This document shows, in pieces, positions 1 to 53,796 of a DNA stretch of 53,796 bases (position 1 is its first letter; each line of letters begins with the position of its first letter). This DNA is from a virus. Lineage: Duplodnaviria; Caudoviricetes. The position numbers and the translations under genes are program-made. The notes beneath the pieces were generated by a model. That model made no database searches and was not told the origin of the DNA. It was given only the letters and a program-made list of their open reading frames with translations. The stretch lies in IMG/VR virus record IMGVR_UViG_3300044820_000029, positions 1 to 53,796 of that record; one strand, written 5' to 3'.

Positions 1-804
1 GTTCGTCCTCGTTTGTCGTACCGATGAAAATATTGCGCCGCGGCCGTTCCGTGACCGCTCGAGCATAAGCCGTGCGGCCCGCGTCGACCTGTCGCGATAG
101 CATCGCCTTCATGTGCGCGGTGTTCGCCGAGCCGCGCATGCCCATTTCCGACACTTCCACGATCGTCTTGCCGGCGAGGCTCAGCACCAGCTCTTTCGTG
201 GCGTCGCCGAACATGATGGAATCGGAAAACCAATCGCTGTCGATCGCGAGCAGGCTGGCGAGGGTCGACTTGCCTGAACCCTGGAAACCGTACAGCACGA
301 CCATGGTGTCATGCTTGCATCCGGGGTGGCGGATCCTGCGCACCATTCCACCAATGATATTCCGCCCGACCGCCTGGTAATACGGCTCGCACGGCAACCC
401 GCAAACACGGGTCAGCCACGTCATCAGGCGGGGCGTGCGGTCCCAAGCCCGTTCAAGGGTGGTGAGCCGATCAAGCGCTGGATCGATCGCATTTTCGTGC
501 GCGATGCTAATCAGCGATTCCCAAAAGAAGTCTTTGCCCGGCCGGAACCGCGTTTTCGTCCGGTTCGCGCGGGTCCGCAGCTTCGCCACGATCGCATCGT
601 CCAGATATGTCCAGTCGCGCCACGTCAAGCCCGGATCGCTGCCACCCTTGACTTCCATCCGATCGAGCCACGCATTCCAGCGCAGTTCGATATCCAGCAC
701 GCCGAGCAGCACCGCCACATTGTCCGAATTGTCAAACTCGGGCAGACCCTTGTTATCATAGATCCAGTCGTCTTGCTTGACGAAATGCCGTTCGACGTTG
801 TCCG
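1..804. repeat. Terminal direct repeat, copy 1 (matches 52993-53796); circular-assembly overlap with a diverged middle
   Basis: Bases 1-127 are identical to 52993-53119 and bases 720-804 are identical to the last 85 bases. The part between is colinear with many substitutions. Confidence 0.95.
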
Positions 805-2074
805 AAATTTGCTTGGCGCGCAGTTTGATTTCGCGCCACGGGAACAGGTGCCCGAGCGTTTCGATCTTGCGGCCGACGGCGGCGAGGGTGTCGGGATAGA
901 CCAGATCAAGGACTGCCATCGCACCGATGATGCGCTTGGCGCGCCACGGCTTCTGTTCGGCGAGCGCGAACGTTTTGGCGATCGCGTCACCCAATACCTT
1001 ATAGAGACCATGCGATTCGAGCGTGGCGGGCAGGGTGGGGAAGTCCGTCAGGTTAGGCCGGGTCGGAAACGTGGCGGTTGAGTTGAGGAAGTCGTCGATG
1101 ATCGGCAAGCCTTGCCTGGTCAATTCCTCTTGCCCGGCGAGCATGGGCATTGACGCCGCTCCAGAAAGAGTAGCGCCGGCCGCTGCGGCGATGTTGGCGA
1201 CCGTGCCGAACATGGATTCCGTCGATCGCCGGACCTGACCTTTCCAGCCCATCATGTGCGCGCGAGCAAGGAAGGTCTGCAGCGTGACGCTGTCGGCGGT
1301 CGGCTCGGTGGCGAAGGATTCCCACTTGGTGGCGATGACGTCGGGGGTCACATCGGGGCGGTGGGTCAGGCTCCAGATGTCCAGCCCGGCGTCGCCGAAT
1401 TCTAGGCGCGCAGCCATACCCGCGCCCATCCAGCTTTCGTAATCGTCGAATGCGTCGCGCTCGGCAAGCCATTGGAACAAGGCTGCGACGTCGTCACGAT
1501 CGCGGGTGCCGATATTGGTGGATGTGGTGGCACGTTGCGCCGGTGCGACCCGCTCCAGCAGCCCGGCCGGCGCCGGATAGGGTGCCGCGTCGTTCATGAG
1601 CAGGTACGGCTTGCCGTCATAGACACTACCAGCCGCGACGACGTATCCGTTCGCCGTGCGGGTGTTGATGTGCTTCCTGATCGCGTCGCGCTGGCGAAGC
1701 GTAGCGGGGTCGACACCTTCCGGCACCGCTACAAGTACGTGCCAACCACCCGACGGGCTTTGGATTTGTGGCTGCAGCACCGGCACGCCCCAATCGGCGC
1801 ACAGATCGCACCACATTTTCCAGGCTTCGTCTCGGGACGTCTTGGTGTCGATGTCGCATATAATCAGATTTGATGGCCCGGCTACCAGTCCGAAATTACA
1901 ACGGTGCTCGGCGTACCATGCAGCCCATTGTGCCGGGTCCTTGCTGTGGTCATGCGCGAAGCTGGAAACGATGCCGGTCGGTGCCTTGCTGCCTGCAGGA
2001 ATCGGAAAGAGTGCGGCGCCGATGCGCGCGTAATAGGCGAGGGCGGACGACACGACAGCGTCGGAATCAATCAT
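1..2074 (-). CDS. Primase-polymerase / PriCT / VirE(VapE)-type helicase, 5' part; continues through the circular junction to 52475 (~863 aa in total)
   Basis: ATG at 2074 overlaps the MTase stop (ATGA). Translation gives MIDSDAVVSSALAYYARIGAALFPIPAGSKAP...CNFGLVAGPSNLIICDID...SPSGGWH (Prim-Pol), then DYESWMGAGMAA (PriCT-2-like), then GFQGSGKS (Walker A). Same frame as 52475..53710. Confidence 0.9.
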   Translation of the reverse strand, partial: MIDSDAVVSSALAYYARIGAALFPIPAGSKAPTGIVSSFAHDHSKDPAQWAAWYAEHRCNFGLVAGPSNLIICDIDTKTSRDEAWKMWCDLCADWGVPVLQPQIQSPSGGWHVLVAVPEGVDPATLRQRDAIRKHINTRTANGYVVAAGSVYDGKPYLLMNDAAPYPAPAGLLERVAPAQRATTSTNIGTRDRDDVAALFQWLAERDAFDDYESWMGAGMAARLEFGDAGLDIWSLTHRPDVTPDVIATKWESFATEPTADSVTLQTFLARAHMMGWKGQVRRSTESMFGTVANIAAAAGATLSGAASMPMLAGQEELTRQGLPIIDDFLNSTATFPTRPNLTDFPTLPATLESHGLYKVLGDAIAKTFALAEQKPWRAKRIIGAMAVLDLVYPDTLAAVGRKIETLGHLFPWREIKLRAKQISDNVERHFVKQDDWIYDNKGLPEFDNSDNVAVLLGVLDIELRWNAWLDRMEVKGGSDPGLTWRDWTYLDDAIVAKLRTRANRTKTRFRPGKDFFWESLISIAHENAIDPALDRLTTLERAWDRTPRLMTWLTRVCGLPCEPYYQAVGRNIIGGMVRRIRHPGCKHDTMVVLYGFQGSGKSTLASLLAIDSDWFSDSIMFGDATKELVLSLAGKTIVEVSEMGMRGSANTAHMKAMLSRQVDAGRTAYARAVTERPRRNIFIGTTNEDE

Positions 2075-2931
2075 TGGGCACTCACACTAAGACGCATGTT
2101 GATCCGGGACTGTAGCGCTGCGAACTTGCCGGCGAGCAGGGCGTTCCGGCGTTGCCATTCGGCAAGGTCGATTACCTTGGACGCCGGCGCCTGAATGCGT
2201 CGCTGGCAAATGGCGAAATAATCAGGATCGCGTTCAATACCGATAAACCGCCGGCCGGTGTTCATCGCGGCGACGCCGGTGGTGCCGCTTCCCATGCAGT
2301 TGTCGAGTACCAGATTGCCCGGATTAGTATATGTCCGGATCAGGTACTCCATCAGCGCGACGGGTTTTTGAGTTGGGTGTTCCGCACCAGAAACGGACGT
2401 GAAGCGCTGAACCTGCGACGGGTAGTTGGTCCATTCTTGAGTGTACGCATCTTTGTGTGAGGGACGATTGCCGAATGCGCTTTCCTCTTTGTGTCGCGGC
2501 GCGTTGCGGCATACCCTAGGTGAATAGATCAACCCTTGCGGATTGTAGGGCATGCGCTTTTTTGACTGCGAAGCGTGCGCTATGACACCTTCCGAGAACA
2601 CGCAAACGTCCTCGTAGTTTTTCAACGGCATGTTTTTGGCGTGTGCGAACCCGCTTGCGTTGCTCTTTTCCCAAATCCAGCAGTATTTGAACATCGGAAG
2701 ATTCGACGCGATTAGTTGCGTGGTGAACGGTTGGCTTGCGGTCAGTACAATCGCTGCATTCGGCTTCGCTATGCGTCGATATTCTCGCCACAACGGTTCG
2801 AACGGAATGAGAGCATCCCAAGAGCAGGCGGTCGTGCTATACGGCAAATCGCATAGGATCAGGTCCACACTACCCGACTGCAGGCGCGGCATGATTTTCA
2901 GGCAATCGCCATTGAACAAAGTCGCGGTCAT
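2071..2931 (-). CDS. DNA amino-methyltransferase (N6A/N4C, beta class), copy 1
   Basis: GDCL, DLPY (motif IV), HPTQKP, VLDNCMGSGTTG (motif I). ATG at 2931. Confidence 0.93.
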   Translation of the reverse strand: MTATLFNGDCLKIMPRLQSGSVDLILCDLPYSTTACSWDALIPFEPLWREYRRIAKPNAAIVLTASQPFTTQLIASNLPMFKYCWIWEKSNASGFAHAKNMPLKNYEDVCVFSEGVIAHASQSKKRMPYNPQGLIYSPRVCRNAPRHKEESAFGNRPSHKDAYTQEWTNYPSQVQRFTSVSGAEHPTQKPVALMEYLIRTYTNPGNLVLDNCMGSGTTGVAAMNTGRRFIGIERDPDYFAICQRRIQAPASKVIDLAEWQRRNALLAGKFAALQSRINMRLSVSAQ

Positions 2932-2933
2932 GC

Positions 2934-3155
2934 TCAAAAACCCGGTGGTTTGATCGGAAAAGCGACAAAGAACGCCGCAGTGATCGCGGCCGATGTGGTC
3001 GGCATAACAGGGCCGTCGACCCAACGCGGACCGCCCTTGCCGGGTAGTTCGACAGCGGCACGCCACGTCCCGGCATGCTCAGTGACCGCAAGCCCGATAT
3101 AACCGGGGCGGTTCAGTGCGATGGCGAGGGGGTGGTTATCCGGCTGGGATGTCAT
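2934..3155 (-). CDS. Hypothetical protein
   Basis: Compact ORF MTSQPDNHPL... directly upstream of the MTase and downstream of a palindromic promoter site. Confidence 0.6.
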   Translation of the reverse strand: MTSQPDNHPLAIALNRPGYIGLAVTEHAGTWRAAVELPGKGGPRWVDGPVMPTTSAAITAAFFVAFPIKPPGF

Positions 3156-3293
3156 CGGACCGCCGAAACTAAAGGCGATCTGGTAAAGAGTCAATTGCAA
3201 AGTTTACTGTCAACCGCAATGACTAAGTATAGATAAGCCAATAACGACAGGCGCAAACTGTAGCGTGGCCTAACGACCGCGCGCAATATTGTT

Positions 3294-3701
3294 TCAACGA
3301 CCCGACGCAGTCGGGCGCCACTTATCGCCTTCTTTTTCCAGCTCGCGGATCAGCCGCTTGTGCAGACCGTCGGTCGGGTCGATTCCCTTTTCGACCAGTT
3401 TGCGGATTGTCTCGGCGAGCGCGCGGGCACGCTTGATGCTCATTTCCGGATAGTCGCCGATCTTGAGATAGGGCCGGGTGCCGTCCGCCTGCCGATACTG
3501 GACGTGGAAAGAGATCAGCCCGGTGTTGCGCACGATTGCGCGATGGTTCTGCACCATTTCGTCAGTCACGGTCACGCGGTCCAGCGGGATCCGTTTTGCT
3601 TTGAGATCATCCGCCAGCTTTTCCAGAGTCGCTTCTGAAAACCGCGGCGGGCCGGGCTTCGCAACAATGGTCGGTTTACGCTTCATGGTCTCATACCTCA
3701 A
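3294..3701 (-). CDS. Stand-alone integrase arm-type DNA-binding domain protein (DUF4102 / Arm-DNA-bind_3-like)
   Basis: IVRNTGLISFHVQYRQADGTRPYLKIGDYPEMSIKRARALAETIRKLVEKGIDP matches the N-terminal domain of P4-family integrases. No catalytic domain follows. Confidence 0.8.
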   Translation of the reverse strand: MRYETMKRKPTIVAKPGPPRFSEATLEKLADDLKAKRIPLDRVTVTDEMVQNHRAIVRNTGLISFHVQYRQADGTRPYLKIGDYPEMSIKRARALAETIRKLVEKGIDPTDGLHKRLIRELEKEGDKWRPTASGR

Positions 3702-3896
3702 AAGTCTAAAGTTGACAGTAAACGACTCGGTGCCACGGAATTAACTTTTAGTCAAGGGTCAATCCTCGTAAAAGTACGAGGCGAAGAAAAATTAAAACGG
3801 CGGTTGACAATCAACCGGAAACGTATAATAAAGACCGTGTTAACCATCCTGCTACCGCTAACGCACCGGCCGGTGCAACAAATTACGGAGACATGC
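3702..3896. promoter_or_regulatory. Divergent AT-rich control region with two palindromes, TTGACA/TATAAT-like hexamers and CtrA-like boxes
   Basis: Palindromes at 3711 and 3803; TTAA-N7-TCAA at 3741-3755; TAAA-N7-TTAACCAT at 3829-3847; RBS GGAG at 3887. Confidence 0.7.
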
Positions 3897-4571
3897 ATGA
3901 CCTTCAAAATCAAAATCGCCCGCGCGCCTTTCGAGGTCGAATTCGAGACGGGCAGTATTTCCGAAGCGATCGGCGCGCTCGAAGCCGAAAATACCAATTT
4001 GGCACGCCTGTTCGCGATCGACCTGTCGGGTGGGTCGGAAGCGGACGAACCGGAACAGGCCGCGCCGACTGTGGCGACCGAAACGGCACCGGCGGCGGCT
4101 GCGGCGGCAGGCAAGGGCCGCGGCCGTCCGCGCAAGAACGTCGAAGCGACTGCGCCCGCGCCGATCCCGACACCCGACGCGCCGCTGGCACCGGTGTTGC
4201 CGACAACCACGCAATCGATCGGCCCGACCCCTGCGACCGTCCTGCCGCCGAATCAGTTGGCGCCGACCGACGGCCTCGCCATCCCGCCGTTCCTGGATCG
4301 CGCCAGCCCGGCCGCGGTGGTCAACCAGCCGCCAGTGCCTGTCGCACCGCCCCCGCCGCCGGCTCCCCCGATCGGCGTGCTCGCGCAGAAGGTGATCGCC
4401 CATATCGAAAAGGCGGCGCCGGACAAGCCGAGTCAGGACGGATGGGTCGCGTGGGTCGCGTCGACCGGTCTGACCATCCCCGGCGCGACGTTCGCCGAGA
4501 CGATCGACTGCCTGCGTTTCATCGACGACACCAAGCTGGCGCCGGTCGCGGCGGCTTTGAGCATCGCGTAA
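3897..4571 (+). CDS. Pro/Ala-rich protein with AT-hook-like motif
   Basis: GGAG RBS, ATG at 3897, GKGRGRPRK motif, long low-complexity linker. First gene of the replication operon. Confidence 0.8.
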   Translation: MTFKIKIARAPFEVEFETGSISEAIGALEAENTNLARLFAIDLSGGSEADEPEQAAPTVATETAPAAAAAAGKGRGRPRKNVEATAPAPIPTPDAPLAPVLPTTTQSIGPTPATVLPPNQLAPTDGLAIPPFLDRASPAAVVNQPPVPVAPPPPPAPPIGVLAQKVIAHIEKAAPDKPSQDGWVAWVASTGLTIPGATFAETIDCLRFIDDTKLAPVAAALSIA

Positions 4572-4590
4572 GGCTGGGAATGAAGGGTAG

Positions 4591-4613
4591 GGCCGGCGCG
4601 TGGTGTGCCGGCC
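4591..4613 (+). terminator. GC-rich hairpin, possible terminator or processing site
   Basis: GGCCGGCGCG-TGG-TGTGCCGGCC inverted repeat just after the 4571 stop; weak U-tract. Confidence 0.4.
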
Positions 4614-4643
4614 TTGGTTGATAGTGAACCGGGAAGGTGACAA

Positions 4644-4940
4644 ATGGATTGGGAACAGAAGTTAGAGGCGTTGAAGGCCCTCGGTGACTGCACGCTGAAC
4701 ATGCGTAAGCCGGGCAATTGGTACGTTTCGCAGCCCGGCGTCGAAATCAAAGAGGGTGATATTTTGTCCGGCGCTTATGGGAACGGTGTTAGCCCAGAAG
4801 TGGCGGTCTGTGACCATTGGCAGAAGCGTGCGCAATTATCCGGCGACAGATACTTGGTGATCGGTGCATCCCGAGAGAATCGCCGCGCCGTTCGGTGGAA
4901 TGGGTTCATGTGGGCCGATGTGACGGAGTCGGACACATGA
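4644..4940 (+). CDS. Hypothetical protein
   Basis: GAAGG RBS; ATGA overlap with the next gene. Confidence 0.75.
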   Translation: MDWEQKLEALKALGDCTLNMRKPGNWYVSQPGVEIKEGDILSGAYGNGVSPEVAVCDHWQKRAQLSGDRYLVIGASRENRRAVRWNGFMWADVTESDT

Positions 4941-5992
4941 CCACACACGTCGATCCAAACCGACAACACGCCGTTTTCGCCCCGTCCAGCGCGCACCGTT
5001 GGATGCATTGCACCGCCAGCGCCGAAGCAATCGCAGCCTTGGGCGAGCAGGAGGAAGGCGACGCGGCGAAGGAAGGCACCGAGGCGCACAACGAACTGGA
5101 AGCGTGCCTCAAAGGCGAACAGGACGGCTCGGACAACTACGGCGTCTCGCTGTTTCTTGATTATTTTCGCCAGCTCGCCCCCGGTCGGCGTTTCATCGAA
5201 CACCGCGTCATGCTGACTCCGCAGATTTGGGGTCGGCTGGATAGCGGAGACTGGAACGAGGAATCTGCAACAGTCACGATCGGCGATCTGAAAAACGGCT
5301 TCGTTGGTGTCGACGCCGAAGAAAACGAACAACTCCGAATTTATGCTGCAGCGCTGATCATGCAGCATAAGTTGCCGGCCCGCTGGATCCGGTACGCCAT
5401 CGTGCAGCCGAACGACTTTCGGCCGGTCCCGCGCGTCAAGCAGTGGATGGAATCGGCGGACAGCCTGCACGCCTTCGCAACCAAGGCCGCGGCGATCCCA
5501 CAAGGTCCGAAGTCGTTCGTCGCCGGCGAGCATTGCAGATACTGCCCGCTGTTCGGCCGCTGCCAAGCCAGTTCGGACTTGATCGCCCAACTCGCCACGG
5601 TGCTGCAGCACGCGCCCGGCGAAGTCCGGCCTGACCAGGTCGCCACGTTCAAGGCACTGGAAAAGCCGATCGCCGATTTCTTTAAAGCGATTGACAAGAT
5701 CAGCACGAAACGCGCGCTCGAGGGCACGACCATCGCCGGTATGAAACTGGTCACGGCGCAGAAGAACCGCGCCTGGACGAACGAAGCCGCGGCCCGTGCC
5801 GCTGTAGTCGAAAAGCTCGGTGTCGGTGTGCTCAAATTGCCGACACCTGCGCAAGCCGAAGCCGAAGGCATGGACGTGTCCGGATTGGCCGATCGGACCG
5901 ACGGCGCCCCGGTGCTTGCATTCGAATCGGACAAGCGGTCGGATTGGAAGGTCCGATCGGTGACGGAAATGTTCTCCAACGTGAAAGGGTAG
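4937..5992 (+). CDS. DUF2800 / Cas4-like PD-(D/E)XK exonuclease
   Basis: APSSAHRWMHC, EGTEAH, WGRLD, DLKNG, NEQLRIYA, GEHCRYCP...C; typical position upstream of SSB and PolA. Confidence 0.88.
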   Translation: MTTHVDPNRQHAVFAPSSAHRWMHCTASAEAIAALGEQEEGDAAKEGTEAHNELEACLKGEQDGSDNYGVSLFLDYFRQLAPGRRFIEHRVMLTPQIWGRLDSGDWNEESATVTIGDLKNGFVGVDAEENEQLRIYAAALIMQHKLPARWIRYAIVQPNDFRPVPRVKQWMESADSLHAFATKAAAIPQGPKSFVAGEHCRYCPLFGRCQASSDLIAQLATVLQHAPGEVRPDQVATFKALEKPIADFFKAIDKISTKRALEGTTIAGMKLVTAQKNRAWTNEAAARAAVVEKLGVGVLKLPTPAQAEAEGMDVSGLADRTDGAPVLAFESDKRSDWKVRSVTEMFSNVKG

Positions 5993-5996
5993 TACG

Positions 5997-6152
5997 ATGG
6001 ATTTCGAGAAACTGGCACAGATTTTCGAAGAAAAGGCACGGTCGATTCACGCGTGGGCACAGTGCGAAGCCGAGTACAAAATCGCGGACGCGCTCAACGA
6101 GTTGGCGCGTGATATCCGCAGCGAAATCGCAAAAACGGAATCCGATGAATGA
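5997..6152 (+). CDS. Small hypothetical protein (51 aa)
   Basis: MDFEKLAQIFEEKAR...; fills the gap with an ATGA overlap to the next ORF. Confidence 0.6.
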   Translation: MDFEKLAQIFEEKARSIHAWAQCEAEYKIADALNELARDIRSEIAKTESDE

Positions 6153-6316
6153 CCACCGCCACCCGCGAACAACTCGAAACCGAACTGGACGAACTGCGCA
6201 AAGCCAACGAAGCCGCGCCGTGCTGGGGCGCTGCGGTCGGTGCCCGGATCGAACGGATTCGGGAGATCAAGTCGGCGCTGCGGCGGCTGGACAGCACAAA
6301 GCCGGTTGACTTTTAA
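6149..6316 (+). CDS. Small hypothetical protein (55 aa)
   Basis: MTTATREQLETELDELRK...; translationally coupled to the previous ORF. Confidence 0.6.
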   Translation: MTTATREQLETELDELRKANEAAPCWGAAVGARIERIREIKSALRRLDSTKPVDF

Positions 6317-6374
6317 TCTCGTTGGTTTACAGTCAACTCCACTTTCCCAACGTGATCCCGAAAGGTAACGAGAC

Positions 6375-7193
6375 ATGGCACACAAGACACAGCGTTCCGA
6401 CACTTTCACCAGCCCGACCATTCGCGGCGCCTATTTCTTCGTCCATGAAAAGCGCAGCAAGGACTCCAAGGGCGCGCTGATCCCGCCCGAAAAGCAGCAA
6501 TACGAATTCGTCGGCATCGTGCCGAAGCTGAACCGCGACCCGTCGCAGTGCGCGAATTACATGCTGTTCGCTAACGCCGCGATGTCAGCGCTCGGCAAAG
6601 TCAGCGAGTGGGGCGGTCAGCTCCCGCCCGGCGGCAACTGGCCGATCAAGGACGGCGACGATCCGGTCAAGGTCGCAAAATATCCGTGGCAGGCCGGCGC
6701 CTGGATCATCAAGTTTACCAGCAATTTCCCGCCCAAGGTGGCAATCCTGCAGAACGGTTCGCCGGTCGAAATCCCGGCCCGTCGGATCGGTGCAACGGAT
6801 GCGTACAAGGGCGGTGACTACATCGTGACGTCGACCAACGCCTTCACCTACGACAACAATTCGAAGGGCGTTAAGTTCAACTTCGAAGGCGTGCTGTTCG
6901 TGGCGGCCGGCGAGGCGATCGGCGCGCAGGCTCGAAGCGTGGACCAGATGTTCGGCGGTGTGGCGGCACCTGTCCAGCCCGGTCCGGCACCGACCTATGC
7001 GCCCAACCCGCCCGGCACGCCGCCGGGTGCTGTTCCGGTCGCTCCGGTCTATGCACCGCCGGCACCGCCGATCGCGCCCGCCATGCCTGCGGCTCCGGTC
7101 TATGCGCCTCCGGTCGGCGCCGGTGGTCCGCCCATGCCGCCGCCGCTTCCCGGTGCGGGTGCGCCCGGCCTGCCGCCGTTTCCGGGGCGGTGA
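6375..7193 (+). CDS. Single-stranded DNA-binding protein (DUF2815 / gp2.5-like) with Pro-rich tail
   Basis: WPIKDGD, AFTYDNNSKGVKFNFEGVLFVAAGEAIG; lies between DUF2800 and PolA. Confidence 0.82.
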   Translation: MAHKTQRSDTFTSPTIRGAYFFVHEKRSKDSKGALIPPEKQQYEFVGIVPKLNRDPSQCANYMLFANAAMSALGKVSEWGGQLPPGGNWPIKDGDDPVKVAKYPWQAGAWIIKFTSNFPPKVAILQNGSPVEIPARRIGATDAYKGGDYIVTSTNAFTYDNNSKGVKFNFEGVLFVAAGEAIGAQARSVDQMFGGVAAPVQPGPAPTYAPNPPGTPPGAVPVAPVYAPPAPPIAPAMPAAPVYAPPVGAGGPPMPPPLPGAGAPGLPPFPGR

Positions 7194-7273
7194 CGTCATC
7201 ACGAACCTGTAGTGCGTACCGCCAGCCGGGGAGCGGGAGAAATCCCCGGCAAAAATTCCTAAAGGGTACGGTT

Positions 7274-9313
7274 GTGATTGAACGGGCGGCATTCGACACG
7301 GAAACGCGCAGTCATTGCGACATCCGTCGCGGGTCCGACGCCTACCTGTCGCACCACACAACCGAACTGGTGTGCGCGGCGCTGGAAACCGACCGATGGA
7401 AAGCCGCCGCCGCCTTCATTCCGTCGTGTGACGGGCGCGACGCGCTCGAGGCCAAGATGCGCGAGTCCGGGCTGGTGGTCGTGCCGCCCGAAACGCTCCT
7501 AGCCGCGCTGCAGGCAACCAAAACCGTCGTCGCGCACAACTTCGCATTTGATCAGGGTGCCGTGAGCAAGCTGGCGCGCATCCACATTCCAGCCGACCGC
7601 TGGTCATGCACCATGGCGCGGGCGATGCGGCACGGGCTGCCGGGCGGGCTCGGCAATCTAGCGAACGTCCTGATGCTAGGCGCCGACGGCAAGGACGCCG
7701 AAGGCAACCGGCTTATGAAACAGATTTCCAAGCCGCGGCCGACGTGGGTCAAAAAGCAGACCGGGCCGATGTGGTTTGAAGATGCCGACCGGCTGGCGCG
7801 TGAGGCGCTGTATTGCGCTCGGGACGTCACGGTTACGCTGCGCGTCGACAAGATGGTGCCAGAACTAGAGCCGGAAGAACGCGCGATTTGGCTGCACATC
7901 CACGACATGAATTGCCGCGGCATCCCGGTCGACCGCGACCTCATCCAAGGCGCCATCGGCATTTCCGAGGAAGCCCAAAGCGATCTGCGCGAGCGGATCC
8001 ATGCCTATACAAACGGCGAAATCAAGTCGCTGAAATCGACGCAACAATTGAACGCATGGGCGGAAAAGTTCGGGATCAGTTTTCTGTCGTGGGCGAAGGA
8101 CGACGTCGCCGACGCGCTCGCCAATCCGAAATTGCCTGAGCCGATTCGGGTCGTGGCGCTGGCGCGGCAAGAGGCGAGCAGGGGATCGGTCGCCAAGTTC
8201 GAAAAGGCGTCGGACATGGTGTCGGCGGATGGCACGCTAAAGCACCAATTGCTTTACGCCGGCACATCCACGCTGCGGCTGGCGGGGCGCGGTGTGCAAC
8301 CGCTCAACCTGCCGCGGCCGAAGATCATGGCGGACCGGCAGGCGGCGCTTGCGGACATCAAAGCGGGCCGGCAGATCAAGGTGCCCGCGTGGAAGCTGGA
8401 CTATGACCCCGAGCGTGCGCTTGACGCGATCCGCCGGGGCGATTTGGCGGCGTTACGAAACATCGGCGACCCCGAGGAAATCCTGTCCGACAACATCCGA
8501 TCGATGATTCAGGCGCCGCCTGGCAAGCTGATCGCATCCCCGGACTTATCCGCGATCGAAGCGCGCGGCGTGTTTTGGCTGTCCGGCTGCGAAAAGGCGT
8601 TGGACGTTTACCGCCGCAACGGCGACTTGTACTGCGAATTCGCCAGCACGGTCGTCGGCTACAAGGTCAACAAAAAGGACCATCCGGAGATCCGACAGAA
8701 CTACGGCAAGGTGCCAATTCTTTCGTGCGGATACGGTGCGGGCGCGTCCAAGGTGGCGATTACCAACAAGATCGACGAAGAAATCGCGATGACCGGCGTT
8801 CAGGCGTACCGGCGCGAATACAACGAAGTTTGCCAAGCGTGGCGTGATCTGGAAAACGCCGCCAAGTTGGCGATCTACACGCCCGGTCAGATGACGTCCG
8901 CCTGCAAGGAGCGGGTGCATTTCGTTTATCAGGGCGGGTGGTTGAAGATGCGCCGGCCGTCGGGAACGTGGATGTATCTTCCCGACGCCGGGATCGATCC
9001 TGACGAACGCATTTTTTACCACGCATGGACGAACGGCGGGTGGCGTGAGGAAACGATTTGGGGCGGGGTGATCATCAATTTCGTGGTGCAAGGGTTCTGC
9101 CGTGAATTGATGTTTTCCGCCGAAATGAAGCTGGCGCCGGATCCCCGGTTCGAACTGTTCCTGCAGTGCTACGATTCGTTGAGCGCATTGGTTGCTCAAG
9201 AGCGGGCGCAAGAATTGTGCGACTACATGATCGAAGTCATGACCACGCCTCCCGCTTGGGCGCCGGATTTCCCGCTCGCCGCCGAAGGCAAACCCAAAGA
9301 CAGGTATTCGTGA
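7274..9313 (+). CDS. DNA polymerase family A with 3'-5' exonuclease
   Basis: ExoI FDTETRS, AHNFAFD, YCARDV; motif A DLSAIEAR; motif B RQNYGKVPILSCGYG; motif C variant LQCYDS. Start GTG 7274 inferred from the RBS. Confidence 0.92.
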   Translation: MIERAAFDTETRSHCDIRRGSDAYLSHHTTELVCAALETDRWKAAAAFIPSCDGRDALEAKMRESGLVVVPPETLLAALQATKTVVAHNFAFDQGAVSKLARIHIPADRWSCTMARAMRHGLPGGLGNLANVLMLGADGKDAEGNRLMKQISKPRPTWVKKQTGPMWFEDADRLAREALYCARDVTVTLRVDKMVPELEPEERAIWLHIHDMNCRGIPVDRDLIQGAIGISEEAQSDLRERIHAYTNGEIKSLKSTQQLNAWAEKFGISFLSWAKDDVADALANPKLPEPIRVVALARQEASRGSVAKFEKASDMVSADGTLKHQLLYAGTSTLRLAGRGVQPLNLPRPKIMADRQAALADIKAGRQIKVPAWKLDYDPERALDAIRRGDLAALRNIGDPEEILSDNIRSMIQAPPGKLIASPDLSAIEARGVFWLSGCEKALDVYRRNGDLYCEFASTVVGYKVNKKDHPEIRQNYGKVPILSCGYGAGASKVAITNKIDEEIAMTGVQAYRREYNEVCQAWRDLENAAKLAIYTPGQMTSACKERVHFVYQGGWLKMRRPSGTWMYLPDAGIDPDERIFYHAWTNGGWREETIWGGVIINFVVQGFCRELMFSAEMKLAPDPRFELFLQCYDSLSALVAQERAQELCDYMIEVMTTPPAWAPDFPLAAEGKPKDRYS

Positions 9314-10014
9314 TGGACGCCACCAACCTGCCGCGCGACGGGCAGTTCATCTATCTATTGGTGAACAGTTTTAACCGAAAGGTGTACGTCGGTAAGACGA
9401 CTAACATGCATCGGCGGTGTAAGCAGTATCAGTACGATATTCGTGAACGCAAGATTGGACACATCAACGACCATTTGGCGCGCGCCATGGAAAAATATGG
9501 CATCGACAATTTCAGCATGGTCCTGCTTGAGCAATGTCGCGACGCCGACCACCTGACCGAACGCGAGTTGTACTGGATCGATCGATATCGCGCGACGGAG
9601 CGGGATTTCGGCTACAACCTACGTCGCGACAGCCGCGAAGGCATGATCGCACACCCCGAGACGCGCGAACGGATTCGGAACACCTTACGCGCGCAATGGG
9701 CGCGGGGTGATCGAGCTGGGCACGCCGACAAACTCAAAGCGCGTTGGGCAAAGAATCCAGATCGACGTGCTGCGCAAGGCAAAATGTTCACCGGGTATCT
9801 GACCAAATACGAATACATCATGTTCCGTCCAGATGAGGACTATGTAGTCTGGTTTACTTATCGGCAGTTGGCGGAGCGCGGTTTTGCGTCGGTGATATCG
9901 AAGATGCACAGCGAGAAGAAAGACGTTGTCGAATTCAAGGGCGAATTCTTTCAGCGCGTGCCGATCGCAGAGGTTCCCGCACTAGTCGAAATCACTAACA
10001 GAATGATGAGTTGA
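9313..10014 (+). CDS. GIY-YIG homing endonuclease
   Basis: FIYLLVNSFNRKVYVGKT...R...ERELYWI...GYNL. Confidence 0.88.
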   Translation: MDATNLPRDGQFIYLLVNSFNRKVYVGKTTNMHRRCKQYQYDIRERKIGHINDHLARAMEKYGIDNFSMVLLEQCRDADHLTERELYWIDRYRATERDFGYNLRRDSREGMIAHPETRERIRNTLRAQWARGDRAGHADKLKARWAKNPDRRAAQGKMFTGYLTKYEYIMFRPDEDYVVWFTYRQLAERGFASVISKMHSEKKDVVEFKGEFFQRVPIAEVPALVEITNRMMS

Positions 10015-10018
10015 CCAC

Positions 10019-10396
10019 ATGACCAAATCCCCCAGCGAAAGCCAAATCCAAATCGCGTTCCATATGTGGTTCGAAGGCGTGCCGAACAAAATTCAACCAG
10101 CCAAGCGCCCCGGCGTGGTCGCATGGCACACCCCGAATGGCGAAGCACGCGACGGCTTCGCAGCGGCCCGGCTCAAAGCCATGGGCGTGCTGGCGGGCAT
10201 CCCCGACTATCTGATTCTGTGGCAGGGATTATTTGCCATCGAGTTCAAGGCTCCGAAAGGTCGCATGTCACCGGCGCAACTCGATTTGCAACCTCAACTG
10301 ATCAACGCCGGACTGTCTGCATACCTCGCCACGGACAGTTTGGACGCCGCCAAGGCGTTCTGCCGGCAACATCGGCTGACGCAACCCAATTCCTGA
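10019..10396 (+). CDS. VRR-NUC domain nuclease
   Basis: SESQIQ, HTPNG, GVLAGIPD, IEFKAPKGRMSPAQ. Confidence 0.88.
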   Translation: MTKSPSESQIQIAFHMWFEGVPNKIQPAKRPGVVAWHTPNGEARDGFAAARLKAMGVLAGIPDYLILWQGLFAIEFKAPKGRMSPAQLDLQPQLINAGLSAYLATDSLDAAKAFCRQHRLTQPNS

Positions 10397-10466
10397 GTTT
10401 CGTGGTTGACAGTAAACCAGAAGTGTTATAGTAAACGGACAGTCAACCACTGGCACGGGGCACTTC

Positions 10467-11141
10467 ATGCGAATCCTTCTGGTCAACAGCACCGACCCGA
10501 CATTTCCGCCCGGCTTTGTCGTCGAACGTGCGTTCGACACCGCCGAGATGTTCGATTATCTCGAATCGTACAGCTTCGACACGATCGTTTTGGTCAACCC
10601 CACCGTGAAGGACATCACCGACCTTCGCACCCGTAAGGTCAAGATACCGGTCTTGGTGCTCTCCGACGCCGACCCGGTGCCGCACTTGGACGCCGGCGCC
10701 GATGATGTGGTGCACAGCCGTACGTCGCCCAGCGAATTGTCCAGCCGTATCCGAGCAATTGTACGCCGCGCCAACGGCAACGCCGGATCGACGCTGTCCG
10801 CCGGCGGGCTCACGATCGACATGAACAGCAACCGCGCTGACGTGTTCGGCGAACCGCTGCACGTCACCAACAAGGAATACGCCGTCCTTGAATTGCTGCT
10901 GATGCGGCGCGGGTCGATCATCACCAAGGCGCACATGCTGGCGTACCTGTATTCCGGCATGGACGAACCAGAAATCAAGATCATCGACGTGTTCATTTGC
11001 AAGATCCGCAAAAAGCTGACCGCGGCGGGTGTCGGCGACCTGATCGAAACGGTCTGGGGTCGCGGCTACATGATCCGGGCGGAAGCGCGGGTGCAATCGC
11101 CCGGATTGGCGCCGACGTTGCAAGAACTGGCGGAGGTATAA
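10467..11141 (+). CDS. ctrA: CtrA-like OmpR-family regulator with a degenerate receiver domain
   Basis: RIRAIVRR, HVTNKEY, LYSGMDEPEIKIIDVFICKIRKKL and IETVWGRGY are near-identical to the CtrA DNA-binding domain as I recall it. The receiver lacks the acidic pocket, the phospho-Asp and the Lys. Confidence 0.88.
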   Translation: MRILLVNSTDPTFPPGFVVERAFDTAEMFDYLESYSFDTIVLVNPTVKDITDLRTRKVKIPVLVLSDADPVPHLDAGADDVVHSRTSPSELSSRIRAIVRRANGNAGSTLSAGGLTIDMNSNRADVFGEPLHVTNKEYAVLELLLMRRGSIITKAHMLAYLYSGMDEPEIKIIDVFICKIRKKLTAAGVGDLIETVWGRGYMIRAEARVQSPGLAPTLQELAEV

Positions 11142-11146
11142 CCGTG

Positions 11147-11570
11147 ATGGTACACAATAAACCCTGCATCTGCCACGAACACCGGCCGGAATGCTATTGC
11201 GCACCGGCGGCGCCATTCAACCGTCGCGAACTGCGCATCCTGATCGGATCCGGCATCGTCGCGTTGTGTCTGTTGCTTGGCGTAGCGCTCGCCAAGGCCG
11301 AACCCATGCGCGCCAGCTACTACGGCTCCGAATCGGGAACACGCACCGCGTCGGGCGCACGGTTCGTGCCGTCGGCGATGACCGCGGCGGCACCGGACGC
11401 TGCCGTTCGGGACGAAATTGCGCGTGTGCCTGCGGGGATGCGTGGTTGTGACCATTACGGACCGCGGCCCGTTCATCAAGGGTCGGCACCTGGATTTGTC
11501 CAGCGGGGCGGCTCGGGTGATCGGGCTGACGTCGGCGGGCGTGGCTGTGATCAGCGTGGAGAGGATGTAG
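11147..11570 (+). pseudogene. rlpA: RlpA-like double-psi beta-barrel (lytic transglycosylase-like) with N-terminal TM/signal segment; 1-nt frameshift near 11390
   Basis: ASYYG...TASGARF...MTAA, then one extra G, then HRTLPFGTKLRV...DRGPFIKGRHLDLSSGAARVIG to TAG at 11570. Confidence 0.85.
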
Positions 11571-11572
11571 CC

Positions 11573-12412
11573 ATGGCTTTACGTGCTCATGAGTTGTTCG
11601 ATTTCGTTTCTCGGTTTCGAAGTGAGCAAGCGATACTTGCCGCTAAAGATATTGCACGTTCTCAGGTCGTTTCGTTCGACATCACGGATCAAAATTATCC
11701 AACATTTTCGAAAGTATTCGAGATCGTTAAGAAGCGGTGGGGTAGCGGACCACTTCATCTTCCGTTCGATCCTGTGCTCGTGCAGGCGACTCGCGACGAC
11801 GTCGAGCACACATGGGCGCTTTGTTCAACTGTGGATGAACAATTCAGAATGCGGATGTTCAGGTTTACAGAGGGCGAATTCCTCGCGGCAATATACGACG
11901 TGATCGTCTGTTCGTCAGGTTCCGTGCGTGGCGTGATGGTCAACTTGGAGGTTGGTACTACGGCGCCGATTCAGGAACAGGCGTCCGCAGACCTGATTGT
12001 GACGCTTTCCATGATTGTGCTTTCTGGGTTTGAGATGATGAACTACAAGGGTGTTGTAGTTCAGGACTACACGCCTTCTGAAACTGTGAACAATAGGCGT
12101 TCGAAAGAGCGCAAGACTCCGTTTTTCGCTTGTCGTACCCTGACGATCGATCCGGAAAAAGTCAGACTTCCGCGAGTTAATAGGGGTGGTACTCACGCAT
12201 CCCCGGCGGCGCATTGGCGCCGGGGTCATACTCGCCAGTATAAGAGCGGCAAGGTCGTACACATTGAGCCGATGTTTGAACGCGTGCAATTTTGCACACT
12301 GCCACCAGAAGGTTTGGCGCAAATGCCCGCTTTTAATATTGACAGGATTATATGCCTAGAGCAGCATGCCGCCACCAGAAACAACGGAAAGGTGCCATGC
12401 TATGCCAAATGA
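11573..12412 (+). CDS. Hypothetical phage protein with HASP..HWRRGH motif
   Basis: GAGGA RBS and ATG at 11573; lower GC than its neighbours. Confidence 0.75.
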   Translation: MALRAHELFDFVSRFRSEQAILAAKDIARSQVVSFDITDQNYPTFSKVFEIVKKRWGSGPLHLPFDPVLVQATRDDVEHTWALCSTVDEQFRMRMFRFTEGEFLAAIYDVIVCSSGSVRGVMVNLEVGTTAPIQEQASADLIVTLSMIVLSGFEMMNYKGVVVQDYTPSETVNNRRSKERKTPFFACRTLTIDPEKVRLPRVNRGGTHASPAAHWRRGHTRQYKSGKVVHIEPMFERVQFCTLPPEGLAQMPAFNIDRIICLEQHAATRNNGKVPCYAK

Positions 12413-12602
12413 ACAGATCGACCGTACAGCCCGCGCCTCCGATACGCTTGATGGGGCGGCCCGCGCCGTCCTGGTCCTGCAATCGGAGGTCCAGCGGTTG
12501 ACCGAATCAGCCGAGCGCGTGCGCCTGGTCGCCGACGCCTTGGCGGTCCAGACTGGGGTTGTCCAAACCCCGCGAACGGATGACCGCCTCAAGTCGGGTT
12601 AG
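12402..12602 (+). CDS. Small coiled-coil hypothetical protein
   Basis: AAGG RBS, MPNEQIDRTA...; 3' end overlaps the convergent gene. Confidence 0.5.
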   Translation: MPNEQIDRTARASDTLDGAARAVLVLQSEVQRLTESAERVRLVADALAVQTGVVQTPRTDDRLKSG

Positions 12603-12941
12603 GATGTCTGCCGCAGCGCCTTTTATCGGCCGGTCGTCGATCAAATTTCCGGTTTCCATGGCGTCCAGCAAGATTGCGCAGCACCCGATGACGTGCCCGA
12701 GGTGGTGAACGCCGCTGTCGGGCGCGTTTTCTTCGCCGTCCAAGAAGTCGGCAAGGTGCCGCTGCGCCGCGGCGATATAGGTCCGTGCTGGTACTTTCTT
12801 TTCCCGCCAGTTGTACGGACCGTATTTCGCCGCGCCGTCCATCATGGCATGCGCGCCATGGATCAGCCCGGCCGGCGGCAACAGCGACAGATCGACTTTC
12901 CGCGCGCCGACAAGCGTTTTTGGGTTGACGTCGTCTGTCAC
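12507..12941 (-). CDS. dATP/dGTP diphosphohydrolase-domain protein (DUF5664)
   Basis: KVDLSLLP, GAAKYGPYNW, AAAQRHL, DSGVHHLGH. Confidence 0.85.
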   Translation of the reverse strand: MTDDVNPKTLVGARKVDLSLLPPAGLIHGAHAMMDGAAKYGPYNWREKKVPARTYIAAAQRHLADFLDGEENAPDSGVHHLGHVIGCCAILLDAMETGNLIDDRPIKGAAADILTRLEAVIRSRGLDNPSLDRQGVGDQAHALG

Positions 12942-13102
12942 CGCGGCTGTTCCTGCATCGGCGGGAGATCCTTGCCCGGCCGCGGACGCGGCTTCGGCTT
13001 GGGCTTACACTTGCCAATTTCGACCACCGGTGCGATTTTGGGCTTTGCCGATGCATGCAAATTCGCATATTCACGGTCAGTTGTCGGCCAATCCGATGAC
13101 AT
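12938..13102 (-). CDS. Small Pro/Lys-rich hypothetical protein (54 aa)
   Basis: AGGA RBS, MSSDWPTTDREY...; GTGA overlap with the DUF5664 gene. Confidence 0.5.
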   Translation of the reverse strand: MSSDWPTTDREYANLHASAKPKIAPVVEIGKCKPKPKPRPRPGKDLPPMQEQPR

Positions 13103-13105
13103 CGG

Positions 13106-13198
13106 TCAGTTTCCTTTCGGCATAAGCGCCGCGATCGTGAGCGGGATCAGCAGCGATACGATCAAAATTGCCAGAAATGCGCGGTCGGCGCTGGTCAT
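13106..13198 (-). CDS. Small single-TM protein (30 aa)
   Basis: MTSADRAFLAILIVSLLIPLTIAALMPKGN; ATGA-coupled. Confidence 0.5.
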   Translation of the reverse strand: MTSADRAFLAILIVSLLIPLTIAALMPKGN

Positions 13199-14421
13199 GT
13201 CGCCACCATTTCCGGGGTCAGGATCGCCGACCCGACGAACCCGAACCGCTTCGAATAGGTGATGACCTTGGCGGACCGGCCGGACAGCCACCCGCCATTG
13301 GCGGCGTAGGCATCGGGCGCGGCGAGCGTTTCGTGACGTTCGACCTTCATCAGGTTGGTCGATTTCAGTTCGTCGGAATGCAGGTGCCCGATATGGGCGT
13401 AGCTGTATTTCGTCCGACCGTAGGTCTCGCGAAATTTACCGGCGAACACTGAATCGACATTGTTGATGTTGCGGCGGTGCCCGTGGTGGTAAAATAAGGA
13501 AGTCTCACCGAATTCGAAAACGTAGTAGGTGCTGGCGGATGAATCGACCGTCACCCGCGGCTCGTTTTCAAAGAACGCAGCGAACATTTCGCGCAGCCAC
13601 GCGCCGCCGGCCGGATCGTGGTTGGCGTCGCACATGACGATATGAACGCGATCGTGCTTTTCCAGAAGCATCCGCACGATCTGACGCATCGTCCGGATCA
13701 CCACGCGAATGATCTTTTGCAACCGGCTGTCGGCGTCCAGGACGTGCGCGTTCGTGGGTGTGACGGACAGGTGCGAATCGTGGTGCAGCAAGTCGCCGAG
13801 CTGGCAAAGGACTGCGGTCCCGGCGTCGGGCGATTGCTTGATCGCCGCGGCAAACCAATCCAAAAGCAATTTCTCGGCGATTTTCAGATCGTAATCGGCG
13901 CCGGTTTCCTCTTTCCACGACAACATGCCGAAATGCAGATCGGTCACGGTGTATTGGTTCAGCAGATCCGCGTTGCACCCGGCAGGAGCCGGGACCGGCT
14001 CGGCGCGCGGGATTTCCTCTTTGAGCGCTTCGACCACGGCGCGCATCGCCGCGTCCTGCTCGGCGGCATCTTCCCGCGTCTTGATCCACTTCTGAATTGT
14101 CCGCCCGTCGGCGTCGACCAGCACCGAAACACCTTTGATCAGGTGCCCGGCCGGCATGTCGAATTCCGGCCCGCGTTCCGGACGTTCCTGAATATGCTGC
14201 CCGCCATCCGGCGCAGTGCTGATCCTGGAGATTTCAAAGCCGGGCTTCGCCGGCGGCATGTCTAGGGTCATGCCGCGCCGGGACGCCGTCGCCAAACGAC
14301 CTTGCAGCGTGCATCGTGGGATGTTCAGCGCTTCGGCAGCGGCGGATTGGTTGCCGCCGTGCGCCTTGAGCGTATCGACGGCTTGCTGTGCCAATTCATC
14401 GGAAAGGGGGCGCGGCGCCAT
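13195..14421 (-). CDS. HTH plus calcineurin-like metallophosphoesterase
   Basis: N-terminal GNQSAAAEALNIPRCTL (Fis-like HTH); TDLHFG, GDLLH, NHD, HHGH, GHLH. Confidence 0.85.
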   Translation of the reverse strand: MAPRPLSDELAQQAVDTLKAHGGNQSAAAEALNIPRCTLQGRLATASRRGMTLDMPPAKPGFEISRISTAPDGGQHIQERPERGPEFDMPAGHLIKGVSVLVDADGRTIQKWIKTREDAAEQDAAMRAVVEALKEEIPRAEPVPAPAGCNADLLNQYTVTDLHFGMLSWKEETGADYDLKIAEKLLLDWFAAAIKQSPDAGTAVLCQLGDLLHHDSHLSVTPTNAHVLDADSRLQKIIRVVIRTMRQIVRMLLEKHDRVHIVMCDANHDPAGGAWLREMFAAFFENEPRVTVDSSASTYYVFEFGETSLFYHHGHRRNINNVDSVFAGKFRETYGRTKYSYAHIGHLHSDELKSTNLMKVERHETLAAPDAYAANGGWLSGRSAKVITYSKRFGFVGSAILTPEMVAT

Positions 14422-14750
14422 CAGTTCGACTGCCGACCGTTGAAGATTTCATCGATCCGCCGGCCGACCTGGTGAATGGCCTCGAGGATTCGACCTTCCG
14501 ACGCTTCATGCGTGGACTTCGAAACGTATTTCTCGGCGACGTTGATCTGATGACTGACCAACTCTTGCCGCACCTGCGAGACTTCCATTTTGGTTTGTGC
14601 AAGCGAGACGTTGAGATTTTCGGCTTGTTCCTTAGCGTTTGCGGCCACAGTGTTCGCCTTATTGACGACCAGGGTTGTTCGGACGATCGCGCCAACGACC
14701 GTCACCACGAATATTGCCATCGCGGACAGGGTGGGCCATTCGAAGGTCAT
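14421..14750 (-). CDS. Membrane-anchored coiled-coil protein (lysis-region accessory)
   Basis: One N-terminal TM segment followed by a coiled coil. Confidence 0.7.
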   Translation of the reverse strand: MTFEWPTLSAMAIFVVTVVGAIVRTTLVVNKANTVAANAKEQAENLNVSLAQTKMEVSQVRQELVSHQINVAEKYVSKSTHEASEGRILEAIHQVGRRIDEIFNGRQSN

Positions 14751-14869
14751 CGCTTACCACCATGAATCGGGGTGGCCGGTGTATCGTTCGTCGTCATGCT
14801 GACCCTCGCTGCAGGGTTGGGGTGATAGGGTCGGCCGGATGTCTCACCACCTGGTCGGCCCGCTTCGTT

Positions 14870-14947
14870 TCAGGTGGTCCGCCGCCACCAAAATTTCCAA
14901 AGCTCTTGTCCGACAATGAACAAGAGCACCGATACAATCGCTATCAT
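14870..14947 (-). CDS. Micro TM peptide (25 aa)
   Basis: MIAIVSVLLFIVGQELWKFWWRRTT; ATGA-coupled to the o-spanin stop. Confidence 0.45.
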   Translation of the reverse strand: MIAIVSVLLFIVGQELWKFWWRRTT

Positions 14948-15198
14948 CGCAAGTCGCCGTACCATGCAAGAAACCGGTTGCCGCAGTTGCGCAGGACGAC
15001 GTTGCGAATTCGGTCTTTCTTCCACAGCGATTCGACGTCGGCGCGCGTCAGTGCGCGGCGCGGCACGTCGACCACGGCGGATCCATTGAAACAAACCTGA
15101 ATATCCGCCGGGACCGGCGGCAGCGAGACAGACGTTTTTACGCTACCGGATGGACCGCACGCGGTCAGCAGCAGCAGCGTCGAAACACTCGCCAGCAT
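14944..15198 (-). CDS. o-spanin (Rz1-like lipoprotein)
   Basis: Lipobox LLLTAC and a Pro-rich segment; overlaps the 3' end of the i-spanin. Confidence 0.8.
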   Translation of the reverse strand: MLASVSTLLLLTACGPSGSVKTSVSLPPVPADIQVCFNGSAVVDVPRRALTRADVESLWKKDRIRNVVLRNCGNRFLAWYGDLR

Positions 15199-15529
15199 TA
15201 GGAGGCGTTTCACTTGCTTTCCTTTTCAGTTCGGAAATCTGTTCGGCGTCGGCGATGGCGCGCTTTGCTTCGCGCTCCGCTGCGGCGTTAGTCAGCGCGA
15301 TCCGCGCCTTGAGCGCGTTCACTTCGGCGGCGGTTTCCTCCGCTACACGGCGCTGGTAAGCGTTCTTGTCGATCTGCATGTAGGCGAACCCCGCGCCAAG
15401 GATGACGACAGCGGTGACCGCGACTTTCCAGTTCTTGGCGAACCACGCGACGGCGCCGAGCGCGACCACGGCGAGAAATACGACCAGGATCAGCGCGAAA
15501 TTTCCGCCGATATAGGACAGCAGCCACAT
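15143..15529 (-). CDS. i-spanin (Rz-like)
   Basis: N-terminal TM segments, coiled coil, C-terminal Cys; downstream of the endolysin. Confidence 0.8.
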   Translation of the reverse strand: MWLLSYIGGNFALILVVFLAVVALGAVAWFAKNWKVAVTAVVILGAGFAYMQIDKNAYQRRVAEETAAEVNALKARIALTNAAAEREAKRAIADAEQISELKRKASETPPNAGECFDAAAADRVRSIR

Positions 15530-15612
15530 CAGCGTTTCCTCGCCGCCAGCCACAGGAACAGCCCCACGAACACAGCGAGCATGATGTAAAGCCCGGTCGG
15601 GTCGTACATCAT
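15529..15612 (-). CDS. Micro TM peptide (27 aa)
   Basis: MMYDPTGLYIMLAVFVGLFLWLAARKR; stop/start overlaps on both sides. Confidence 0.55.
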   Translation of the reverse strand: MMYDPTGLYIMLAVFVGLFLWLAARKR

Positions 15613-15683
15613 CGGAGTGTCACCAGAAAAATGACAACGAGAACACCCAGTGTCGCTAGGCCAACGGGGTCGATACTGATCAT
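15609..15683 (-). CDS. Micro TM peptide (24 aa)
   Basis: MISIDPVGLATLGVLVVIFLVTLR; ATGA overlap with the endolysin stop. Confidence 0.55.
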   Translation of the reverse strand: MISIDPVGLATLGVLVVIFLVTLR

Positions 15684-16258
15684 TTCTGCCACCATCGCTT
15701 TTTAACGACCTGGTTGGGCGTCGGTGCGGGCGGCTCGGGCAGGGTGGCGGCGATCGACTTCGCCGACGGTTTGTTCTCCGCCAGACCCGCCAAGCACATC
15801 TTGCGTTCCGCCGCGCGCCGGTTGGTCAGACCCTTGACCACGCGCCCGCCGGCCCGATTCCACGCCATCAGCGCGTCACAGCCGCCGCGGATGTCGCCGG
15901 CGTTCATCTTGCGGACCACCGTGGATTTGCACGCGCCGGCCGAACCGACGTTGTAGGCAAACGTCACCAGCGCGGCGCGCGTGGCGTCCGGCAATTCACG
16001 GGTGATGCATTGGCCAATTTCGGCATCGTATCGACGCAGCTTGACGGCGAGCAGATCGGCCCAATATTTTTCGGAATGCGTCTCACCGACCTTGACGTTT
16101 TCGGTTTCGCCGTAGCCGCCGGTCGGCGGATGGCCGGTGCCGATCCAGTCGATTTTGACCGTCGGCCAATAGCCTTCGTATGCCTTGGTCGCCGGCAGCG
16201 CCATGGCGATTGCGGCGGCGGTCGCGACGGTGATGGTTGTTTTGTGACCGTTTTTCAT
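15680..16258 (-). CDS. Endolysin, GH24 lysozyme with probable SAR domain
   Basis: Ala-rich weakly hydrophobic N-terminus, E-x8-D catalytic spacing, FAYNVG, GLTNRRAAE. Confidence 0.92.
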   Translation of the reverse strand: MKNGHKTTITVATAAAIAMALPATKAYEGYWPTVKIDWIGTGHPPTGGYGETENVKVGETHSEKYWADLLAVKLRRYDAEIGQCITRELPDATRAALVTFAYNVGSAGACKSTVVRKMNAGDIRGGCDALMAWNRAGGRVVKGLTNRRAAERKMCLAGLAENKPSAKSIAATLPEPPAPTPNQVVKKRWWQK

Positions 16259-16488
16259 TGGTCATCACCATCGTCAGGAGTTGCTTGCTTGATGAGCCGC
16301 AGCGGGATCAGCACGACGTTTGCGAACACGGTGACGGCGAACAGCAGCCACGGATTGAACACGTCGACGAAAAATGAAGCGCACCCGGCGATCGATCCGA
16401 ACACCGCAATTGCCAGCGATATCCGGATCGACCAAAGCCGGTGCAGTTCGTTTTTCCAGTTGGGGATCATGTGCAATGACATGCGCAA
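16255..16488 (-). CDS. Putative holin
   Basis: Two TM segments, IPNWK..LWSIR; immediately upstream of the endolysin. Confidence 0.7.
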   Translation of the reverse strand: MRMSLHMIPNWKNELHRLWSIRISLAIAVFGSIAGCASFFVDVFNPWLLFAVTVFANVVLIPLRLIKQATPDDGDDQ

Positions 16489-16532
16489 AACCTAACTGGT
16501 TTATTGTAAACTTTCGGTTAGTGCCTGCGGCA

Positions 16533-16805
16533 CTACGCGTAAGTCAGTTTCTCCTCCGGCGTCGCCGTGATCGCATTGATCAGGCTGAGATTGGTAGTCT
16601 GGTCGTTGGTTGCGATCGGAGCGTCCGTGAAATCGACACCGATGATCGTGCCGGACGGGACGCTTGGCCACACCCAGAACGGATTGCCGACGCCGGGGTG
16701 CGACTTTGCCAAGATCGCGGCAGCAGTCAGATTTGGGGTGGTCCAGCTACGAATGACGGTTTCGCCGTTCACTTGTTCTTCGCAAATCAATTTAGCCATG
16801 CTCAT
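16533..16805 (-). CDS. Hypothetical protein
   Basis: ORF with AGGA RBS after the tail fibre cluster. Confidence 0.65.
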   Translation of the reverse strand: MSMAKLICEEQVNGETVIRSWTTPNLTAAAILAKSHPGVGNPFWVWPSVPSGTIIGVDFTDAPIATNDQTTNLSLINAITATPEEKLTYA

Positions 16806-16818
16806 ATCCTTCGTTTCC

Positions 16819-17124
16819 TTAGAGTGAAGTTACAATGACGTCCAGACGTGAAGCGTCCGTGAGGACTCCCGCAATATTTCTTGTCTCCACGACACAGTAA
16901 TCGGTCGTGTTTTCGATCGTTTTGCATTCGACGCTGTCGCGAACGTAAACGAACGACCCGGCCGGGATCGGGTTCAAATACATGAACATGATGTGCCCGA
17001 CGTCGAGATAGAGCGCGGCGAGGATGTTGTAAGACTTGCCGATCGCCGCGACATCGCCGTCTCTGACGACCACGCCAAACGCCGCCGCGGTCGTGTCTGG
17101 TTTCGTTGAAATCGAATCTACCAT
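16819..17124 (-). CDS. Hypothetical protein (possible fibre-associated)
   Basis: ORF directly downstream of the long fibre gene. Confidence 0.7.
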   Translation of the reverse strand: MVDSISTKPDTTAAAFGVVVRDGDVAAIGKSYNILAALYLDVGHIMFMYLNPIPAGSFVYVRDSVECKTIENTTDYCVVETRNIAGVLTDASRLDVIVTSL

Positions 17125-17136
17125 GGACTTGAAGCC

Positions 17137-20100
17137 TTAATGCACGCTCAGTGTTACGCCATAAATCGGGATGTTCTTGTTATTTAGCGTCTTGACGCGC
17201 GCGGCACATGACGTGCCGCCAGTGGTCGCCTGGTCGACTGTCTCGGCAACTTTGTTCCCGCCCTGACCATAGGACGTGACGGCGGACAGCGATGCTGCGG
17301 TCCAAGTCGTGCCGCCGTTGCATGTCACTTCGACGGTCAAATCGGTGTTCAGCGTCGGCACTGCTGTGTTGTCGAATTCGATCAGCACGCGGCCATTGCT
17401 GACCGTAGCGTCGGCGGTCTGCGCAGCCGTCACTAGGGTCATGTTGTTGTATGTGGTAGAGCCAGCGGCGATTTTGAATTCGAACTCCTCATAGGAGGCG
17501 TCGGTCCCGGTCGTCGATCCAACCTTCGTCATGCGCAGGTAGGTTGCTCCAGATGCCGGCCACCCGGTAACAGATTGCGTCTGCGTCGCAGAACTCCATG
17601 TAAAGGTGTTCCCATCTGTCCACGTCGTTCCGTCGTTTGACCACTGCCATTTCCATGAGCCATTACTAAGTGACCTATCAGCATAAATTTTCACTTCATC
17701 AATGTACTTTGCCGACCCAAAGTAGAACTGAAAATAGTTCCCATCGACGAAGGAAGGGGCTCCGTTCGTTACGTAGGCGTTTGTAGTGTTGGCGGCGGCG
17801 CTTCCGTCGACAAGAGACGTCGCTGTCGATCCCCCATAACCAAATATTGCAGGAACTGACGCGGTCACAGTTATCGATCCAGTCCGCGCCCCCGTTCCAC
17901 CGGCATTTGCATATGACGTCGATGGAACCGTTTGAGATGGCGAAACCTTGCCGTTCGAAGCCGCGAATGACGTATCGACGTTCGATGATGACCCTGTATT
18001 GATACCGCGCAGCGCGTCGGACGAAGCCTTGAACCCCGTGGCGAATAGGTTCACGCCCTTTCGGATATCGCCAAGCATTTTCGACTGATAAATTCTGTCG
18101 ATGAGCACATTCTGGCGTTCGTCGGCGGTCGCGCCGCTTCCGCCACCCCCCGTCTGAGTAATCCACGTCCCGCCCGCGCCGAGCACTTTACCAGCGGCAG
18201 CGTCGCCGGCGCCCGGCGCAGGAACAAGACCCTTCGTACCGCCGGATCCTGAGTCGCCAACCACGGTGTTCAGCAGTGCAGTTGCTTGCGTGGCGGTCAG
18301 CGCTTCAACGTTGCCGGTGCTCGCGGTCGTGCGCCCGAGGAACGTGGCGGTCGCCACGGTCGCCATCATCCCGAGCGTGACCTTGTTGGCACCGATCGTC
18401 GTAGCAAACGACCCCGTGCCTGATCCGGTGATATCTCCGGTCAGGGTGATGGTCTGGTCGCCGGTATTTGTGCCGGAATGCGTACCGCCGTTGATCGTCG
18501 GATTGCCGCCGAGCGTGATGGTCCGATCGGCGTTGCCCAGCACCCACGAAATAGTATGGTTTGCGGTGAGAACTTCCGAGCTGGCGAATTTCAGGTCGAA
18601 CGCAGCGCCGGTTGAGCGGATACCGAGACTGGTCAGGGCGTCGTGCGTGCCGCCCGTCATCGCAGCGTTGTTTGCAAACACCAGTGCGCCGGAGCCGGTT
18701 TCGTCCGAAATGACGCCGGCCAGTTCCGCCGAAGTCGTCGCGGCGAACGCGGACAGCTTATTGGCAACATACGCGACCGTTCCGCCTGCGCCGAGCGCAA
18801 CGCTACTGCCGTCCGTTCCGGTGAGCGTGAGTGTGCTGTTTACTGTCAACGTCTTGCCGGAGCCGAACGTCAGCGTGCCCGTTCCGGAAGTCAAGGTGTT
18901 GCCGTTATAGGTCTTATTCGTCAGAGCCTGCGTATCGGTCGTGCCGACCACTGTGCCAGTCGGCAGCGCCTTACCACTGTCCTGAATCAGCTTTCCGGAC
19001 GTGCCGTTAAATGTGGCGATATTCGCCGACGTGGCGGACGCCGGGCCGACCACAGCGCCGTCGATATTGACCTGGATAACGTCCCAATTCGCGCCGACAG
19101 CAGCTTGTGTACCGGCCGACGTACTGTCAACCGTGCAAATCAAAATATCGCCGGCCTCAACAACCGTTCCGCTCGCACCACCAATCTTGCCGGCGACAGA
19201 CACGCGATAGGTCGCGCCCGCATCGGCCGCGGGATAATTCGGGTTCGCCGAGCAATCAATCGTGCCTTTGAACAGCATGACGTCCAGCGCGGCAACCCGA
19301 GCCGCCACATAGCTCACGATCGCCTTTTGCGACGCAACTCGCGTATCGCTGTTCGCCGCCAGCGTGCCGTCGGTGTCCACGACGTTCGTGGCGAACATCG
19401 CCGTCGTCAGGTTCGTAATCGTGTTGTTCGCGGCGTCAACCGACTTGTTGGTCAACGTCTCGGCGCCGGCGCGCGTTGCGAGCGTGCCCGTCGTCGGGAA
19501 CGTGACGGTCGTAGTGCCAGACATCGTGAAGGTCGAACCATACGCGCCGACCGTGGTCAACGCACCAGCAAGCGTCACGTCGCCAGCGAGCGAAACAGCA
19601 CGGTTTGCGTCGCCAACCGTCAACAAAATCATGCGGTCCGCAGTCAACGCTTCGGCGGTCGCCAATTTCAGATCCTTGGTTGCGCCAGTCGAACGAATGC
19701 CGAGACTGGTCACGGCGTCGTGCGTGCCGCCGGTAATTGCCGGAGCGCTCAGCGCAGCGTTCGTTGCACGCGCGACCGCTCCGGACCCTGTATAACCTTC
19801 GGACAGATTGGCAACGCTCGGCTGTGCGTGTAGCAGATTGCCCGACGTGTCCATTCCGGTGACGAAGTGGTTCGATACCGGAACGAGCGAATATACGCCG
19901 CCAAGCGAAATCGTCGTCGGCGCAGGCACGGACGAAATGATCTTGAAGCGCTTACCGTCCGCGGAGATAATGCACGCCAGACCGTCGTCGGGAGTCGTGA
20001 CATCTGCAACATCCTGCAGATAGGTCACGCCGTTCGTTTTCAGCACGACGACAAGTTGACCAGCAAGGTTCGTGGTCTGGATTTCCGCGACGTTGGCAAG

Positions 20101-20202
20101 CACCTGCGGCACGCGGGCTTTCGCCCAGCTGATCAAGTCCGATTTGCTTACGTTCGTTGTACCGGCGAGACCGCCGACCTGTTCAACGGGGTTCGCGGTC
20201 AT
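17137..20202 (-). CDS. Long tail fibre / receptor-binding protein
   Basis: 1021 aa, Thr/Gly/Ala-rich; internal duplication GGTHDA(V/L)TSLGIRSTGA; C-terminal discoidin-like segment (WQWSNDGTTWT). Confidence 0.85.
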   Translation of the reverse strand: MTANPVEQVGGLAGTTNVSKSDLISWAKARVPQVLANVAEIQTTNLAGQLVVVLKTNGVTYLQDVADVTTPDDGLACIISADGKRFKIISSVPAPTTISLGGVYSLVPVSNHFVTGMDTSGNLLHAQPSVANLSEGYTGSGAVARATNAALSAPAITGGTHDAVTSLGIRSTGATKDLKLATAEALTADRMILLTVGDANRAVSLAGDVTLAGALTTVGAYGSTFTMSGTTTVTFPTTGTLATRAGAETLTNKSVDAANNTITNLTTAMFATNVVDTDGTLAANSDTRVASQKAIVSYVAARVAALDVMLFKGTIDCSANPNYPAADAGATYRVSVAGKIGGASGTVVEAGDILICTVDSTSAGTQAAVGANWDVIQVNIDGAVVGPASATSANIATFNGTSGKLIQDSGKALPTGTVVGTTDTQALTNKTYNGNTLTSGTGTLTFGSGKTLTVNSTLTLTGTDGSSVALGAGGTVAYVANKLSAFAATTSAELAGVISDETGSGALVFANNAAMTGGTHDALTSLGIRSTGAAFDLKFASSEVLTANHTISWVLGNADRTITLGGNPTINGGTHSGTNTGDQTITLTGDITGSGTGSFATTIGANKVTLGMMATVATATFLGRTTASTGNVEALTATQATALLNTVVGDSGSGGTKGLVPAPGAGDAAAGKVLGAGGTWITQTGGGGSGATADERQNVLIDRIYQSKMLGDIRKGVNLFATGFKASSDALRGINTGSSSNVDTSFAASNGKVSPSQTVPSTSYANAGGTGARTGSITVTASVPAIFGYGGSTATSLVDGSAAANTTNAYVTNGAPSFVDGNYFQFYFGSAKYIDEVKIYADRSLSNGSWKWQWSNDGTTWTDGNTFTWSSATQTQSVTGWPASGATYLRMTKVGSTTGTDASYEEFEFKIAAGSTTYNNMTLVTAAQTADATVSNGRVLIEFDNTAVPTLNTDLTVEVTCNGGTTWTAASLSAVTSYGQGGNKVAETVDQATTGGTSCAARVKTLNNKNIPIYGVTLSVH

Positions 20203-21569
20203 GTTTTTCGATATCCATAAAGCGATACACGCCCAGCGGCAAAATTGCCGGAGCTAGGTGTAATACCTAATGCTGATATTGGGGTCGCAGAAGTATAGAA
20301 GCCGGTTCCATTTACGTTGATGGTGTCAAGGTTCGTGGCGATGTAATTGATATCCCACTGCAAAAGCGTATAATCGCTGCTGTCCGGATTACTAAATCTC
20401 ATTGTTCCAGACATCGATTTTCCAGCGGAATTACCGAGTGCCTGACTTCCTCCGGGTGAGACCAACAGACTGATATTTGACGCACTTCCTGTACTTCGTG
20501 CAGTTACTCCACCACCAACTAATATGCAGGATGACCACCGATAATCGGACGTTCCAGAGTGGTCGACTTGACTACCTATCGGACCCGTTGAGACGATTGC
20601 TCGGATATCAACATCGTTAGTGTTTGTTTTGATACTCGAAAACCGAACTTCAAAGTCGTCGTAAACATCTGTCTGCGGGATCTGGATTCGATAGAAAGTC
20701 CCTGACACAATTCCAGTTGACAACAACACCAGTGCGTTGTTTACCGCGTCCCACGATGTCCCAGTGAAAGTAATCGCCTTTAACAGCGATTTGTCGTAGA
20801 CAGTGTCGCCAGCGACCGGCGCGATGATGGTGTACGATCCGGCGGTGAGGCATGTTGCCAGTTTGCCGGCATTGCCCGCCCATGATCCGGTAGGGCTCGG
20901 GCCGATAATGTAGCTGACCCCCGCGCTCGGCGAAGCCGGCGGCGCATTGGTCGTCTGATTTTCAACCTTGATGACGGACGATGCGTTCGCGCCGAGAATA
21001 TTCTGCAGCGTTACGCTGTTCGCACCGAGTGCAACCGACCCGACACCCGCTGTCCACGCGCCGGACGTATTACGGTGATAGACGGTCGTTTCATCTTCAA
21101 CATAGAGAAAACGGCCGATCGGCGAGACCGCGAAGCGCCATCCGGCTGCGGTGAAAATTCCGATCTTGCCGTCCTTACCTGCCCAATCGGCGCCAGTCGC
21201 CGCTGTCGGGATCAAATAGCGATCACCAACCGATGGGCTCGCCGGCTGCGCGGTCGTGCCGCGGGTTAGAACCGAATACGGCGGGACGATCGTGCCGGAC
21301 TTGAATCGCTTGTTGTCGAACGACACAAGGCACGTCACGCCGTCGTGCGTGGTCGTGCTATCGGTGCTGTCATAGGCAAATAGGGTGGAATTCTGAATCA
21401 GGTAAAGCGGGACAACACCGGACGTCGGATCGGCTGCAACCAAAGCCTGCGCATCTTCTGTCGCACCGAGCGCGTAGGCAAACCGCCGCTCGCACATCGC
21501 GCGAATCAACGCCGCATCGGCGTTCGATCCGGCAGGCAACGCCGCAACAGCTTCATGGTTGACTGACAT
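20199..21569 (-). CDS. Tail fibre protein with two DUF2793-like repeats
   Basis: PASPSVGDRYLIP...WAGKDGKI and PASPSAGVSYIIG...WAGNAGKL. Confidence 0.8.
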   Translation of the reverse strand: MSVNHEAVAALPAGSNADAALIRAMCERRFAYALGATEDAQALVAADPTSGVVPLYLIQNSTLFAYDSTDSTTTHDGVTCLVSFDNKRFKSGTIVPPYSVLTRGTTAQPASPSVGDRYLIPTAATGADWAGKDGKIGIFTAAGWRFAVSPIGRFLYVEDETTVYHRNTSGAWTAGVGSVALGANSVTLQNILGANASSVIKVENQTTNAPPASPSAGVSYIIGPSPTGSWAGNAGKLATCLTAGSYTIIAPVAGDTVYDKSLLKAITFTGTSWDAVNNALVLLSTGIVSGTFYRIQIPQTDVYDDFEVRFSSIKTNTNDVDIRAIVSTGPIGSQVDHSGTSDYRWSSCILVGGGVTARSTGSASNISLLVSPGGSQALGNSAGKSMSGTMRFSNPDSSDYTLLQWDINYIATNLDTINVNGTGFYTSATPISALGITPSSGNFAAGRVSLYGYRKT

Positions 21570-21594
21570 TTACGCGGAACTCCAAGGTTTATTG

Positions 21595-23739
21595 TCAACC
21601 ATTCGTGTTAATATTGGCTAAAACGAATTCCTGTTCGTCGATTTCCGGGTTCCAGTATTCGACAGATGGGTCGTACCGCGTGAGCGCGAGCGCCAGCGTC
21701 GTGCAGTCGTCGGCAAATCCGACCGCCGTGACCATGTACGCGCCATTCGCCTTTGCGAACAATACGCTGTCGAAATTGACGACTTGACCGACCAACTCCT
21801 CCTGCGCGTTGACTGCAGCGATTGCCATCAGACGAACGTCGACCGTGCAGGTGATCGTGCCGTTCAGTCGGGTGGACAGCAAAAACGCCTTTTGAAGCCG
21901 CTGCGCGCGTCGGTGATCTGTGGTATAATTGAGCGCGAGCGTTGCCTGCAGGGTTTGGCCGTCGGTCGCGGCGAGGTCGGTGCGGTTCAGGATCGGGCCG
22001 TCGACCACCTGATATTCCTGGTCCGGCACAACGAACCGAACCTGCAGCCGGTTGACCCGATCGACCTTCTGCTTTGCTGCCTGGTAGGTAATTCCCCCGG
22101 CGACGATCCGATCGTGAATTGTCGCGATGGCTGTTTTCGGCCGCGCCGATTCGATCCACACGCTACCACCGCTTTCCAGCAACATTGCGCGGTTTGCAGT
22201 CAACAAGTCCTGCATGACGTTGTAGGGCTGCTGGTTGAGTATGATCACGCCGTCGATTGTGTTACGGCGGATCATTGTGCCGTCTTTGCATCCGATCAGA
22301 TCATCATCGTAATTGGCCGAGTCGATTGTTTTGTCCCAGCGGATTTTCGACATTGGAATTTTTCCGCCGAACGAGCGAGTCAAATACCAAGTCTGCACCA
22401 GCGTCGCGTTGTTGGTAAATTTCCAGGTACTTTCGTCTGACATGTTTTGTGTCGGGTCGCGCGGGTCGTAGCAGACGGCACCGGCGACCACAGCATAGGT
22501 GCTCGGGCGAGCGACTTGACCCCATAGCGCGGTAAACGCGGCTTGCGTGGTCGCGCTATTGTCGGTGCCGCCGTAGCTGAATTCGTAGGTAATCGTGGCG
22601 TTTCCGCGCTGCCGGAATTCAGCGCCGACGTTCGGGTAACGTGCAAGAATCAATGGATCCGCCGCTTGGTCGGTCGCACCATATCGAACCGAAACGCGAA
22701 GATTCGACGGGTAATCCGGTTGATCGATTGTAGAAATCGGTAATATAATTCCGGGTGAGATAGCGGAAAAGCTCAATTTGTTCGTACCAACGTATATTGC
22801 TTGCACGCTGGAAATCTTGCCGTAGTTGATCAAAACCCCCATGGTCAGGTACGGAGCCGTCACCTGTTCGAAGAACAGCGCGCCGCCGACATAGGCCGTT
22901 CCGACAATTACGCGCTTGTAAGGAATCGCCTGCCGTTCGGTGACTTGCGCGCCTTTGAGCGGTGAAATATCGCTAATGCTACCGTAGTCACCGGTTGACC
23001 CGCCGCTGGTCAGACTGTCCCCTTTGGATGGCTGCAACAGTGATGACACCATTGAAACGCCGACCGACAATGCGACGGAGGCTGCGGCGAGTGCGACGTA
23101 ACCAACAACCGCCGCAGCCGTTGTGCTTGCTGCAACACCGAAAAATCCGAACACAGCCAAACCAATCGACACCGGTTCGTGACAAGCCCGATCCAGCGAC
23201 ACGCGCGGACCGGCCTGCGCAAGCAGCGCATCCGGCAACACTGACCACGCACACGCAACGTTCTCGGCGCGCAGCGCGGTGAACCCGCCTTCGTTGCGGC
23301 CGACGAACCACCCGCGCGCCCGGCAAATCACCGTGGCAAGGACCAGCACGTCCTTGGTGCCGCGACGTCGGACCGATAGTCCGGTTTCCTCATCGATGTC
23401 CGTAACCCAGCACGGAATGGTGGTGGGCGTCCATGCCAATCCAGCATCGCCCGGTTGGGCAAGGTCGGGGCGAATGCGCCGCCACCGGTGCCGGCGAGCG
23501 ATGCCCTTCAACTGCCCGAGCAGGCCGGCGCGGCCGGTGACACGCATCGACCCGCGTCGCGTCTTGTAGCGTCCGCGGACCTTTGCGGCTGGATCATAGC
23601 CGAGCACATCGCGATGAATATTCGCCACCCACAGCGCGCAATCGTCCACGCCCCACTGCATGGCAGTTTCCGCCGACGCATCCTGCGCGGCTGCGATGGC
23701 GCTGGAAAATTGTTCACGTTTGCTCACACCGGAGTCCAC
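21595..23739 (-). CDS. Tail tip / central tail protein fused to an N-terminal NlpC/P60-like (DUF6950) domain
   Basis: WGVDDCALWVA and AQPGDAG at the N-terminus, then a hydrophobic segment, VIVGTAYVGG, YDPRDP, WKFTNNA. Confidence 0.8.
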   Translation of the reverse strand: MDSGVSKREQFSSAIAAAQDASAETAMQWGVDDCALWVANIHRDVLGYDPAAKVRGRYKTRRGSMRVTGRAGLLGQLKGIARRHRWRRIRPDLAQPGDAGLAWTPTTIPCWVTDIDEETGLSVRRRGTKDVLVLATVICRARGWFVGRNEGGFTALRAENVACAWSVLPDALLAQAGPRVSLDRACHEPVSIGLAVFGFFGVAASTTAAAVVGYVALAAASVALSVGVSMVSSLLQPSKGDSLTSGGSTGDYGSISDISPLKGAQVTERQAIPYKRVIVGTAYVGGALFFEQVTAPYLTMGVLINYGKISSVQAIYVGTNKLSFSAISPGIILPISTIDQPDYPSNLRVSVRYGATDQAADPLILARYPNVGAEFRQRGNATITYEFSYGGTDNSATTQAAFTALWGQVARPSTYAVVAGAVCYDPRDPTQNMSDESTWKFTNNATLVQTWYLTRSFGGKIPMSKIRWDKTIDSANYDDDLIGCKDGTMIRRNTIDGVIILNQQPYNVMQDLLTANRAMLLESGGSVWIESARPKTAIATIHDRIVAGGITYQAAKQKVDRVNRLQVRFVVPDQEYQVVDGPILNRTDLAATDGQTLQATLALNYTTDHRRAQRLQKAFLLSTRLNGTITCTVDVRLMAIAAVNAQEELVGQVVNFDSVLFAKANGAYMVTAVGFADDCTTLALALTRYDPSVEYWNPEIDEQEFVLANINTNG

Positions 23740-24278
23740 TGCAAATTGGAATTGACCAGGGTCGGGATCATGTCCATCCCGGTGTCATCGGGGTAAACCG
23801 ACTTTTGATTTTCCGGTGTCCACGCTTCCTCAATCGCTCGAGCTAGTGTGTAAAATCCGGCGTGTGCGGTGATTTCGACAGTGCATGTGCCGTCGGAGTC
23901 GACCTTGAATGTCTGATAATCCAGCGACGAATCGATCAGTTTGTAGGGGTCCGGAATAATCGTGCCGTCGTAGTTGAGGCAGTACAGCCACACCGAACCG
24001 TTGCGGTTCAGCACGTCGTCCGACAATCCCTCAACGATGGCGGTGTCTACGCCGCTGATCGAAAAGGTGATGTCTTGGACAGCGATATCGGACGTGTGCT
24101 TGATTGGCGTGATTTTGCCGAACGTGCCGACGCCGGCCCACATGTGCCCGTTCCAATCGATCGATCCGACACCAGAATGGAAATAGCCGGTGCCGTCCGG
24201 ATGATCGATCGCCACGAAAAACCCGCGCGGGCTGTCGTCCTGCATCGCCGCGGCCATTCGTGCGGTCATTAACGTCAT
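23724..24278 (-). CDS. Minor tail protein
   Basis: HSGVGSIDWNGHMWAGVG, WTPENQK..YPDDTG; position in the tail operon. Confidence 0.8.
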   Translation of the reverse strand: MTLMTARMAAAMQDDSPRGFFVAIDHPDGTGYFHSGVGSIDWNGHMWAGVGTFGKITPIKHTSDIAVQDITFSISGVDTAIVEGLSDDVLNRNGSVWLYCLNYDGTIIPDPYKLIDSSLDYQTFKVDSDGTCTVEITAHAGFYTLARAIEEAWTPENQKSVYPDDTGMDMIPTLVNSNLQWTPV

Positions 24279-25015
24279 GGCACCATGTCCAACGCTTCGA
24301 CCAACGAGCCGCCGGTCGTGCCAAACTGTCCGCCGGTTTGTTCGATCTTGAACTGTGAATCGTCCGCCATCCGAAAGACGCTGGACGCGAGCCGCAGCGA
24401 TACGGTGTCGCCGGCCGCGACGGCCTGCCGCAGCGCGGGTTCGATCGTGATGCCGACCTGTCCGGATGAATTGGTGTCGCCGCCGAGTGTTGCTTTGTAC
24501 AGGTGCGGAAAATCGGCGCGGATACCGTTCGGCCGAATCTCGAGCAAATCGCCGGCGCGTAGGGCGTTCGGCAGCGACGCGGGCAAACCGCTCAGTACCA
24601 AATAGCGCGTGCCCTTGTTCGCGGCGGTCGCGATCTGGATTTCCGGCGGCAGATAGCCGGACGCAAAGCCGGTGCCATCCGTGAAGGTCGTTCCGTCGGT
24701 GAACGTGGAGCGGGTCGCCGCAAGATGGCGATCGTACCATGGGCGCTGCCGCAACGAGTTCGTCACCCTGACCAGCCCGGCTCGGCCGCGCAGCCTGGTA
24801 AAAAATACTTCCAAATCTTGCAACACCGGATCTGGGATTGATGGCTTGAACGAAATGTCGGTTAGCCACAGTTGCGTGTGCGGACCGGACGGTTTTCCGG
24901 TCGTGCCTGCCCATGACGTCGGCGCCGATTGGTTGATCGATCGCAAGTCGAACGACTGCGACACGATCAGATTGTCGTACCATTCCGCCGGAAATTCATA
25001 AATTGGCAGGGTCAT
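24275..25015 (-). CDS. Distal tail-like protein
   Basis: Follows the tape measure; RLRGRAG, ITIEPALR. Confidence 0.75.
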   Translation of the reverse strand: MTLPIYEFPAEWYDNLIVSQSFDLRSINQSAPTSWAGTTGKPSGPHTQLWLTDISFKPSIPDPVLQDLEVFFTRLRGRAGLVRVTNSLRQRPWYDRHLAATRSTFTDGTTFTDGTGFASGYLPPEIQIATAANKGTRYLVLSGLPASLPNALRAGDLLEIRPNGIRADFPHLYKATLGGDTNSSGQVGITIEPALRQAVAAGDTVSLRLASSVFRMADDSQFKIEQTGGQFGTTGGSLVEALDMVP

Positions 25016-27129
25016 CGCGACGCCCTCAAATATCCGGGGGAGGTCGACTTGGTCTGCGAAATCGCGGCCACAGCTTCGCGCACGGCTTGATCTTTGGTGC
25101 GGGCCATCTCTTGCCGCATACGCGATTCGCTACCGGGGTCGGCGTTGTTGAAGGTGTTGTTTTGTACGATCGTGACGGCCGGGGCGGTGTTGCTGTTCGC
25201 TGCTGTCATCCGACCGAACGCAGGCGCCGGCGCGACCAGTCCGCCGTCCGCATACCCGCGCAGGCTATTCAGCGCGCCAACGCCAATTCGACGCGTAGTC
25301 GCGGCGTCGATGACGTATTCGCCGCGGTGAACGATGCCGGCCGGCTCGTATTTGCCGCCGTTGCCGGTATAGCCGCCGCCGGCGAAACCGATTTTCGGCA
25401 TGGCGTCGTAAGGATTGGCTTGCGACCATACGCTGCCACCGAACAGCCCGCCCAAAAGGCTGCTGCCAAGGCTCCCTAAAGCCTTTTGCCAAAGCCCGTC
25501 GACCGCCATTTTCATCAACTTGTCGGAAATCGAGCCGAGCGCGGACAGGCCGGCGTTGGCGAACGCTTTCCACACACCCTGACCATTGCGTAGGTTTTGG
25601 TTGAACGACTGCATCAACGATTGCGTGGTGTCGTAGGCGAACCGCAGATTGTCCACGCGCTGCGCAGCCTGCCCGAGCGCTTCGGCTTCACGCTGAATTT
25701 CGGCGATGTTGCCGGGTTCTAACAGTTGATGGTCGCGCTTGGCTTGGTTCAGTCTGTTTTGCACCGCAGTGTATTCCGCAGTGGCACCCGCCGACATGCC
25801 AATTGTCGCCAGTTCGGTGCCGTAGGCGTCCGTCTGCGCTTTCAATTGCATCGTGCCGAGCGCTTGCTGGCGAGCGAGTTCTTTCAAGCTGGCGGCTTCT
25901 GCCGTGCTGATGCTGACGCCGGACAGCCGCGCTTGCTGGATCTGCAATTCAACGGCGCGCACCGACTGCTGCACCGTGGCAGTTTGCCCGAGAATGCCGA
26001 TCCGCTGTTGTTCAAGCGCGATCTGGCGCTGTAGGGCTTGGGGGTCGACCGTGCCTTTACCGCCGAAATTTTCCGTGCCGGTTGACGACGCGCCGACAGT
26101 TATCCGGGTCGGAGCGGCAGCGGACGGCGCACCCGCCATCGCGCGGGTGAAGTCGCCGGCCTTGCCGATTAGCTTGTCGATCCAATCGTATGCGCTAAGG
26201 GTCCAGTCCTTCATTTTGTTGGATACGGACGTGGTCGCGCTATTCCACTTTTCGTCAAATTCACGCGCCCGCGCGACCAGTTGTCCAGCGGCGCTATTGT
26301 TGAATTTCTCTGCTTCGGCGACGGCCTTTTTAATCCCGGCGGCGCCGGAATCGAGCAACCGCACCCATTCCATGGTCGGCGGCAAACCCATCTGCTGCAA
26401 CAACTGCAATTTTTGCTGGTAACTGCCCGCGTTCTTGATCAGTTCAGCGGCGGTGCTGAGATAGCCGGTAAAGTCGGACGCGCTCTTGCCGTTCGCGCGC
26501 ATCACGTCCGCCAGCCCGCCCATATTGTTCTTGGCCTGGTAAACCTGCGCGCTGAAACTGGACATGCCCTTGGCGAAATCGTCGCCGCTGATTCCCTTGA
26601 TGGACGCCGCAGTCTGCAGTGCGCGCATCATGCCGATCGTCGTGCCGGCTGAACGGCTCAAATCGTCCAGTGCGAGCAAATCGGCTTTTAGCGACGAATA
26701 CATATAGTAGCCGGCGACACCGACACCGGTCACACCAGCCGCCAGTAGCCGCATCGGGGTGATCACCGACGCGATGCCTGAACCGATTTGTTTCAGCGCA
26801 CCACCGACCGTGCCGGTCTTGGACGATGAAAAGATGTCCGCGACTTGCGTGCCTTGCTGCGCCAGCACTATGAACGGCGACTGACCGGACACCAGCGAAA
26901 CGCCGACGTCCTGGATTTGTCGGCCCAAATTGATCATTTCGAACCGGGCGAGCTGGCCGGTCTTTTGAAATTGCTGCAGCGCCTTGCCGGATTTCGCCGA
27001 AGCGTTTTCCAGGTTCGCGGCGGCGCGTGCGGCCGGTGTTGCCGACGCCGAGAATTCGTCAAGCGCACGCTTCGCAGCGGTCGCGCCGCTGCTATCGATC
27101 GATAAACCAAGGCGGGCAATATCGGTCAT
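25012..27129 (-). CDS. Tail tape measure protein
   Basis: QIQDVGVSLVSGQSPFIVLAQQGTQ and FAGGGYTG..GKYEPAGIVHRGEYV. Confidence 0.93.
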   Translation of the reverse strand: MTDIARLGLSIDSSGATAAKRALDEFSASATPAARAAANLENASAKSGKALQQFQKTGQLARFEMINLGRQIQDVGVSLVSGQSPFIVLAQQGTQVADIFSSSKTGTVGGALKQIGSGIASVITPMRLLAAGVTGVGVAGYYMYSSLKADLLALDDLSRSAGTTIGMMRALQTAASIKGISGDDFAKGMSSFSAQVYQAKNNMGGLADVMRANGKSASDFTGYLSTAAELIKNAGSYQQKLQLLQQMGLPPTMEWVRLLDSGAAGIKKAVAEAEKFNNSAAGQLVARAREFDEKWNSATTSVSNKMKDWTLSAYDWIDKLIGKAGDFTRAMAGAPSAAAPTRITVGASSTGTENFGGKGTVDPQALQRQIALEQQRIGILGQTATVQQSVRAVELQIQQARLSGVSISTAEAASLKELARQQALGTMQLKAQTDAYGTELATIGMSAGATAEYTAVQNRLNQAKRDHQLLEPGNIAEIQREAEALGQAAQRVDNLRFAYDTTQSLMQSFNQNLRNGQGVWKAFANAGLSALGSISDKLMKMAVDGLWQKALGSLGSSLLGGLFGGSVWSQANPYDAMPKIGFAGGGYTGNGGKYEPAGIVHRGEYVIDAATTRRIGVGALNSLRGYADGGLVAPAPAFGRMTAANSNTAPAVTIVQNNTFNNADPGSESRMRQEMARTKDQAVREAVAAISQTKSTSPGYLRASR

Positions 27130-27664
27130 GACGAAAACCAACTCCGGAACAATTCAGGCGTCAGAGGCGCCTTACTGGTCGGCTCCGAACCGAAAACCGC
27201 TTCCAAAATCGTTTTGGCGAACCGATACCGACTGTTCAGCGCCATTTCGATTTCGACCAAAAGCGTTTCCAGCGTTTGTTCCGAGGTCCAGCCCAGCACA
27301 CCCATTCCGTCAGCGTGGAGTCGATCCAGCCATTCGGAATGGGTTAGGATTCCCCCGTGTCGTCGCCCTCCGCGCCGGGCGGCAGCAAGTCCGGATCACG
27401 CCCGCCGTTTTTGAGCGACTTCACGAACTTGGTGAGCGGTTCGTTCAAATCGTCCAGACCGACGTCGAACACCTTCGCTTCGACGTCCTCGGGCTTCTTG
27501 CCAAGCCCGGCCGCGACCAGCGCGACGTAGGTGGCGAAGTCCTGCGCGACCAGCCGTTGCAACTGATCGAAATACGATCCGCACGTCGCGTTGACCCGCT
27601 TGGCTGCGGCAAGGCTGGTGCGGAGAGTGCCGATACCGGGAACGTCTACGGTATACCCGCTCAC
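27126..27664 (-). CDS. Tail assembly chaperone gpG (27344..27664) and gpGT via -1 frameshift at GGGGGAA (27356-27350)
   Basis: The -1 frame reads GILTHSEWLDRL..GVLGWTSEQTL.. and stops overlapping the TMP start. Confidence 0.8.
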
Positions 27665-28065
27665 AGCGTCACCCCGAGAACGTGCGGTTTGATGTCCAGC
27701 ACGGTCGTCGACAGCGCGGCTCCGATAATGATCACGTCGTCACCCGTGGTCAGATCGGCTTGCGGACAGATCGCGCCGGCGATGTTGGCGACGGCATAGG
27801 TGGTGCCCTTGACCAAGGTTGCGCCGATCGTCACCTGACCGAGCTTGGCGACAGTGACGGGCTGACCGGTCGACGCGGCGTTGAGCGCGACGCCATAGAA
27901 GTCCTTGGCGCCGGCGAGGTTGGCGTCGGACAGCTTGAACAAGCCGGTCGCGGCTTCCTTGTAGACCGGTTGGCCCTGAGTGATCGCGACGCCGGCGGTG
28001 CCGGTTTCCAGGGTCGCGGTGCCGCCCGCAAGGACGTTCGCTGCGGTAATGGTGAGATTTGCCAT
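27661..28065 (-). CDS. Virion decoration / cement-like beta-rich protein
   Basis: AGVAITQGQPVY, GVALNAASTGQPV; lies between tail tube and chaperone. Confidence 0.7.
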   Translation of the reverse strand: MANLTITAANVLAGGTATLETGTAGVAITQGQPVYKEAATGLFKLSDANLAGAKDFYGVALNAASTGQPVTVAKLGQVTIGATLVKGTTYAVANIAGAICPQADLTTGDDVIIIGAALSTTVLDIKPHVLGVTL

Positions 28066-28068
28066 GGC

Positions 28069-28521
28069 TTACACCGTCACAATGTTGGAGTTCAGTTCGA
28101 GGTTGACCGACAGCATCAGGATGGTGTTGGCCTCGCCGCCGGCGGTTTCGGTGCTGGTCGCCAGCGCGATGAAATAGTCGGTCGTGCCGTTCTGCCACGC
28201 GATCTTAAAAGCGTAGTTCGACTTGTTGCCGCCCGCCGCCGCGGCGCGCACGGCGATCTGCCCGGCATCGCTGGTGATGATCGCGAATTCGTTCTGCATC
28301 GAACCGGCGTTCGACGTGCCCTTTTGCTTGAGGTCGCGACCGCGGTTGATCAGGCTGGTGGTGATCACCTGCGCCGAGTCACCGATCTTGCCGGCCGATT
28401 TCCAACCGTCGATTTCGGTCCACGATTGACCGGAATAGTCGGACGCGACGAAGTCCGTCGCCTTGTCGGCGAGCACGCCGCCGATGTAAATTTTGCTGCC
28501 TGCTACGGGATAAAGCGCCAC
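28069..28521 (-). CDS. Tail tube (major tail) protein
   Basis: AGSKIYIG, WTEI, KQKGTSNAGSM, DAGQ; AGGAG RBS. Confidence 0.85.
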   Translation of the reverse strand: MALYPVAGSKIYIGGVLADKATDFVASDYSGQSWTEIDGWKSAGKIGDSAQVITTSLINRGRDLKQKGTSNAGSMQNEFAIITSDAGQIAVRAAAAGGNKSNYAFKIAWQNGTTDYFIALATSTETAGGEANTILMLSVNLELNSNIVTV

Positions 28522-28533
28522 GGTTGGACTCCT

Positions 28534-28953
28534 TTACTTTACAAAAGCCCGGTAGCGAATCGATACCGGCGTGCGGGTGGTTGCGTTGTCGTTGTCGGGA
28601 AACAGCGGCGCGATCGACGGCGTGTCATAAATCGCGCAGTTGGCGAGTTGCAGGTTGCGCGGAAACCACGCGGCGACCGCGCCTGCAATCTCGACAGGCT
28701 TCATCACGCCCGCGCCGTTCGGGTAAACGACAGTTACTTGCAACAGCCCAACGTGTTCGTCATAGGCCGAAATGCCAATTGCGGACGTCGCGGCGGGCAG
28801 GAAACTCGCTTCCAACCACGGCCCGGTCGTCGGCTTGACGAACGGCGCGGGCGGGTCGGGATATGAAACGGGCAGGGGCGGCGACAGGACAAGCGCGGCC
28901 AATCGCTGAAACAGCGACTCGGCGATCTTCGCATCTGTCCCGACTGCGGCCAT
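28534..28953 (-). CDS. Tail terminator-like protein (DUF4128)
   Basis: GLLQVTVVYPNGAG, PVSIRYRA; upstream of the tail tube. Confidence 0.8.
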   Translation of the reverse strand: MAAVGTDAKIAESLFQRLAALVLSPPLPVSYPDPPAPFVKPTTGPWLEASFLPAATSAIGISAYDEHVGLLQVTVVYPNGAGVMKPVEIAGAVAAWFPRNLQLANCAIYDTPSIAPLFPDNDNATTRTPVSIRYRAFVK

Positions 28954-29045
28954 GTGACGAAGGTAGGGGAAGCGCGGTTAAAAATTCGTGGTTGACAGTG
29001 AACCCGGCCGGTGTAGGGTGTCAGCGAACAGGGCAGGAGCGGACC

Positions 29046-29231
29046 ATGACGACCGACCGCAAAGACCGATATCAGTTGGCGTTGTGCTGCCTAAAGCATA
29101 CGGTTAAGACTCTGTCGCACACCGGCGAATTCGATATCCGGATCGTCGGACCCGGAATTTCCGCGCCGATCATGTCGGTTGAGGATTTGACGGAATTGCT
29201 GACCGAGGCGGTCGGACGTCCACCTATTTAG
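29046..29231 (+). CDS. Small counter-oriented moron protein
   Basis: Own promoter (TTGACA-16-TAGGGT from 28992) and AGGAG RBS. Confidence 0.7.
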   Translation: MTTDRKDRYQLALCCLKHTVKTLSHTGEFDIRIVGPGISAPIMSVEDLTELLTEAVGRPPI

Positions 29232-29628
29232 GTACTTCGCCCGCCGCCTTGTTCACCACCGCGTTGAACTCGGCGATGGTCGTGCGGACCATGCCGGCCG
29301 GCGCCTGCTTTGAGTGTCCGTACTCGAGGGGTCTGGCGTAGCTCAGATTGTTGACCAGGTAAATCGTCTGTCCGGCTTCCAGCCCGAGCACCGCGGCTTG
29401 CACGCGCGACATGGTGGCGGTGCCGTCTTTGTCGTTGATTTCCAGAACGCCCGTCGGCATTGACCCAATCGCGACTTGCCAATTCCCGCGCGCACGCCCT
29501 GTTAGGACCGGAGTTTTCATCACGACACGCCGGAACATGTCTAACGCGATCTTGCGGACGACCAGATCGACGTTGCCCTTAGCTCGCGCAACGAATTCCG
29601 CGATCTGAACTTCGAACACACCGGACAT
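29224..29628 (-). CDS. HK97 gp10-like neck / tail completion protein
   Basis: TPVLTGRARGNW, NNLSYARPLEYGHSKQAPAGMV. Confidence 0.88.
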   Translation of the reverse strand: MSGVFEVQIAEFVARAKGNVDLVVRKIALDMFRRVVMKTPVLTGRARGNWQVAIGSMPTGVLEINDKDGTATMSRVQAAVLGLEAGQTIYLVNNLSYARPLEYGHSKQAPAGMVRTTIAEFNAVVNKAAGEVPK

Positions 29629-30412
29629 GCTGACCCACCGCCGCGCGAATGCGGTTCTTACAATCGGCCGGTTGCATTAAAATTTCCGTTTCGGTCAGGT
29701 GCAACACCGTCCAGCCGAGCGCTTCTAGGTGTGCGTCGCGCTCGGCTTCTTTGACCTTGTCTTGGTGCCAGCGTTCGCCGTCGGCTTCCACGATCAGACT
29801 GTGTTCCGGAATGGAAAAGTCAGGCCACTTGGAGCCGATCCGAACGTTGTAATTGTAAGCCAAGCCGAGCGAACCAAGCATTCGCGCCACAATGCGTTCG
29901 ATTTGCGTGTAACCGCGACCCTTCGTCTTTTTGGCAAGAATGGCATTCGGGTGCTTGCTCGGATTAGCGCGATAAAATTCTTTCATCCGCTTTGAGTGCG
30001 CGGGGTTTGATCGCCCTGCGTACAATTCAGATAGTCTCGCAGCTTTCGCAGCGAGTTCCGGACATGTTTCTTTCGTTTTCCCCTTCCACCATCCGTGTCC
30101 TTTTGCGAGCGATCGTAACTGCGTTTCTGTAGCCGGACGGCCTTTCTGCGTTGCTGACACTTTTTGCGAGACGATCATCAGGCTCGGGTGCGTGTCCTTG
30201 GTCATGCCTTTTGACCAACCTGGACGCCCTGTCATGGCTTCGCGCATCGTTTCGGCGATCTTCGCCATGCGCGGGTCGTCGTGCTTCGTCAGACCTTGAT
30301 TCCACGTACTGCACTTGCGCGAGCACCAGCGAGCACTATCCCACTGTTTGGCACTGTATTTCTTGTTTCGGGTAAAGGGTTTACCGCAGCGTTGGCACGA
30401 CTTGGATTCCAT
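29579..30412 (-). CDS. Homing endonuclease, Vsr/DUF559-like nuclease with Zn finger and WxKGxTK repeats
   Basis: CQRC..CSRKC, three W.(K/Q)G.TK repeats, PDF...VEADGERWH...RDAHLEALGWTVLHL. Confidence 0.82.
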   Translation of the reverse strand: MESKSCQRCGKPFTRNKKYSAKQWDSARWCSRKCSTWNQGLTKHDDPRMAKIAETMREAMTGRPGWSKGMTKDTHPSLMIVSQKVSATQKGRPATETQLRSLAKGHGWWKGKTKETCPELAAKAARLSELYAGRSNPAHSKRMKEFYRANPSKHPNAILAKKTKGRGYTQIERIVARMLGSLGLAYNYNVRIGSKWPDFSIPEHSLIVEADGERWHQDKVKEAERDAHLEALGWTVLHLTETEILMQPADCKNRIRAAVGQHVRCVRSSDRGIRCAS

Positions 30413-30447
30413 CCCGCCAAACTATCAACAGACCAGTTTACTGTCAA

Positions 30448-30804
30448 CTACTTCCGAACCTGACAATCGAACAACACGACCACGCCGGCCGGCTGCAGCG
30501 GCTTCACGTCCAGAACGTCCCGATCGCCAACCTTGTCCTGCGGCAACAGCGACGCCAGTGCGCCGGCGTTGGTCGCGACCAGCCACCGTTCGGCATTGGC
30601 GAGCACGCCACCGGCCTGAATTTGCTTCATGGTGTATTCGACCCGGACGGCGAACGTGTTGGTCGTGGCGGTCGTCCCATCGCCCGGATCCCACGCCGGC
30701 CCGGTGCCGGGCGCGGTCCGCGTGATGACGACGGACTGGCCGAATTCTTGAATGAGTTCGTCCGCGTCGGCTCGGGATTCGATGTAATCGAAGGGGTCAG
30801 CCAT
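30448..30804 (-). CDS. Head closure / head-tail joining protein
   Basis: ADELIQEFGQ, PLQPAGVVVLFDCQVR. Confidence 0.8.
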   Translation of the reverse strand: MADPFDYIESRADADELIQEFGQSVVITRTAPGTGPAWDPGDGTTATTNTFAVRVEYTMKQIQAGGVLANAERWLVATNAGALASLLPQDKVGDRDVLDVKPLQPAGVVVLFDCQVRK

Positions 30805-30976
30805 CCAATTGCTCGCGTAGTTCGCAGACAGTCATGGCAGGGTCCAAGTCCTCAAGGAACAACAGAAGATGGCGTCGGGTAATTTCAATGTCGCGCGCAT
30901 CCGCTGCCTGGTGCTCGCCGCGACGTTTCCCGGTTGCCAACTCGAGTGCCTCATTGACTTCGGCGTAATCAACCAC
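30797..30976 (-). CDS. Small hypothetical protein (59 aa)
   Basis: MVDYAEVNEALEL...; overlaps both neighbours by 8 nt. Confidence 0.55.
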   Translation of the reverse strand: MVDYAEVNEALELATGKRRGEHQAADARDIEITRRHLLLFLEDLDPAMTVCELREQLDG

Positions 30977-31175
30977 CGGACGGGACTTCCTTGACCACGA
31001 TGTACCGGGTGGACGTCAGATAAACCGACGACGACGTCATAGCGGTCGGGTAATCCAGCCGTTCCGTGAACGCGAGTTTGTCGGGTTCACCTTCCGGATA
31101 ACCCTTGTCCCACACCTGCACTTCGACCTTGTAGTCGGCAGTGTCGGCATTTTCGATTCGAACGTGCTTGGTCAT
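30969..31175 (-). CDS. Hypothetical protein
   Basis: AGGA RBS; MTKHVRIENADT... Confidence 0.7.
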   Translation of the reverse strand: MTKHVRIENADTADYKVEVQVWDKGYPEGEPDKLAFTERLDYPTAMTSSSVYLTSTRYIVVKEVPSGG

Positions 31176-31183
31176 GTCGGTTC

Positions 31184-31264
31184 CTATTTAAAAGCGGTTA
31201 CGATCCAAACGGCGAACACTATTCCGCCGATAATTCCAAGGACGGGAGGTAGGTATTTTTCCAT
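31184..31264 (-). CDS. Micro TM peptide (26 aa)
   Basis: MEKYLPPVLGIIGGIVFAVWIVTAFK; TGATG-coupled. Confidence 0.5.
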   Translation of the reverse strand: MEKYLPPVLGIIGGIVFAVWIVTAFK

Positions 31265-31809
31265 CACGCCCGCACCAACCGAACGTTGCCCTGCGACTGC
31301 ACCAGCCCGCGCAACAGGTTTTCGATTGGCAGATACCGATCGACCGCCGGCGCACCGTCCATATAGGTGATCGACTTCTGCAGCGGGCCGACGCCCTTGG
31401 AAATCGATTTGATCTGCCCCCCGCGCACCAGCGTCGGCTCGAGCGTGGCGCCGCCCAGCGACAGTAAGGCCGCTTCCATCGCTGCGCGCTTGATCTGCGT
31501 GGGCACCACATCGGACGGAATTTGAAAATTGTCCTGATCGTAAAGCACGCCGACGCCGGGGTCGAAGAACGTTCCGCGCTGTGCCGTCCGCGGCCACGCC
31601 AACGCCTGTGCCTGCGTGGTGCGCGAGCCGACCCACCGGCCGTTATACGCGCGGTCCAGATAGGCCGTTCCAACCCGTGCGGCGATTTCTTTGACCGCGT
31701 CGGCGCCCGTCCAGGCGGTCACGCCGCGGCCGGTGAAATACGCGTCGGCTTCGGCGATTGTGAAATAAGAGTCGGCGTCTGCGGCGGCGACGGTTGCGTT
31801 CAGAGTCAT
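31264..31809 (-). CDS. Head-tail adaptor (DnaT-like family)
   Basis: ADSYFTIAEADAYF, QALAWPR, VPTQIKRAAMEAA. Confidence 0.85.
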   Translation of the reverse strand: MTLNATVAAADADSYFTIAEADAYFTGRGVTAWTGADAVKEIAARVGTAYLDRAYNGRWVGSRTTQAQALAWPRTAQRGTFFDPGVGVLYDQDNFQIPSDVVPTQIKRAAMEAALLSLGGATLEPTLVRGGQIKSISKGVGPLQKSITYMDGAPAVDRYLPIENLLRGLVQSQGNVRLVRA

Positions 31810-31952
31810 TTTCCGTCACCGCCGGGGTTGCATGTCATCCATTCCTCGATTTCACATTCATCTGCAAAATCGAATTCTTCGATATCGATCATATACGACC
31901 GCGAACGCCGACGACGTATCCGACACCTACGACGGTGTCGGGTCGTAATCAT
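31806..31952 (-). CDS. Small basic/acidic bipolar peptide (48 aa)
   Basis: ATGA overlaps at both ends; Arg-rich half followed by an Asp/Glu-rich half. Confidence 0.5.
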   Translation of the reverse strand: MITTRHRRRCRIRRRRSRSYMIDIEEFDFADECEIEEWMTCNPGGDGK

Positions 31953-32254
31953 GTCTTACGCTTTGCCAGTTCGGCGCGAATCACGTCGCGGGCCTGGTCC
32001 GCATTCTCGACAGACCGACCGCCGACAGCCGCGGCAATGGACTTGAGGCGGGTGCCGTGCATCGATTCCCAATCCGGCGGCAGATTGTCCAAAGGGTCGG
32101 CGGAAACCGGCGGAGGCGGCGGCGCGAACGGGGCGGGCGGCGGCGGAATGTCGACATACGGCACGTGCACCGCCGCGTCGAAATCCGACTCGTTGATGAT
32201 CGCGTAACTGTCGCCGCTTTTGACTTTGACGGTCGGTAGGCGTTCTTCTGACAT
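31949..32254 (-). CDS. Hypothetical capsid-adjacent protein
   Basis: AAGGA RBS; IINESDFD..H motif and Pro-rich linker. Confidence 0.75.
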   Translation of the reverse strand: MSEERLPTVKVKSGDSYAIINESDFDAAVHVPYVDIPPPPAPFAPPPPPVSADPLDNLPPDWESMHGTRLKSIAAAVGGRSVENADQARDVIRAELAKRKT

Positions 32255-32278
32255 CGTGTGTCCTTCTGCGCTTTATGA

Positions 32279-32306
32279 GTGGCACCGGGCGAAAACCCGA
32301 TGCCAC
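32279..32306 (-). terminator. Hairpin downstream of the major capsid gene
   Basis: GTGGCATCGGG-loop-CCCGGTGCCAC; no clear U-tract. Confidence 0.5.
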
Positions 32307-32328
32307 CTTAAAACGTAGCGGTTGATTG

Positions 32329-33456
32329 TCAACCGAGAACGATAGCGACGAACTCGCCGTTGATCGTCTTGAAGCCCCAGGCCAGATGCAGTTCCCAGGT
32401 GAGCTGACCGTACTGGGCGATCTGCAGCATGAGGTAGGTCATGCCGAAATCGTCCGAAATCAACTGCTGCTGGATCGTCGGGTTCGCCGGGATCAGCGGC
32501 GGACGGATGACGCCGACGCAGGCGGACCGTTCGAACGCAAGGTTGGCGGTGTAGGTGCCGCCAACAGTGATTGCGGCGTTGTCGGCCGACGCGATACGCA
32601 GACCGGGGGTGCCGATGCCGAGGGTGGTCGACGCCAGCGCGGTGTTGACGACGTACTTGTTGGTGTCCGACGCGAAGGTGATGACGTCGCCGGCAAGCAC
32701 GGTGCCCGAACCGGTGTCCACGGTGATCGTGGTATCGCCGATCGCCGCCGATGCGTTGTTCACCAGGTAGCCCGAACCGGTGCCGGCGGTGTGCTTCGCG
32801 ATGCCGGCCGATTCGTGGATGGAGAAACCGAACTGCGGCAAGAACTTACCGGTCCGGCGTTCCTGCTCACTGCCAGCGAGATAGGCTTGCTGGAAAATGG
32901 ACAGATTGCGCAGGTTCAGGCCGGCAGAGCTGTCGCCGACGAACTGCAGATCGGCCAGCGGCGCACCGTTGTCCTGCAGGATCTTGCGGGCGTTGCTCAG
33001 AACCGACAGGTCCGAAGCAAACGGGGTGGTGCCGGCGGTGCCGTAGGCACGGGACGCGCCGATCTTGAGCGCCACCGCGGCGTCAACTTCGGCTTCGTTG
33101 CGCAGCGTACGCATGCCCTGCGAAACGAGCTGCTTCACCCAATCCTGGTTGATGGTGGCATTCTGCAGCGAGCGAATCTGCTCGCCAGTCAGATGCCACG
33201 ACACCTTGCGGGACTTGGTGATCTGCACGTCGATCTTCGAACCGGTCGAATCGGCGCCGGCGGTGCTCGCCGCAGCGGGGGTGAAGTCGGACGCGGCGCG
33301 GACCGGCGCAACGTCGACGGAAACGGTATCACCCTTCGCCACGCCCTTGTCATCGAACGACGTGTTGATGGCGCCGACGACGCCGAACGGTTCCTGTGCG
33401 ACCACCTTCGCGGCCGAAAAAAGGGTAGGCGCGAGCGCCGTAAACGTATTGGACAT
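32329..33456 (-). CDS. Major capsid protein (P22 coat-like family)
   Basis: 375 aa after the scaffold; AYGTAGTTPF, ARKILQDNGAP, WELHLAWG. Confidence 0.88.
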   Translation of the reverse strand: MSNTFTALAPTLFSAAKVVAQEPFGVVGAINTSFDDKGVAKGDTVSVDVAPVRAASDFTPAAASTAGADSTGSKIDVQITKSRKVSWHLTGEQIRSLQNATINQDWVKQLVSQGMRTLRNEAEVDAAVALKIGASRAYGTAGTTPFASDLSVLSNARKILQDNGAPLADLQFVGDSSAGLNLRNLSIFQQAYLAGSEQERRTGKFLPQFGFSIHESAGIAKHTAGTGSGYLVNNASAAIGDTTITVDTGSGTVLAGDVITFASDTNKYVVNTALASTTLGIGTPGLRIASADNAAITVGGTYTANLAFERSACVGVIRPPLIPANPTIQQQLISDDFGMTYLMLQIAQYGQLTWELHLAWGFKTINGEFVAIVLG

Positions 33457-33496
33457 TTCAGACTCCGGGTGCGCGCCTACTCACTGTGGCGCGGGG

Positions 33497-34267
33497 TTAA
33501 TCGATCAGTTTGACTCCGGGCTTTGCCATCGCAGCCGCCCGTTCTTTCGGCGACATTGCGGTCAGCTCGGCTTGCGTAATCGTCAGACCGGATCCCCCGG
33601 TACCTTCACGCGGCGACTTCCCGCCACCGCCTGCACCCGAACCTTCAAACAGTTCGGGGAAACTCTTGACGGTCTCTTTCACAAGATCGTCGAACGTGGC
33701 GTGTCCGCCTTCGCCGGTCCCGACCAACGGCGTCCGGCCGTCGGCAGCGAGAACGGTAAAACGAAATTCGCCGTCTGCGAATTCAGTCTTGACCCGTTCA
33801 CCTAAAATTTTCGTCAACAATTGCTGACCCGACGCGGTCGCCTTCGCCTTGGCGAGCGACTGTGCAAGCCCGGCGTCAACGATCGCCTTGCGCGCCGCGC
33901 TGACCGCGGTGTCGCGCTCGCCGGCGATGGTGGTCTTTTCGGCGGTGAACTTGTCCTCGAGCTGCTTACGGATGCCATCGAAGTCGCCGGCCTTGCGCGC
34001 CAGTTCTTCGGCGTCCTTGGTCGCCTTGCTGACCAGTTCGGAAATTTCTTCCGGCGACTTGCCGATCGATTCCCAGCCCTTGATTTTCTTTTCCAGGGCA
34101 GCGCGCGTGCCGCGCTCGGAAGCGACAGCCGATTTCAGGCCGGCAACGAACGGCAGCGCATCGCCGTTGTTCAGGTTGAGGTAAAACTTTCCTTCCTTTT
34201 CGACGTATTCGCCGCGAAGGGCTTCGGAAACGGATTCGAGTGAGTCAACAACAGCTTCAAGTGCCAT
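33497..34267 (-). CDS. Capsid scaffolding protein
   Basis: VDSLESV...YVEKEGKFYL, coiled coil, LFEGSGAGGGG. Confidence 0.82.
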   Translation of the reverse strand: MALEAVVDSLESVSEALRGEYVEKEGKFYLNLNNGDALPFVAGLKSAVASERGTRAALEKKIKGWESIGKSPEEISELVSKATKDAEELARKAGDFDGIRKQLEDKFTAEKTTIAGERDTAVSAARKAIVDAGLAQSLAKAKATASGQQLLTKILGERVKTEFADGEFRFTVLAADGRTPLVGTGEGGHATFDDLVKETVKSFPELFEGSGAGGGGKSPREGTGGSGLTITQAELTAMSPKERAAAMAKPGVKLID

Positions 34268-34317
34268 GGGTAAGCATCCCGCTTTTAGTTACGCCGGTAT
34301 CCCACCGGCAGGGTCGT

Positions 34318-35418
34318 CTACTTGCCGCGGCGCTCCGCCTTGGCCCGTAATTCTTCCGTGGTGAGTGGTCGACCGCCCTGGTCAAGCAAATCGCGGAACG
34401 TGATTTTCCCTGATCGCCACAGTTCGGCCTTGCCGGCGCCCAGCACGGTGTCTTGCCGTGCGGTCGGCTGCTTTTTCAGCCACGTTTCAAAATCCATCGC
34501 CGCCGGGACTTGACCGTCCATGCTGGCGCGCGTCGTCTCGGGAATTTCGTTCATGTCGATCCCGATTTCACGCCAAGTTTTCAACACCGGGACCGACGTG
34601 CTGCGGCACCCCCAATGAAGTTTTCCCGGTCCCTCAAGCCACTTCGGCCCGCTGTCCAACGGCTTGTGTTCTTCGTCCGGGCTGTAGGTGTGACCGTCGC
34701 GGGTGAGGCACCAAATCGACGTCCGCGTGTCCAGTGTCGCCGACCACTGCAGGGCTTTGATGATGTCGTTATTGTCGGCGTACATGGCTTCGCGGCCGGT
34801 GTTCGCCGCAGCCTGCACCGACGCGCGCACCAGCCGTTCAGCCGACGACTTCGAAATGTCCATGATGCCGCGCTGCGTGTTCGTGCCGCGGACCCGCGCA
34901 ACCAATTGGTCGTTCGTCTCGCCGATCGCCACGCCTTTACGCATTTCGTCGGCGAACCGGTCGGACAGCCCCGTCGCTTGCCGCGACCACCAGTCTTTCG
35001 ACGCGGCGCCCTGAATCAGCACGTCGGAAACCAGATTTTCGAGCGCTTTGCGGGTGATCGCGCCGTCAATGAACTGGACGCCGACCGATTGATTGAACGC
35101 GCCGGCGGTCCAACCGTATTCCTGGTCAATTATTTCGCGCAGTTCTTGCGCCATCAAAACCGACGCATCGCGGTAGGTCGCGCGAATTGTTTCCTGCACC
35201 AGTTTCAATAGCGCGCCGAGCCGCTTGCGCCCCTTCGCATCGCCGATATCCGCCTTGGCGATCTGCGCGACCAGTTCGGTTTCCAGGTCGTCCAGGAAGG
35301 TGAGGATTTTGTTGCGCGTGCCGGCTTCAAGGCGCAGAAGATCAATCGCCCGTTCGTTGAATAGGTCGACCAATTGTTCGTTGGTCGTGAGGTCCGACCC
35401 GGTGATGCTATCGACCAT
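34318..35418 (-). CDS. Minor head protein (Mu gpF / SPP1 gp7-like)
   Basis: WSATLDTRTSIWC..RDG and HWGCRS. Confidence 0.88.
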   Translation of the reverse strand: MVDSITGSDLTTNEQLVDLFNERAIDLLRLEAGTRNKILTFLDDLETELVAQIAKADIGDAKGRKRLGALLKLVQETIRATYRDASVLMAQELREIIDQEYGWTAGAFNQSVGVQFIDGAITRKALENLVSDVLIQGAASKDWWSRQATGLSDRFADEMRKGVAIGETNDQLVARVRGTNTQRGIMDISKSSAERLVRASVQAAANTGREAMYADNNDIIKALQWSATLDTRTSIWCLTRDGHTYSPDEEHKPLDSGPKWLEGPGKLHWGCRSTSVPVLKTWREIGIDMNEIPETTRASMDGQVPAAMDFETWLKKQPTARQDTVLGAGKAELWRSGKITFRDLLDQGGRPLTTEELRAKAERRGK

Positions 35419-36884
35419 TAAACACCGGGTTTAGCCAGGGCGGGCGGCTTCGGCGGACCACCGTTAAGATCCATCCCCTTGCCCGGCGGGATATTCGCGC
35501 CCAAGTCTGGCGCCTGACTGTCGAGCCGATCTTTTTCAACCACCGCGTCGAAATCCTCCGCCAGCACGCCGCGACGCTGGCACTCCGACCAAAACGTGTC
35601 TTTTGAAATCAGACTGCCGTTGCACATCGCGATCAGGTCTTGCAACGTCGCCGCGCCGAGCTGGATTCCGTCCGGCTTGTTTACTTCGACCGATCCGCCG
35701 GACGCGCCCAGATTCGCAAATCGCGCCATGAACCCCAACGCCTGTTCGACCGCGTCCTCGAGACCGCCAGCCATCATGGCAAGCGGCGAGTTTTCGGTCA
35801 TGTCGGCGCGGATTTCGCCAGTCGCGGTTTTGTGCGCGCCGTTCGCGACCAGCATTTGCAGACCCATCGCCTGCATCTGGGTTTCGAGCCTGGTCAGCCG
35901 CAATTCGGCCGTGCCGATCGCTGCGCCGGTGTGCTCGACATAACTCAGTTTGGCGTTCGGATCCGACGACCGGACCATTTCGGACGCGCCGATCGCAATC
36001 GTATCGTTCTCGCCGAACCCCGCACCGAATAAAATCGGCACGCATGCGACATGCCCGATGTTCTGGATATCGCTGTCCAGTTGCCAATGCGCGACGTTCA
36101 GTTCCGCCAGCTTTTGCAGCGGCGGCTTGGCGCACATGAACCCGGTGCGGTTGGTGTAGCATGGCACTAGCGCGATATCGTCCGTGATGCTGATCGTGCC
36201 TTCGGCGAACAGCACCCAATCCTTTTTGTCGTTCTCGCGGTAAGTGCGCCACGCGCCCGGCTCGACAACGCGGATCTGTTCGACTTCCTTTTCGTCGAAT
36301 TCGCCGTCCGGCTCGGAAATGCACTCGCGGATGCGGATTTGGGTCAACTTTTCGGCGCCGGCGATCGTGGTCGATTTCCAGCCAATCAGACGTTCCAGCG
36401 GAACGATTGTCATGTAGGGTCGAATTCCGGCCTTCTGTTCGTCCGCCAGCGTTCCGCCTGGAATTGCCGGCGGCATGTCGACGTAAATGAACGACACGCC
36501 TGGTTGTAGCGCGTCATAAAACAGATCGCGGGCGAACAGGTTCAGGCATCGGCCGGCGTTGTCGATGTTCTCTGCCCAGCCTTCGTCGGTTTCGGTATCG
36601 CCGCCGCGGATGGCAGCGGGCACGTCGTCTTTCAACACGACGTCCTTGACGAACACCCTGCCCACCATGTCGGCGATCGTCTTTTCGGTCGCGTTGAACA
36701 GCACGGACCGCTTTTTGCGGACGTTGTAGGCAGCGACCGATTCGGCCGGCTCTTTCGGGAGATACTTTTCGCCAGCCTCACGCATGGCGTGCGTGCCGCG
36801 GACAAGCGTGCGGATCACATCCGAACACGCGACCATTTCGGCCTGTTCGTGGCTGGGAGTGGCGACGGTTTTTTCGGTCGACAT
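35418..36884 (-). CDS. Portal protein (DUF4055)
   Basis: MREAGEKYLPK, PPLQKLAELNVAHWQ, YVEHTG. Confidence 0.9.
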   Translation of the reverse strand: MSTEKTVATPSHEQAEMVACSDVIRTLVRGTHAMREAGEKYLPKEPAESVAAYNVRKKRSVLFNATEKTIADMVGRVFVKDVVLKDDVPAAIRGGDTETDEGWAENIDNAGRCLNLFARDLFYDALQPGVSFIYVDMPPAIPGGTLADEQKAGIRPYMTIVPLERLIGWKSTTIAGAEKLTQIRIRECISEPDGEFDEKEVEQIRVVEPGAWRTYRENDKKDWVLFAEGTISITDDIALVPCYTNRTGFMCAKPPLQKLAELNVAHWQLDSDIQNIGHVACVPILFGAGFGENDTIAIGASEMVRSSDPNAKLSYVEHTGAAIGTAELRLTRLETQMQAMGLQMLVANGAHKTATGEIRADMTENSPLAMMAGGLEDAVEQALGFMARFANLGASGGSVEVNKPDGIQLGAATLQDLIAMCNGSLISKDTFWSECQRRGVLAEDFDAVVEKDRLDSQAPDLGANIPPGKGMDLNGGPPKPPALAKPGV

Positions 36885-36980
36885 GGCTGGAAAGTAGGGG
36901 CGTTGGGGTTAAAAAAGAGTGGTTGACAATAAACCCGCCTGATGTATTGTTGTGAGTACAGACCGTCACGGAGCGCAACA

Positions 36981-37178
36981 ATGGGTAACGAAGCCGACAA
37001 TACATTAATGACAACCGCCATGGTACGCGCCCGGTACGGGAACGTCAGTCATATGTGGATCGAACGCAGGCTGAACGATGATTCCGAATTCCCGAAACCG
37101 CTGTATATTGCCAAGCGCCGGTTTTGGTACCTGAACGACCTTGTCGCTTGGGAACGCAAGCAAGTCGTTAAAGCGTGA
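36981..37178 (+). CDS. AlpA-family HTH / excisionase-like protein
   Basis: VRARYGNVSHMWIER...FPKP..IAKRRFWYLNDLVAWE. Confidence 0.82.
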   Translation: MGNEADNTLMTTAMVRARYGNVSHMWIERRLNDDSEFPKPLYIAKRRFWYLNDLVAWERKQVVKA

Positions 37179-37188
37179 GGGATCCGAA

Positions 37189-37371
37189 ATGGCCGCACAA
37201 ATCGTATGGGGCGCTCGGGAGATCGCCAAGGTGATCGGCCGCACCGAAAAGCAGACCTTTTTCATGCTGGAACAAGGTAAACTGCCGGGTGCTCGGAAGG
37301 TCGCCGGCCGCTGGGCATTCAACCCGGATGTGTTCTTTGCCAGCTTCGGCGAGACGGAGACGCAGCCGTGA
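37189..37371 (+). CDS. Xis/MerR-like small DNA-binding protein
   Basis: IVWGAREIAKVIGRTEKQTFFMLEQGKLPGARKVAGRW. Confidence 0.8.
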   Translation: MAAQIVWGAREIAKVIGRTEKQTFFMLEQGKLPGARKVAGRWAFNPDVFFASFGETETQP

Positions 37372-37934
37372 TCAAGTCGTGCGTCGTTTGCGGCGGGGAT
37401 TTCGAACCCAAAAAGTGGGAATCAATCTGTTCGGACAAATGCGCGAAGAAGCGCACGCAAGACTACGCTGAACGATGCGCTAGCGAAAGACGCAATCAGC
37501 ACGCCACGGTATTTCGCAACTGCGTAGAGTGCGGTGATGCGTTCGAATCGGAACGGATAAAGGCACAAATAGTCTGCTCGGAGGCTTGTAGAGCGAACCG
37601 TCTACGCAGGACCACCCACACTAAGCGTCTGCGGAATTGCGTAGTTTGCGACGGCATCATGGCGAGTAACCGGCAGAAATTCTGCTCCCATAAATGCTAT
37701 TACACTGCGGTTAAACGCCCCGCCGTGGTGAACAACCGTCGGCACTCTCGCGATGCTATGTCCGAAACATTGAAGACCCTTCTCTACAAAAAGGAGAAGC
37801 GGCAAACCAAAGTTCGCATGACTCGAAAATTGCTCCGTGACACTGGCGTATCCGTGCCCGGTAACAACAGTGTCGAGAGAGAAGAATTCACCCGTCGTCT
37901 AATCCGCGACCTCAGCCTAGGAGAACTACTATGA
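37368..37934 (+). CDS. Triple CxxC...CSxxC zinc-finger protein
   Basis: CVVC..CSDKC, CVEC..CSEAC, CVVC..CSHKC; no nuclease motif seen. Confidence 0.7.
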   Translation: MIKSCVVCGGDFEPKKWESICSDKCAKKRTQDYAERCASERRNQHATVFRNCVECGDAFESERIKAQIVCSEACRANRLRRTTHTKRLRNCVVCDGIMASNRQKFCSHKCYYTAVKRPAVVNNRRHSRDAMSETLKTLLYKKEKRQTKVRMTRKLLRDTGVSVPGNNSVEREEFTRRLIRDLSLGELL

Positions 37935-38461
37935 TCAAGAAAATCAGCCTTCACGACACGTTCCGCAACGCTATGCTGAGCAACAGCAAAGGGTCGCGTA
38001 AGGAACAGTTCGAAGCGTTCCTGGAAACGATGGAATCGAACAAGGCATATTTGACCGCGCTCGCCACGGACTATTTCGACCGTGAGTTCGCCAAGTGGAA
38101 GTTGGAACGGGTCGGCAAGGCCGGCAGTCTGTCGCTGGTCGCGACGGCGCCGAAACAGCAGACCGCCGAACAGCGGCAGGCACGCAAGCAGGAATTCGAG
38201 CGCGAGTATCAAGCGAAAAAGCCGGCGATCATCGCGACCATCCTGCTCAACCTGGAAATGCCGAACGGCAAGCGGCTGCGTGATTGCACCGGCGCCGACC
38301 TGAACAAGTTCGGCGGGTTCTATACCGAACTGGCACGGCACATGAAGCCAACCGAGATTGTCGACAAGAAGTTCAGCGAAGCCGACTTGAAGCGCGTATA
38401 TTCGCGGTTCACCAGCGGCAAGCGTGGACGCATTGCAGCGAACGAATTGAGGGTGTCGTGA
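37931..38461 (+). CDS. Hypothetical protein
   Basis: AGGAG RBS; MPNGKRLRDCTG motif. Confidence 0.8.
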   Translation: MIKKISLHDTFRNAMLSNSKGSRKEQFEAFLETMESNKAYLTALATDYFDREFAKWKLERVGKAGSLSLVATAPKQQTAEQRQARKQEFEREYQAKKPAIIATILLNLEMPNGKRLRDCTGADLNKFGGFYTELARHMKPTEIVDKKFSEADLKRVYSRFTSGKRGRIAANELRVS

Positions 38462-38745
38462 TGAGCAAAATAGGCGGAACTGCTTTTTGCGGACACGGCA
38501 TAATGGCGTCGGTATGCGACAAGTGCAATCCGACGTCGCAATTCGAAACCACGCCTGCCGGGGTTATCGATTGGAAAATGGAAGCTTTGAGGTCCGCAAG
38601 GCTTTTAACCGATACGGAACGACGCGCTCGCAATGCCGCACTGGAGGAAGCGGCAGAGATCGCCGAATCAAAGGTCGTAAAAACACTCGGATCCCAAACC
38701 GTTTTGATTGCAGTTGCGGCCGAAATCCGAGCACGCAAACGCTAA
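38461..38745 (+). CDS. Hypothetical protein with RNAALEEAA motif
   Basis: Coupled start; ends convergent with the terminase gene. Confidence 0.65.
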   Translation: MSKIGGTAFCGHGIMASVCDKCNPTSQFETTPAGVIDWKMEALRSARLLTDTERRARNAALEEAAEIAESKVVKTLGSQTVLIAVAAEIRARKR

Positions 38746-40022
38746 ACCAACAACTCACTCCGCGACACCGTCCGCGCCCGGCGCACATTCTCCACGGCGT
38801 AGCGGACGGCGTCGGGGTGGTGGTTGTCTTTGTCCTGCACCTTTGTCGTAATCATCCCGGTTTTCTTGTCGATTTCATACGAATACAGCTTGAAATCGTC
38901 GATCGTATGGACGCAGTCGGGGTGCACGACGATGTCATACGACTTCAAAAACTCGATTCCGTCCTCAACCGAGTTCGCGCCCTTGATCGCCGCCTGCATG
39001 CGCGGAAACCCGTTCCGCTTCATATAGCTGATCGTCTCGGGCCGGGCGCTGTCGGCGATGATGTCGACCCGCCGCGCCAGCGATTGCCAATTCGGGTTGC
39101 GCGCCTTTTCGGCCGACCATTCCGGGTCCAGTCGATCGAACAGCGCCGGCGTGCGATCGATTTCACACCCGACCGCATAGACTTCGCGCCATATGTACAG
39201 CGTGCGCCCTTCGATCCACCCGATATTCGCGACCGTCGGATCGACCGAAAAGCCCCAATCGGCGCCGCCGAGCAGCCGCGTTCCCTGCCGTGGCGGGTCG
39301 AACCGTTCGACTTTCCAGTTCCGGAAAATCTGCGCTTCGGAATTTTGCCGGTAGCCGCCGCGCCATACCCACGAATATTTGTCGTGGTCACGCATCTTGT
39401 CGCGTTCCATGTCCTTTCGCAGATCGTCAGGAAACCACGGGTTGTCCTCGAAATTCACCGTGACGCAGGCGAAATCTTCATGCCCTTCGTTTTCACGAAA
39501 GAACTTGTCGACCGGGTCTGTCGGCAGATCCGGATTCCAGGAAAACCGCTGTTGCGTGCCGGGCGTCCGGAACGTCGGGATGGCGAGGTCCAGCGACCGT
39601 TGCGTGAGGGTTTGCGATTCCTCGTACCAGACACGGTTGAACCCCTCGAGCGACTTGATCGACGCCGCAGTGTGGTTCTGCAGCCCGCGGAAAATAGCGA
39701 GGCTGTCGGTGTGCCGGCAGACGATTTCCCGGTCGGTGATCTTGAACCACGGCGCCAGCGGCCACCGCTTACCGGTTTCGACGTCGACCACGTACGTCCG
39801 GTTTATTTTGTCCTCAATCAATTGCTTGACCGAGTCCTTGATCGACACCTGCACTTCGCGGACGCAGGCGGTACGGGTATGCTGCGTGAACATTTCTTCG
39901 ACGGTTTGCCCACCAAAAAAGTGCGATTTCGCCCCGCCGCGGCCACCTTTCGCGCCCTGGAAACGGTGCTTGCCGGTCAACGGCATGAATGCCCGCGGCG
40001 TCGCGATGTCGAGTTTCAGCAC
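38742..40022 (-). CDS. terL: Terminase large subunit (PBSX / terminase_3 type)
   Basis: GGRGGAKS, VWYEES, WNP, GADWGF, DKDNHHPDAVRY. Confidence 0.95.
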   Translation of the reverse strand: MLKLDIATPRAFMPLTGKHRFQGAKGGRGGAKSHFFGGQTVEEMFTQHTRTACVREVQVSIKDSVKQLIEDKINRTYVVDVETGKRWPLAPWFKITDREIVCRHTDSLAIFRGLQNHTAASIKSLEGFNRVWYEESQTLTQRSLDLAIPTFRTPGTQQRFSWNPDLPTDPVDKFFRENEGHEDFACVTVNFEDNPWFPDDLRKDMERDKMRDHDKYSWVWRGGYRQNSEAQIFRNWKVERFDPPRQGTRLLGGADWGFSVDPTVANIGWIEGRTLYIWREVYAVGCEIDRTPALFDRLDPEWSAEKARNPNWQSLARRVDIIADSARPETISYMKRNGFPRMQAAIKGANSVEDGIEFLKSYDIVVHPDCVHTIDDFKLYSYEIDKKTGMITTKVQDKDNHHPDAVRYAVENVRRARTVSRSELLV

Positions 40023-40462
40023 GACGCGGCCGGGTCCACGATCGTGCGGGTGACGGTCAGGTCGGACAGGCTCGGCAAGCCGGCGTCCTTGGGCGCCGCG
40101 CCGCCTTTCCCACCAACCCCCAATTCCTCTGCGATCTGCCGCAGCACCGCCCGCGCGTTCGCCACGTCGTTATTCGCCCGGTAGCGGTCGACGTCGCGCG
40201 ACAGCACGATCAGCCGCGCCGCCTGGTCGGCATATGGCGCGCTCGCCGGGTCGGTGATGATCCGGGCGCGTTCGGTATCGAACACAACCTGCAACTCGGG
40301 ATCGACCAGCGCGACGCGCGGATCGGTCGCCAGCACGTCGTTTTCGGTGCAGTCGGTGTCGGGAAATCGCGCCTTAAAGGCGATCACGACGTCGCGCGGC
40401 GTGTCGAACGCGGCGAGGCGCCGGACGATGAATTGCCGCTGCGGTTTAGAAAAGACTGCCAC
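40016..40462 (-). CDS. terS: Terminase small subunit (DUF2280-like)
   Basis: FIVRRLAAFDTP...LRQIAEELG; directly upstream of terL. Confidence 0.8.
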   Translation of the reverse strand: MAVFSKPQRQFIVRRLAAFDTPRDVVIAFKARFPDTDCTENDVLATDPRVALVDPELQVVFDTERARIITDPASAPYADQAARLIVLSRDVDRYRANNDVANARAVLRQIAEELGVGGKGGAAPKDAGLPSLSDLTVTRTIVDPAASC

Positions 40463-40511
40463 TTGCCCAAACGCTGATCTGGCGTACCCTCTGGTTGATC
40501 TTGCACAGACG

Positions 40512-40548
40512 CAAGAAAATGCCCGGCGCGAACGTGTCGGGCCGGGCT
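40512..40548 (-). terminator. Rho-independent terminator
   Basis: GCCCGGC...GCCGGGC stem followed by ATTTTCTT on the minus strand. Confidence 0.55.
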
Positions 40549-40571
40549 AGTCTGCTCTCGGGAGGGTTAGT

Positions 40572-40850
40572 TTACAGTAAACCGCTGACGGCGAGCCGGA
40601 CGCCGGTGCGGATCAGCGCCAGATCGCCCGAATTGATATTGCCGGCGCAGTTTTCCAGGTACTCGCCGATCAGCAGATTTTCGACGTCCTTGGGGTCGGC
40701 CGACGGGGCGGTCTCGGCGATGAACCGCTCATTGGCGAGTGCCATTTCGGTCGCGGCGAGTTGGCTTTGCAGTTCAGCGATCCGCTTTTCCAGCGTCGCC
40801 TTGAGTTCGGCGGTTAGGGTTTCGTCCTTGGTCGTCTTACGCGGTGCCAT
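40572..40850 (-). CDS. Hypothetical coiled-coil protein
   Basis: AAGGA RBS; 92-aa ORF. Confidence 0.7.
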   Translation of the reverse strand: MAPRKTTKDETLTAELKATLEKRIAELQSQLAATEMALANERFIAETAPSADPKDVENLLIGEYLENCAGNINSGDLALIRTGVRLAVSGLL

Positions 40851-41170
40851 TGCTATAGTCCTTTACAAGTTTATCGACGACTGCGCCGACGATGGTTGAT
40901 GGATCGCCATTTTCGTCCCTAGTGAACGCCTGCCCGATCGCGCCCATGGACGCGCCGTATTGCATCAGCATACTGAGCGCGAATCGCACCGTCGCGGGAA
41001 ATCGCTTCGACTTGTTCGCCCGACTTGCCGGAATTAATGAACACTTCACCCGGCGTCACGTTGTCGTCGTAGAAACCTACCGTGACGGTGTGGACCTTGT
41101 TGAACCCACCGAATTCCAGATCGAAGGTTTCGCAAGCGCGGCGGTTCGGGAGTGGGTTGCGGGTTGTCAT
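40837..41170 (-). pseudogene. Stand-alone TSCPD-like (NrdJ C-terminal-related) protein with a 1-nt frameshift near 40981
   Basis: LPNRR..ETF...GEVFINSGKSG...RDGAI, then one extra base, then ALSMLMQYG...TRDENGDPSTIVGAVVD. Confidence 0.75.
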
Positions 41171-41343
41171 GCGCCGACTCCGTGGACTGCGTAGGTATGG
41201 ATAACGTCACGCATCTTGAGTCGTGCCTTTTCCAGGCGGTCGGCGCGTTCAGTCATACTGCTCGGCTGCGCCGTCAAAACACTAGCCGACGCCCGGTCCA
41301 TTTCGTCCCATGCTTCAATGAGATTTTTAAGCAGGTCGGTCAC
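41167..41343 (-). CDS. Small hypothetical protein (58 aa)
   Basis: Coupled overlaps at both ends. Confidence 0.55.
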   Translation of the reverse strand: MTDLLKNLIEAWDEMDRASASVLTAQPSSMTERADRLEKARLKMRDVIHTYAVHGVGA

Positions 41344-41498
41344 GACTCACCTCTCCACGCCGCGCCAATATCCTCGCCGAAGTTCTCGCGCACGCCCTGG
41401 ACAACGAACAACCAGCCCGTCACGATCACCAGGGCGGCGACGGTGAACGCGACGGTCAGCCGGCGGAGTAAGGGATTGCGGATCTGGGAAATGGTCAT
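41340..41498 (-). CDS. Small TM protein
   Basis: MTISQIRNPLLRRLTVAFTVAALVIV... Confidence 0.55.
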   Translation of the reverse strand: MTISQIRNPLLRRLTVAFTVAALVIVTGWLFVVQGVRENFGEDIGAAWRGES

Positions 41499-41620
41499 CC
41501 CACCACCCCGATCGCCCAAAGGAACCCGATTGCCGGCAGCAGCGTGAGCCACGCGAGCACGAATAGAATGGACGCGAAACACAGCACAACAACAAGTGCA
41601 TCCCGTAATTCGTTCAACAT
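41495..41620 (-). CDS. Small TM protein (41 aa)
   Basis: MLNELRDALVVVLCFASILFVLAW...; GGAG RBS. Confidence 0.55.
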   Translation of the reverse strand: MLNELRDALVVVLCFASILFVLAWLTLLPAIGFLWAIGVVG

Positions 41621-41621
41621 A

Positions 41622-41822
41622 TCAGTTACTCCGTATCGGTTTGGTCACTTCCGGCGGCAAGCCGTTGACCAGGTTCGACCGCACGCCCCAGGTTTTCCAA
41701 TAGCCTTCGCCGAGTTCGAACCGCTCGACACGCACGCGCGTATAGCCGCGGGAGTGCCAGAATTCGCGAATGGTCCGGGCGATGATTTCGGCGCCGGTGT
41801 AGGTGAGGGTGTCGGGTTGCAT
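41622..41822 (-). CDS. Hypothetical protein (VRSNLVNGLPP motif)
   Basis: Downstream of the palindromic promoter at 41866. Confidence 0.7.
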   Translation of the reverse strand: MQPDTLTYTGAEIIARTIREFWHSRGYTRVRVERFELGEGYWKTWGVRSNLVNGLPPEVTKPIRSN

Positions 41823-41902
41823 TTTACGGTTCCGGGTGTTGATGTGGTCAGAATACACGTTCGCGGTTTACTGTCAACCACGCGCGGCAAATAAAAATCA
41901 GG

Positions 41903-42214
41903 CTACAGGGCTGCCAGCACCTTATGCACATACGCACGCGACACCCCGCACAGTTCGGCGATCCTGGTGCGCTTGATCTCCCGCGACGCCAGCCCCTTGA
42001 TGCGCCGAGCGCTGTCCGTGGTGGCAGCCCGTGGCGCGCGGGGCCGGTCGGGTCTATGGGTCCGTAGGACGCGGTAGACGTAGGTCAGGGAGGCGCCTGT
42101 GCGCGCCGAACCGTCAGTGTCCGTCCATCTGATGGATCGGGCAATGTCCGCAGGGTAGCGGCCGGCGTCGGACAGTGCAAGGATTTGGGTGGTGAGCGGG
42201 GAGGGCGTGGTCAT
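41903..42214 (-). CDS. Double HTH DNA-binding protein
   Basis: PADIARSI...SLTYVYRVL and RTRIAELCGVSRAYVHKVL. Confidence 0.75.
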   Translation of the reverse strand: MTTPSPLTTQILALSDAGRYPADIARSIRWTDTDGSARTGASLTYVYRVLRTHRPDRPRAPRAATTDSARRIKGLASREIKRTRIAELCGVSRAYVHKVLAAL

Positions 42215-43029
42215 GCTGCGAGCCTACGGTTGATCCGGTCCTGTAAAGCCGCAAATTGGCTGGCGAGCAGGGCGTTACGGCGTTGCCACTCTGCAATGTC
42301 GATTACCTTTGGCGCCGGCGCTTGGATGCGTCGCTGGCAAATGGCGAAATATTCTGGATCGCGCTCAATGCCGATAAATCGACGGCCGGTGTTCATCGCA
42401 GCAACGCCAGTTGTTCCGCTACCCATGCAGTTGTCGAGCACGACGTCACCCGGATTCGTGTAGGTTCGGATCAGGTATTCCATCAACGCCACGGGTTTTT
42501 GGGTGGGGTGAAGTCCCGCGTCTTGATTTCCAGCGATCGATATATCCAGAATGCTCTTTGGATAATAGAGCCCGTTCACAACCGCCGGCGCGCCGGCACT
42601 TACTGCAACGTCTCGGTTTGCTGTCGAGTATCCGCCTTTTTTGCGTACTTCACCTTCGCGCATTTGCGGCGAATAGAGCGTTTTGGATGTTCCAAATACA
42701 AGGACATCTTCATGAACCTTGAGAGGGTGCCGTTTCACCTGCGGGAAGTTCGCCGCCTTTGCTTTGTTCCAAACCCATGCGTGCCGGAACTGCGTTACGT
42801 TGGACATCAACAGCGCACTGGTAAACGGTTGACTCGCCGTGAGCACGATCGCTGCGTTCGGCTTTGCGATTCGCCGATACTCTCGCCACAATTGATCGAA
42901 CGGAATGACAGCGTCCCAAGAGCAGGCGGTCGTTCCGTAAGGAAGGTCACAGATGATTGCATCCACGCTGCCCGACGGTAGGCGCGACATGATTTGCAGG
43001 CAGTCGCCGTTATAAAGTTGTGCTGTCAT
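42211..43029 (-). CDS. DNA amino-methyltransferase (beta class), copy 2
   Basis: GDCL, DLPYGTT, HPTQKP, LDNCMGSGTTG; ATG at 43029. Confidence 0.93.
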   Translation of the reverse strand: MTAQLYNGDCLQIMSRLPSGSVDAIICDLPYGTTACSWDAVIPFDQLWREYRRIAKPNAAIVLTASQPFTSALLMSNVTQFRHAWVWNKAKAANFPQVKRHPLKVHEDVLVFGTSKTLYSPQMREGEVRKKGGYSTANRDVAVSAGAPAVVNGLYYPKSILDISIAGNQDAGLHPTQKPVALMEYLIRTYTNPGDVVLDNCMGSGTTGVAAMNTGRRFIGIERDPEYFAICQRRIQAPAPKVIDIAEWQRRNALLASQFAALQDRINRRLAA

Positions 43030-43060
43030 AGTATCGAACCTACCACCGTCGGGTTTATTG

Positions 43061-44671
43061 TCAACCGTTATCTGCACCAGTTTTAGCCGGCATCGGCACC
43101 ACCACCGCCGACCCATCCCGCGAAATCTGCCACGCCGACAGCCGCCCGTTCGGCACCAGGATCGCCGAGCCGTCCGACCGGATCCATCGGGCGTCCTGTG
43201 CCCTGTCGTCGCCAAATTCCCAGCGCTGCCCGTTCGCGTCGTCCAGGACACCGCCTGACCAGCTACGCCGCACCGGTACCCATCCGCCCTGCCGTTCAGC
43301 AGCCGGTCGGAACGAGGCGATCAGCGCAGCGCCGCTTGGCGTATCGAGCAGCTTTGGACCCTTCGGCGCGTCCCCGGACGGTTCCGGCGCACGCATATCA
43401 TACGCGCAGTGCGGGCAATCAAGCGTGCCCTTGACGACTTCCCCGAGACACGCCGGGCACAGCTTGGTCATCGGCGCGTCGCACGCCCAGCACTTCCGCG
43501 CTGCGCTCGGATTGCGTTTTCCGCAGCATTCGCAAGTGGCGAGGTGGACTTTTGTGTCTTTGGGACGGATGAAATCTAGGGGTCCGAACTCCGCAGAATT
43601 GTCGGCGAAGTCGAGCAACAGAGCGTCACTCTTGCCGCGGGCGATACTGGTCTGCATGTTGCCGCCAATCGTGCGGAGCATTCGGCCTACGATCTGCACC
43701 CACAGACCTAGCGATTTCGTCCGGCGCCGGCACACCAGCAAATCGATTTCTTGGACGTCGAAACCCACCGTAAGACAGTCCAGATTCACCAATGCCCGCA
43801 ACTGCCCGGAGCGGAGCTGTTCGGTAGCGCGTTGGCGCGCAATATCGTCCGCCTTCGACCGACTCCCGAGCACCAGGCCAGTTGGAATGCCCCATTCGTT
43901 CATCCGCTGCGCCATGGCGACCGCGGCCTTGGTCGACGCTTCGAACACCAACCACGAACGACGATCGCGACCGTAATGAAGCATCTGCGCAATATGATTA
44001 TCCATTAGCGCGATCATCTGATCATCAGACGACGCGCCCGTGTATTCACCCTGCCGAACACGCAGTTTGGTGGGATCGATTCGGTCGTCAACCGGAACGG
44101 AGAACGGCGGAACCAAAAAGCCGTCGCGGATCCCGTCCAAGATCGAATAGCGGTACACGATCTTGTCGAATGGCGCGTCCTCGCCATCGGTAAGGGATCC
44201 GCCGAGCATTCGAAACGGCGTACCTGTTCCACCGATAAGCCGCGGATATCCGAGTTCGCGATGAAACTGGCGAAACATGCCGGATTCGCTGTGTTGCCAC
44301 AAATGCGCTTCGTCACCACACAGCAACCCAATCGGTCCGAACGATCTTGCGGACCGATGCACCGACTGGATCTGCGCAACGATGACAGGCATCCGCCAGT
44401 CGCGCCGATCTAGCGTTGCGGAATTGATGCCTGCTTCTACACCGACATCTGCGCAAGCGTCGAATGTCTGTTGAACTAACTCAACACGATGCGCCGCTAT
44501 TATGGTTCGCTCGCCACGCTCAACCCATGCGCGTTTCGCGTTCATGGCGTACAGATGTGACTTGCCGCCGCCGACGCAGATGTCGACTAGGGGTCGGTTG
44601 ATGCCCGCGCGAAAAGCGGTGTCGACGGCTTGCTCTGCAGCGATCTGATGAGGTCGCGGGACGAAGGTCAT
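43061..44671 (-). CDS. SF2 DEAH helicase with C-terminal zinc ribbons
   Basis: VGGGKS, DEAH, TGTPFR, GFD, QIVGRMLR and several CxxC. Confidence 0.92.
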   Translation of the reverse strand: MTFVPRPHQIAAEQAVDTAFRAGINRPLVDICVGGGKSHLYAMNAKRAWVERGERTIIAAHRVELVQQTFDACADVGVEAGINSATLDRRDWRMPVIVAQIQSVHRSARSFGPIGLLCGDEAHLWQHSESGMFRQFHRELGYPRLIGGTGTPFRMLGGSLTDGEDAPFDKIVYRYSILDGIRDGFLVPPFSVPVDDRIDPTKLRVRQGEYTGASSDDQMIALMDNHIAQMLHYGRDRRSWLVFEASTKAAVAMAQRMNEWGIPTGLVLGSRSKADDIARQRATEQLRSGQLRALVNLDCLTVGFDVQEIDLLVCRRRTKSLGLWVQIVGRMLRTIGGNMQTSIARGKSDALLLDFADNSAEFGPLDFIRPKDTKVHLATCECCGKRNPSAARKCWACDAPMTKLCPACLGEVVKGTLDCPHCAYDMRAPEPSGDAPKGPKLLDTPSGAALIASFRPAAERQGGWVPVRRSWSGGVLDDANGQRWEFGDDRAQDARWIRSDGSAILVPNGRLSAWQISRDGSAVVVPMPAKTGADNG

Positions 44672-45546
44672 TTCGTCCTCGCCAGGTATGCATCACGTTG
44701 CGCCTGTGACCACGATTTTCCTTTATGCGATTCGCTCATCCTCGCACGATGCTCTGGCGTGCGCTTTTTCCCTGTGCGACCTACAGCAGACCTTGCGATA
44801 GCATCCGGAGACTGCTTTCGCCCTTTACTTGCGATGCTCATTCTTACCTTGGTTTCGTCGCTATATCTTTTGCCGGTGTGTGCCACGCTTTGTTTTGCTC
44901 GCGTCTCGGGCGACGCTACGGCGCCGGTTTTGTGAGCACTGGTAATTGCTCGTAATCTGTCACCTTCCGGTCCGGCATACAGTGCTTTCTTAGATGCACT
45001 GAGTCGTTCTCGTTGTTCGGGTGTCAGCTTCCGACCTGTCACCTTAGCGCGCATCCGCTCTTTTCGTTCTTCCGGCCACGTTCGCCCGATCATAAACTGC
45101 CGAATCTTTTCCCGCTGTTCGGGTGTCAGTTTTCGACCTTTGTTTGCGGCTATTATCTTGGCGCGAGTTTCGTCCGACACGACGCGACCGGGCGCACCCG
45201 CACCGCCGTTCGCCGTGTTGCAACTCCCCGGAAACGAAAACCGCAGAAGTTCAATCCATCGTTTTTCGCGCGCCGGCCAATCGCCACCGACCGGGACGAT
45301 TTCGACCACATGAATTCGGATGTTGTCAGGACCACATTCGCGGACTCTCGCGTGAACTTTGCGAGTGCCGTTTATGGCTTCGTAGAGGTGGCAAGCGAGC
45401 CGCTGATGCGGTGGCAATACGGTCTTACCGCAATAGAATGGCGTGTTCGTCCTGGTGTCGACTAACCAATAGATGTTGGTCGGGCGTGTATTCGGAACAC
45501 GACGAATCGGCAATGAACTGACGTCTATGGTCCGGCAATCTGTCAT
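44668..45546 (-). CDS. GIY-YIG homing endonuclease with NUMOD3 repeats
   Basis: NIYWLVD...FYCGKT, REKRWI, repeated (K)GRKLTPEQR. Confidence 0.88.
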   Translation of the reverse strand: MTDCRTIDVSSLPIRRVPNTRPTNIYWLVDTRTNTPFYCGKTVLPPHQRLACHLYEAINGTRKVHARVRECGPDNIRIHVVEIVPVGGDWPAREKRWIELLRFSFPGSCNTANGGAGAPGRVVSDETRAKIIAANKGRKLTPEQREKIRQFMIGRTWPEERKERMRAKVTGRKLTPEQRERLSASKKALYAGPEGDRLRAITSAHKTGAVASPETRAKQSVAHTGKRYSDETKVRMSIASKGRKQSPDAIARSAVGRTGKKRTPEHRARMSESHKGKSWSQAQRDAYLARTK

Positions 45547-45587
45547 GCTGGCACAATAAAACAGACCGGCTTATTGTCAACCGTAAA

Positions 45588-45854
45588 CTACGCCGGCGAT
45601 GCACCGCCGGCGGTCAGCGTGAACGACCCGTCCTGCGCGCAGCCATCGGCGCGGATGTGCCAATGCACCGGAAACACCGGCGAGGCTACCGAACTGTCCC
45701 AGACGGCCACCTGGTCAACCATTATGAGGGATTCGGACTTGTTACCGGAATGCCGGATGTGGACCACCGCCGACACCGGCACGAACAGCACGCCGGCCGC
45801 GTCGCGGCAGTCGGCGCGAAATGTTATGTGGGATCCGCGGACGAAAGATTGCAT
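45588..45854 (-). CDS. Hypothetical protein
   Basis: 88-aa ORF within the operon. Confidence 0.6.
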   Translation of the reverse strand: MQSFVRGSHITFRADCRDAAGVLFVPVSAVVHIRHSGNKSESLIMVDQVAVWDSSVASPVFPVHWHIRADGCAQDGSFTLTAGGASPA

Positions 45855-45912
45855 GTCACTGACCCCGCCCCTACCGTTACGTTCAGCGAACCAACCACCT
45901 CAACGCTGGCAG

Positions 45913-46134
45913 TCAGTTCGCACCCGGTAAAGGGGAGTTGGTCAACTGCGCCAGCACGGCCCGCGCCTCGTTGGTGGCGGTCTTGACGTCCGACACATAG
46001 GACCGGAACTGTTCGGTCACTTGGGCGCTGTCGGCGAGCGCCGCGGTCAGTTCGTCGGCGACCTGACCGGCTTCGTCGTCTAGCTTTTGAATTCCGCCGC
46101 TGGTCACGTTCGCAAGGCGTTGCAGTCCGCGCAT
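45913..46134 (-). CDS. Hypothetical helical protein
   Basis: GGGGA RBS; MRGLQRLANV... Confidence 0.6.
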   Translation of the reverse strand: MRGLQRLANVTSGGIQKLDDEAGQVADELTAALADSAQVTEQFRSYVSDVKTATNEARAVLAQLTNSPLPGAN

Positions 46135-46146
46135 TGGTTTTTCCCC

Positions 46147-46203
46147 GTATCGTTGAATTGACCGTGAAGCTTCGTTGGTGGTGTATCGTTGAATCGATCG
46201 TGA
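46147..46203. repeat. Two 21-bp direct repeats with a 36-bp period
   Basis: GTATCGTTGAATTGACCGTGA and GTATCGTTGAATCGATCGTGA. Confidence 0.8.
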
Positions 46204-46263
46204 TAGGTGCAAATCGAGCAGTTGCGAGAGTTGGAGCGTTACAGACATTTGGTTAGTTTACCG

Positions 46264-46500
46264 TCACCGACCCTGCACACGCGCCAATTCGATGTGCTTC
46301 CAAAACGGCCGGAAGAACCGATTCAGCGCCTTCGGCTTGCGACCTTCCCAGCGATCGATCGGGCGCCACATCTCGCGACGCTCGCCAAAGGGCCGAAACC
46401 GATAATAGACCCGAGCTGTCCGGCCGTCGCGGCATTCGACCGCGGCGTGCCATTCGTGCTGGTCGACCCGAATATTCGGAGTGCGGTAAAGGCAAGCCAT
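46264..46500 (-). CDS. Hypothetical protein
   Basis: MACLYRTPNIRV...; basic and aromatic-rich. Confidence 0.55.
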   Translation of the reverse strand: MACLYRTPNIRVDQHEWHAAVECRDGRTARVYYRFRPFGERREMWRPIDRWEGRKPKALNRFFRPFWKHIELARVQGR

Positions 46501-46702
46501 AGTACGGCTACTGCCACGGACGCTGCAGGCCGACCGTGACCAGGCACGCCACGCCAACGAAAAGAACAATCATAAGCCCTTGAAATTCAGTCATGGTAAA
46601 CTCCTCTGTTGATTGTAAACCGCTATCTAGCACGAAGAAAATGGTCCGGCAAGCCGGACACGTCCGGAAACGCCGCGGTCAGTTGTTCAAGTCGTGTCGT
46701 CA

Positions 46703-46897
46703 TCACCCAATCCTCCTCATCACAACCGGCACACCCTGCCGTTCCAACCGATCGATCAAACCCACCCATTCCAGCGACCCACCAACCGCGCCGACAAATT
46801 CGACCAGCTCGGCACGCGAAAACAGGTAGTGCCCGCAATCCTCGCCGAGCACCGTTGCGCCTGCGTCGATGGCGACCCGGTGGAGCGTATCAGTCAT
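46703..46897 (-). CDS. Hypothetical protein
   Basis: GGAG RBS; MTDTLHRVAI... Confidence 0.55.
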   Translation of the reverse strand: MTDTLHRVAIDAGATVLGEDCGHYLFSRAELVEFVGAVGGSLEWVGLIDRLERQGVPVVMRRIG

Positions 46898-47090
46898 GCG
46901 TCTCCACCAGCTCATACGCCACCGAATAGCCGCCCGCGTCGTTCGGTTCGATCCGGGCGATGTAGAATTTGCCGAGCCAAGAACCGTCCGGCTGTTCGAC
47001 GTAGCCGCAGCGGCGCAGTTCGATCTTGCGGGCTTCAAGCCGATCGGTTGACCGGATTTGTTCAATCACGCACTGGTCATCGTGGGTCAT
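46890..47090 (-). CDS. Hypothetical protein
   Basis: AAGGGA RBS; downstream of the palindromic promoter at 47136. Confidence 0.65.
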   Translation of the reverse strand: MTHDDQCVIEQIRSTDRLEARKIELRRCGYVEQPDGSWLGKFYIARIEPNDAGGYSVAYELVETHD

Positions 47091-47143
47091 GTCGCGTCCC
47101 CTTCGTTAGGTTCGCAGTAACCATACACGTCGTCGGTTTATTG

Positions 47144-47641
47144 TCAACCAGCAATCGTATCAAGTTCGCCACGTTCCAGGAAGTCTCGCGGCAGCGCGAT
47201 GATTTCCAGCCCCAGCGCCTTGCCGGTCGCGCGTTCAGCCCGCGCACCGGCCGAATTTTCCCAGCCGGGCAGCAACGCAACCGCGTCTGCATACGCGCAG
47301 ATCCACGCCAGATCGGCGCCGAGCGCTTCGCGCAGGCTGAAACCATGCTCACGGGCTGCGCGGTCCTCGCACCCATCGATATTGCCGGCCGAAATGTCCG
47401 TGCCGTGGTGCTCGTTGTCGCGATCGGCCGGGTTGAACACTTCGAACCCGAGTCGGCGCAGGTGTTCGGCGGCTTTGTAGAACGCCGGAAAATTGAAATG
47501 TGGAATGCCACGCATCGGGCCGGCGAGGTAGATGCGCCGCGCCCTGGACTTACCAACCAGCGCCAATTCGTCCGACGCATCGTGGTCGATCGGAAATGCG
47601 TCGATCATGTCCGTTCCGCTCGGGAATTTACGCGACGGCAT
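47144..47641 (-). CDS. DUF4406 / nucleoside 2-deoxyribosyltransferase-like protein
   Basis: IYLAGPMRG...NFPAF...VFNPA...DAVALLPGWENSAGARAE. Confidence 0.85.
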   Translation of the reverse strand: MPSRKFPSGTDMIDAFPIDHDASDELALVGKSRARRIYLAGPMRGIPHFNFPAFYKAAEHLRRLGFEVFNPADRDNEHHGTDISAGNIDGCEDRAAREHGFSLREALGADLAWICAYADAVALLPGWENSAGARAERATGKALGLEIIALPRDFLERGELDTIAG

Positions 47642-47906
47642 TGAACATCCCCCAATGCGAGCACGACACGTCGGGTTCGGGCTGTTCGCCACGATAGTAC
47701 GCGACGACCTCGTTGAACGAGACAAGACGACCGCTGAAAATAGGTTCGAGTATTCTAGTGACAAGCCACATCTTTTCGTTCGGGTCGCGATTCCCGCAAC
47801 TGCCGCTAACATCATCCTTCCCGAAAATTGCCATGCTGGCCCGTTGTTCCGGTGTCCACTCGCGCTGCTCACGCCGATCGGCGATCTTTTGCGTCACCCC
47901 GGTCAT
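47628..47906 (-). CDS. Hypothetical protein
   Basis: GGAGG RBS; ATGA-coupled. Confidence 0.6.
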   Translation of the reverse strand: MTGVTQKIADRREQREWTPEQRASMAIFGKDDVSGSCGNRDPNEKMWLVTRILEPIFSGRLVSFNEVVAYYRGEQPEPDVSCSHWGMFNAVA

Positions 47907-48166
47907 GACGCACCTCCGTCACGAACGATGCGGAAACCGCCTACCTTAAGCTTTTCGATCACACTATCCGCGCCCCACGTACCGCGCGCACCAAGATATT
48001 CCGTCACTTCCTGCTCAACCGACTTCGGTTCGGCGACCGGCAGCACGCCGGAGGCGATCAGGAAGTCGACGTCGTTTTCCATTCTCCGATTAGAAAATGG
48101 CAGACCACCAGCAACTTCGATCCGTTTTTGCACCCACTCGTCGCGCGTTTTGGCTTGTATCGTCAT
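47903..48166 (-). CDS. Hypothetical protein
   Basis: GAGGA RBS. Confidence 0.6.
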   Translation of the reverse strand: MTIQAKTRDEWVQKRIEVAGGLPFSNRRMENDVDFLIASGVLPVAEPKSVEQEVTEYLGARGTWGADSVIEKLKVGGFRIVRDGGAS

Positions 48167-48232
48167 TTCAAAGCATCCTCTATTATGCGCAGCATCCTGC
48201 GCGGTGAAGGGTCCATACGGTGTCGCGCACGG

Positions 48233-48373
48233 TCAGCCCTCCACCGGTTGCCGCTTCAACCACATGATGATCCGATCGTGACGCGCGAAGGTTTCCAAGT
48301 TGCCTTCGTCCCACGCCCGCATCGCGCGGTCCTGGTGCCAGTCGATCACGTTGTCGCGCTGAATCTTGGTCAT
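48233..48373 (-). CDS. Small hypothetical protein
   Basis: AAGGA RBS; MTKIQRDNVIDWH... Confidence 0.5.
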   Translation of the reverse strand: MTKIQRDNVIDWHQDRAMRAWDEGNLETFARHDRIIMWLKRQPVEG

Positions 48374-48552
48374 GTCCTTCTCCGTTGGTGTTGCAATTTC
48401 CCGACTTCGGCGCGGTCGACCAGGCTTTCGGTCAAAATGCGCCGAACCTCTTGTTTCGCTTCGTCGTTGGTCGGCTCGCGACCGAGACGCACGGCGAGCC
48501 GATTCCAGATCGTATTCGGGTTGGCGTTGTGCCATGTGGTGCGAATTTCCAT
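48370..48552 (-). CDS. Small hypothetical protein
   Basis: NPNTIWNRLAVRLGREPT. Confidence 0.65.
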   Translation of the reverse strand: MEIRTTWHNANPNTIWNRLAVRLGREPTNDEAKQEVRRILTESLVDRAEVGKLQHQRRRT

Positions 48553-48582
48553 ATCGTCACCCTGCATCACAGCGGTTTATTA

Positions 48583-48855
48583 TCAACCAGTCACCAACAA
48601 ATAAACCGGCATTCCGTCAACGGTAATAACGCTCCCTTCATCAGATTCAACCAGCCCGACCGCATCATCCGCAACGTCCAACTCGCCAGCCACGGTCCGC
48701 GCGACCCAATCCCATCGACCGGCGCCAGTGATCCCGTGCGTCCAGAAAGCGCGCTGGCCGTCCAGGTGCGTGATGGTGGTTTGATTCGGGACAACAGGGA
48801 AAGCCCGCCGGTTGGTCTGGAAGTCGAGTAGTAGGGCAGTGTCTTGGGCGTTCAT
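48583..48855 (-). CDS. Hypothetical protein
   Basis: ATGA-coupled; the stop codon lies inside a palindrome. Confidence 0.65.
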   Translation of the reverse strand: MNAQDTALLLDFQTNRRAFPVVPNQTTITHLDGQRAFWTHGITGAGRWDWVARTVAGELDVADDAVGLVESDEGSVITVDGMPVYLLVTG

Positions 48856-49310
48856 GGTTGCACCTGTTTTGTACTAAAGGGCGGGGGCGAAATGAGCATC
48901 ACACCGTCGCCAACCGGATAATATTGAGCGCCGATGCGAGGAATGTCGGCAGGCCGGCCCTTGGGACCGCGCGCCCAAATCTTTGTGCGGACACCCCCGA
49001 TCATCGGTGCCTCTTGCCGGAACCCAAGATTTTGCATGATCCGACCGCGTTCGGTCGTGGTAACGTCGCTACCGATAAGAGCGGTCAGACCGGCCGCAGT
49101 GATGTAGGAAACATGGCGGCGATCATCACCGAACAACCCTTCGAGTCTCGCCTCGATTTCCGACTGCAGCGGCTTGGTTGCGGCAACCGCAGCGTCGTAT
49201 GCACCTGTGGCAATCTCGGTCGCGCAAGCGTCGTCGCCTGTGAATACTGGGTGGTTGACCAGGGCTGCGCGAACGGCTGCGATCACCGCCTGTCTGGTTG
49301 GAACGAGCAT
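48852..49310 (-). CDS. Free-standing paralogue of the primase-helicase C-terminal domain
   Basis: VSYITAAGL..RGRIMQNLGFRQEAPMIGGVRTKIWARGP..RPADIPRIG aligns with VSYVTAADL..RGRIMRNMGFRQDSPMIGGARAKVWVRGP..RPADIPKIG. Confidence 0.85.
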   Translation of the reverse strand: MLVPTRQAVIAAVRAALVNHPVFTGDDACATEIATGAYDAAVAATKPLQSEIEARLEGLFGDDRRHVSYITAAGLTALIGSDVTTTERGRIMQNLGFRQEAPMIGGVRTKIWARGPKGRPADIPRIGAQYYPVGDGVMLISPPPFSTKQVQP

Positions 49311-49983
49311 TTGAACCCTTTCAATGTACTGTCTAACTGAACTATTGTGTCATCCTATTGGTTTATTGTCAACCACGTTGATTTTGCCAATGTTCTCGTT
49401 TCGTACAACCGTTCCGTTGTTCAAACTAATAGTTCGCCTCAATAAAAAATTCTAACTATTTGATATCATTCATTGAATCGACTTCCATTGAACTAGGTTT
49501 GAACCACTGAACTGACTGAACTGAAGATTCTAAAGAGTATTGGACTATGTAAAGGGTATTTACATTAATACATTATTAGTATTACACAGACGCATGGCTC
49601 CGAGCCACGTCAACTGAAAGTCTTTGAAGGTGCGGTTCAGTCGTACAGTCGTACAGTGCGAAAAATTTGGCAGTTTTATCTCGCGATTACAATGAGATAC
49701 AGTGACAAACTAAACTGAACCATTGACTTCGAAAACTTGAACTGTACGGGGCTGATCGTACATAGAATCGATATTTTAATTCGACACGTTGAAATGTTAT
49801 TTCGTGTCAACCTGTAATAAGCACAAAAAGCTATGCGTTTGCTGAATATCGGCAAAAGTGAAACGAAAGCCCATAAAATACAAACGGAAGTTTAGCTGAA
49901 AGTACCCAACCAATATTATTGCCAACTTGTCAGTTGCACAGGCACTCGGATAGCGTGCGGCTTTTAGTTTCGGAGACACGCCG
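49311..49983. other. Candidate replication origin (AT-rich, ACTGWAC iterons, IHF consensus)
   Basis: Largest non-coding stretch. ACTGWAC at 49336, 49506, 49515, 49714 and 49741 (+) and at 49635, 49643 and 49651 (-). WATCAANNNNTTR match at 49453-49465 (-). Confidence 0.65.
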
Positions 49984-50415
49984 ATGCGAACCTTGTTGAC
50001 TATCGCCGCCATCCTGTTGAGTAGCGTCGCGTCCGCCAACTCATGGCACGTCGATCGCCACGTCGACAAGATGACCGATCGCACCGAAACCGCCGCTCTG
50101 GTCATCGCAGGCGACGCCACGCTGTATGTGTCATGCGTCAACGGCCAACCGCAGCCGCGTGTGCGTTGGGACAAGAGGATTGGCTACGGCGATCTCGGCG
50201 TGACATATCGTTTCGATGCGGGTGAGGTCGTGCCGCGCATGGCGATGCTATCGCAGAACGGGAAAGACTTGTGGCCGTGGCTCGGGGATCCGGCTGGTGC
50301 CATTGCCAAACTGCGGGCCGGAAAGAGAGTGCGCGTCCAGGTGACAGGCGGGCCGGTGCTGGATTTCGATCTAGGGCAGGGTGGTCAGGGGTTGCCGGAT
50401 ATTAGGTGCCGGTAA
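49984..50415 (+). CDS. Secreted / periplasmic hypothetical protein
   Basis: GGAG RBS; signal peptide MRTLLTIAAILLSSVASA. Confidence 0.8.
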   Translation: MRTLLTIAAILLSSVASANSWHVDRHVDKMTDRTETAALVIAGDATLYVSCVNGQPQPRVRWDKRIGYGDLGVTYRFDAGEVVPRMAMLSQNGKDLWPWLGDPAGAIAKLRAGKRVRVQVTGGPVLDFDLGQGGQGLPDIRCR

Positions 50416-50666
50416 TCAATTCACCGTAGCGGTAGCACTTTCCGATCTGGATTTCGCGCACGTCGATTTCAGTGATAAAACTGGAAAACCAATCGGTCGG
50501 GAGTTTGTATTGATTCCCGTGAGCGCGCAGACCATCCACCAAAGCGCACCAAGCGTCGCCGTGGTCAGTGCCGAACGCTTCGAATTCGAAACTGCGCGTG
50601 GTCAGTGCCGAACGCTTCGAATTCGAAACTGCGCGTGGTCAGCGATGCTTTGAAAATCGTGGTCAT
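50402..50666 (-). pseudogene. 75-aa gene disrupted by a 37-bp tandem duplication
   Basis: Removing one repeat unit restores MTTIFKASLTTRSFEFEAFGTDHGDAW...ELITGT*. Confidence 0.75.
50561..50642. repeat. 37-bp perfect tandem repeat (2 copies plus 8 bp)
   Basis: GTGGTCAGTGCCGAACGCTTCGAATTCGAAACTGCGC x2, then GTGGTCAG. Confidence 0.95.
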
Positions 50667-50667
50667 G

Positions 50668-50862
50668 TTACGCGCTCCGGTAATTTGCTGCGCGAAACTC
50701 ACGCTCGGTCAGCTCAACCGCCACGGGGTTGCCGCCCTGTTTCATGATCTGCGCGATGTGCTTGTCCTTGGCTGCGGTGCCGACGACGTGGAAAACGTTC
50801 TCGGCGCGCTGCATGTTCAGGCGGGTATTGAAGTAGGCGGGAACTTTGATCTGGTAAAACAT
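50668..50862 (-). CDS. Small hypothetical protein
   Basis: GGAG RBS; downstream of the palindromic promoter at 50912. Confidence 0.65.
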   Translation of the reverse strand: MFYQIKVPAYFNTRLNMQRAENVFHVVGTAAKDKHIAQIMKQGGNPVAVELTEREFRAANYRSA

Positions 50863-50926
50863 GGTCGGCTCCGTTGTGTTCGTGTTGGTAAACAAACCAT
50901 AACACGGGCCGGTTTATTGTCAACCA

Positions 50927-51865
50927 CTATTTTGCACACGCCTTCACGAATTCTGTCGCTTGCGCGAGGTTGATCGCGTTGCCGTAGGCGCGCAGTCGTC
51001 CCACTCTTGAGGTAGCCCCATGAGCCAGCGGGAATGTGCCGGGTTCAACTGACCGCCATTTGTCATCCCGGCAGAGCAGCCAGTCGCAAGTTGACCAGAA
51101 GCCGTTAGTCGGGCCGGGCCGGTCACACCCGTCACCAGGGCTTGCGTCGTGCGGCTGCTGTCCGTGTTCCCCGCCGCGTTGTAGCCCTTCTGCGCTGGTG
51201 TCCCGGCCATGGGCGTCGGCCAGCCCGCAAGCACCACTGATGCACTCAACGGTTTTCCTCTCGGATGGTCCCACCGTTCCCGGTTGAATTCGTCCGATGC
51301 AGTCTCGCTTTTCCAGTCTCGAGCCGCCGGCGTCGGCCAGCCGCTCCGCTGTCCAATACAATCGCTGTCGGATGTGCGGCGCACCGAAGCCCGCAGAGCA
51401 GGTATCGACCGCCCCGAAGGCGTAACCCTCGCCTTCCATGTCAGATTGAATAACGTCGAGCCAAGCAAGTCCGTCCTTGCTCGCAACCTGTTCGCCAAAG
51501 CATCGGACAGGGCGGAGGACTTTGACGAAGTGGTGGACGAACGGGCGTAAGTACCGCTCGTCAGCAAACCCAAGTCCTTTGCCTGCTGCGCTGAAAGGCT
51601 GGCAAGGTTCTGACCATGTCCAGACGGGTTCGGTGTCAGCAACGCCGGCGTCGCGTAGCGCTCGGCTCCAAACCCCAATCCCCGCGAAGAAATGGACTTG
51701 CGTAAAGCCGCGAAGATCCGCCGGTCGGAGGTCAGTAATCGAGCACTCAAGGACAACGCCTGGTGCAATGAGTTCCCTTTGTATAAGATTTCGGAGCCAC
51801 GCGACGCAGTAACTATCGATTTCGTTGTATGCTGCACCGAAATTACCCCGGTTGATGTTCGACAC
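50927..51865 (-). CDS. C5-cytosine DNA methyltransferase, alpha polypeptide (start uncertain)
   Basis: YNEID, FFAGIG (I), PCQPFS (IV), GEQV (VI), GAPHIRQRLY (VIII), YGNAI (X). Confidence 0.9.
   Translation of the reverse strand: MSNINRGNFGAAYNEIDSYCVAWLRNLIQRELIAPGVVLECSITDLRPADLRGFTQVHFFAGIGVWSRALRDAGVADTEPVWTWSEPCQPFSAAGKGLGFADERYLRPFVHHFVKVLRPVRCFGEQVASKDGLAWLDVIQSDMEGEGYAFGAVDTCSAGFGAPHIRQRLYWTAERLADAGGSRLEKRDCIGRIQPGTVGPSERKTVECISGACGLADAHGRDTSAEGLQRGGEHGQQPHDASPGDGCDRPGPTNGFWSTCDWLLCRDDKWRSVEPGTFPLAHGATSRVGRLRAYGNAINLAQATEFVKACAK
50944..51837 (-). CDS. Alternative-frame beta polypeptide of the C5 MTase (true start probably internal)
   Basis: Open frame nested in the MTase gene, with WPTP repeats and the motif IX-like GQLNPAHSRWLMGLP. 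Confidence 0.7.
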   Translation of the reverse strand: MQHTTKSIVTASRGSEILYKGNSLHQALSLSARLLTSDRRIFAALRKSISSRGLGFGAERYATPALLTPNPSGHGQNLASLSAQQAKDLGLLTSGTYARSSTTSSKSSALSDALANRLRARTDLLGSTLFNLTWKARVTPSGRSIPALRASVRRTSDSDCIGQRSGWPTPAARDWKSETASDEFNRERWDHPRGKPLSASVVLAGWPTPMAGTPAQKGYNAAGNTDSSRTTQALVTGVTGPARLTASGQLATGCSAGMTNGGQLNPAHSRWLMGLPQEWDDCAPTATRSTSRKRQNS

Positions 51866-52442
51866 GTTCAAGTTTCCTTCTGGCGTTCGCACGCCGCAGA
51901 CCGTCGTGCATCGCTGCTATGTGTTCGGGTGTTCGCTTTGGTTTGGCACGACGCTTCGCTGCCTCTGACATCTTTCGGCGATGTTCTTCGGACAGGACTT
52001 TCCCGACGTGCTTTTTGCTGATCTTTTCGCGTGACTCCGGCGAATGTTTTCTGCCGCGGCCGGCTTCTGAGATCAGACGTTTGACTTCGTCGGTGTGTTT
52101 GCGGCCACGATTCTTTTCCGAAACAATGGCGCGAGTTTCTGGACTCATTCCGCTTGTGCCGTCACCACCTGCTGTTAAATTATATCCGTTCGGTGCGCGC
52201 GTATTTAGAGCAACAATAAACGCACGTTCCAGAGCGCAAAGCATCTTTCGCGTGGTTGCGGTTGCCAACACACGAATCACAAAACGGTCTGCGCCGTGCT
52301 TTCGGATGGCGTTGTACAGAGCGGTTTTGACACCCATTCGCGCGCACTGGCGATGACCACGCCATCTTGTGGCGAGATCGCTTTTCGTTATCCCGACGTA
52401 CTTTTTACCGTTGACTGTGCAGGTGATGAGATAGACGAACAT
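51843..52442 (-). CDS. GIY-YIG homing endonuclease with NUMOD3 repeats
   Basis: MFVYLITCTVNGKKYVGIT...LERAFI...PNGYNLTAGG, GRKHTDE, GRKHSPE. Confidence 0.9.
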   Translation of the reverse strand: MFVYLITCTVNGKKYVGITKSDLATRWRGHRQCARMGVKTALYNAIRKHGADRFVIRVLATATTRKMLCALERAFIVALNTRAPNGYNLTAGGDGTSGMSPETRAIVSEKNRGRKHTDEVKRLISEAGRGRKHSPESREKISKKHVGKVLSEEHRRKMSEAAKRRAKPKRTPEHIAAMHDGLRRANARRKLERVEHQPG

Positions 52443-52474
52443 AGCCCCAAACCTACCCACCGCACGGTTTATTG

Positions 52475-53796
52475 TCAACCAGCAACCGCACCAGAACGAC
52501 GAACCACGCCCGGCCGTCCCAGCGCATCCACATGCGGCATGAACCGAACCCCGATCTTCGGAATATCCGCCGGCCTCACGTCGGGACCGCGCACCCAAAC
52601 CTTCGCACGCGCACCGCCGATCATCGGGCTATCCTGTCGGAAACCCATGTTGCGCATGATTCGGCCTCGTACGCTGGTCGGCATGCCGCGGGAATTCAGT
52701 TTGTCCGTGAGGTAAATCAGATCCGCCGCGGTGACGTAAGAGACGGTGGATTGATCAGCGCCGAACCATTCGGCCAGCACGATCTCAGCGTCCGATTGCG
52801 TGCGCGCGGCTTCCTGGTGTTCGGCAGCGGTCGACCAAAGCGTGCGAGGAATGGCGAAGTCATCGCCTTTACCTTCTAAGTAAGCAGCCTCGCCGATCAA
52901 CTGATCCTTGTTCGATGCCAACCACGCCAGATCGATTTCGGATTTGATCGGGACGGGCAGGAACCGACGATTGCCTGTCGTGTCCGTCAACGGTTCGTCC
53001 TCGTTTGTCGTACCGATGAAAATATTGCGCCGCGGCCGTTCCGTGACCGCTCGAGCATAAGCCGTGCGGCCCGCGTCGACCTGTCGCGATAGCATCGCCT
53101 TCATGTGCGCGGTGTTCGCGCTGCCGCGCACGCCCATTTCCGACACTTCGACCACTGTCTTGCCGGCGAGGGACAAGACCAGCTCTTTCGTGGCGTCGCC
53201 GAACATGATGGAATCGGAAAACCAATCGCTGTCGATCGCGAGCAGGCTGGCAAGGGTCGACTTTCCCGACCCTTGGAAACCGTACAGCACCACCATGGTG
53301 TCGTGTTTGCAGCCGGGGTGCCGTATCCTGCGAACCATACCGCCTATGATATTTCGCCCCACCGCCTGGTAATACGGCTCGCAGGGCAGGCCACAGACGC
53401 GGGTCAACCACGTCATCAGGCGTGGTTGGCGGTCCCACTTAGCCTCAAGGGTAGTGAGCCGACCCAGCGCCGGATCGATCGTATTTTCATGCGCGATACT
53501 GATCAGCGATTCCCAAAAGAAATCCTTGCCCGGCCGGAACCGCGTTTTCGTCCGGTTCGCACGGGTCCGCAACTTCGCCACGATCGCGTCGTCCAGATAT
53601 GTCCAGTCCCGCCACGTCAAGCCCGGATCGCTGCCGCCCTTGACCTCCATCCGCTCGAGCCACGCATTCCAGCGCAGTTCGATATCCAGCACGCCGAGCA
53701 GCACCGCCACGTTGTCCGAATTGTCAAACTCGGGCAGACCCTTGTTATCATAGATCCAGTCGTCTTGCTTGACGAAATGCCGTTCGACGTTGTCCG
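52475..53796 (-). CDS. Primase-helicase 3' part (VirE/VapE ATPase plus C-terminal domain), second allele
   Basis: GFQGSGKS, VEVSEM, FIGTTN, TGNRRF; open to the window end. Confidence 0.92.
   Translation of the reverse strand, partial: DNVERHFVKQDDWIYDNKGLPEFDNSDNVAVLLGVLDIELRWNAWLERMEVKGGSDPGLTWRDWTYLDDAIVAKLRTRANRTKTRFRPGKDFFWESLISIAHENTIDPALGRLTTLEAKWDRQPRLMTWLTRVCGLPCEPYYQAVGRNIIGGMVRRIRHPGCKHDTMVVLYGFQGSGKSTLASLLAIDSDWFSDSIMFGDATKELVLSLAGKTVVEVSEMGVRGSANTAHMKAMLSRQVDAGRTAYARAVTERPRRNIFIGTTNEDEPLTDTTGNRRFLPVPIKSEIDLAWLASNKDQLIGEAAYLEGKGDDFAIPRTLWSTAAEHQEAARTQSDAEIVLAEWFGADQSTVSYVTAADLIYLTDKLNSRGMPTSVRGRIMRNMGFRQDSPMIGGARAKVWVRGPDVRPADIPKIGVRFMPHVDALGRPGVVRRSGAVAG
52993..53796. repeat. Terminal direct repeat, copy 2
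   Basis: Colinear with 1-804. Confidence 0.95.

Follow-up and report, generated by a model that had tools for sequence, protein, structure and literature searches.

What does the arm-binding domain of an integrase do when it stands alone in a phage genome that carries no recombinase? This question is raised by a short gene near the left end of a viral record of 53,796 nucleotides (Caudoviricetes; IMG/VR record IMGVR_UViG_3300044820_000029), which we analyzed at its full length and refer to as the window. Arm-binding domains are known as parts of integrases. Here, the domain is free-standing and conserved in a recombinase-less phage, and its tail is probably dimerizing. A preliminary description of this DNA had proposed either a repurposed transcription regulator or a dominant-negative decoy that blocks the excision of resident satellites or prophages using related integrases.

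The arm-domain protein and its family

The gene is intact and occupies positions 3294-3686 on the minus strand. Starting from the ATG at 3686, which is preceded by GAGG, it encodes 130 amino acids, and this is the form recorded publicly (P0001); with a TTG start at 3701, the open reading frame (3294-3701) encodes 135. PF13356 (Arm-DNA-bind_3, formerly DUF4102) was the sole Pfam family on the protein (residues 44-111, E 2.1e-12, 47.5 bits against a curated cut-off of 27 bits), and a six-frame search of the window with this family returned the arm gene as a single match (48.1 bits). In PMC8138268, the domain by which integrases of the IntSXT subgroup bind arm sites is identified as DUF4102. Among the PHROGs, the protein matched phrog_3423 only, a family of unknown function, and no NCBIfam model matched it over the cut-offs.

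The AF2 model, built on an alignment of 34 relatives (pLDDT 86.1), predicted an N-terminal helix at residues 18-29, four strands at 37-79, a helix at 84-99, and a C-terminal helix at 104-122 that is family-specific according to the alignment and the model. When this model was compared with the PDB using Foldseek, 3ju0 (the HAI7 integrase) and 3rmp_C and 3jtz (HPI/CP4-like integrase) ranked first, with E values of 2.3e-4 to 1.6e-3 and TM scores by target of 0.67-0.83; the next match had an E value of 0.12. The arm protein is ~25-27% identical to these solved integrase arm domains, and a sequence profile matched two solved arm-domain chains that Foldseek had also ranked. A fold search of BFVD gave no functional lead, its best matches being integrases and a 90-aa “site-specific integrase” of a Klebsiella phage. 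As modeled, the fold is that of the solved arm domains, and we infer that the arm protein binds DNA. No core-binding (SAM-like) domain follows the arm domain; the chain stops at residue 130, and Pfam finds PF13356 only. Because Pfam, AF2, and Foldseek agree, the preliminary description was correct about the protein itself, an intact 135-aa reading frame with the P4-type arm-binding domain only, for which it had suggested HMM and structure searches.

A length-restricted search recovered 35 proteins of 87-149 aa at 47-100% identity, 34 of which carry PF13356. The 100% row is the window's own P0001; the remaining 34 reach 82%, the identity of the nearest relative. In an alignment of 34 of the 35 proteins (the 87-aa P0033 was left out), the chains share the C-terminal tail GIDPxxGLHxRLIRELxxxGxKWRP, in which G107, L112, E115, G120, and W123 are invariant and L108, H109, R111, R114, L116, R124, and P125 are kept in at least 90% of the rows. 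Most chains stop directly after the RP of this tail, and the window's protein shares all the marks of the same-length family: a length of ~115-150 aa, the tail, and the end after RP. An exhaustive search of 1.84 billion representatives yielded 154 proteins with E<=1e-3, and 74 of these pass the stricter limit of E<=1e-10. All but three of the 74 (71/74) are at most 193 aa long. The three exceptions are multi-module chains that lack a recombinase domain: P0065 and P0085 have two arm modules each, and P0098 has five. Integrases of ~400 aa entered this search only from E ~5e-6.

The coding sequences were also compared in pairs. Across 18 of them, from which L030 (frameshifted) and L026 (DNA identical to L025) had been dropped beforehand, pN was lower than pS in 153 of 153 pairwise comparisons, which fits purifying selection on the arm gene. 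Omega was 0.2-0.5, values that are rough because the synonymous sites are saturated (pS 0.61-0.75). The preliminary description had proposed examining same-length homologues and dN/dS, and it would have given way to relatives with a full-length integrase at this place and neutral decay of this copy. We found the opposite on both counts: dozens of homologues have the same length and a shared tail, the relatives hold the same short gene, and every comparison has pN below pS.

Databases contain many stand-alone PF13356 proteins, named automatically. Their class, “Arm DNA-binding domain-containing protein”, consists of short chains (105-160 aa), many of which may be fragments, and the ESM Atlas contains PF13356-only clusters of 588, 266, 87, and 73 members. 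For annotation, our results mean that short proteins with this name are not to be written off as integrase fragments. Among isolate phages, 21 records matched the arm protein, all over residues 55-115 only and none covering 80% of the query. No stand-alone relative was found among them; the annotated rows were integrases, and the best match was a 381-aa protein with an integrase note. A search for near-identical DNA with the window gave a single match, of 86 bp, in the methylase gene, and a protein search with PolA reached at most ~30% identity, so the phage has no cultured close relative. In a survey of the host family of G004, where the best 10 candidates per genome were scored, 4 of 401 genomes matched, the same four as were known already, so that no further genomic settings came to light. 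Our literature search, with supplementary files outside its scope, found no description or functional study of stand-alone arm-domain proteins.

The prediction of a two-copy complex points to a role for the conserved tail. It scored 0.50, compared with 0.04 for the best of three controls. In a benchmark, 20 of 30 proteins whose solved structures are one-chain pairs attained the score mark, as did 1 of 23 whose solved structures are single chains; these counts hold only roughly because our own alignment was used. The contact agreement in the dimer runs was at least 84% and the partner pLDDT at least 79. The predicted interface comprises residues 74-77 and 86-126, and the family-specific helix packs onto helix 84-100 of the other copy in the complex model. 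According to this model, the tail probably pairs two subunits as a swapped homodimer. The two-module relatives P0065 and P0085 fit the idea of a module working in pairs; folding P0065 without an alignment gave an unusable model (pLDDT 40.8).

Genome completeness, neighbors, and related loci

The record is classed in IMG/VR as linear and 86% complete, and this class alone would leave room for a missing integrase. Bases 1-804 match 52993-53796 with 92.07% identity over 807 columns, and the match reaches both ends exactly. The Prim-Pol/PriCT-2/VapE primase-helicase gene (2-2074, minus strand) runs off the left end and continues in 52475-53710 (minus strand), which holds its C-terminal part. The pieces within the end overlap are identical at 231 of 239 residues, and the joined protein would be ~863 aa, compared with the 840-aa and ~855-aa genes of relatives. 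Given an end overlap of 804 bp at 92% and a primase-helicase gene split between the two ends, the record probably represents a whole genome, a closed circle of ~53 kb put together from two strain variants.

Six-frame searches of the window with PF00589 (Phage_integrase), PF00239 (Resolvase), PF07508 (Recombinase), and PF00665 (rve) gave 0 matches each, and tblastn of the window with the recombinases of three relatives had a best E value of 2.9. We detected no recombinase of the tyrosine, serine, or DDE type in the record. These searches bear out two further statements of the preliminary description, namely that no core-binding or catalytic remnant follows the arm domain and that no tyrosine or serine recombinase lies elsewhere in the record. 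No tRNA was found in the window.

The related genomes G001 and G003 each encode a tyrosine integrase (369 and 378 aa, respectively) with PF00589 only and no PF13356, and each of these integrases has its own N-terminal stretch before the catalytic domain. They lie between homologues of the window genes at 10467-11141 and 13195-14421, ~9-12 kb from the arm gene. L020 contains the start of a G001-type tyrosine integrase at the same relative place, and G001 has a tRNA-Pro at its left end. Since G001, G003, and L020 have the integrase at another locus, the arm gene does not take the place of an absent integrase: these relatives have both genes, and the window has retained the short one alone. As a side observation, the window carries a frameshifted DPBB_1 gene, a low-GC open reading frame without a match, and a dGTP_diPhyd_N gene at the integrase locus of the relatives.

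The arm gene is followed by a small open reading frame and then, in its own orientation, by an N6/N4 DNA methylase gene (2071-3066, minus strand) and the primase-helicase gene, in which Pfam recognizes only Prim-Pol, PriCT-2, VapE, and DUF5906 and no DNA-binding domain. On the other side, a divergent rightward early operon begins with a gene at 3897-4571 (plus strand), whose product resembles an AT-hook only weakly, at 16.0 bits where Pfam requires 17.4 (E 0.011), and continues with a DUF2800 nuclease, an Enc34-type SSB, PolA, and VRR-NUC. The preliminary description had the arm gene transcribed divergently from the replication operon, which is accurate for the nuclease/SSB/polymerase operon and inaccurate for the methylase and primase-helicase, as these share its direction. 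Other DNA-binding proteins encoded in the window include an OmpR-type regulator (10467-11141) and an HTH_8 protein (13195-14421). HTH_3 and Peptidase_S24 had 0 matches in the window and in G001, and the arm protein, with the arm fold in place of a helix-turn-helix, differs in this respect from a CI/Cro-like repressor. Pfam detected no regulator among ten small open reading frames at 41.6-50.9 kb.

We compared this arrangement across 21 related loci (3 viral, 4 from bacterial genomes, and 14 from metagenomes); where a host is named, it is Bradyrhizobium or Rhodoplanes. Gene order in the three viral records broadly follows that of the window. Twelve loci extend at least 1.5 kb past the downstream end of the arm gene, and 9 of them have the primase-helicase on that side in the same orientation, as does the window. 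Eleven loci extend at least 2 kb on the upstream side, and 7 of these carry the divergent DUF2800 nuclease operon. The exceptions to the downstream primase are L015, L016, and L024. The primase is upstream in L022 and L024 and absent in L015 and L016.

In L015 and L016, the arm gene lies within chromosomal islands. It is the only gene that L016 has in common with the phages; besides the arm gene, L015 shares with the window a 93-bp match (L015 6588-6680) to the structural-gene open reading frame 34318-35418, ~3.3 kb from the arm gene. The arm gene of L015 has a tRNA-Ser on one side and, on the other, a divergent gene for a 320-aa Xer-like recombinase; in L022, no further gene separates the arm gene from a tRNA-Ser-like sequence. 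A tRNA-Ser was formally called in L015 only. Directly after the stop codon, L015, L016, and L022 contain two direct repeats (G/C)(G/C)TAGG(G/A)CA, 12 bp apart, which look like an att arm. No TAGGGCA repeats were found in the window. In these three loci, the arm gene lies at, or seemingly at, an att-like element end, which keeps alive a recombination-accessory role for the family. An excisionase is encoded beside an integrase and an att site, a setting that the arm gene has in L015 only and does not have in the window.

A promoter box repeated across the genome

Palindromes at 3202, 3711, and 3803 had been noted in the preliminary description as flanking the gene. We confirmed them: 3202-3214 matches the reverse complement of 3711-3723 exactly, and 3803-3815 is 85% similar. 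None of them is an operator private to the gene, however, since the same box recurs throughout the genome and these are three of its 25 copies. With up to one mismatch, the pattern GTTKACNNTMAAC has 25 sites in the window, 17 in G001, and 21 in G003; in the window, we observed 48 strand matches compared with 2.23 expected and a maximum of 6 in 100 shuffles. The box consensus is GGTTGACArTAAACC.

Around the arm gene, the box GTTGACAGTAAAC at 3711-3723 (plus strand) lies 25 bp upstream of the ATG and reads TTGACA rightward and TTTACT toward the gene. The box GTTGACAATCAAC at 3803-3815 (plus strand) is a candidate -35 element of the rightward early promoter, with TATAAT 14 bp downstream. Between these two upstream boxes is a perfect 7-bp hairpin, CCTCGTA-aaag-TACGAGG (3764-3781), with no T-run after it on either strand. 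The third box, GTTGACAGTAAAC on the minus strand at 3202-3214, comes after the arm-gene stop and before the small open reading frame, methylase, and primase genes. The arm gene thus sits between a leftward box (3202) and two rightward boxes (3711 and 3803). G001 (42634, 43156) and G003 (9957, 10627) have the same flanking layout, with one box per side.

The other plus-strand copies in the window are at 4617-4629, 10405-10417 (ahead of the OmpR-type regulator gene), 28991-29003 (followed by TAGGGT at 16 bp), 36922-36934 (TATTGT at 16 bp), and 40570-40582. Minus-strand copies followed by such a hexamer are at 30436-30448 (TAGTTT at 17 bp), 32321-32333 (TAAGGT at 16 bp), 41866-41878 (TATTCT at 16 bp), 43053-43065 (TAGGTT at 16 bp), 45569-45581 (TATTGT at 16 bp), 47136-47148 and 50912-50924 (each TATGGT at 16 bp), and 52467-52479 (TAGGTT at 17 bp). 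Further minus-strand copies are at 16499-16511, 18838-18850, 21587-21599, 22192-22204, 46608-46620, 48575-48587, and 49361-49373. A copy at 6325-6337 and a weak copy at 46256-46268 were not assigned a strand.

Read toward the downstream genes, most boxes open with TTGACA. The motif TAnnnT follows the box by 16-18 bp in 10 of 25 sites in the window, 9 of 17 in G001, and 13 of 21 in G003, compared with 1-2% of random positions; the boxes are therefore -35 regions of sigma-70-like promoters. The three boxes adjoining the arm gene had no TAnnnT at 16-18 bp, and a strict scan of 2900-4100 for the sigma-70 consensus returned 0 promoter-like sites. Judging by its conserved positions, the box is longer than a plain -35 hexamer: among the 26 occurrences of TTGACA in the window, 17 continue with nT[ACG]A[AG]C, and a G precedes the hexamer at -1 in 20 and at -2 in 19. 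In G003, the boxes extend to 23-bp palindromes such as TTTATGTTGActtTCAACATAAA, and G002 has the variant TTGACAGTATGC. This symmetric, conserved extension of the -35 element suggests a site for a dimeric protein.

The islands offered a setting in which box and arm gene could be compared apart from the phage genome. We trained a box matrix on 42 boxes from the window and G001, scanned L015 and L016, and considered the top five non-overlapping matches. In L015 (20,327 bp), the three best matches (GCATACAGTAAAC, GTAAACAGTAAGC, and GTTTACAGTCGGC) fall within 150 bp upstream of the arm ATG, a placement of three matches that none of 300 column-permuted matrices reproduced; these box-like matches score 9-12 bits compared with 22-25 for true phage boxes. 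In L016, the second-best match, GTTTACAGTATGC, abuts the start codon, which is marginal, as 21 of 300 controls place at least one match there. The clustering upstream of the L015 gene weakly links the arm protein and the box.

Candidate roles and known systems

The explanation that we favor, while rating it somewhat short of an even chance, is that the arm protein regulates transcription, or serves as a switch, in the phage early region; it would do so as a dimer, probably through the promoter box. It would most likely be a repressor or switch protein, where we infer the sign of the effect, and the box is its putative target. Two subunits would pair by swapping the tail GLHxRLIRELxxxGxKWRP onto the partner's helix 84-100, and the paired beta-sheets would read the near-palindromic box GGTTGACArTAAACC. 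Occupancy of the box at ~25 promoters would then block RNA polymerase, a step that we propose because the box overlaps the -35 hexamer. Through the three boxes flanking its own gene, the protein would control its own expression as well, and it would function without a recombinase in this genome. The same-length family, the predicted tail dimer, the outward-facing flanking boxes, and the box-like sequences upstream of the gene in the L015 island all fit the first proposal of the preliminary description, a repurposed transcription regulator. Several observations count against a regulator: the boxes might be merely strong promoters; the OmpR-type regulator, the HTH_8 protein, or a host factor could read them instead; a dimer would not usually have half-sites with centres as close as 7 bp; the arm gene is co-directed with the lytic replication genes, unlike a classical repressor gene; and the apparent att-like element end in three loci fits a recombination role. 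A bolder version, which we consider unlikely, would make the arm beta-sheet domain the master repressor of this phage lineage. It would act as a tail-swapped dimer on ~25 -35 boxes with stoperator-like silencing, would represent a class of immunity repressor free of helix-turn-helix, and might also bind att arms in the related islands.

That last observation, the att-like ends, belongs to a different explanation, which we find doubtful: a recombination directionality or arm-site accessory factor that binds att arm sites, steers a tyrosine integrase or supplies arm binding in trans, and became an orphan here after loss of the integrase module. The arm fold is the fold that reads arm sites, G001, G003, and L020 have a tyrosine integrase, no PF13356 was found in those integrases, and the surroundings of the arm gene in L015 (the Xer-like recombinase and tRNA-Ser), its last place before the tRNA-Ser-like sequence in L022, and the paired repeats in L015, L016, and L022 all speak for it. 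Yet the window, with no recombinase, tRNA, or TAGGGCA repeats, retains an intact gene 82% identical to its nearest relative, the arm gene of G001 and G003 lies inside the replication module and far from the integrase, and the relatives' integrases have N-terminal stretches of their own. The place in the replication module could instead indicate a replication-origin helper that marks the origin and recruits the downstream Prim-Pol/VapE primase-helicase, which shows no Pfam DNA-binding domain and keeps its position in most loci. We judge this improbable, as no iterons or tandem repeats lie beside the arm gene, a promoter-type box separates it from the primase operon, and the primase is upstream in L022 and L024 and missing from L015 and L016. 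The second proposal of the preliminary description, a dominant-negative decoy, gained no specific support and appears very improbable. Such a protein would sit on arm sites used by P4/SXT-type integrases and so keep resident islands or rival prophages from excising. An arm fold without a catalytic part is what such a decoy would have, but the arm protein shares little identity with integrase arm domains (integrases match no better than E ~1e-5), no cognate integrase was identified, and neither the conserved dimer tail nor the conserved place in the replication module is explained. As for a decayed remnant of a full-length integrase gene, to which a domain content of one arm domain and nothing else could point, we rejected it and leave it hardly any credence: the relatives have the same length, end at the same residue, and keep the short gene at the same place, pN lies below pS in every pair, and no core or catalytic remnant follows.

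How does a dimeric early-region regulator with an arm fold compare with known systems? The arm protein belongs to the same Pfam family as the arm domains of P4-like (IntSXT) integrases and has the same four-stranded sheet and helix. These integrases differ in having core-binding and catalytic domains, both of which the arm protein lacks. Its own additions are a helix at the N-terminus and a conserved one at the C-terminus, through which two subunits are predicted to pair, and the genome that encodes it has no recombinase. A separate arm chain has a parallel in an engineered binary recombinase, in which, according to PMC9791396, the N-terminal domain of lambda Int is supplied as a separate polypeptide. 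The L015 arm gene beside a 320-aa recombinase resembles that design, with an arm chain and a catalytic chain. The engineered system needed extra mutations, whereas the window is without any catalytic partner.

P2 Cox and 186 Apl are small proteins that each serve as both switch repressor and excisionase. Their fold is unrelated to that of the arm protein, but a dual role in switching and excision of this kind would reconcile the early-switch context of the phages with the att-end context of L015. In the lambda CI immunity region, the gene is flanked by outward-facing early promoters, and the “stoperators” of the mycobacteriophage L5 repressor lie within transcribed intergenic stretches. As in these two systems, the gene in the window is flanked by outward boxes, and ~25 boxes are scattered through the genome, mostly directed at genes. 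Unlike CI and the L5 repressor, the arm protein has no helix-turn-helix or cleavage domain, and the boxes in the window overlap -35 hexamers. If the arm protein truly reads the box, it would provide a handle on lysis-lysogeny control in uncultured Bradyrhizobium and Rhodoplanes phages and, set beside these known repressors, would constitute a new fold for a phage master regulator.

A promoter box shared across the genome

The near-palindromic box GGTTGACArTAAACC occurs at 25 sites in the window, from 3202 to 52479, and overlaps the -35 element of sigma-70-like promoters. The box is also kept in three related viral records (G001, G002 and G003), with 3' halves that are specific to each lineage. 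For a 53-kb phage, this number of near-identical promoters is unusually high. Two of the sites (3711-3723 and 3803-3815) lie upstream of the arm gene (3294-3686, minus strand), and between them we found a perfect hairpin with a 7-bp stem and a 4-nt loop (3764-3781), which is not followed by a T-run.

The integrase locus of relatives and other window features

The position of the integrase in G001, G003 and the related locus L020 corresponds to window 11141-13195, which contains a split DPBB_1 gene, a low-GC ORF of 277 aa and a dGTP_diPhyd_N gene. The DPBB_1 gene (RlpA-like lytic transglycosylase; 11306-11567) is divided between two frames, its pieces covering profile positions 5-30 and 27-82; the split is due to a frameshift or else to an error in the assembly. 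The low-GC ORF (11579-12412) was without a family match. Immediately adjacent, at 10467-11141, the window encodes a 224-aa OmpR-type winged-helix regulator (Trans_reg_C) that is conserved in G001 and G003, and whose N-terminal half gave no Pfam match to a receiver domain.

Among the other genes of the phage (2071-3066, 42211-43251, 50927-51892 and 44668-45546) are two for N6/N4-type DNA methylase homologues, one for a C5 methylase and one for a NUMOD3-motif protein, the last being homing endonuclease-like. A perfect tandem repeat of 2.2 copies of a 37-bp unit (50560-50642) is possibly an iteron or origin element.

Genome ends

The contig ends overlap (1-804 versus 52993-53796) with 92% identity over 807 columns, and their junction falls inside the primase-helicase gene. 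The record, classed in the database as linear and 86% complete, thus probably represents a closed circular genome whose assembly spans two strain variants.

Relatives of the arm gene

Reading through 19 loci revealed a single disrupted copy of the arm gene, at L030 (2781-3163), which is frameshifted after 73 codons. The exhaustive family search also recovered proteins with several Arm-DNA-bind_3 modules in tandem, namely five in P0098 (839 aa) and two each in P0065 (257 aa) and P0085 (228 aa); none of the three contains a recombinase domain. At the chromosomal island locus L015 (8822-10503), the arm gene has a tRNA-Ser on one side and a divergent Xer-like tyrosine recombinase of 320 aa on the other, and two GGTAGG(G/A)CA repeats lie 3' of its stop codon. 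This arrangement could reflect an integrase naturally composed of two chains, or else an excision factor.
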